The position numbers and the translations under genes were made by a program. From Jimgerdemannia flammicorona (taxonomy: Eukaryota): a DNA stretch of 41,205 bases. Location: contig RBNJ01000111.1 of the NCBI GenBank assembly GCA_003990765.1, forward strand, positions 1-41,205, read 5' to 3'. Positions 1 through 41,205 of the stretch are shown one piece after another (within the stretch, counting starts at the first letter, position 1; each line of letters opens with the position of its first letter). The notes beneath the pieces were generated by a model, which searched no databases, was not told the DNA's origin, and was given only the letters and a program-made list of their open reading frames with translations.

Positions 1-600
1 AAAAAAAAAAAAGAGATTTTAATTATAATTAATTTAAATTGAATTGGCTTTTAATTTAATTCAAATATTTCAATTATAATTAAATTTAACACAATTTCAT
101 TCATTCTAAGTACTGTTTAAAGATTAAATTATTAAAAGATTAAATTTAGATATATTTTATTAAGTTATTAAATCTTGAATTAAATTAAATCAACTTTCAA
201 TTCAACTTATTATAAGAATACTAATTAAACTAATTATATTATCTTAAATTTAATTTGATATTAAATATATCTTTTAATCTATATAGAAATTTTTTTATAA
301 AATAAAATAATAAAAATCTCTTCATCTATTTATATTTAAATTATTCATTTTAATTTATATTATTAATAATTAGATATTATATTATATTATTAATTTTGTT
401 TTATTTAGATTTTATTTATTTTATTTTATTTTTATATTTAATAATCATCTTTATAATAATATTTTTTTAGCTTAAAATATATTTAGCTATTTACTTGAGC
501 CTTGTTAATATTGATAGATTTTATTTTTTGCTATCATACCCATATTCCAATTCTCTTTGATTATAAATAGTTGAATAATGAAATGCTAAATATTTTCACC
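1..600. other. Extremely AT-rich non-coding tract, possibly a terminally decayed repeat
   Basis: Nearly all A/T with many AATT/TTAA words and no CpG seen. Composition switches to normal GC content and CpG at about 600-650. No ORF in the track. Confidence 0.4.
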
Positions 601-808
601 AACCAAGATCGTGAAGATAAAGTTCTAAAACCCCCAAGAATTGGTTCAAGGCGCTCGATCTATAGATTAGCAGAACCGATTAGATAGTGTTATCTGATGA
701 TGTTTTTTACCTACCGAGCGGTAATTTGCATCAGCCCATTTGGATTTTCATATGCTTTTTGAATGGCGTGGGAGGCGACATGATGGCATGGGCGGTTGTG
801 GACGATCC

Positions 809-2615
<1,807 letters not shown>

Positions 2616-3058
2616 ATTCGTCCTATTGATGAGGCGATTCCTTGAACATTCTTCTGTCTTGCGTGGGGTCGTTGTGAGAAATGGTAAAAGTTCTTTTGTG
2701 CATGACGTTTGATTTGGCTCGATTTGTCATACGTTGGTGGCTACAATGTACAATACAGTGTGCTCGTCTTTTTCTGTCGTTTCTCTTTTTTGGCGGTGTG
2801 TAAGAGAGATCTGAAAATTTTCCTGTTCCTGACATTATTGCCCATTTCTTGGCATGTAAGCTTCGCGCTTTATGAAAACTGAACAAGGTGTTTTTTTTTT
2901 TTTTGTTTTTTTTATTACTATTTGCATGGCCCGACAATCCGAATAAATCAAATGGGGCGTGCTGCAACAAAACCAGACAAAGTGAACATTTGACGTCACT
3001 CGGAATATCAGGCTTTCTTTGCTCTCTTTTGCTAAAACTTATTATAAATAAAGTAATC

Positions 3059-3509
3059 ATGAATAGAAAAGAATGTTTTAATTCTCATCAGACAAAAGAA
3101 GAAAGCGAATTTTTAGTTCTAATATCTGATACTGAAGAAAGAGTTAACAAGTTCTATTGTTTCAACAAGAACTAGATAATTGTGCAGATTAAGAAAAAAA
3201 AATTAAAAACAAAGAGAGAGGTGAATGGCCTTGAAGAGTAAAGAATTTAAATAAGTATGGTCAATGAAAATGAGACAAAATTATTGTCACTTATCTCTAA
3301 TGTAAAATATATCTTTATTGAGATATTAGTATTTATAAAGACAGCAAATACTACATTTGTTCTTAGTATACAAATTGCTCAAATAAAATCAAAAAAAGAC
3401 AAGCAATTTGTACATTTTACCTTTAATTTAGATAATATACCTAATTATGCTTATCTTAAATCCAATAATAAAGAAGTCTGTCTTAGCTATGATAGTATAG
3501 TCCTTTATA
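3059..3509 (+). pseudogene. Decayed ORF of unknown identity, 5' part; interrupted by LINE-A and resumes at ~9416-9547
   Basis: The ATGs at 3059 and 3257 share a frame, with a few TAG/TAA stops between them. The frame reads ..CLSYDSIVLY at the left TSD and IVLYKKGLYNYYISDLRESV.. after the right TSD. Confidence 0.35.
3497..3509 (+). repeat. Left TSD of LINE-A (ATAGTCCTTTATA); right copy at 9416-9428 (ATAGTTCTTTATA)
   Basis: 13-bp direct repeat with one C/T difference, flanking the element 5' end and the poly(A) tail. Confidence 0.85.
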
Positions 3510-3590
3510 CACCTTTCTCCTGTATAATTTATGTTATACAAACTTCAAGTAATAGTTTTCAACACAACTTAGAGAAAAGGTACTATAACA

Positions 3591-5630
3591 ATGTCATTGA
3601 GCAAGAGTTCTGAAGGGTATACTGGGTTGGGTGGACCTAGGGCTTTTGGCTGGCAGCATGTGGGGAGAGGTTATGGATTGAAGATGGGGGCTTTTGGAGG
3701 GTTGAAGGGTGGAGAAAGCTCTGGAGGAGAACCAGTGTCAGGTGGATCTGAGGGAAGACCTGGTCCCTCTAGCTTTGCTGATAAGGTGAAGGTGAGTGGA
3801 TGACCTGCTGGAACCAGGGCTGGTGCTGCTGAGGGGAAGGGCAAAGCTAGCATCAGGAGGGGGAGTGGCCCTCAGGTGGGCAATGTGGGCATAGAGGCTA
3901 AAGGAACTGTGGCTGGGAGTGTGACTATTGATGGGAGTGTGACAGGGAATTAGGAAAAAAAAAAGAGATGTGACAGCTGATAGCCAGGTAGGGCAGGGGT
4001 TCTCAATGTAGAAGGGGGACCTGGTGGATGATATAATGGGGCTGGTGGTGGCCCTGTTACTCAAGAAGTCGATCTTGGAGTTTGCTGCTACCTTGTACTT
4101 CCAGGGCTTGGTGATGATAGTGAGGATGGTCTTGGGGCTTATTTTGAAGTAGGTGGCTGGAGCAGTCTCAGTGAAGTTTCTGAAGGGTCTGGAGGGGATT
4201 GAGATAGGCTTTGAGGAGGTGGGCCTACTGGATGAGGCCCTGAAGACTGGAGTAGTGATTGGAGAAGTGGTGGTCCCTATAGTGCAGTGTTTGAGGTAGG
4301 ACCTCAGGGTGATGTAGCTTCTAGTGAGAGGGGTGCTTATGGTGACAAAGGAGGAGACTAAGAGGAGGATAGAGGAGGTATTGGCAGAGTATGGTGATGT
4401 GGTGGACATTGGCTTCCAGATATGAGAGGGGACAATATTCAGGACAGGCAATATTGATATCAGGATTCGACTAGTGGGGAAGGAGGCCACAGAGAAGACA
4501 AGTGACTGGCCCTCGGTGCTGATGTAGGGGACATTTGTCTGTAAGGTGTCAAGGGTAAAAGAGAGTAAAGAGGAGGAGGAGGACTTGTTGGAGGCTCTAG
4601 AGGAGTTGAGTGGTACTGTAGAGAGGAGGGTGAAAGTCTAGAAGCTGTATAAAGAGTCGATACATCTGGAGGTCATGGATGGGAAATATGTATATACTGA
4701 CAGAAGGCAGTGGGAGTGGACCCAGAGGCACAAGAAGCAGAGAGAGCTTTTGGCAAGTATGGTAGGAGGGGGGAAGAAGAAGTTGGTTGAGGCTGAGGAG
4801 GCTGGAGGTGTCAAAGTCAGCATCTGGGCTCGCAAAGGAGGAGAGGAGGTGTGGGTGAATGAGGAAGGAGCTGGGAAGGTGCTGGGCAAGGATCCCTATG
4901 CCAATGGTACCTTTGAAGTTTGGGAGCAGGAGTTGGATAGCACCCCCCCCCCACTTATCAGGAGGGGCCCAGTTGGAAAGAGAGGAGCAGCAGAGGATGT
5001 GCTGATGCAGGGGGCCCAGCAAGTTCACTTTGGGGTCCCAGATGTAGTGAAAGAGAGCCAGGTGGTGGCAGTGGGTGAGGATGAGCTGGTGGATGTCCCA
5101 GAGGAGGAGTGGGATGAGGCTGCCAGTGTGGGAGCAGATATCATGATGCTGGATGCAGAGTGGCCAGGGACTCCTGGAGGGAGGGAGGTGGGGAACTTGC
5201 TGTGGATGAGCAAGATGATGGATAACCTCACAGCTGAGGAGTTGGGAGAAGTTGACCTGCATGTGATATGTACCAGAGGAGCATTGGGCAAGGATTCTGC
5301 ATGGGGATGGGGTGGTGGAGGCATTGAAGGCAGAGATACTAGCAATTTTCAAGAAGGAGGAGGGATATGTGGTAGATGAGATGAGAGAGGCTGAGTTGGT
5401 GATTACTGCTGGTGAGCAGGCTGCCTATTGTTGGGCAGAGTGGCATGGGTTGCAACTCTGGCAGGAGACATGCTTGGAATACTGGGAGGACTTCAAGGAA
5501 AAGGGGGATGGGGTGATGGTGGAACTTCTGGCTAGATTGGAGGCAAAGGTGACTGAAGAGAGGGCACTGACTACAGAACATGACTTGGACTTGGCATAGG
5601 AGGGGCTGAATGTAGATTTGTAGAGGGTGT
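3591..5630 (+). pseudogene. LINE-A ORF1 (stop- and frameshift-disrupted)
   Basis: ATG at 3591 follows the 5'UTR. Segments are collinear with LINE-D ORF1 (24910-26226). The end point is approximate. Confidence 0.7.
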
Positions 5631-5654
5631 GATTGATAACCAATATTATTCCCT

Positions 5655-8600
5655 ATGAACAATACAACTAGCATTTTTTCTCTGAATGTGAATGGACTAC
5701 AGGGATCAGGACAGCATAGGAATATTTTTACTTGGCTTAAGGGATTGGAGGTTGATCTCTTTTTACTGCAGGATATACAGTGTGAGGATGAGGAAGATCA
5801 AGTGGAGTGGACTAGAGAATGGGGAGGGGCTACAGTTTGGAATGGAAAAGTAGTGATTCTGGTAAGGAAGGGTAGAGGGGACTTGGGCAGAATTCAGAGC
5901 TGGGGGGACCATTTGGTCTGGGGAGATTGGCACCAACCTGGGTGGGAATCAGTGAGGGTTGGCTCCTGCTACTGCCCTGCAGTTAGGGGTGAGTGAATTG
6001 AGTGGATTAGGGATCTGTTAGAGGAGGGGGTTTTCTTGAAGGAAAGTATCAATGTTCTGGAAGGTAACTTTAATATGATGCAGGATCCACAGCTGGATAG
6101 AACTGATGGAGAAAGGAGTGCAGGTGGGAGGAGTGGTGGACTGGATAAGTGAGAGGAGGTGGAGAATCTTAGCTCCTTAGGGGATATGGGCAGAATACAG
6201 TGGGGTGACAGGAGGGTCTATATATACTGGGTAAATAGACTGGGTACAAGGATTGACTGGATTCTGATGGCAGAATATTGGGGTGCTGATGTTTGGAGAG
6301 CTCTGGAGATGGAGTGGTGCCCTTGGTCTGATCACTGGGGGCTATTGGGGCAGGGCCAGTTTGGGGGAAGTGGAGATGGACCCAGACATTGGTACCTTAA
6401 CTCCTCCCTGCTGGCTGAGAAGGGGTTATGGAACCTATGGGTGGAGGATGTATAAGTGAAGATCACTACCTGGATATATGAGGGTTTGTTGGTAGATGTC
6501 TGGTGGATGAGGTTGAAGGAGGCTGTGAGGGTTTATTGGGAAGGAGCTAGTAGGGAGGCTGGGAGACAGAGAAGGAACCAATTATGGTATACTTCTAATA
6601 GGCTGATTAGATTGCAGATGGGATGGGCTGAGTTGCTTTATTTTGTAGGGGTGGAAGATTGGAGGTTGGAGTGGACAAAATTGGAGATAATGGAGCTGCA
6701 ACAAATATTGCAAGCAGAGGAGGAGATTCATATGAAAGGAATGGCTACCAGACTATATTGGTAGGGGCTTGAGGAGGGAGAGTGGCCCACTAGGTACTTG
6801 TTGAGGCTTCTCTAAGCTAGGAGGGTGTACCACCAATGGGATGGGGTCTTGGATGTCAAGGGTGATATGGTGTATAGTATGCAGTAGATCTTGGGAGTAC
6901 TGAAGAAAAGATGGAGGAGTCTGTGGAGTGAGGAGGAAGGGAGGGCTGATGAGAAGGCAATTGAAGATACACTGGAGGAGTGGGTGCCACCACAAGTAGA
7001 AAGACTGGGTGATTTGATCTTACTGGTCCAAGAGGAGGAGATCCAGAGAGTCCTTATAGCAACTAAGCTGGGGACAGTACCAGGAGAGGATGGGTTACCT
7101 TGGGACTTCTGGAAGAAGATGGCAAAGGTTCCTAGAGTGTTAGGAGAGATGGCTGCCCTCTGTGACTATGTTCTTCTGAATGGTGAGTGGGTTGGTGAGC
7201 AGGACTTGGAGCTGGTGGCCTTATTGTTCAAAGATAAGGAGAGGAGGAAGGACTGGAAGAACTGGAGGCTGATCATGCTTCTGGATATAGACAGGAAGAT
7301 GGTGACTAAGGTGATTGTTACAAGACTACAGAAGGTTGCCCAACAGGTTCTGGATGAGGAGCAGTGAGGCTTTGTGAGAGGCAGGCTTATCAGAGATAGG
7401 ACTGTCTGGGTGCATGGTATCATTGAGGGGGCCTGGGCTTGTGGACTGGATAATAGACTGGTCTTTTTGGACCAGGAGAAGGCCTATGACCATGTTTGGC
7501 AGGTATAGCTAGGCAAGGTGCTGGATAGAATTGGTGTTCCCCCAAGGTTTTGGGCTTCTATGCTGAATTTGTTGGAGGACAGTAGGGCAGCACTGTTGTA
7601 TAATGGTCACTGGGGTTTGGCATTTCTCTTGGGAAGAGAAGTTCCTCAGAGAGACCCACTGTCTCCTATCCTTTATACCCTTTTATTAGAACCTTTGATG
7701 GATAGGATTCATCAGAGAGTAGCAGGGCTCTCTATATATAGTATGGTGTAGAAGGTGGGGGCTTTTGCAGATGACATGGTGGTTGGACTTAGTTCAGTAG
7801 CAGATATTGAGGTACTCAAGGAGACAGTGGAATGGTATGAGGCACACTTCAGGGCAAAACTCAACTGGCATAAGTGTGAGACAATAGTATTGGGGAATGG
7901 GCTGGTGGAAGGAGATGTCATTGGAACAATTGTCCCCACAGGAGAAGTGGTGTGGTATTTGGGCATCTTTCTTTCTATATATGGATCTGTCTTATCATGA
8001 GTGTGGTGGGAGAGGAGAGTGGCCATTTGGGGAGAGGCTCTTAGAGGTTAGGGGGATTGCCACATCTCTCTGGCAGGGTGGGTGTTGATTCTGAATATAT
8101 ACTGGTTTCTCAAGCTATGGTATGTGGCCTATCATTTAGACTTCCCAGCTTGGGTGGTGAAGAGACTGATGAAACTGGCTAGAGATTGGATTTGGGCAGA
8201 GAGGAGGTTCCAGATCAGTTGGAATACTCTTGCAACACTAGTGGTTAGGAGAGGACTAGGCCTTGTGGATTTCTCTAAGTGGCTGCACTGCCTGAGAGCT
8301 TGGTGGTTGAAAAGGGCTGTTGAACTGCAGAGAGGAGGCTGGGTGCTGCTGCTGCAGAAGGTGTGGGAGATGAGGTTCTCCCCTCAGGGGTCCTCAGGAG
8401 ATTTGCTCTCTATAGTGGGCCTGACTGGGAGCTGACAGCTTTGGTATAAGGGCTTCTGGTAGGGAGTGGTAGATGGAGCACACCAGATAGAACTGTGCTG
8501 GTGAGGTAATGAGGGGGAGGTACTGTGGGGTCCAGCTATGTGGCAATAGAACAGACTCCTGCTGGGGGGTATTCTACTTGCTGAGTTTGATATTGGTGAT

Positions 8601-9310
8601 GGAGTAGAGTGTCAGCAGGGTCTTGGCTGGATCTTTGGCCAAGTAGTTGACAGGCTATAGAGATTGGTGAGGAGTGGGACTGGGCAGAAGTCTGGTCATA
8701 GAGTGTGGAGGTATGGCAGTAGCTTCCTCCTAAGTACTGGATGGTATGGTGACAGATGCTGAGGAGGAATGTCATGTTGAATTTCTGTACTGGGTATCTG
8801 ATAGAAGGTGGTCATTTAGATTGTGAGGAGTGTTATAATGTAGGGTAAGTTGGGAGATTTGTACAAATGCCTGAACATTGGCTAGGAGTGTGTGAGATTC
8901 TGGGGGACTTTTGGATAGCAGTAGAGAATCAGCTGGGTATAGAGAGGAGACTAGATAGAGAGAGAGGTTACTGGGAGGATTTGAAATCTCAGCTAGTAGG
9001 TGGTGTAGGCAATAGTTGGCTCACTGTAGGGTGGGTGTTAGTAGTGTAGATAGGGCTGGCTGGACATTGGTACTTTGTTTTTGAGGAGAGATAACAGATG
9101 GGTTTACAGAAGAAGTTGTTAAGGTGAGAGAGGTTGATGGGGGATCTGCTGATTGGGTGGTAGATGGGTTGGGGTCCCCAGGGTGGTAAACATTGTTATC
9201 TGATGGAAGGAATCTATGAACAGAGTAGTGGGTGGGTGGAGATGGTGTTAGACAAAGTGGTCTTTCATCAAGTAGAGGTAGGAGAGGGGGGGGCCCCTAG
9301 AGGGATTAGA
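5655..9310 (+). pseudogene. LINE-A ORF2 (APE endonuclease + reverse transcriptase + Cys/His domain), many premature stops
   Basis: ORF-track fragments at 5655, 6159, 6456, 6891, 7518, 7755, 8082 and 8867 carry consecutive APE and RT motifs in a single frame. The end point is approximate. Confidence 0.9.
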
Positions 9311-9376
9311 TAGGGTTGGGCATTGTGTAATATTTAGATGATAGATGGTGCTAATAAAGAGAGAAGTCTGAGTGAC

Positions 9377-9418
<42 letters not shown>

Positions 9419-9598
9419 GTTCTTTATAAAAAGGGTTTGTATAATTATTATATATCAGACTTAAGAGAAAGTGTTTTACTTTTGCTAATATTTACTTCAA
9501 TACAAAAGCCCATTAAAGATATATATTTTATAACTATTGATGAATAAAATAAAATATTATCAGCTCTTAAGAATACTATAAAAAAGATAGATAAAGTT

Positions 9599-10387
9599 CA
9601 ATTTTCTCTACTACAATTTATATTATACAAACTTTTGATAATATTTTTAATATAGTATTTAGAGAAAAGGTAATAATAATATAGCAATAAGCAAGAGTTC
9701 TAATAAGTATATTGAGTCAAATAGACCTGGGGTCTTTGGATAGCAGTATGTCAGAAGGGGTTATAGACTGGAGATAGGATCCTTTAGTGGGGCAAAGGAC
9801 CAGGGGGGGTCTGGAGGATGATCAGTATCTAGTGAAGGAGGGGGCAAGTAGAGGTCTGTGAGCTTTACTGTTAAGATAAAGAAAGAAGGTTGACCAGCTA
9901 GCACTAGAGCTAGTGAAGCTAGTGGTAGGAGTAGGATAGATCAGAAGAGAGTGGGAGGTTCTCTGTCTAGAGAAGTAAACATAGGGGCTGGAGGGGCTGT
10001 GGCTGGAAATGAGAGAGTGACTACTGATAGTAGTATAACTAGAGATCTGGAAAAAAATCCAGATATAATAGCTGATAGCAGGGCTAGATAGGAGAGCTGA
10101 GAAAGGAAAGAAGATCTGACAGATAGTGTGATAGATCTGATAGTAGCACTATTACTTAAGAAGTTAATCTTGGAATTTACTATTATATTGTACTTTAGGG
10201 GACTGGTAGTAATAACAAAGATAGTTCTGGAGCTAATCTCAAAGCAGTTATCTGAGACAGTCTCAGTAAAGTTCTTATATAGACTGGAGGAGATTGAGAT
10301 GGAATTTGAGAAGGCAGGACTACTGGAGGAGACTTTGAAGACTGAGTTGATATTTAGAGAGATAGTAGTACTAATGGTAAGATACTT
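9599..10387 (+). mobile_element. LINE-B 5' segment (5'UTR + first part of ORF1), split by insertion of LINE-C
   Basis: Collinear with LINE-A 3510-4290 (e.g. TTATACAAACTT..AGAGAAAAGGTA, AGCAAGAGTTCT, ALLLKKLILEF). The homology resumes at 31456. Confidence 0.85.
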
Positions 10388-12850
10388 CTGAGCAATACCT
10401 TTCTCTAGTACCATTCAGGTTACACAAACTTCTGACAATATTCAAGATAATATGTTTTTGGAGAAAAGATATTAGAATTATAATAACTGATAAGTATTCT
10501 GAGATATATACTGGGCAGAGTGGCTCTAGTACATTTGACTAACAGTATGTAGAGAGAGAGTATAGCTTGGGAGAAAGTATGTGGGGCTTGCTGACTAGGA
10601 GATATAAAAGAGAAGAAGGCAGTATGGGGGGTCAGAGGACTGAGAGAGCAAGCTTTTCTAATAAGGTGAAAGAGAGTCATCTGACAACTAGTCTAGAGGA
10701 CTGGCTGAAAAAGGGCAAGAAGATAGCAAGGACTGCAGAAGCTGGTAGAGTGGCTCAGAGTAGTAAAGACAGTAGAGCTGAGAGAGTGATAACTAGAGGA
10801 AGTGGGACTACTGATGGTAAGGAGACTGCTAATTTGAAAAAAAAAAATCCAGATATAACTAGTGATAGTAGATCTAAATAGGGAGTAGGCATGAGGTCTG
10901 GAGATCTGACTGATAATATAATGGGTCTAGTGGCAGCATCATTACTCAAGAAATTGAGATTAGAGTTTATCATCATACTGTGTTTCTAGGGCTTAGTAGT
11001 GACTGCTAGAATAATTCTAAGGCTTCTGGCCCAGAAGGTGAAGGGAGCTACCTTGGTGAAGTTTCTGAAGGGACTGGAAGGAGTGGAGATAGAATTTAAG
11101 AAGAAGGAGATAATATTGGAGATAATGGAAATGGGGGTGGTGGTAGGGGGAGTAGTGATCTCTATGGCCAGGTATTTATACTGAGACTCTCAAGTTATAT
11201 ATGTAGTTGATAGTATTAGATATTCTTATAGTATTGAAGGAGATAGCCAGAGGGCTGATTGTGGAGGCTATCAAAAAGTATGGAGATATCATAGATATAG
11301 AATTTTAGATCTAGAATGAAACAGAGTTCAGAATGAGTGATATAAATATCAAAGTGCAGCTAGTGAGTAAGAAGAATATGGAGAGAATATAGGACTGGCT
11401 GGTAGTACTTAAGTAGAGACTGGTAGAGTACAAGGTCTTGAGAGTAAAAGAAATACAGGAGGAGGAAGAGGATCTGCTGAAGATATTGGAGGATCTGATA
11501 GAGGCTGTTAAAAGAAAGAGACTGGCCTGAAAGAAGTTTGAGACCAAGATAGTAGTAGAGATTATAAATGATAAGAAGGTGTGGTTGGATTAGGTGGCCT
11601 GAGAGCAGACACAGGGGAGACATATTCAGAAGGATCTGTTGACAAATTTGGAAGGGGGGGCAGCAAGGGGGACCACTATTGAAGATGCTGGATTATAGGT
11701 GAGTATCTGGGTAGAGGAGAAGGGGGGGGCTCCATAGGTGGCCCAGAGAGAGAGAGAGGTAGCTCTGAGTTAAGTGTGGTCATGAAGGATGCCAAGATGG
11801 TCAAGAGGGAGCACTCTCAGTATGGAGTGCCAGGGGGGGCTGCTGGGGAGGAAGAACTGCAGAATATACTGAAAGAGAATTGGATTGAGTTGGCAGAGAG
11901 GAATACAGAGAGAGAGCAGGCAGAGGGGATGTCTAGAGAGTTGAGGAGGCTGTGGACAAGAAGGATTAGTTGTGGAAAATACTTAAGAATGTGGTAGCTG
12001 AGGAGCTGGGAGAGAAGAACTTTTAGATACTAAGTAAGAGATACTGAGGTGAAATTCTACATAGCAAGGAGGTACCAAGGAAAATCTGAGATGAGATAAT
12101 AGTGATATTGCTAAAGACTGAGACTTATCAAGTAGATGATGACAGAGAGGTAGTATATAGGGCAGTGGCAAATAATTGAGCTATATATATATAAAGTCTA
12201 AGAAAGGGACTAGAAAAGTAATAGGTAGTATATAAGAAGTATCAAACTGAGATAGAGGCTGTAGATGATATAGATTATTAGGAGATCTTGGTGGCCCTAA
12301 ATGTTCAGTAGGGAGAGACAGAAGAGCTTGAGGTAGAGAAGAACTTGGATTTTGCAGGTAAAGGAATGAGTATGGAATTGTAGAGTGGACACTTATTCTC
12401 AAAGAACATTATTCATTATAAACAGTATAACTAGAATCTTCTCTTTAAATATCAATGGACTGAGGGGTGCAGTAAGAGATTGGGATATCTTTAGTTGGTT
12501 AAAGGAGCTAGATATAGATATATATTTTCTTATTACAGAATATAGATTATGATGTAGACTTGGACTTACTAGATTGGACAAGAAAATAGAAAGGTATAGC
12601 AGTATGGCAGGGTTGAGTGGGGGACATTGGGGATATTGGATATTGAGAGAGCAGATTGGTATAGAGAGTGTAGAGGAGGCTGGGCTGGAGTCCCCTGACT
12701 GTTGGGTCATACTACTGCCCAGTGAAAAGGGGTAAACAAGTAGATTGGATCCAGAGACTGTGAAAGGCCAGTGTTTTAATAACTATAGGGATTGACTATC
12801 TGGAGGATAACTTCAATATAATATGGGATGACAGTTTTGATAAGAATGAT

Positions 12851-13274
12851 TAGTGCTCCCAATGAATCAAATCGAATCGAATTTGGCTCAAACTCAATTT
12901 GATTTGATCGAATCAAGGGTCCAATTCAATTTGATTTGAATCGAATCAAAGGTCCAATTCGATTTGAAGTTCGATTCGAACCATAATTTTCAAAATGTAA
13001 TAATTTGACGAAAACTCATCCAAATTTAACGTATTTTAGCTTGTTAGATTCACTGTATTAATGTGATTCTAACGAGCTAAAGTACGTTAGATTTGGATGA
13101 GTTTATGCTGAGTTATTGCATTTTGAAAATTAGGGTTCAAATCAGACCCTCAATTTGATTCAACTTTTGATTCAATTCGAATTGATTCGAATTGAAAAAT
13201 CCCCAATTCGATTTGACTTGTTTAACCCTCAATTTGATTCAATTCAAATTGATTCGACTCATTTGGGAGCACTA
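12851..13274. mobile_element. hAT-type non-autonomous fold-back element (MITE), 424 bp
   Basis: Terminal inverted repeats TAGTGCTCCCAA(A)TGA.. / ..TCATTTGGGAGCACTA. Perfect 8-bp TSD AGAATGAT at 12843-12850 and 13275-13282; an 8-bp TSD is diagnostic of hAT. Subterminal AATCG/CGATT arrays. The internal halves are also inverted repeats centred at ~13057. Confidence 0.92.
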
Positions 13275-13745
13275 AGAATGATGGAGGGAGGGATATGGCA
13301 GGCAGGAGTGGAAGGATGGAAGATTAGGAAGAGATTGAGAGACTGAGTTCTTTGGTGGATGCTGGATGACTGGAGTGAGGAGATCATAGGATCTATACTC
13401 ACTGAGTGGCAGGGCTGAGATCAAGGATAGACTGGGTATTTATAGCTGAGTGCTGGGATATAGAAGTCTGAAGTAGGATTGAGACAGTCTGGTATTCTTG
13501 GTCAGACCACTAAGGTTTACTGAGTAGAGAGAGGTTTGGGGGTAGTAGAGATAGGCCTGGATATTGACATCTAAAAGCCTCACTGATGAGAGATAGAGTC
13601 TTGTGGAAAGGATGGGTAGTGGAGGTTAGCACTAGGATCATTAACTAGAGAGTACAGGGGTTAGTGATTGGGGATCATTGATAGTAGTTGAAATCTGATA
13701 CCCAGTACTATTGAGGTGAGACTAGGAGAGAGAGGGGAGCTCAGA

Positions 13746-14512
13746 TGTAATAACTTTTATTTCTATCCCTCTCTTATCCTTTGGATACTTAGGAAAATAA
13801 AATATTACTTAGAAACTTAGTACATAATATATACCAAGAAGCCTTCAGTTTGAGAAAGCTCTTGCTTAAAAGTAGTTATAATAACAGTGTCCTTCTTATC
13901 AACCTTAGTTATAAGGAACTTGTTCTTTGCTATGTACAGACTAAATTCACCTTAGAATTTAGGTTCAATGGGTTTACTTAAGTTTTTGGGATTTATATAA
14001 TGGTCTCAGTTCTGGCAGAAGTTAGCTAGACTTCTGGAGTTTAGTCAGAAATACTAGAGTTACTTAGATGTTATTACTAAAGACTCAGAAGAATGTGTAT
14101 ATGGGGAAGGGGACTTAATTCTTGTATCAAGAACTGAACTAAAACTGCTTTATTTTAGATAGAAACTGGGGAATATTTATACAAGTTGGTCTATGATTTC
14201 TGACTAAGTATAAGTAACTAATTTGGTAACTATAGTAAAGTTTGTAATCATGATCTTTATTAGGTAGTTTGTGGTAAAAAACACTTTGTGATCAGAACCT
14301 CTATTGCTAGACAATAATCAGTATTGCTGTAGTACTAGTTACTGCAATACTGATTACTAGAGATAAGCTAAGATATTATTTTTTACATTATTCACATTAT
14401 TTGTTATTTATAATATCATATATCATACTTGATTATTAGTGACATCATCACTAGATCACATGATCTCTCATCATCATATATCACATCTTACCTGTTTACT
14501 CATTTTATTACA
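13746..14512 (-). repeat. Gypsy-1 3' LTR (767 bp)
   Basis: TGTAATAAC..TTATTACA on +. Collinear over its whole length with 22034-22799. Confidence 0.95.
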
Positions 14513-14525
14513 TCCTTCTTCTCTT
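14513..14525 (-). promoter_or_regulatory. Polypurine tract of gypsy-1
   Basis: AAGAGAAGAAGGA on the minus strand, immediately before the 3' LTR. Confidence 0.85.
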
Positions 14526-14539
14526 AGAAATCAATATTC

Positions 14540-15349
14540 TCATTGATTTGGAAATTGAGAACTAGGGGAGAAAGGTGGAAAATTCTCCTTAGTGTTGTTG
14601 TCTTCTTCTACCATAGCTGAAGAGGTAGTTGTTGATAGTTCAATATAAAGGATGGAGAAGCCAATGAGGTCTGCAAATGGTTCTTGAACTGGTATGGACA
14701 TTGGGGTAGGGGTTCTCTATCTAATATAGTTGGGGCCATCTAAGTAGAGTTCTTGATCCTCATATCTAAAAATATCTATTTGAATAAGCTGCCCTTCAAA
14801 GAGGTCAGAGAGACCTTGAAGCCATTGGTCTGAGTTGTTATTCAGGAGAGAGCTCCAGTAGAGTTTGATGTCAGTAAACTTGAGAGTAATCCAGAAGTTG
14901 GCTTCTTAGGCTATCTTGATCTCTAGCTCATCAATCTCAGAGAAGAAGAGGTTCTGAAAGTTCTTCAGTTATACATAGTTGAGGTTGGGGATTACAAAAG
15001 GTATATAATATATAATTTGATAGACCTTCTTAGCTAGTCTTTACTCATATCTGTCCAGGTTGGTTTAGTCTGAGACCTGATCAGTGAGTAGGCCATTTGT
15101 ATATTGAAGAAGTTGATGGTTAATTTTATATTTATACCAGATTTCTAGGCAGCTGGTAGTAAGGTAGACCCTTTCAATAAGTTCACAATAGTCAAGAACA
15201 TACTGTCTTAAGTCCTAACTAGAGAGATTAAGGACCTCAGAGTAGCCATTTCTTCCTTAGATAGTAATCTAGATATGTCCAAAGAGGTGATCAATCTGAT
15301 TTGGGAGAGATTGACTATAGTGGGCAGTTTGGTAGCAGGTAGTAGGTAT
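14540..15349 (-). pseudogene. Putative extra ORF3 of gypsy-1 (~270 codons, unknown function)
   Basis: One minus-strand frame runs from ATA (ex-ATG?) PTTCYQTAHYSQSLPNQIDHLFGHI.. through ..KNFQNLFFSEIDELEIK..ANFWITLKFTDIKLYWSSLL..QWLQGLSDLFEGQLIQ.. to the PPT. C-ending codons are frequent. The 8 internal stops I counted are all TAA/TAG, as expected from CAA/CAG/TGG transitions. Confidence 0.5.
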
Positions 15350-16034
15350 TCTTGTCTTGTCTTTTCTTTATAGAGAGGAGAGGAGGATGAGGGTTGTAGT
15401 ATATTCTTACCCTGGGTATTTATACTTATTCACTTGTCTAGTATAACTTTAATTCAATTATATCAGAATGTATGACCTATTACTATAAGTAGAGTATATG
15501 CTAGTCATATGAGAAAATTCTGATTTCAAAGATATCACCATATTGTAGTTATAGTTACATAGAATTGACAGATCTTGGTCTTTTTTTTTTTGTCTAGTTG
15601 GCACATTTGTAAGAATTGGCCATCCTTGTCTAGAGTGAGGGCTCCCATTATTGCAGCTGGGAGTTTGAACCTCTCAGAAATAATATTTCTTATAATCTAA
15701 GACAATTTCTAGTATTAATATCTATTATGTAGATAGACTTAAATTAGTTTCAACATCATTGACCTTCTTAAGTTCTATATGAAGTATCTATCATCATTTA
15801 GTAGAGACGATACAGATGGTATAAATGGAATTATTCAAATGTATTTTACTGTACCTTGCTGAATTATTCTTCTTCTGAGTATCTTTTTGTTAATTAATTA
15901 TAGTGTTCCATTTTTCTACAATATTCAGTATTGTATATTCCAAATAAATATATAGTGTCTTCTTCCTTTGCTATATACTCTAGGTTTTAAAGCTATAGTT
16001 CCTTCCTCTGCTAGGGGATGAGTATTTCCATATA

Positions 16035-16200
16035 GTCCTGAAGGGCTTCACATATATTCTCTAAAGCTTTTTCTTTTTTCCAGATGGCATTATAAGTGGG
16101 ATAACTCTTTCACTTGATGAGGAAAAACTGCTTGACTGTTTTGGCATATTTGTAGACCTTATGGTCAAGTACTTCCTTAATTTTGAATTCCTTATAGTTA
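16035..16200 (-). pseudogene. Gypsy-1 chromodomain (C-terminus of integrase)
   Basis: Translates as EFKIKEVLDHKVYKYAKTVKQFFLIK*KSYPTYNAIWKKEKALENICEALQDY, matching the chromodomain pattern (ExExILD..YLVKWxGY..xxTWE..L.N). Confidence 0.85.
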
Positions 16201-19200
16201 TTGATCCTAATTGGGGGTAGTGGTAGAACTATATGCTTAGAGAATGGGTTCTCATAGTAGTCTACTAGTTGACTGATATGGAATACTTGATATACTTGAA
16301 TATAGTAGAGAAGTTACAACTTGTAGTTAACTTTACTGACTTTTTCTACAATCTTATACAGTCCAATTCTTCTGACATAGAGTTTCTTAGATAGTTATTA
16401 TATTAGAGTGTCTGGATAGAGATAGTCTATTCTAAGTATATATGACCATTTTGCCAATATTGTAAGAGACTTCCCTTTACTTCAAGTTTATATACTTAGT
16501 CTAGTAGTTCTATACTTCTATGAGAGCATCTCTTGTCATTCAGATAAGGTCAGAAATGGTCTCAATCAAATCTTGGGTTACTGAGACTGCTGATTTCATA
16601 GTTATGCTTAGGGTCCTTGGATATTGACTATGGTTCAGAAAAAATAGAGTCTTCTTTACAGAGGTTTGCTGGCTATTATTGTAGGCAAACTCAATATGGG
16701 CTAGATACTTATCTTAATCATTTTGCTTATAATAGTAGAAGATGCTGAGCATCTGCTTGAGAGTCTTATTGACTTGCTCAGTCTGACCATCAGTCTGAGA
16801 GTGGTAGGCAGTAGAGAACTTCAGCTTGGTTTCATGGAGAGAGAAGAATATCTTCTAGAAGTTGCTTGTAAACTTGACATCTTGATCAGATATAATAGTA
16901 CTAGACATGCTATATAATCTAAATACTTGGTTGAAAAAGATCTTGGCAATCTCTGGTGCTATGGTGGTGGCCTTAATGGATGCAAAATGGGCTTGTTTAC
17001 TTAGATGGTCCATAAATACTACAATAGTATTCTATCCTGTCTTAGTCTTGGGGAGCTGGACAATGAAGTTCATTACAATCTGGTCCCAGTTGTAACTTGG
17101 AATAGACAGGAGTTGCAGAAGTCCTACTGATAGCTTGTTACTGCTTTTGAACCTTTGACATATCTTACATGAGATAACAAAGTCTTTGATATTCTTTATT
17201 AGCTTTGGCTAGTAGAACTCTCTTAAGAGGAGGTTATAAGTCTTCTCAAAACCAAAGTATCCTACTATAGGAGTGTCATGAAGTTCCTCTATAATCTTGA
17301 GCTGCAGAGTATTATTATTAGGTACAACTACTCTGTCATAATCTCTATAGATAAGTCCTTCATAGTGAGTGAATCTTTTTAACATTTGTTTTATAGATTC
17401 TGAAACCTCAGCTTCTGAGTCTAAGGAATTTCACCAGAGGGCTGTCCTGTTGATAGCCATCCTTGATTATCTGGATAAGGTCTCCAATTACCTCAACTAT
17501 GAAGACAAGTTCATCTTCCATATACCTAGAGAAACCATCAGTCATATAGTTGATTTTGTCTGAGATATACTTGATTTCTATATCAAAGTTGACAATGATT
17601 TCTATCTAGCAGGCTTGTCTGTGAGTTAGCATGGACTGTGTGTGAATGTACTACAGAGTATAGTAATTAGTATAAGCTATAAATAGTTGTCCTAGGAGGA
17701 AATAGTGCAATTCCTAGAGTACAGTGATAATGGCCAAGAGTTCCTTCTATAGATAGTATACTAGGTCTCAGCTGGCTTGAGCTTTTGGAAAAGATAGGCC
17801 ATAGTAATCCTCTTGACTGAGTACTATCCTAATAGCAATATTAGAGACATCTGTGGTCAGAGTAAATAGCCTGGTAGGGTCAGGTGTAATTAGTATTGGA
17901 GCCTCAGTAAGAAGTCTCTTGAGATGGTCCATAGCCTGAGTATACTTAGGGGTCTATTTAGTCTTGATTTTCACTGCTTTGCAGGCCAGGCTGGTCAGTA
18001 GACTGTAATAGTAGAGTATCTTTGGATAAACCTTCAGTAATAGCTAGCAATATCCAGGAAGCACTGGAGTAGCTTGAGGATAGTGGGAATAGGAATATCC
18101 TTGAGGGCTAATACTTTTCAGAGGTCCATATTAATACTTTCAGTAGAGATGATATGTCTTAGGTACTCAATCTAATCTTAATACAACTTATACTTACTCA
18201 TTTTGGCATAGAGCTAGTATTCTTGCAGAAGGATCAGTATCTGCCTAAGGTGGATGTAGTATAGCTCTACTGTTTCACTATAGATTAGTATATTATCAAT
18301 ATATATAAGGACATAAATATTGAGCAGTGGTCCAAAGATATCATTCATCAGATACTAGAATATTACTGATGTATTGATCAAACCAAAAGGCATAACTTGG
18401 AACTAGTAGTATCCAAACCACATTTGGAAAGCTGTCTTCTCAATATCCTTCTTATTAAGTAGAGAAAAGGTCTTGGCCTTAAAGATTTAGTGCAATAATT
18501 TATCAATTCTAGACAAGATATACTAGTTCTTAATAGTGATCTTATTGAGAGCTCTGTAGTTAATACATATTTATAAAGAACCATCCTTCTTCTTGACAAA
18601 CAGAATGGGGGCTCTAAATGGAGAGTAACTGGGTCCAATATATCCTTAGACCATTAGTTTGGTCAACTTATCTTTAAGGGTCTTGAGTTTTTATTTGGGC
18701 CAGTTGGTAGATACTCTTATATAGAGGTTCAGATTCTGGAATGAGATCAATTTTATATTAGATTTGGCACTTGGGTGGAAGTCCTTGGGGATCCTGGAAT
18801 ATATCTTGGAATTCCTCAAACAATTCTTGAGCTTCTGATAAGATTGGACTACTCAGAGCTTCAGTGACTTCTTATATAGTATAGATAAAGTAGGTGTTTC
18901 CTTTTTTGTAGGAGAGTCTCTTCATTTGAATGACAGAGATGATTTCAATTTCTTAATAGTTGATATCTTCCTGGGGTATCAGGGTGATCTTTCTGTCTTT
19001 ATGGGTCAGGTTAATCTCATTGGTCCTTTAGTTAATATCTGGGTTATACTGGATCAACCAGGCTTTTTCTAGGATAATGTCTTGTCCTGGGAGGTCTATA
19101 ATACTGAAGTCTAACTTCTCTTGATATTTGCCAATCCTGAGTAAGAGGTCTTCACAGATCTTAGTCAATGGTGCAGTCTCACTATTACCAAAGATAACAC

Positions 19201-19336
19201 TCTTTTTCTTGATGACTGGTCTGCTTTGGGCTCTAATCCTCTTGGCTGTCTTGGTGTTGATATAGTTTCCAGTAACACTGCTGTTAAGTAAGACATTAAT
19301 ATTCTGTCTGTAAACTTGGTCTGTAACTTGATACAA
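16200..19336 (-). pseudogene. Gypsy-1 pol (protease, RT, RNase H, integrase), disrupted
   Basis: Protease INVLLNSSVTGNYI (ex-LLDSGATGN) at ~19270. RT [32 protein letters not shown] at ~18600 and YIDNILIYS (ex-YxDD) at ~18290. Integrase zinc finger HDTPIVGYFGFEKTYNLLLREFY*PKL..SCKICQRFK at ~17150-17280. Confidence 0.92.
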
Positions 19337-19659
19337 CTGTCCTCCTTCTTGATAGTGTTGAGCTCTTTATCCTTATTATTGTTCCAGTTGCTATCAGTCT
19401 CCTTAAAGTTAGTTTCTCCTCATCCTTCACAAGAAGGGTGGTCTTGTTTGGGTTCCTCAGTCTGTTGGGCTTAGCATTTCTCAGATTGGAGTTTGAAAAC
19501 TTTGGAGAGATATGTATGGCATTCACCAATATATTTTATATAGTATATTTAGATAGAATGAGAACATTATCTATATGGTATATAACTATCTATAATTCTC
19601 TTATACTAGTTTTCATCATCTTCCTTCATAGTGGTGATCTTTTAACTGAGAAGTTTGTT

Positions 19660-20070
19660 GGTTGATCCAAACCCTTTCTTACTACAATCTATCTGAGAGA
19701 GTTCAGGAACTTCTTCAATAGTGAGATCTTGATAGATTTCTTCAATGATTGCTTGAGCAATTCTTTGGCCTGCTTTGACCTCAAATGATGTATCTTCAAA
19801 ATTTTGCAAGATGACCTAGATTTCACTAGTAAATTCTTAGTCAACTACTCCTCTTTCTAGACCAATGTTGAATTCTTTAACCAGGCTGCTTCACTTGGCA
19901 AGACAGATATATATACCTTTGGAGACTTTTATTGCAATCTCAATTTGTACTATAGCATTGGTACTTGGTGGGATAGTGAGGTCTTGGCTACTGTAGAGGT
20001 CATATCTGATATCAGTGAGATAGACCTTAGTAGAGATAGTAGCCTTATACTATATCTTCTGTACTTTGAT
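19660..20070 (-). pseudogene. Trimeric dUTPase domain within gypsy-1
   Basis: One frame of 137 codons: IKVQKI*YKATISTKVYLTDIRYDLYSSQDLTIPPSTNAIVQIEIAIKVSKGIYICLAK*SSLVKEFNIGLERGVVD*EFTSEI*VILQNFEDTSFEVKAGQRIAQAIIEEIYQDLTIEEVPELSQIDCSKKGFGST. All five motifs occur in order (GYDL, RSGL, GVVDxxFxGEI, GQRIAQ, RGxKGFGST) after reverting transitions. Confidence 0.9.
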
Positions 20071-20139
20071 GACATTCTCAGAGTTCTTCTTTTCTAGACC
20101 TTCTCTAATAATAGTGATGTTCTGATTACTAGATTTACC

Positions 20140-21930
20140 TGATCTGTTTCTCTTCTCAGAATATCTGACTGAGATATATGTATCTTGCCTTTCTGTAGAT
20201 GAAGCACAATCCTTTTTCATGAAACTGCTTCTTTTTATCCTCAGTAGGGGGTCTTGGTTCTCTGGGGTTTTACTAGTTTCTTTGTTCATTTCTTTGATCA
20301 TTTCATTGATCATTCCTTCTTGTGGAATTTCTTCTATCTTAGTTATCCATTTTGTGTTCTGGATTTCATGAGGTCTATACAGTAAGGATTTCATGGACTC
20401 TTCTTTATACTTAAATAAAGCACTATAAGTAGTAGAGATATCTTTAGGAAAGGCCTTATTCCTTAATCTTCTGAGTGAGCTAGTCTGGTAGGGCTGCAAA
20501 GAGGTAGTTGGCTCTGATACTATTGATGGCCAAATTGTTTTTCTGGTAGGTAAGTTCAACAGTTTTGAGGTAGGCATCTATTCTGATAGCAAAGATTTCT
20601 AAGTCCTCCTAACCATTCTTATGGAACTTCATTTGGACTAGTTTGTTCCAAGTTTCTTATATATAGGCTATATTTTAGAATTTGGTCAATAGTAGGGCCT
20701 TGAGTCCTGGGCCTGCTTTATAGTTATTCCATCCTGGTTTGTTATTACTAGATGCTTGGCCTGCAACTTGAGGGCAGTCTTTCCAGATTACTGGGTGTTC
20801 TTCCAAGGTATACTAGAACTCAGCTACTATTCCAGTAAAGAATATAACTATTATTTCCACTTATGCTGCTGATGTGGCAAACAATTATTGAAGGGTGTTG
20901 TTCTGGTTATTGGTAAGCATTCCTATAGATACTCAGCTATCATTCCATTGGTTTACTCAATAACCTATATCAACTATATTGATGAAGATTTCGATGTTAC
21001 TGTTTTTTTCACTGAATGTAGAGATTCACAAGATCTTGGTTGATTTGTTCTGTTCAGCAATTTGTCCTACTATCTCTGCTAGTATAGCTAGCTGGATAGT
21101 CAGTACTATAATATTGTATCTATCATTGTGTTGACTATTGGTGGTGGTCTTGTGTGGGTAAATTCTCCTGAAGATTGTTCTGTCTAATGAGGTTATAGTA
21201 CTATATAACTTGGGGTTACTTGATTTCTGAATATCAGATTAAAGAGTTCTATAAGAGATAGTAGGCCAAATCTCTGTATAGGTGGCTGGATTGATTCAGA
21301 GGTCTGATCTTCTTGATCTGTAGGTTCTTGGTAAATTCCTAGGTCTGCTGTTTCTTGTTAGCTATCATCAGACTGGTAATCTGTAGAGTCTTCATCTGAC
21401 TCCCTTCCCTGATGAGATAGTATATCCTTGTACTGACTAGGTCCTTCAAAGAGGATATCTGCTTCTAGTAGAATAGATAGGTCTGCTTCTTGATTAGTAG
21501 TAGGAGATAGATGACCTGCTTGCTCATTCTTATATTTTATTATAGCAGAGTCATAGTATACAACTAGCCTATAGTAGAGGGAGGTCCTGGTAGAAGTATG
21601 ATAGTATCTATCAGATATAATCTACTTGATAGCTGCTTCTTTAGCAGTAGGGAGTGAGATATAATCTAGGAATTCCTAGATAACTATAGCAGTAGATTCT
21701 TGGGTCCTAGTGGTTTCAATATAGCTGTGGAGAAGTTCATAGAACCTATAGTGGCTGACTATATTTCTAAGACCTGGGTGGAAAGTCCTAATGACCTGAT
21801 ATAGATCCTTATATATCTGATTAATTATAAGCTGGTGGGTCCTTTGGTCTGTATTTTCCTAGTACTACCTGGTCCTAATGGCAAGGGCTTGTCTGGCTCT
21901 GGTTTGGGGGTTTGTTCCTAGAGAATTCAC
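20140..21930 (-). pseudogene. Gypsy-1 gag, with CX2CX4HX4C zinc knuckle relic at ~20150-20215
   Basis: EKGLCFIYRKARY[ATAT insertion]ISVRYSEKRNRSGK reverts by transitions to CFICRKAGHISxRCPEK. A long degenerate frame lies upstream. The start is approximate. Confidence 0.65.
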
Positions 21931-22016
21931 AGTTAGTTCTAGAAATTACTTCTGTCTAAGATTAGTCTTATTCCAACTTCTTAGGAGTATATTCTTAATG
22001 CCTTCTTGGCTCAGTA

Positions 22017-22033
22017 ATCTATTGCTACTAAGT
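22017..22033 (-). promoter_or_regulatory. Probable primer-binding site of gypsy-1 (degenerate)
   Basis: The minus strand reads ACT-TAGTAGCAATAGA directly after the 5' LTR. This is compatible with a G>A-mutated TGGTAGC.. (initiator-Met tRNA-type PBS). Confidence 0.35.
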
Positions 22034-22799
22034 TGTAATAATTTTTATTTCTATTCCTCTCTTATTCTTTGGATACTTAGGGAAATAAGGTATTACTTAG
22101 AGACTTAGTATATAATGTATATCAAGAAGCCTTCAGTTTGAGAAAGTGCTTGCTTAAAAGTAGTTATAGTAACAGTACTCTCCTTATCAACCTTGGTTGT
22201 AAGAGACTTGTTCTTTGCTATACACAGACTAAATTCACCTTGGAATTCAGGTTCAATGGGTTTACTTAAGTCTTTGGGATTTATATACCAGTCTCAGTTC
22301 TGACAGAAGTTAGCTAGACTTTTGGAGTTTAGTTAGAAACACTAGAGTCACTTAGATATCATTATTAAGACTCAGAGAAATGTGTGTGTAGGGGTGGAGA
22401 CTTGATTCTTATATCAAGAACTAAACTAAAACTGCTTTATTTTAGATAAAAACTAGGGGATATTTATACAAGTTGGTCTACAATTTCTGACTAAGAATAA
22501 GTGACTAATTTGGTAACTATAGTGAGATTTTTAATCACAATCTTTATTAGGTAGTTTGTGGTAAAAAACACTTTATAATCAGAACCTCTATTGCTAAACA
22601 ATGATAAATATTACTATAGTACTGGTTACTGTGGTACCAATTACTAGAGATAAGCTGGAATATTGTTTTTCATATTGTTCACATTGTTCATCATTTGTAA
22701 TATTATATATCATGCTCAATCATTGGTGACATCATCACCAGGTCATGTGATCTCTTATTGTCACATATTATATCTTGTCTGTTTACTCATTCTATTATA
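22034..22799 (-). repeat. Gypsy-1 5' LTR (766 bp)
   Basis: TGTAATAAT..CTATTATA on +, with the terminal CA mutated to TA. Direct repeat of 13746-14512. Confidence 0.95.
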
Positions 22800-24393
22800 C
22801 TAAAGGAGGAGGCATATTTAGTAGGCTTTACTGAGGCTAGCAAAACTACTGAAGAGGTGGGCTGGGGCTTTGGCAGACTGTGAGGAAGGAGACTGAAGGA
22901 TTCAGAGGATCTAGTAGAAGGTGAATGAACTGAAAGAGCTACTTAGACAGAAGGAGGAATTGCAGATAAAGAGAATGACAGCTCAGTTAAGGTGGTAGGG
23001 TTTGGAGGAAAGAGAGCAGCCTACTAAATTTTTGTTGAGATTACTGCAGGCAAGGAGGATGAGACAGCAGTGAGAAGGAGTACTGAATGAGACAGAGAAT
23101 ATAGTAACTAGAATACCAGAGATCTTAGATCTATTGCAGAATTATTGGGAGTAACTATAGAGTGAGGAGAAGAGAGATGAAAATGCTCTTAGTATGGAAT
23201 GACAATTAGAGGATTGGTACCCAGATTCAGCTGCAGGTCTAGGCAATCTTGGCACCCTGGTGCAGAGAGAGAAGATGTGTCAGGTCTTGGTAATGACAAA
23301 TATGGAGATAGCTTCTAGAGAGAATGAGTTGTCTTGGGATTTTTGGAAGAAGATGGCTGAAGTTGAGATTGTGCTGGAGGAGATGGTGTGGATATATGAT
23401 GAGATCATTAGCTCAGGGATCTGAATTGGGAGACAGTACCTAGAACTTATAGCTCTATTGTATAAGAATAAGAGAATAAGGGAGAATTGGAGAAACTAAA
23501 GACCAATTATACTTCTGGATATAGATCACAAGTTAGTGATAAAGATTTTGGTAATCAGGCTGTAAGAAGTGACTTAATAAGTAGTAGGGACTGAGCAGAG
23601 GGGCTTTGTCAGTAGTCATTTAATTCATAATAGAACAGCATGGGTCTATAGTATTATTGAGAGTACTTATACAGCTGGAGTTGATAGTCAACTAGTCTTT
23701 TTGGATCAGAAGAAGGCTTATAATAGAGTTTAGTATATATGGCTGAAGGGGGTATTGAAGCAAATGGGGGTCTCTCTAGGATTTAGAAGATTATTGATTT
23801 ATCTATTGAAGGAGAGCTGAGTAGCTATTATAGTAATTAGGCATAGGAAAGAGTCCTCCTCTCTGAGCAGAGGAGTGCCACAAGAAGATCCATTATTACT
23901 GATTCTATATGCCCTCTCACTGGAGCCCTTATTGGATAAGATATGATATAGAGTTGGGGGTTTGGACATTTTGAGAGTGAACTGGAAGGTTGGGGCCTTT
24001 GCTGATAATATAGTAGTTGGGCTGAGCTCTGTGAAGGATGTGATGGTACTAAAAAGTATAGTAGAATGGTATGAGAGGTATTTGGGTACTAGACTCAACT
24101 GGTATAAGTGTGAGACTCTGGTCCTAGATAGAGGAATAGTGGGTGGAGATGTAATCAGAATAGTGGTTCTAGCTAGTGAGACAGTTCATTATCTGGGGAT
24201 TTATTTTTTAGTATATAGCTCTCTGCTATCTCATGGTTGATGGGAGCAGAGGCTACTAGCATGGGGGGATGTTCTCTTGAGGTTAAGAGGCTATTATATC
24301 TCACTGACAGAGAGAGTGATGGTGCTGAATGTATACTGGCTGCCAAAGTTATAGTATCTGGGATATTACTTAGACTTTTTAGCATAGGTGGTC

Positions 24394-24410
24394 AAGAGAC
24401 TGATGAAGAC
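24394..24410 (+). repeat. Left TSD of LINE-D (AAGAGACTGATGAAGAC); right copy at 30198-30214 (AAGAGACTGATGAAGAT)
   Basis: 16-17 bp direct repeat. LINE-C ORF2 (..VVKRLMK..) rejoins when LINE-D is removed. Confidence 0.95.
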
Positions 24411-24583
24411 AAGGACTTCTTTTGCTTGAACCATTCGGAGAGAGCTAAGCCACACAGACATCTTTCAGCAAAAGACAACACGTTTTCAAGTTTTTATTTT
24501 GAACATACTGGTGTACATTGTGCAGTGGGAGTCTACCTACAAGGCACAACAAGTTTCAAGGAAAACCGTCAAGTTTTGGTAAC

Positions 24584-26450
24584 ATGGCTAGTCAAGATTC
24601 TTCTAGCTCTGAGCATCTGGAGAGGAGGAGGCCTGGTCTGGGCATTCCCAAGAGTTTTGTGGCTGCTGCAGGGACTGGAGTAGATGCAGGAGGGGCTGGG
24701 GGACAGAGGAGGACTGGTGGGATCGAGACCTGGCATATGGTGGTAGGGAATAGGAGGGCTGCCACTAGGCCCATGGGGGTGAGACAGGGGGGGCGTAGTG
24801 TTGACAGGGGGAGGGGTCAGGTGACGAGTCAGGTGACAGGTCAGGTGGCTGGCAGGGGACAGGGGTCTGGTGGTGTGATGCGGGGACTGGTTCTTCTGTG
24901 GCTGGGTAGGTGGCTGGGGAGAGGACTGCTGGTAGCACAGCTATACCTGGAGGGACAACCATGGGTGTATCAGGGGCTAAAGGAAAGGTGACTCTGGTGG
25001 CTGGGACTGGCGAGCTGATAGTGAGGCCTTTCTTCTATAAATCAGTGTTGACATGGGCAATCTCAGTGAACTTCCTGGGATTGGCAATGTCAGCAAGGGA
25101 GGTTCTGAGGATGGTGGGAGAGGAAGTGGCTGGGGTGGAGTCTCTGAAGTTCATCCCTTCAGCAGAGGCGGTGGAGATTGGCTTTGTGGAGGAGGATGCA
25201 ATGGTGAAGGCATTGGAGAAAGGGATGACTGTCAAGGGTGTTAAGATTGGGATGGCGAGGTGTCTGAGGTGGGATCCACATGCGGTTCGGCTGGTGGTGG
25301 AAGGATTGCCAACCCTGGGCAGACAGGAGACCAAAGAGATGGTGGTTGAGGCACTGGGTGGATATGGCAAGATGGTGGACTTCAGGTTCATGTTCTGGGA
25401 GGGTACCAAGTTGAGGAATGGCAACTGCGAGGTGATGCTGCAGCTGGAAGGCAAAGAGGCGACGGGGCTGGGCCACGATTGGCCTGAAGGGATCCGGATT
25501 GGAGGGCAAGAGTGCAAGGTCTGGAGGAGGAAGAGAGTGGAACAGGAGGAGGAAGAGTTGGCAATTGCTCTGGAGGAGCAGGAGGCTGCCAAGGAACTGC
25601 AGAAGAGGAAGTGGGAGGAGTATGCCAAGGATTGGGTCTGGATTCAAGTAGATGGCAAGCAGAAGAGGTGGAGGAAAGGGAATTGGGAGCATCTGCAGGC
25701 AGCCCTCCAAGGGGTGGCAGTGGAAGAGGAGGCAAGAGCAGAGGCCGCCAAGAATCAGATGGAAGGAGTGGAGGCAGCAGAGGTTTCCATCTCCCAGCTG
25801 GGTGGTGTGGAGGACTCAGCACATGCGCCGGTGAGAGGAAAGTGGGTGGATAAGGAGGAGGTTGATGAGGGAGGCTTTGAGGTGGATGACAAAGTGGTGC
25901 CGGAGACTCAGGTGGAGGACACCCATATGGCCGGGGCAGCGAATGTCCATTGGGAGTGCCCAGAAGTGGGTAAAGTAATTTATTTAGAGAAGGTTGTAGA
26001 GGAGGATGAGCTGGTGGATGTGGCTTCTAATGTGTCGGCTGATAGGGAGCAACTGCAAGAGCTGAGCAGGACCCCCAGGCCCTTGACCCCTGGGCCCCTG
26101 GTGATGACAGCGAAGAGCTGGTACCAGGCGGTGCTTGAGGAGCTGGCAGAGGAAGACATCAAGGAAGTGGATGTGTTTCATGGATCTCAGGAGGTATGGG
26201 AAGGATTTCTCAATGTAGCAATGTAAGGGCCTAAGCTGGTGATGGTGATGGTGGCCACCCTTCTGGATGATGAAGGATATGATGTAGATGAGAGCAGAAT
26301 GGCCAACATCAGAAAGGTGACAACTGAAAGAGTGGACCTTTTCTACAGCAGTGCAAATGGTGACCAAATCTGGAGGGCAATTTGCGAGGACCAGTGAGAG
26401 ATTGTCTGTGGAAGAGCTGAGAAGGTGGTGGCAGTTCCAGCTGAGCTTTA
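24584..26450 (+). pseudogene. LINE-D ORF1 (Gly-rich N-terminus, RRM-like core, acidic/coiled C-terminal half); one frameshift and late stops
   Basis: The MASQDSSSSEHL frame shifts into the 24910-26226 frame. The core AVRLVVEGLP..VVEALGGYGKMVDFRF..RNGNCEVMLQL..PEGIRIGGQECKV resembles L1/Tx1 ORF1 RRM regions. The end point is approximate. Confidence 0.75.
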
Positions 26451-26463
26451 AACAAATTCCTTT

Positions 26464-29400
26464 ATGATGAAGAACAATCTACGTATTTTGTCAATCAATG
26501 TCAATGGATTGTGGGACAGTGTTAAACGATGGCGACTGTTCAGATGGCTTAAAGTTAGAAGGTATGATGTGGTGTTTCTTCAGGATACTCGGACTTATGG
26601 CAAGTCAGATTATGAGATATGGAGTAAAGAATAGTATAGTGGAGCTGGCTGGAATAAGCAGATAGGCATTTTGATTGGTGTGGGCAAAGGCAAGTTGGTG
26701 GAGGTTGAGATCTATGGTGACAGACTGATTTGGGGAAGGATTACAGAAGGGGCAGGTGATGGGTTGACAGTTGGCTCAGTTTACCTCCCTGCGGTTGGCA
26801 GAGAGTGAAAGCAATGGGTTGAAAGATGGCAGGCATGAGATGGGCGGGAGGAGGTTGCTTTGGACATTTTGGGGGGGGACTTCAATATGGTGCATGATCG
26901 AACACTAGATAGGTCTGATGGTGGGGCAGGAGTCATGGTTTCCTCTGGACTTTCGCAATGGCTTCAGGTGGAGCACGACATGGGCTTGGTAGATGGTGTT
27001 CATCAACATCAGGGGGATAAGCTAGGATCTTTCACTCAGTGGCATCCAGTTGGAACAACATTGGTTGGGACACGAATTGATTGGGTGCTAGTGGCGGAGT
27101 GCTGGGGCAATGTACTAGATACTATCGAGGTGTGCTGGTGTCCGTGGTCTGATCATTGGGGTGTGGAGGTTTGTGGTAGATTTCAAGCAGCGGGCAGTGG
27201 TGGAGGGCGCTGATGCCTCAATATGGCCCTACTCAAGAGGAAGACAGAGAGGGATAATTTTGTGGCAGTGGTGAGACAGGAAGTTGGGCGATGGCGCAAT
27301 GAAGGACAGTTGATAGCAGAATGGTGGGGTAAATTCAAACATCTGGCTGGGGCTTACTGGCGAGATGTCAGAGAAGTAGCTGGGAAGGAACAGAAGGATA
27401 AGGAGAGAAGGGTAGAGAAGGGGCTATGATAGTGGTTGAAGCTTTTGGAAGTGGGGGACCTATCTGGAGAGGTGTGCCGCTGATTGGTATTAGAGGTGGC
27501 AGAGCTACAGGTGGATTTAAGGGTGTCTGAGACCAGGGTGGTAGATGGCCTGCTAGCCAGGCTGCGGTCCAGGCGGCTAGAGGAAGGAGAGAGACCAACA
27601 AGATATCTGTCTGGAGTTTTGAAGGCTAGGAGGGTGCAACACAGTTGGGCCTCAGTTTTGCGAGAAGATGGAGTGGAGGTCTCAGAGATTGCAGACATGT
27701 TAGGGGAGGTGTCTGGTCAATGGCAAGCTCTTTGGCAGGATGGCGGGGAGCATGCTGAGGATATAGGGTTTGGAGAGGATGACAACAATATGGTGACCAA
27801 TTGGCCAGTGACTGCGATACCTGGGATAGGTGAGGCAGTCATGGGAGAGGTATCTCTAGATGAAGTATTGGAAGTGCTGAGGAAGACACAGACTGGTTCA
27901 TCTCCGGGAGAGGATGGGCTGCCCTGGGAATTCTGGAAGGAGTTTAAGTCAGAGTTTGGTGACTGGTTGGTGGAGATGGCCAATGCAGTTCTGAAGGAGG
28001 GCAGCTGGATTGGAAATGGTTTCTTGGGGCTAGTCTCTCTTCTATACAAGAAAAAGGGTGATCGACGGGTGTGACGTAACTGGTGATCTATCATGCTGCT
28101 GAATGTAGATAGAAAGCTAGTTTCAAAGATTCTGGCAGAGAGGATGCAGCAGTATATTGGTATGCTAGTTGGAGAAGAGCAGTGAGGCTTTGTCAAGGGG
28201 AGGCAGATTAGAGATAGTACTGCTTGGGTGCAGAATGTCTTAGAGGGCTGTAGGAGCCAGCAGGTAGATGGCCAGATGGTCTTTCTGGATCAAGAGAAGG
28301 CCTATGACAGAGTGCGGTAGAGTTATTTGGAGGCGGTTCTGAGGAGGGTAGGGTTTAGTGTAGTAGAGGCAGGGTGACTGATGGGTCTGGTAAGGGGATG
28401 CCGAGCAGCGGTAATGATGAATAGATGGTGTGGACCGGAGTTTGCCTTGGGGCGAGGGGTACCACAAGGGGATCCCTTCTCTCCTCTTCTTTATGTACTT
28501 TCTCTGGAGCCTCTGCTGGTATGGCTGAAGGGGCGGCTCTCTGGTCTGCAGATGGGAGATGTGCTCTGGTAGTTGGGTGCCTTTGCAGATGACATGGTGG
28601 TAGGGTTGGGTAGCTGGGAGGATGCCGAAGTCCTACAGGAAGGGGTCAGACAGTATGAGAGGCTGGCAGGAGCAAAGTTGAACTGGGGCAAGTGTGAGAC
28701 TATGGAACTTGGTGCTGGCCTGGGGGGATATGGACAATTTGGACAATTGGTAGCTACAGGGAGTGCTGTTCATTATTTGAGTATCTGGTTTTCAGTATAT
28801 GGGACGGTCCTATCAAGGGAGTGGTGGTGTGGATTGGTTCAGAAGCTGGAAGGTGTGCTGACAGGATGGTCAGGAAGGAGCTTCTCATTGGTTGGCAGGA
28901 TTGTGGTCTTGAATGTGTATTGGCTGCCCAAGCTGTGGTATCTGGGTTATCATCTAGATTTTCCAGGGTGGGTGGTGCAGTGGCTGAAGAAGATTGTAGA
29001 AGGGTGGTTATGGCGGGAGAGGCGCCTACAGATTGAGTGGGAGACTTTGGTGATGAGGGTTTCTGATGGAGGCCTGGGGCTGGTGGATTTCAAGTGGCGA
29101 CTGAAGATACTTCGGGGCTGGTGGGGGTGCCGACTGAAGGAACTAGGTGAGGAAGGTTGGGGCAGGCTGGCTATGGACAATTGGGAGGTCAGGTTCTGCC
29201 CTCGTGGTGAGGTTTGGAAGGATATGCGGGGTTTGCTGCAGGTTGGAAATGTAGGTAGACTGCAGTTTAAGGGGTTCTGGTGGGGCATTGTAGAGGCCTG
29301 GCTGGCCATGGGGTTGACAGGCCCAGAGATAGAGGTAGACAAGAACCCTGAGCAGCAATGGTGGTGGCTGGGAGACCTTCACGTAGGTGGCCACAGTCTG

Positions 29401-30086
29401 AAGGAGTACTCTCTGATTGAGGCAATGGAGTGGATCAGGTCTGGCCTACTGGAGAGATGGCCGCCTGGTTGGCAGAGAGCTGGTATTGGTGAAGACTGGG
29501 AGTGGGGTCGAATTTGGAATTGGGGAGACTCCATACGCAAGATGGTACCACCCAAGTATTGGGTGGTTTGGTGGCAATTCCTGAGACATAATGTGATGCT
29601 GAGCTACAGGACAGGCTGGATGGAGATTGATGGCTGTCGGGACTGTGAGTGGTGTAATGAGGTGGATGGCGGGGTTGTGCAGATGCCTGAACATGTCCTG
29701 GGGGCATGGAAGGGTTTTGGCAGAGTTTGGAGGAGTACTGGGACCTGGCAGGGCATAGGGCAGAGTATCCAATCAGTCTGGTGGTCAAGCACCGACTGGT
29801 AGGGGAGATTGGTGACATATGGGGGGGCCTTGGTCGAGTATTGGGGGTCTGGGTCTTGATGGCAGTTCATTGGTGGTAGGTTTTCGAACAGGACCCATGG
29901 ATGGGGATTGGAGAAATAGTGGAGCGGTGGAGGTGGCTTCTCCAGGAGGTGGTTCAGGAGTGGTGGTATCAGGGGAAGCAACTTTGACCTGGGGCCCTAA
30001 AGAAGGTACAGGACATTGTCCAGCAGAGCCAAGGGTACCTAGTGTTAGATGATCGTGGGGTAAGATGGAAGGCAGGAGTTGGCTGA
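26464..30086 (+). pseudogene. LINE-D ORF2 (APE endonuclease, RT, Cys/His finger); single frame to ~29700 with scattered stops, then a frameshift
   Basis: Motifs in order: LRILSINVNGL, FLQDT, GGDFN, TRIDW, WSDHW, SPGEDGLPWEFW, DQEKAYDRV, RGVPQGDPFSPLLY, GAFADD, KLNWGKC, GGLGLVD, CRDCEWC..PEHVLG. Confidence 0.93.
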
Positions 30087-31455
30087 AGTATGCTACTTAC
30101 ATATGTATATTATATGGTGTTAGTAGTGTATTGGGGTTCATGGTTATTGTATTAGATAGTTCATAATAAAGGAGTCCATGTGACTATAAAAAAAAAAAAG
30201 AGACTGATGAAGATGGCCAGATCATAGATCTGGATAGGACAGCAGAGCCAGATTAGCTGGGAGATGTTGATATTACCAGTAGACTGAGGTGGGCTGGGCC
30301 TGGTGGACTTCACCAAGTACCTATATTGTTTGAGGGTATGGTGGCTGAAGCAAGTGAGTAAATTGTGGGGTCAAGAGTAAGTATCCCTTATGTAGAGAGT
30401 GTGGAAGGCTCAGTGTTCTCCCTGAGATATGACTGGTGATCTGCTCTCTTTAGTGACCCTCAATAAGAGTAAGAAGATATACTATAAAGGATTCTGGTAG
30501 GGAGTAGTAGATAGGGTCTACTGCATTAGTCTCAGATGGAGAAATGATAAGGAAGAAGAGGAATAGAGACCACAGATGTGGAGATGGAACTGTCTACTAT
30601 TAGGAGGTATGCCAGTGGAAGACTTTCAGTTAAAAGATAGCATAAAATGTCTCCAGAAGCATGGGAGGGATTTGTGGCCAGAGGTCTGGCAAGGGGTAGA
30701 GATTGGTGAAGGGTGAGACTGAAATGGTGTCTGGCCTTAGTACACAGATGGTAAGATAGCTCCCCTCTAAGTTCTGGGTAGTATAGTGGTGGGTACTGAG
30801 GCACAACATCATACTGAATTACCAATCAGGATACTTGATAGAAGGGGGGAATTTAGAGTGTGAGGAGTATATAGATATTGGGCAGATGGGGGATATAGTA
30901 CAGACTCTTGAGCATTGGCTAGAGGAGTGTGAGGTTCTGGGAGATTTCTGGAGGGTCATTGAGGACCAGCTAGAGTTGTAATCTTTAGGGGAGGGGAAGG
31001 GTGAGAGGTGGGGGGATCTCTGGCAAAGGCTGGTGAGAGGAGTTGGGAATGAGTGATTAATATTGGGGTGGACACTGGCTATTTGGATTGGGCTTGCCAG
31101 ACATTGGCTCTATGTATTTGAGAATGGTTAATGCATAGTGATTGGAGTGTAGGTTGTATATTAGGAGTGATTACTACTGGACATCCTGAACAGTTGGTAG
31201 AGGGGGTGGAGACCTGGAGGGAGAATCCATAAGTAGCTTGTAGAGTGTATTTGTGAGAAAAGTAGGGAGAGGGTTGGGGTCACTGGGGAGTTGGTAACTC
31301 TCTAGAGAGATGGGGAGAGTGGAGAGGAGGGGAGTTAGTATGAGATTGGGTGAAGGGTATGTCTGTGCCTTTGTATTAATATAATATAGATTAAATAGTA
31401 ATTGGTAATAAAGTGAAGTCCAAGTAACTATAAAAAAAAAATAAAAAAAAAAAAA

Positions 31456-31881
31456 GTTAACAAGATGCTTGCAGGGGGACCCCAGGGTGATGCAACTCTT
31501 AGTAAAGAGAGTATCTATAATAATAACTGCTGAGATAAGACAGAGGGTGGAGGAGGTGATAGTAGAATATAGAGATATAATAGATATTAGCTTTCAAGTC
31601 TGGGAGAGAATAATGTTCAGAACTGGGGATGTGAATATCTAGCTTTGACTTGTAGAGAAGGAGGCTATGGGAAAGGCTAGAGACTAGTCATCAGTATTAA
31701 TGTAAGATGAATTTATCTGTAAGGTGACAAGGGTGAAGGAGAGTGAGATAGAGGAGAAGGATCTGCTAGAAGTACTAGAGTACTTGAGTAGGGCAGTAGA
31801 ATATTGAGCAGTAGTATGGAGAGAATATGTGGTAAGAGAAATGAGAGATCAGTAGCTCTATAATGATGGAATACTGGAGGT
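31456..31881 (+). mobile_element. LINE-B ORF1 continuation after LINE-C
   Basis: Collinear with LINE-A ~4285-4672, picking up where 10387 stopped. Confidence 0.8.
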
Positions 31882-34308
31882 ATTGAGTTTGATGTCATTA
31901 CTGATCATCAATCCCTCAAGTACATCTATACCCAATCTATTCTGTCATGTTTATAAGCCAAGTGGAGCCTCAAACTTCAAACCTTCAACCCAATGATCAT
32001 CTATAAGCCTGGCAAGACACTTGTAGTACCAGATATCTTATCAAGACACCCAGATCTTGCCACAATCATACAAGTCACCTTAGCATCAGAATTCCTAGAC
32101 CAAATCAGGCAAGCTTACAAAGAAGATATAGTTGCTACTAGAGTTTTCTCGAATGAACTCAAGGATACATATACTGTTGAGAACAACCTGATCTATCATC
32201 AAGATCAAGTCTACCTATCTGAAAACATGAACCTATGCTATAAGGTTTTGTAAGAACACTATGACTTCCCTCTTGCTGATTACTTGGGAATTGAGAAGAC
32301 TGTCAAGAACATCCAATGCTACTACTATTGACCAAACATAGTCAAGGAAATCAAGAACTATGTTGCCAGCTGTGATCTATGTCAGCACAACAAATCTACC
32401 AACAAAGCACCTATCAGTTTGCTACAACTACTGCCAATTCCTACCAAGAAGTTTGAGTAAGTCACCATAGACTTTGTAACTCAACTATCACAAACTCAAT
32501 CTGGTGCTGATACTATCATCATATTCATTGACCACCTGACCAAGACTATGGTTGTTGAACCAACTACTACCAATGCTACTGTATCTGAGATTGTAAAAAT
32601 CTTCTTCAAGTTTATCTTCTGTCACTATAGTCTACCATGAGTAATTGTTAGCAATTGTAACCCCAAGTTCACCAGTCACTTCTGATAAACCCTCTTTAAG
32701 ACTCTGAGAACCCAATTGGCTATATCTACTATCTTTTACCCACAAACTGATGGACAAACTGAGTACATGAACAGAACTCTAGAATAAATACTTAGAAACC
32801 ATGTTTCTTACAAGTAAGATAATTAGAATATCTACCTGACTTATACAGAGTTTGCATACAACAATACTGTCCAATCATCTACTAGTCTTTTCCCTTTCTA
32901 GTTACTCTATGGTCAAGATCCTAAGACCTCTGTAAGTCTATTCCCTTTTAAGAAAACTAGTCAAATACAAGTTCTAACTACCAAGAACCTTACAGAAAAA
33001 ATAGATGAACTACTCAAGATTGCTACTGTGAATCTTCAGAAGGCTCAACAGTATCAAGCCAAGTATGCTGACAAGAATTACTGTAATGTCACTTACACTG
33101 TTGGAGATTAAGTCCTACTATCTATTGAGAACCTCAAGATATAATCTCAAGTCAACCACCTTTCAAATAAGTTCCAACTCAAGTATATTGGACCTTTTGA
33201 GATCACTAAACAGGTCTCTGCATCCTCCTACCATCTCAAGCTACCTGAAACTATGAGAGTACACCTAGTCTTTTATGTGTCATACCTCAAGACCTGGAAC
33301 CAGTCACCACTCTACTCTGGTCAAATTTCTAAGCCTTCCACTCCTGTGATTATCAAAGACCATATTGAGTATAAAGCTAAGAAAATCCTTAACAAATTAA
33401 TCTGCTACTACCATCCTAAATACCTAGTCAAGTGGATGGGTTATCCTGAATATGATACTACCTGGGAATCACTGGTCAACCTCAAGAACTCTCAAGATCT
33501 AGTTCAAGACTTTAAGGTAAAATGCATTGCCCAATCTCTGTAGTAACTTCCTTGGATTATCAATGATCTATGGCAATAACTAGTACCTTATGCATCAGAA
33601 GTTTACTTTGAGACCCTGGAACCAGCAGAACATTTAATAAACAAGAAGTCTACTGAAATGAAGCTACTAGCTGAATTTGAATCTCTCCCAGTTAGTTAGT
33701 CTGGTAATAGACCCTCTGCCCTATATGAGGATGGCCAATCCCTGCCAATGTACTGATATAAGTTTGAGAAATTTTGGTTAAGTATATCTAGTCTTATATT
33801 ACCTAAGAACTTAACAAGAATATTAGTTCTTAAGGAGAGAGAGATATAACAATTTCACAGTCATATTTAGTCTTAGTACATTTTTGTATCTTTTAGTTAG
33901 TCTTTTCTTATCATTTCTTAAATATTCTACTATGTTCTATCACCTTCTACTTGCTTAGAAACCTTTTCTTGGCACCCAGACACCACTAGAACATTCTTGT
34001 CTTTCCTTGGTACCAAGCATCTTATCTTAGCTAATCATGGAATCTTTCAGAATATTGTAGAATAGTATTAGTCAACTTTGCTGAGAACCTATTTCTTAGA
34101 ATTTCTCTTTCTTTCCAAGATCCTTCTGGATCTTTCTTTCAGATCATATATAAATATTCTTGTTCTCTGCTTAAATAAAGATAAGAATATTTTCTCCCAG
34201 AAATCCTTCAAGAACACTTGAACTTTTAAGTATCTCTTTAAGCTACTTTAGGCCAACCAGAACTTCCAGATTTAGCTGCTTCCTCTTAAAGAAACTAGAA
34301 CCCTTACA
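31882..34308 (+). mobile_element. Gypsy-2: 5'-truncated chromovirus (RNase H end, integrase, chromodomain, PPT, 3' LTR)
   Basis: Motifs: FDVITDHQSLKY, IIYKPGKTLVVPDILSR, YVASCDLCQHNK, YPQTDGQTE, KYIGPFEI and chromodomain YLVKWMGYPEYDTTWESLVNL. PPT AAGGAGAGAGAGA at 33832-33844. Confidence 0.92.
33845..34308 (+). repeat. Gypsy-2 3' LTR (~464 bp, single copy in window)
   Basis: Starts TATAAC (ex-TGTAAC) right after the PPT and ends CCTTACA. LINE sequence resumes at 34309. Confidence 0.75.
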
Positions 34309-37300
34309 TTGAAGATAGAAATCCTTATATGTAGTTTATCTGGAGGAGAAAGGGTATGAGGTAGATAAGGAGCAGGAGGCAGAGCTGGTAGGTATTGCTG
34401 GTGAGAGGGCCATCTATTGCTAGACCAAGCAGCATAGATTGTAGCTCTGGCAGGAGGCCTGTATGGAGTACCAGGAGAAGTTTGAAGAAAAGACAGATGG
34501 GGAGATAAATGAGCTGTTGGCTGAATTGGAGGCTAAGAGGACTGAAAAGGAGGAGGTTCTGTAGAACATAATCTGGATATGGTGCAGGAAGAGATAAATA
34601 TGGAGCAGTAGAGGATGGACTTGATAATATACCATATTTCCTTATAAATAGTACAACCAATATTTTTTCTTTGAATATGAATAGGTTGTGGGGCTCTTCT
34701 CAATATAGGAATATTTTTACTTAGCTGAAGAGATTAGAGGCTGATCTCTTCCTCTTGCAGGATGTCAGGTATATGGATGATTTGGATAGGCTGGAATAGA
34801 TGAAGAAATGGGGAGATGAGGCAGTTTGGAAGGGCAAGGTTGAGATTCTGGTCCAGAGAGGCAGGGGAGAGATATATGATGTGAGAAGCTAAGGAGATAG
34901 ATTGGTCTGGGGAGAATAGATATATATAGGTTGGGAGCCAGCTACAGTGGGCTCCTATTACTGCTCTGCTATACAGGGTGAGCATGTGGATTAGATGAAG
35001 GGTCTCTAGGAGAGTGGGGTCCTTGTGGAGGCTGGAGTAGATGTACTTGGTGGAGACTTCAATATGGTCCAGGATGTGCTGGTGGATAGAACTAATGGAA
35101 GATGGAGTGCTGAGAGTAGGAGTGGAGGGCTGGCAGTATAAGAGGAAGTGGAAAGGCTGAGTGCTCTGGTAGATGCTGGCAGGGAGTGTTGAGGGGATAG
35201 GAGGGTATACATGCATTGGGCAGGGGGCCTGGAGACAAGGATTAACTAGATCTTGATAGCAAGCTGCTAGGGTTTGGATGTTTAGAAGTTGCTGGAGATA
35301 GAGTGGTGTCTATGATTAGATCATTGGGGGCTGTTAGGATAGGGACATTTTGGGGGGAGTAGGGATGGGCCTGGACATTGGCACCTCAATTCCTCTTTAT
35401 TAGATGATAGAGTATAGTAGAATAAGTGGGCTGAGGACATTCAACTGAGGGTGGAGGGCTGGAGACAGAAAGGTGCCCCAGTTGGTGTCCAGTGGATGAG
35501 GATGAAAGAGATGGCCAGGGTCTACTGGAGTGAGGCTGACAAGAAGGCTGGGAAACAGAGGAGACAATGGGTGAGATGGACTTCTGTTAGACTGGCTAGA
35601 CTCTTGAAAGATTGGGCAGGGCTAGTGATATTGGAGGAGGGAGAGGATTGGAGATTAATGTAAGCAAAAATAGAGGTTAGAGAATTACAACAGGTGTTAT
35701 GAGAAGAGGAAGAGACAAGAGTACAGAGCTTGGTGGCATAGCTTCATTGGTAGGATTTGGAGAAAGGGAAAAGGCCCTCAAAGTATCTCACAAGGGCCCT
35801 TCAGATGAGAAGGGTGAAGCAATGGTAGGAGGGGATACTAGACTCTGATGGTATATTGGTGCATAATATATAAGATATTCTTGAATTGTTAAAGGAGTGA
35901 TAGAGTAGATTATGGAATGAAGAGAAGGGTGGGGCTGATGCTGCTGCCATTGACTGGATATTGGAGAATTGGTACCCCCCATAGATGGAAGGGCTGGGTA
36001 ACTTGGTATTACCAGTACAAGAGGAGGAGATTCATCAGGTTCTTGCTACAACAATGTCAGATATAGCACCTGAGGAGGATGGTCTGCTCTGGGACTTCTG
36101 GAAGAAGATGGTGAGAGTCCCAGGGGTACTGAGTGAGATGACAGCATTGTGTGATTTTATACTACAGTCAGAGAGATGGGTGGGAGAGCAGGATCTGAGA
36201 CTGGTGATATTACTTTACAAGAACAAAGGAAGGAGAAAGAACTGGAAGAACTGGTGACTGATTATGCTGCTGGACATAGACAGAAAGTTGGTGACTAAGA
36301 TAGTGGTTATGAGACTATAGAAGGTGGCCTAGCAAGTCTTGGGTGTTGAACAGAGGGGCTTTGTAGGAAGCTGGCTCATTAGAGATAGCACAGCCTGGGT
36401 CTATAGAGCTATTAAAGAGGTATGAGCTTATGGATTAGATGGGTGACTGATCTTCCTGGACTAGGAGAAGGCTTATGACCAGGTGAGGTAAGTCTGGCTG
36501 ATGAAAGTATTGAATAGGACTAGGGTACTGCACCAGTTCTGGTCAGCAATGATCAGTTTACTAGAAGGGAGTCAGGCTGCACTTATATGTAATAGACATA
36601 GAGGGGTGTCATTTCCCCTGGGTAGGGGTGTGCCCCAGGGGGACCCACTGTCCCCCATTCTATATACCTTTTCTCTGGAATCTTTAATGGATAGAATTTG
36701 ATAGAAGATAGTGGGACTCTCAGTCTTTGAAATTGGGTGGAAAGTCAATACCTTTGTGGATGATATAGTGGCCGGCCTGGGATCAATCACTGATGTTGAG
36801 GAGCTCAAGAAGACAGTAGAGTGGTATGAGGAGAACTCTAAGGCTAAACTCAATTGGCATAAGTGTGAAATAATGATATTAGGCAATATCCTGATAGGAG
36901 GAGATATCATTGGAACAATTGTCCTTACTGGAGAGATAGTATGGTACTTGAGTATCTATCTGTCAGTATATGGGTCAGTCCTACCAAGACTTTGGTGAAA
37001 GCAGAGAGTTATAATCTGGAGAGAGACCCTGCAGAGTTGGGGAGGTTACCACTTATCTCTAGTGGGGTGTGTCTTGATTTTGAATATCTATTGACTGCTA
37101 AAGTTATGGTATCTGGCTTATTATCTAGACTTCTTAGCCAGGATAGTGAAGAGACTATTGAAACTGACCAAGGGGTGGATCTGGGCTGAGAGAAGGAGTC
37201 AGATCAGTTGGGAGGTCTTATCCTTACTGGTAGCAAGAGGAGGACTTGGACTGATTGACTTTCTGAAGAGGCTGTACTGCTTGAGAGTATGGTGGTTAAA

Positions 37301-38386
37301 GAGAGCAGTGGAGCTGAGAGGGGATAGCTGGGTCCCCCTATTGCAGAAGGTCTAGAAGATGAGATTCTCACTGAGAGGCTTAATAGGAGATCTACTATCC
37401 TTGGTTGGGCTTTGGAACACTGGACAATTGAGATACAAAGGCTTCTGGTGGGGGATAGTAGAGGGGGCAAACCACATTAGAATTCATTGGCAGGAAAATG
37501 AAGAAGAGGTGGCTTGAGACCTGACAATATAGAGATAAGACCAAGTGTTGCTGAGAGGCACTCTCTTAATTGAGTTTGATATTAGTGATGGGATAGAATG
37601 CCAAAGGGGGCCAGGCCAGGATCTGTGGTCCAGCAGATAGCAGCTGATGGGTATTGGAGAGGAGTGGAACTGGTAGAGAGTTTGGACCTTAAGTGCTGAG
37701 GTAAGGAGATAGATGCTACCAAAGTACTGGGTGGTCTGGTGGTACATGCTGAGGAGGAATATAATACTCAACTTCCACTTAGGTCATCTTATTGAGGGGG
37801 GTTGCTTTGACTGTGAGGAGTGCTACAATGTAGAGCAGGAAGGGGAATATGTGCAGATACCTGAATATTAGCTAAGAGAGTGTGAGATACTTAGTGACTT
37901 TTAGTAGACTGTTGGAGATCGTTTAGGGGTAGTGTATAGGGGGAATAGTGTACAGGGTTGGTGGGAGGATTTGAGGGATAGACTGGTAGGGGGGGTGGAG
38001 AAGGAGTGGCTTACCTTAGATTGGGTTTTGGTAATTTAGATGGGACTGGCCAGTCACTGGTTATTTGTTTTTGAGGATGAGCAAAGACTGAGCTTGGAGG
38101 TCTAGCTGTTATAATGGCAAAGGCTTATAGAAGACACTTTGATGGACTGGTGGCTTGGTTGGGGTTTGCAGGGTGGTCAGAGGTATTGCTTAGTAGAGAA
38201 AGTGTCTGTGGGCAGAGTGGAGAGAGAGTTGGAGTAGTGGGTAAGAAAGTAGTCTTTATTTATAATAATATAGGGAGGGACTTCCCTATGGGGATCAGGT
38301 AGTGGGAGGCAATACTGTAACCTTATTAATAGACTAGTAATAAATGGCAAAGTCTAAGTGACTATAAAAAAAAAAAATAAAATAAA

Positions 38387-38458
<72 letters not shown>
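34309..38458 (+). mobile_element. LINE-B' 3' segment (end of ORF1, full decayed ORF2 from 34644, ~90-nt A-rich tail); either LINE-B or a sister copy joined by deletion
   Basis: Collinear with LINE-A from ~5324. Motifs LLQDVR, GGDFN, RGVPQGDPLSPILY and TFVDD. AATAAA at 38339 and poly(A) at 38366-38458. Confidence 0.9.
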
Positions 38459-38459
<1 letters not shown>

Positions 38460-38774
38460 AATTGCTGGTGCTGTATCAAGTCCTTCATCGCCTATAAATT
38501 GAGTTTTACGGGAACACAGAAGCAATTGTATGGCGAGCATCCAAATGTACATTTACCTTGTTTTATTTTAGATTTTTTCAAAGTAATGCCGTATATGGCT
38601 GCGCCAATTGGCAATCACTATCCTTGTGAATCGCCCTTGTTACCCCTCATGTCAGAATATCAAATATCATTTCAATATAGCGATTATATTTATCACAGAG
38701 AGCAGAAAACAAAAAGCACGAAAGAAGATGTGGAAAGGAGAAAAAAATATAAAAATGAATACAACAACGAAAAT

Positions 38775-39680
38775 TTACTTTGGTTGCGTGCGTACTATTT
38801 GGGCTACAAGCTCATCGATATTCCCATTTTGTTTTTTCCTTAAAATGTATACACACTGGGCGCTTTCATGGTAACCGATGGTGGTACCTCCCCTATCCTC
38901 GCCATCCATTGCGCGATATATTTCGTGATAGATTGCGTCGATGTCATGTGGAACCTCCTTTGAGAAAATTTGGGCAAGGCAGATTTCCCCGCCAGTGCGA
39001 ACTGCCTCGTAAAGGCTCCCTGACGCCCCTTCCCAGAGTTTTTTGGTGACGGTTAGCCCGATCGGCACGACGGAACCCGGAAGAAATATTTCGCGCAATG
39101 TGTTGATGGACGATTTGGCCTCGGGGTCGGGAGCACGGGTGGCAGAGCCAACCCCAGATCGGCCCAACAGGCGCGAATTAGGCCGTTAGAAGCCCGAGAG
39201 TACAGGCAGTTTTTGGACTTGATGTCGCGATGTGCAATTCCGTTGGAATGCAAATACGCGACCCCGTCCAGCATCTGCCCGAAACTTCCCGAGCAACTTC
39301 CTCAAGTTGGGCTCCCCTAAGGTTGGCAAGCGACCCGCGAACGTCTCCATCGTGCTTCTTCATCAAAATATAGGCAAGCTTCCCCCCTTCGCCTGTTCCG
39401 AAAGTGGCAATGTTTGAGATTCCCATATCCCGACGGAACTTAGTGAGCTTGTTCTCGGACGCCCCCTGCTTGAAGAACTCCTTGACCGCGATGGTGGATT
39501 CCTGACTCCCGACCCCAGCTCCCTGAGATAGGTCACGTTCTCGTTGATGCGAGAAACCTTGGATTCAGTGAGGTCCTGTTGGGCGGCAGTATCGGCGGCG
39601 TCGGGTTGCGTAGGGTTGGTTTCGACGAGGTTGTCGACGTCGCGTGGAGCGAGGTCATGCTTGAAGTCGTTCGACGTGCT
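38775..39680 (-). pseudogene. Protein kinase pseudogene A (one near-complete domain to DLG, followed by a second N-lobe-like segment)
   Basis: Motifs across frameshifts: YLRELGSG, TIAVKEF, AYILMKKHDGDV, MLDGVAYLHSNGIAHRDIKSKNCLY, CWADLGLA. Then KKLWEGASGSLYEAVR..CLAQIF. Confidence 0.8.
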
Positions 39681-40364
39681 TTAAGGATTCCAAAGAGAGA
39701 ACAAATACTCTGTCGTAAACTGTTGTGTCGACTTGCTCCTCAAGGAACTCAATCATCAGCAAAATGAGTATTCATATGCAGCATGACATTCCGCTTGGTT
39801 GTTCTGCGAATCGTTCATGCTGTCGGGGTCGTTGTTGTGGTTCATGTTCGCGTACGCTTTAAGCTGGTAGGTCAAAAAAAAAAATTCAAATTTTGCAATT
39901 TTACGATCGTTATGTGGACAAGCAGAAATCCGTAACTGACATAATGAACCAACAAAAAGGGTACCTTGTCGGACGCGGTAACTATGTTTACCCAAGGGTT
40001 CTTAGATGTAGACGCTTTTGCCGCCCTCCAGGGGACAGTCAACTTCCAGAAGGGTTTGATAGCAAATGTGTCGCCTCCAGATCGTGTCCCCCCTAGGTCG
40101 GGCTTTGGTTCGGTCAACTTGCCTTTGGGACAATGAAAAAGAGGAATAATACGTCAGTCAAATACTATGCGCCGAGGGCCGTTAATCATTAGTCTTGCAC
40201 AAAACGATCTTGTCGCCAACACCTGAGATGCTTCGGATTAAACAAACGATGTATTTATGGGAAGAACAGCGTACCTTCCGGTTGTTTGCATACATATGTA
40301 TTGTCATTGCCCGTTGTTGACAGGAGTCGGTGACAGAAAGGCTGGGAAAAGTGTTGGAAATCGT

Positions 40365-40640
40365 CTTGGAGAGGATGTCGAAATGAACAATCATCTGGGA
40401 ATGCAAATAGGCCACACCATCTAGCATCTTCCTGAACGCCTCCCGGGGGCCTCCCCAAGGTTGGCAAGCAACTCTGGCAGGTTGCCGTTGCACTTCTCCA
40501 TCCGGATTAAGGCGACGTTGCCGAGTTCGCCAACATTGATGGCCTTGACGATGTTCGCGTGTTTTGCCCTTAAAGATATTTAAGTGAGCTGGTTTCAACC
40601 ACTTCGAAAAGAATTTGACCGTCGCTGTACGACCTCAGTG
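40365..40640 (-). pseudogene. Protein kinase pseudogene fragment B
   Basis: ATVKFF, KHANIVKAINVGELGNVALIRMEKCNGNL and REAFRKMLDGVAYLHSQMIVHFDILSK, with frameshifts. Confidence 0.75.
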
Positions 40641-40819
40641 TGCCTGGCTTCGTGGACTAAACTAAAGATCCTGCCCCTAGCTTCCTGATAATAGGGATAT
40701 CTGCATTAATACAGGAACCTATATGGAAGAGGGTAAGGGTAGGTTATCAACGAGATCGGATCCGACGAGGACAGTCGACTCGCTGGGGTTGGCCTTCGAC
40801 ACCGTCCAGATATGACTGA

Positions 40820-41205
40820 AAATCTCCCGAGCGATCTCCTCAATTTGGGCTTCCCTAAAACCCTCGAACATCTCCATCGTGCTTCTCCATCACAATGTAG
40901 AAAATATTTCCCTCTTCGCCTGTTCCGACAGTGGCAACAACATTGCCATGTTTGACCTTCGTTGAGATCTCTATCTCCCGACGGCATTTCTTGAGCTTGC
41001 GCTAGGACGCCCTCTGCTTGGAGAACCCTTGGCTGCGGTGGTTGAGCATTGGGGGGGTGACGTGCTTCTACAACCACACCGAACGTTCCAGACCTCAGTT
41101 CCAGGTCAGGTTCTCGTTGATGTGAGAACCCTGGGATTCGGTGAGGTCCCGTAAGGCGCTAATATCGGCGGCGACGTATTGGGCAGGGTTAGTTTCGGCG
41201 AGGTC
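40820..41205 (-). pseudogene. Protein kinase pseudogene fragment C (paralog of A N-lobe; runs off window end)
   Basis: ELRSGTFGVVVEA and KCRREIEISTKVKHGNVVATVGTGEEGNIFYIVMEKHDGDVRG. DNA is collinear with 39290-39635. Confidence 0.8.

Follow-up and report, generated by a model that had tools for sequence, protein, structure and literature searches.

A dUTPase domain behind the Gag zinc knuckle of a hypermutated chromovirus-type retrotransposon in Jimgerdemannia flammicorona

The window analysed here, a stretch of 41,205 nucleotides from Jimgerdemannia flammicorona (contig RBNJ01000111.1), carries on its minus strand a Ty3/gypsy retrotransposon in which a dUTPase domain follows the CCHC zinc knuckle of Gag. 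Very probably the element is dead and hypermutated, one copy of a chromodomain-bearing family whose Gag runs past the knuckle into a trimeric-type dUTPase and a short Cys/His-rich tail. A dUTPase at this point had been proposed in an earlier note made from the letters of the window alone. Below we describe the element, its intact relatives, the junction between Gag and Pol, the type of enzyme and its relation to other dUTPases carried by retroelements.

Anatomy of the element

The element spans 9.05 kb and is delimited by two direct repeats of 767 and 766 bases (13746-14512 and 22034-22799, respectively). Its parts are arranged in the order LTR, Gag, CCHC, dUTPase, PR, RT, RNase H, IN, chromodomain, PPT, LTR. 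Domains were called by Pfam scans of three frames with X placed at stops, which yielded, in order, dUTPase, RVT_1, RT_RNaseH_2, Integrase_H2C2 and SH3_Tf2-1; scans of shorter pieces then added weak matches to RVP_2 and Chromo. The features are given here from the 5' end of the element to its 3' end (P0003 and P0153 are related proteins described below).

22034..22799, minus strand: 5' LTR, aligning with 13746-14512, with termini TG...CA
21118..21915, minus strand: amino-terminal part of Gag; tblastn places P0153 residues 2-266 on 21912-21118 with 70% identity
20195..21115, minus strand: middle part of Gag, in another frame in the window copy (tblastn with P0153 and P0003)
20161..20194, minus strand: CCHC zinc knuckle, mutated and cut in two by a frame break of one base; equivalent to P0003 residues 243-256
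19660..20043, minus strand: dUTPase domain, Pfam PF00692, E 2.6e-21; aligned with its P0003 counterpart over 139 columns, it is 78% identical
19474..19650, minus strand: Cys/His-rich tail after the dUTPase, aligning with P0003 residues 427-485 in the same frame
19471..19473, minus strand: TAA stop closing the Gag-dUTPase frame; P0003 ends at the residue just before
19028..19366, minus strand: aspartic protease (PR), Pfam RVP_2, E 0.0033, below the curated cut-off; -1 relative to the dUTPase frame
18160..18510, minus strand: reverse transcriptase, Pfam RVT_1, E 5.1e-11
17678..17953, minus strand: RNase H, Pfam RT_RNaseH_2, E 7.5e-13
16257..17316, minus strand: integrase, with zinc-binding part, core and SH3-like end; Integrase_H2C2 E 2.3e-15, SH3_Tf2-1 E 1.1e-8
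16026..16187, minus strand: putative chromodomain, degraded, Pfam Chromo, E 0.0014, 19 bits against a cut-off of 25.1 bits
14513..14525, minus strand: polypurine tract, a 13-base purine run abutting the 3' LTR
13746..14512, minus strand: 3' LTR, aligning with 22034-22799

LTRs are present and the enzymes follow the chromoviral order PR-RT-RNase H-IN; the element reads as a chromovirus-type member of Ty3/gypsy with a candidate chromodomain. The weak Chromo match sits directly after the SH3_Tf2-1 match, and its score falls under the Pfam cut-off because the copy is degraded. For the protease, tblastn aligns residues 212-317 of another dUTPase-bearing protein, P0089, with 19336-19022, and a mutated D-S-G motif can be read. 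The middle part of Gag is covered by P0153 residues 268-545 (on 21115-20282) and P0003 residues 1-254 (on 20920-20171); no Pfam family was found for P0153, which represents the amino part of Gag. A Pfam scan of the roughly 1.5 kb from the chromodomain to the 3' LTR revealed no recognised domain, and no primer-binding site is recognisable in the window element. The sequences sought as a target-site duplication, TCAGA and CTAAA, differ at three of five positions, all by transitions, and are not counted as one.

A dUTPase domain downstream of the knuckle

Translation of 19642-20577 on the minus strand, with X at stops, gives a read of 312 residues (P0001). The dUTPase profile PF00692 matches residues 179-306 of this read, equivalent to 19660-20043 of the window, scoring 76.2 bits (E 2.6e-21) where the cut-off is 22 bits, and the match covers profile positions 3-128 of 129 (126 of 129). 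This is far beyond chance, and the five dUTPase motifs are legible in order. The read is interrupted by four in-frame stops (TAG, TGA, TAA and TAG at read positions 176, 229, 247 and 254), three of them inside the domain and the fourth one codon upstream, at 20050-20052. All four align with sense residues (W, R, Q and R) of the intact relative P0003. Motifs I, II, III and V of the window copy are mutated, with stops in II and III. The earlier note had discerned five trimeric dUTPase motifs and four stops on this strand and had proposed a Pfam search as a check; the search returned the match just described and, together with the read-through translation, bears out that reading.

In the window copy the two halves of the knuckle lie in two frames, the second of which is shared with the dUTPase. 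The tblastn pieces of P0003 meet or overlap at 20171-20178, inside the knuckle. On its other side the dUTPase ends 293 nt before the PR open reading frame (19028-19366), close to the figure of about 320 nt given earlier.

The knuckle-dUTPase arrangement is kept in relatives

A HMMER search of 1.84 billion representatives (E ≤ 0.001) produced 8727 matches, the best of which is P0003, a protein of 485 amino acids that is 73% identical to the window read (E 4.3e-72). P0003 consists of Gag, a knuckle at residues 243-256, a spacer of 26 residues, a dUTPase envelope at residues 283-426 (PF00692, E 4.6e-33) and a 59-residue tail. Its knuckle fits C-x2-C-x4-H-x4-C perfectly, and is whole and in frame with the dUTPase; the spacer agrees with the distance of about 25 codons that had been read from the second knuckle half in the window. 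The tail contains six Cys and three His, and the only hint of its identity in Pfam is a weak zinc-ribbon match (E 0.034). P0003 may itself derive from an imperfect copy, because it starts at an internal Met on a contig of 2037 bases. P0153 (552 amino acids) supplies the amino-terminal portion of this Gag and shows 97% identity in its overlap with P0003; when both proteins are placed on the window they imply a Gag-dUTPase frame of 817 codons.

A far more divergent relative, P0154 (385 amino acids, 37% identical, E 1.3e-61), also has Gag, CCHC and dUTPase in this order, and a second knuckle-like motif begins after its dUTPase. A CCHC knuckle is present in only three of the 156 proteins examined, P0001-P0156 (P0003, P0154 and P0089), and in all three the spacing from knuckle to dUTPase envelope is 23-27 residues. 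Since the intact relatives P0003 and P0154 carry the same order, the dUTPase is a trait of the family as a whole and did not enter this copy by a single insertion, and a domain tethered to the nucleocapsid region, as the earlier note had it, is seen there in frame. Judged from these sequences, the dUTPase is a kept feature of an element family with deep divergence. The retention of the knuckle-dUTPase link across relatives that are just 37% identical also argues that the enzyme helps the element.

Searches of other collections yielded little more. In metagenomes, pattern matches to the DNA of relatives numbered 48 with P0003 as query and 209 with an alignment of P0003 and P0154, none of them confirmed, and a scan of viral contigs gave 74 pattern matches, likewise none confirmed. 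The ESM Atlas contained no usable match to P0003. When the degraded window read was used to look for longer fused forms, a single weak match was obtained, to a copia-type protein with a dUTPase.

The junction between Gag and Pol

P0003 terminates exactly where the Gag-dUTPase frame of the window copy is closed by its TAA, which suggests that this gag stop is ancestral. The reading frame of the protease (19366-19028) is shifted by -1, a single base, relative to that of the dUTPase. No intact relative was found for Pol: its 40 matches, which include proteins from plants and Phytophthora, align with just 12-29% of the query at 26-35% identity (30-35% for the best), and the first part of Pol is covered by none of them. 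How Gag-dUTPase connects to PR is thus read from one degraded copy.

The strongest competing account places the dUTPase at the amino end of Pol, as in PosPlaTy3-3; the TAA would then be leaky or a shared defect, an NC-dUTPase-PR product would arise by read-through, and the -1 offset would reflect an indel. We regard this as plausible, though somewhat short of probable. Between the gag stop and the PR open reading frame, the PR (-1) frame has 9 stops in 35 codons, as against 1 in 34 for the gag frame. When codon usage is modelled from the coding segments of the element itself, the sequence past the stop also scores best in the gag frame (log-likelihood -133.9 versus -137.3 and -141.2). However, the model chose the correct frame in just 16 of 22 cross-validation windows, and the +1 frame is open as well (no stops in 35 codons). 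The window copy has at least two other frame breaks, and P0089, from another lineage, has CCHC, dUTPase and PR in one open frame, both of which fit an amino-terminal Pol domain; the identical terminus of P0003 speaks for a stop that was there from the outset. Pol may be encoded in the gag frame, with an indel in the window copy.

The offset of one base also brings to mind a programmed -1 ribosomal frameshift joining Gag-dUTPase to Pol, as at the betaretroviral gag/pro boundary, and a programmed shift before PR had been raised in the earlier note. The distribution of stops does not support it. In addition to the 9 stops in 35 codons after the gag stop, the -1 frame contains 7 stops in 61 codons before it; for comparison, within the dUTPase segment the true frame has 3 stops in 130 codons and the -1 frame 17 in 129. 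Inspection by eye of the last 12 gag codons revealed no slippery heptamer of the form X XXY YYZ. On this evidence a programmed -1 shift at the gag stop appears unlikely, and we consider the mechanism improbable for the family.

A more specific arrangement can be put forward only tentatively, and it may well prove wrong: the dUTPase could be a constant part of Gag, flanked by the knuckle on one side and a further Cys/His module on the other, with the gag stop ending the frame and pol expressed by in-frame read-through. If so, an obligate-trimer enzyme would be carried on every capsid subunit, as compared with a minority of subunits in betaretroviruses, and trimer formation might also aid particle assembly.

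Type of enzyme and predicted activity

Among PDB sequences, cellular eukaryotic dUTPases (3p48/3f4f, E 3e-32; 1q5h, 3e-31; 4oop, 1e-30) score far better against P0003 than do the retroviral chains listed (1duc, E 6e-18; 1f7d, annotated 'POL POLYPROTEIN', 1.5e-13). This difference argues against shared descent with the retroviral enzymes, from which the origin of the domain is probably separate. Judging by PDB codes, a chain from M-PMV is presumably absent from the 60 best PDB matches of P0003.

An AlphaFold model of P0003, computed from a 100-row alignment, has pLDDT values of 93-98 over residues 281-420 and about 87-92 in the knuckle; confidence is lower for the tail (about 50-57) and for Gag upstream of the knuckle, which is modelled as helical (40-77). 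The modelled domain adopts the jelly-roll beta fold of dUTPases. Its top Foldseek entries are the human, Arabidopsis and yeast dUTPases, each with 46% identity, and superposition on the human, yeast and plant enzymes gives target-normalised TM scores of 0.89-0.96 and rmsd values of 0.9-1.7. By these comparisons the enzyme is of the cellular eukaryotic type; because its identity to the yeast, human and plant enzymes is equal, the donor cannot be named.

P0003 keeps 17 of the 19 columns that are invariant or nearly so in a 100-sequence dUTPase alignment; Arg-Ser of motif II, Asp of motif III and Phe of motif V are among those retained. The motif III Tyr is replaced by F in P0003, P0154 and the window copy, the motif V Arg by H in P0003 and by C in the window copy, and the motif IV Arg by K in P0154. 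In intact copies the dUTPase looks as though it could work. It could be argued from the same substitutions that catalysis has been lost in the family and that the domain serves as a trimer-forming building block of Gag, an idea favored also by the one domain per capsid subunit that placement in Gag would give. We think this has little chance of being correct, given the retained columns; moreover, the H of P0003 and the C of the window copy at motif V may reflect decay of the copies and not a trait of the family.

In active copies, the dUTPase would enter the virus-like particle as a segment of Gag, beside the RNA-binding knuckle. There it would hydrolyse dUTP, such that less uracil would be put into cDNA by reverse transcriptase. 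Limitation of uracil in cDNA is the role proposed for retroviral dUTPases.

Decay of the window copy

The copy in the window is a hypermutated fossil without activity, as is apparent from changes biased toward C>T and G>A, from stops and frame breaks, and from loss of CpG. Its LTRs are 86.1% identical over 754 aligned columns, and 99 of the 105 mismatches are transitions. The ratio of observed to expected CpG is 0.01 in the element versus 0.93 in the neighbouring enolase gene (1189-2615). Comparison of 815 Gag-dUTPase codons with P0003 and P0153 shows 242 differences; starting from a codon for the residue of the relative, C>T and/or G>A changes alone can explain 203 of them, and the reverse changes 8. 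Stops occupy 36 of the 815 codons, all except two of them fitting C>T or G>A (34 of 36). Gag has two one-base frame breaks, at about 21116 and within the knuckle at 20171-20178. This spectrum resembles the repeat-induced point mutation of fungi, as far as can be judged from base changes.

The mutation pattern is alike across Gag and dUTPase, and this likeness, with the same domain order in P0003 and P0154 from other sources, makes it highly improbable that a host dUTPase fragment was inserted once into this single copy or that the arrangement is an assembly chimera.

Relation to other retroelement dUTPases

For a dUTPase tree, 126 of 156 proteins were kept, after removal of 25 with tandem multiple domains and 5 in which the domain is too short. 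The window sequence groups with P0003 (support 99) and with P0154. The backbone of the tree is weak, with 66 of 123 inner branches unresolved. A single clade for the four knuckle-linked dUTPases is not rejected by the AU test (p 0.866), a value to be read with the caveat that the constrained tree is 77 log units better than that from a short free search. Because the constrained tree outscored the free search, the tree is unusable for counting captures. The independent capture that the earlier note had proposed stands in part: the domain was probably acquired apart from the retroviral enzymes, and separate captures among retrotransposons are neither shown nor excluded.

Pfam was run on 37 long proteins from the 150 matches listed, and retroelement domains were found in 8 of the 37. 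P0077 and P0089 have the dUTPase followed by the protease, in P0089 with a knuckle in front; P0100 has protease, dUTPase and RT; P0131 has integrase SH3, chromodomain and dUTPase. P0051, P0065 and P0067 are copia-type, and P0027 has three dUTPase repeats with a weak protease match. The layouts of retroelement domains among the 37 proteins mirror three positions published for Postia placenta.

Comparison with known systems

The earlier note overrated the novelty: carriage of a dUTPase by fungal chromoviruses has been in print since 2008, and a form with the domain at the amino end of Pol, ahead of PR, is among those published. According to the relevant passages of Novikova et al. 2010 (PMC2864245), chromoviruses of Postia placenta, among which PosPlaTy3-3, -4 and -5 are named as dUTPase-bearing, have the domain at the Pol amino end, at the Pol carboxyl end or in the interval between PR and RT. 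The same passages already suggest independent acquisitions of dUTPase, and refer to previous accounts of such elements in Phanerochaete chrysosporium (Novikova and Blinov 2008) and of Tmt1 in Tuber (Riccioni et al. 2008). Llorens et al. 2009 compare the betaretroviral dUTPase with that of 'various fungal chromoviruses', and the PR-RT position has been described in rotifers, planarians and fungi (Rodriguez et al. 2017; Arkhipova and Yushenova 2019; PMC5408684, PMC6431247).

The present family adds one more to the retroelements that carry their own dUTPase. In full-text literature, a scope that leaves out most subscription papers, we found no description of a retrotransposon dUTPase inside the gag frame, nor, within the same scope, of a dUTPase at Gag stoichiometry in any retroelement. 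Placement within the gag frame, before the gag stop, is thus possibly new, and the same layout may already be drawn in parts of PMC2864245 beyond the passages cited here. If this placement holds in intact copies, the family would provide a natural case of an enzyme made in capsid-protein amounts, and would offer a way into the question of what dosage of dUTPase is required by a particle that carries out reverse transcription.

As described in the cited passages of PMC2864245, PosPlaTy3-3 is a close parallel: it too is a chromodomain Ty3/gypsy element with a trimeric-type dUTPase in its coding region, before PR. The difference is one of placement: the dUTPase described here belongs to the gag frame, with the CCHC knuckle ahead of it, a Cys/His tail behind it and then a stop.

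Betaretroviruses (MMTV p30, M-PMV) resemble the family in that the zinc-finger region of NC is joined to the amino end of a dUTPase, with PR downstream. As reviewed by Hizi and Herzig 2015 (PMC4531489), NC-dUTPase of betaretroviruses is a trans-frame protein of gag and pro: a -1 frameshift from gag to pro creates the fusion, and PR follows in the same frame. In P0003 and P0154, unlike in betaretroviruses, a single frame encodes both knuckle and dUTPase, and in P0003 and the window copy this frame then ends at a stop. The enzyme also differs in being closest, among PDB sequences, to cellular eukaryotic dUTPases.

The rotifer elements Juno, Vesta and TelKA and LTR elements of planarians are likewise Ty3/gypsy-like and equipped with a dUTPase; in the portions of PMC5408684 and PMC6431247 that concern them, however, the domain is located between PR and RT, and a chromodomain is lacking. 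Finally, the cellular dUTPases (yeast Dut1, 3f4f/3p48; human, 1q5h; Arabidopsis, 4oop) share with the domain 46% identity, the fold and the five motifs, but are free-standing, whereas the enzyme described here forms a segment of Gag in a retroelement, with F in place of the motif III Tyr.

Base changes and CpG loss in the gypsy element

The degraded Ty3/gypsy chromovirus copy that carries the Gag-linked dUTPase (window 13746-22799, minus strand) retains almost no CpG, with an observed/expected ratio of 0.01. When its codons are compared with those of the intact relatives, the Gag-dUTPase protein P0003 and the amino-terminal Gag protein P0153, 203 changes are of the C>T/G>A type versus 8 in the reverse direction, a strong one-way bias. 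Together, the CpG loss and the one-way changes point to a host process that hypermutates repeats.

About 1.5 kb (14526-16025, minus strand) separate the chromodomain of this element from its 3' LTR. No recognised domain was found there in a Pfam scan, and the stretch could be an additional ORF or a long untranslated region.

Genes and repeats around the element

The remainder of the window holds an enolase gene and several further features.

Features of the window outside the gypsy element
1189-2615, plus strand: enolase gene with several exons, which match Pfam Enolase_N and Enolase_C at E values as low as 5.9e-77
about 3700-13700, 22800-31500 and 34300-38100, plus strand: several mutually related non-LTR (LINE-like) copies
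12922-13194: inverted repeat (arms of 132 bases, 77% complementary, spacer of 9 bases)
26839-27213, plus strand: endonuclease match in one LINE-like copy (Exo_endo_phos, E 1.8e-4)
about 31900-33540, plus strand: second chromovirus fragment, distinct from the gypsy element, recognised by domain matches
38775-41158, minus strand: four partly repeated ORFs of 128-150 aa

The CpG ratio is normal in the enolase gene (0.93) and is 0.26 in the LINE-like copies. The coding strand of these copies shows an extreme excess of G and a scarcity of C, with a GC skew of 0.4-0.55 across many kb, and G, E and W are abundant residues in their long ORFs. One copy appears to be the site into which the gypsy element inserted; the inverted repeat sits just beyond the 3' LTR.

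The second chromovirus fragment comprises the zinc domain of an integrase, followed by SH3_Tf2-1 (E 6e-14) and a chromodomain (E 1.2e-8). A single frame reads through it, and its decay is milder than that of the gypsy element. Because it is truncated on its 5' side, it is uninformative on the dUTPase.

For the four ORFs, no Pfam match was found; visual inspection shows a faint likeness to degenerate protein-kinase motifs. Their repetition includes 39530-39631 and 41103-41204, which are 82% identical.

Tandem dUTPase proteins in the database

Outside the window, tandem dUTPase domains, two or three per chain, occur in 25 of the 156 proteins examined (P0004-P0016 and others). These proteins ranked over single-domain enzymes among the dUTPase matches because their domain scores were summed.
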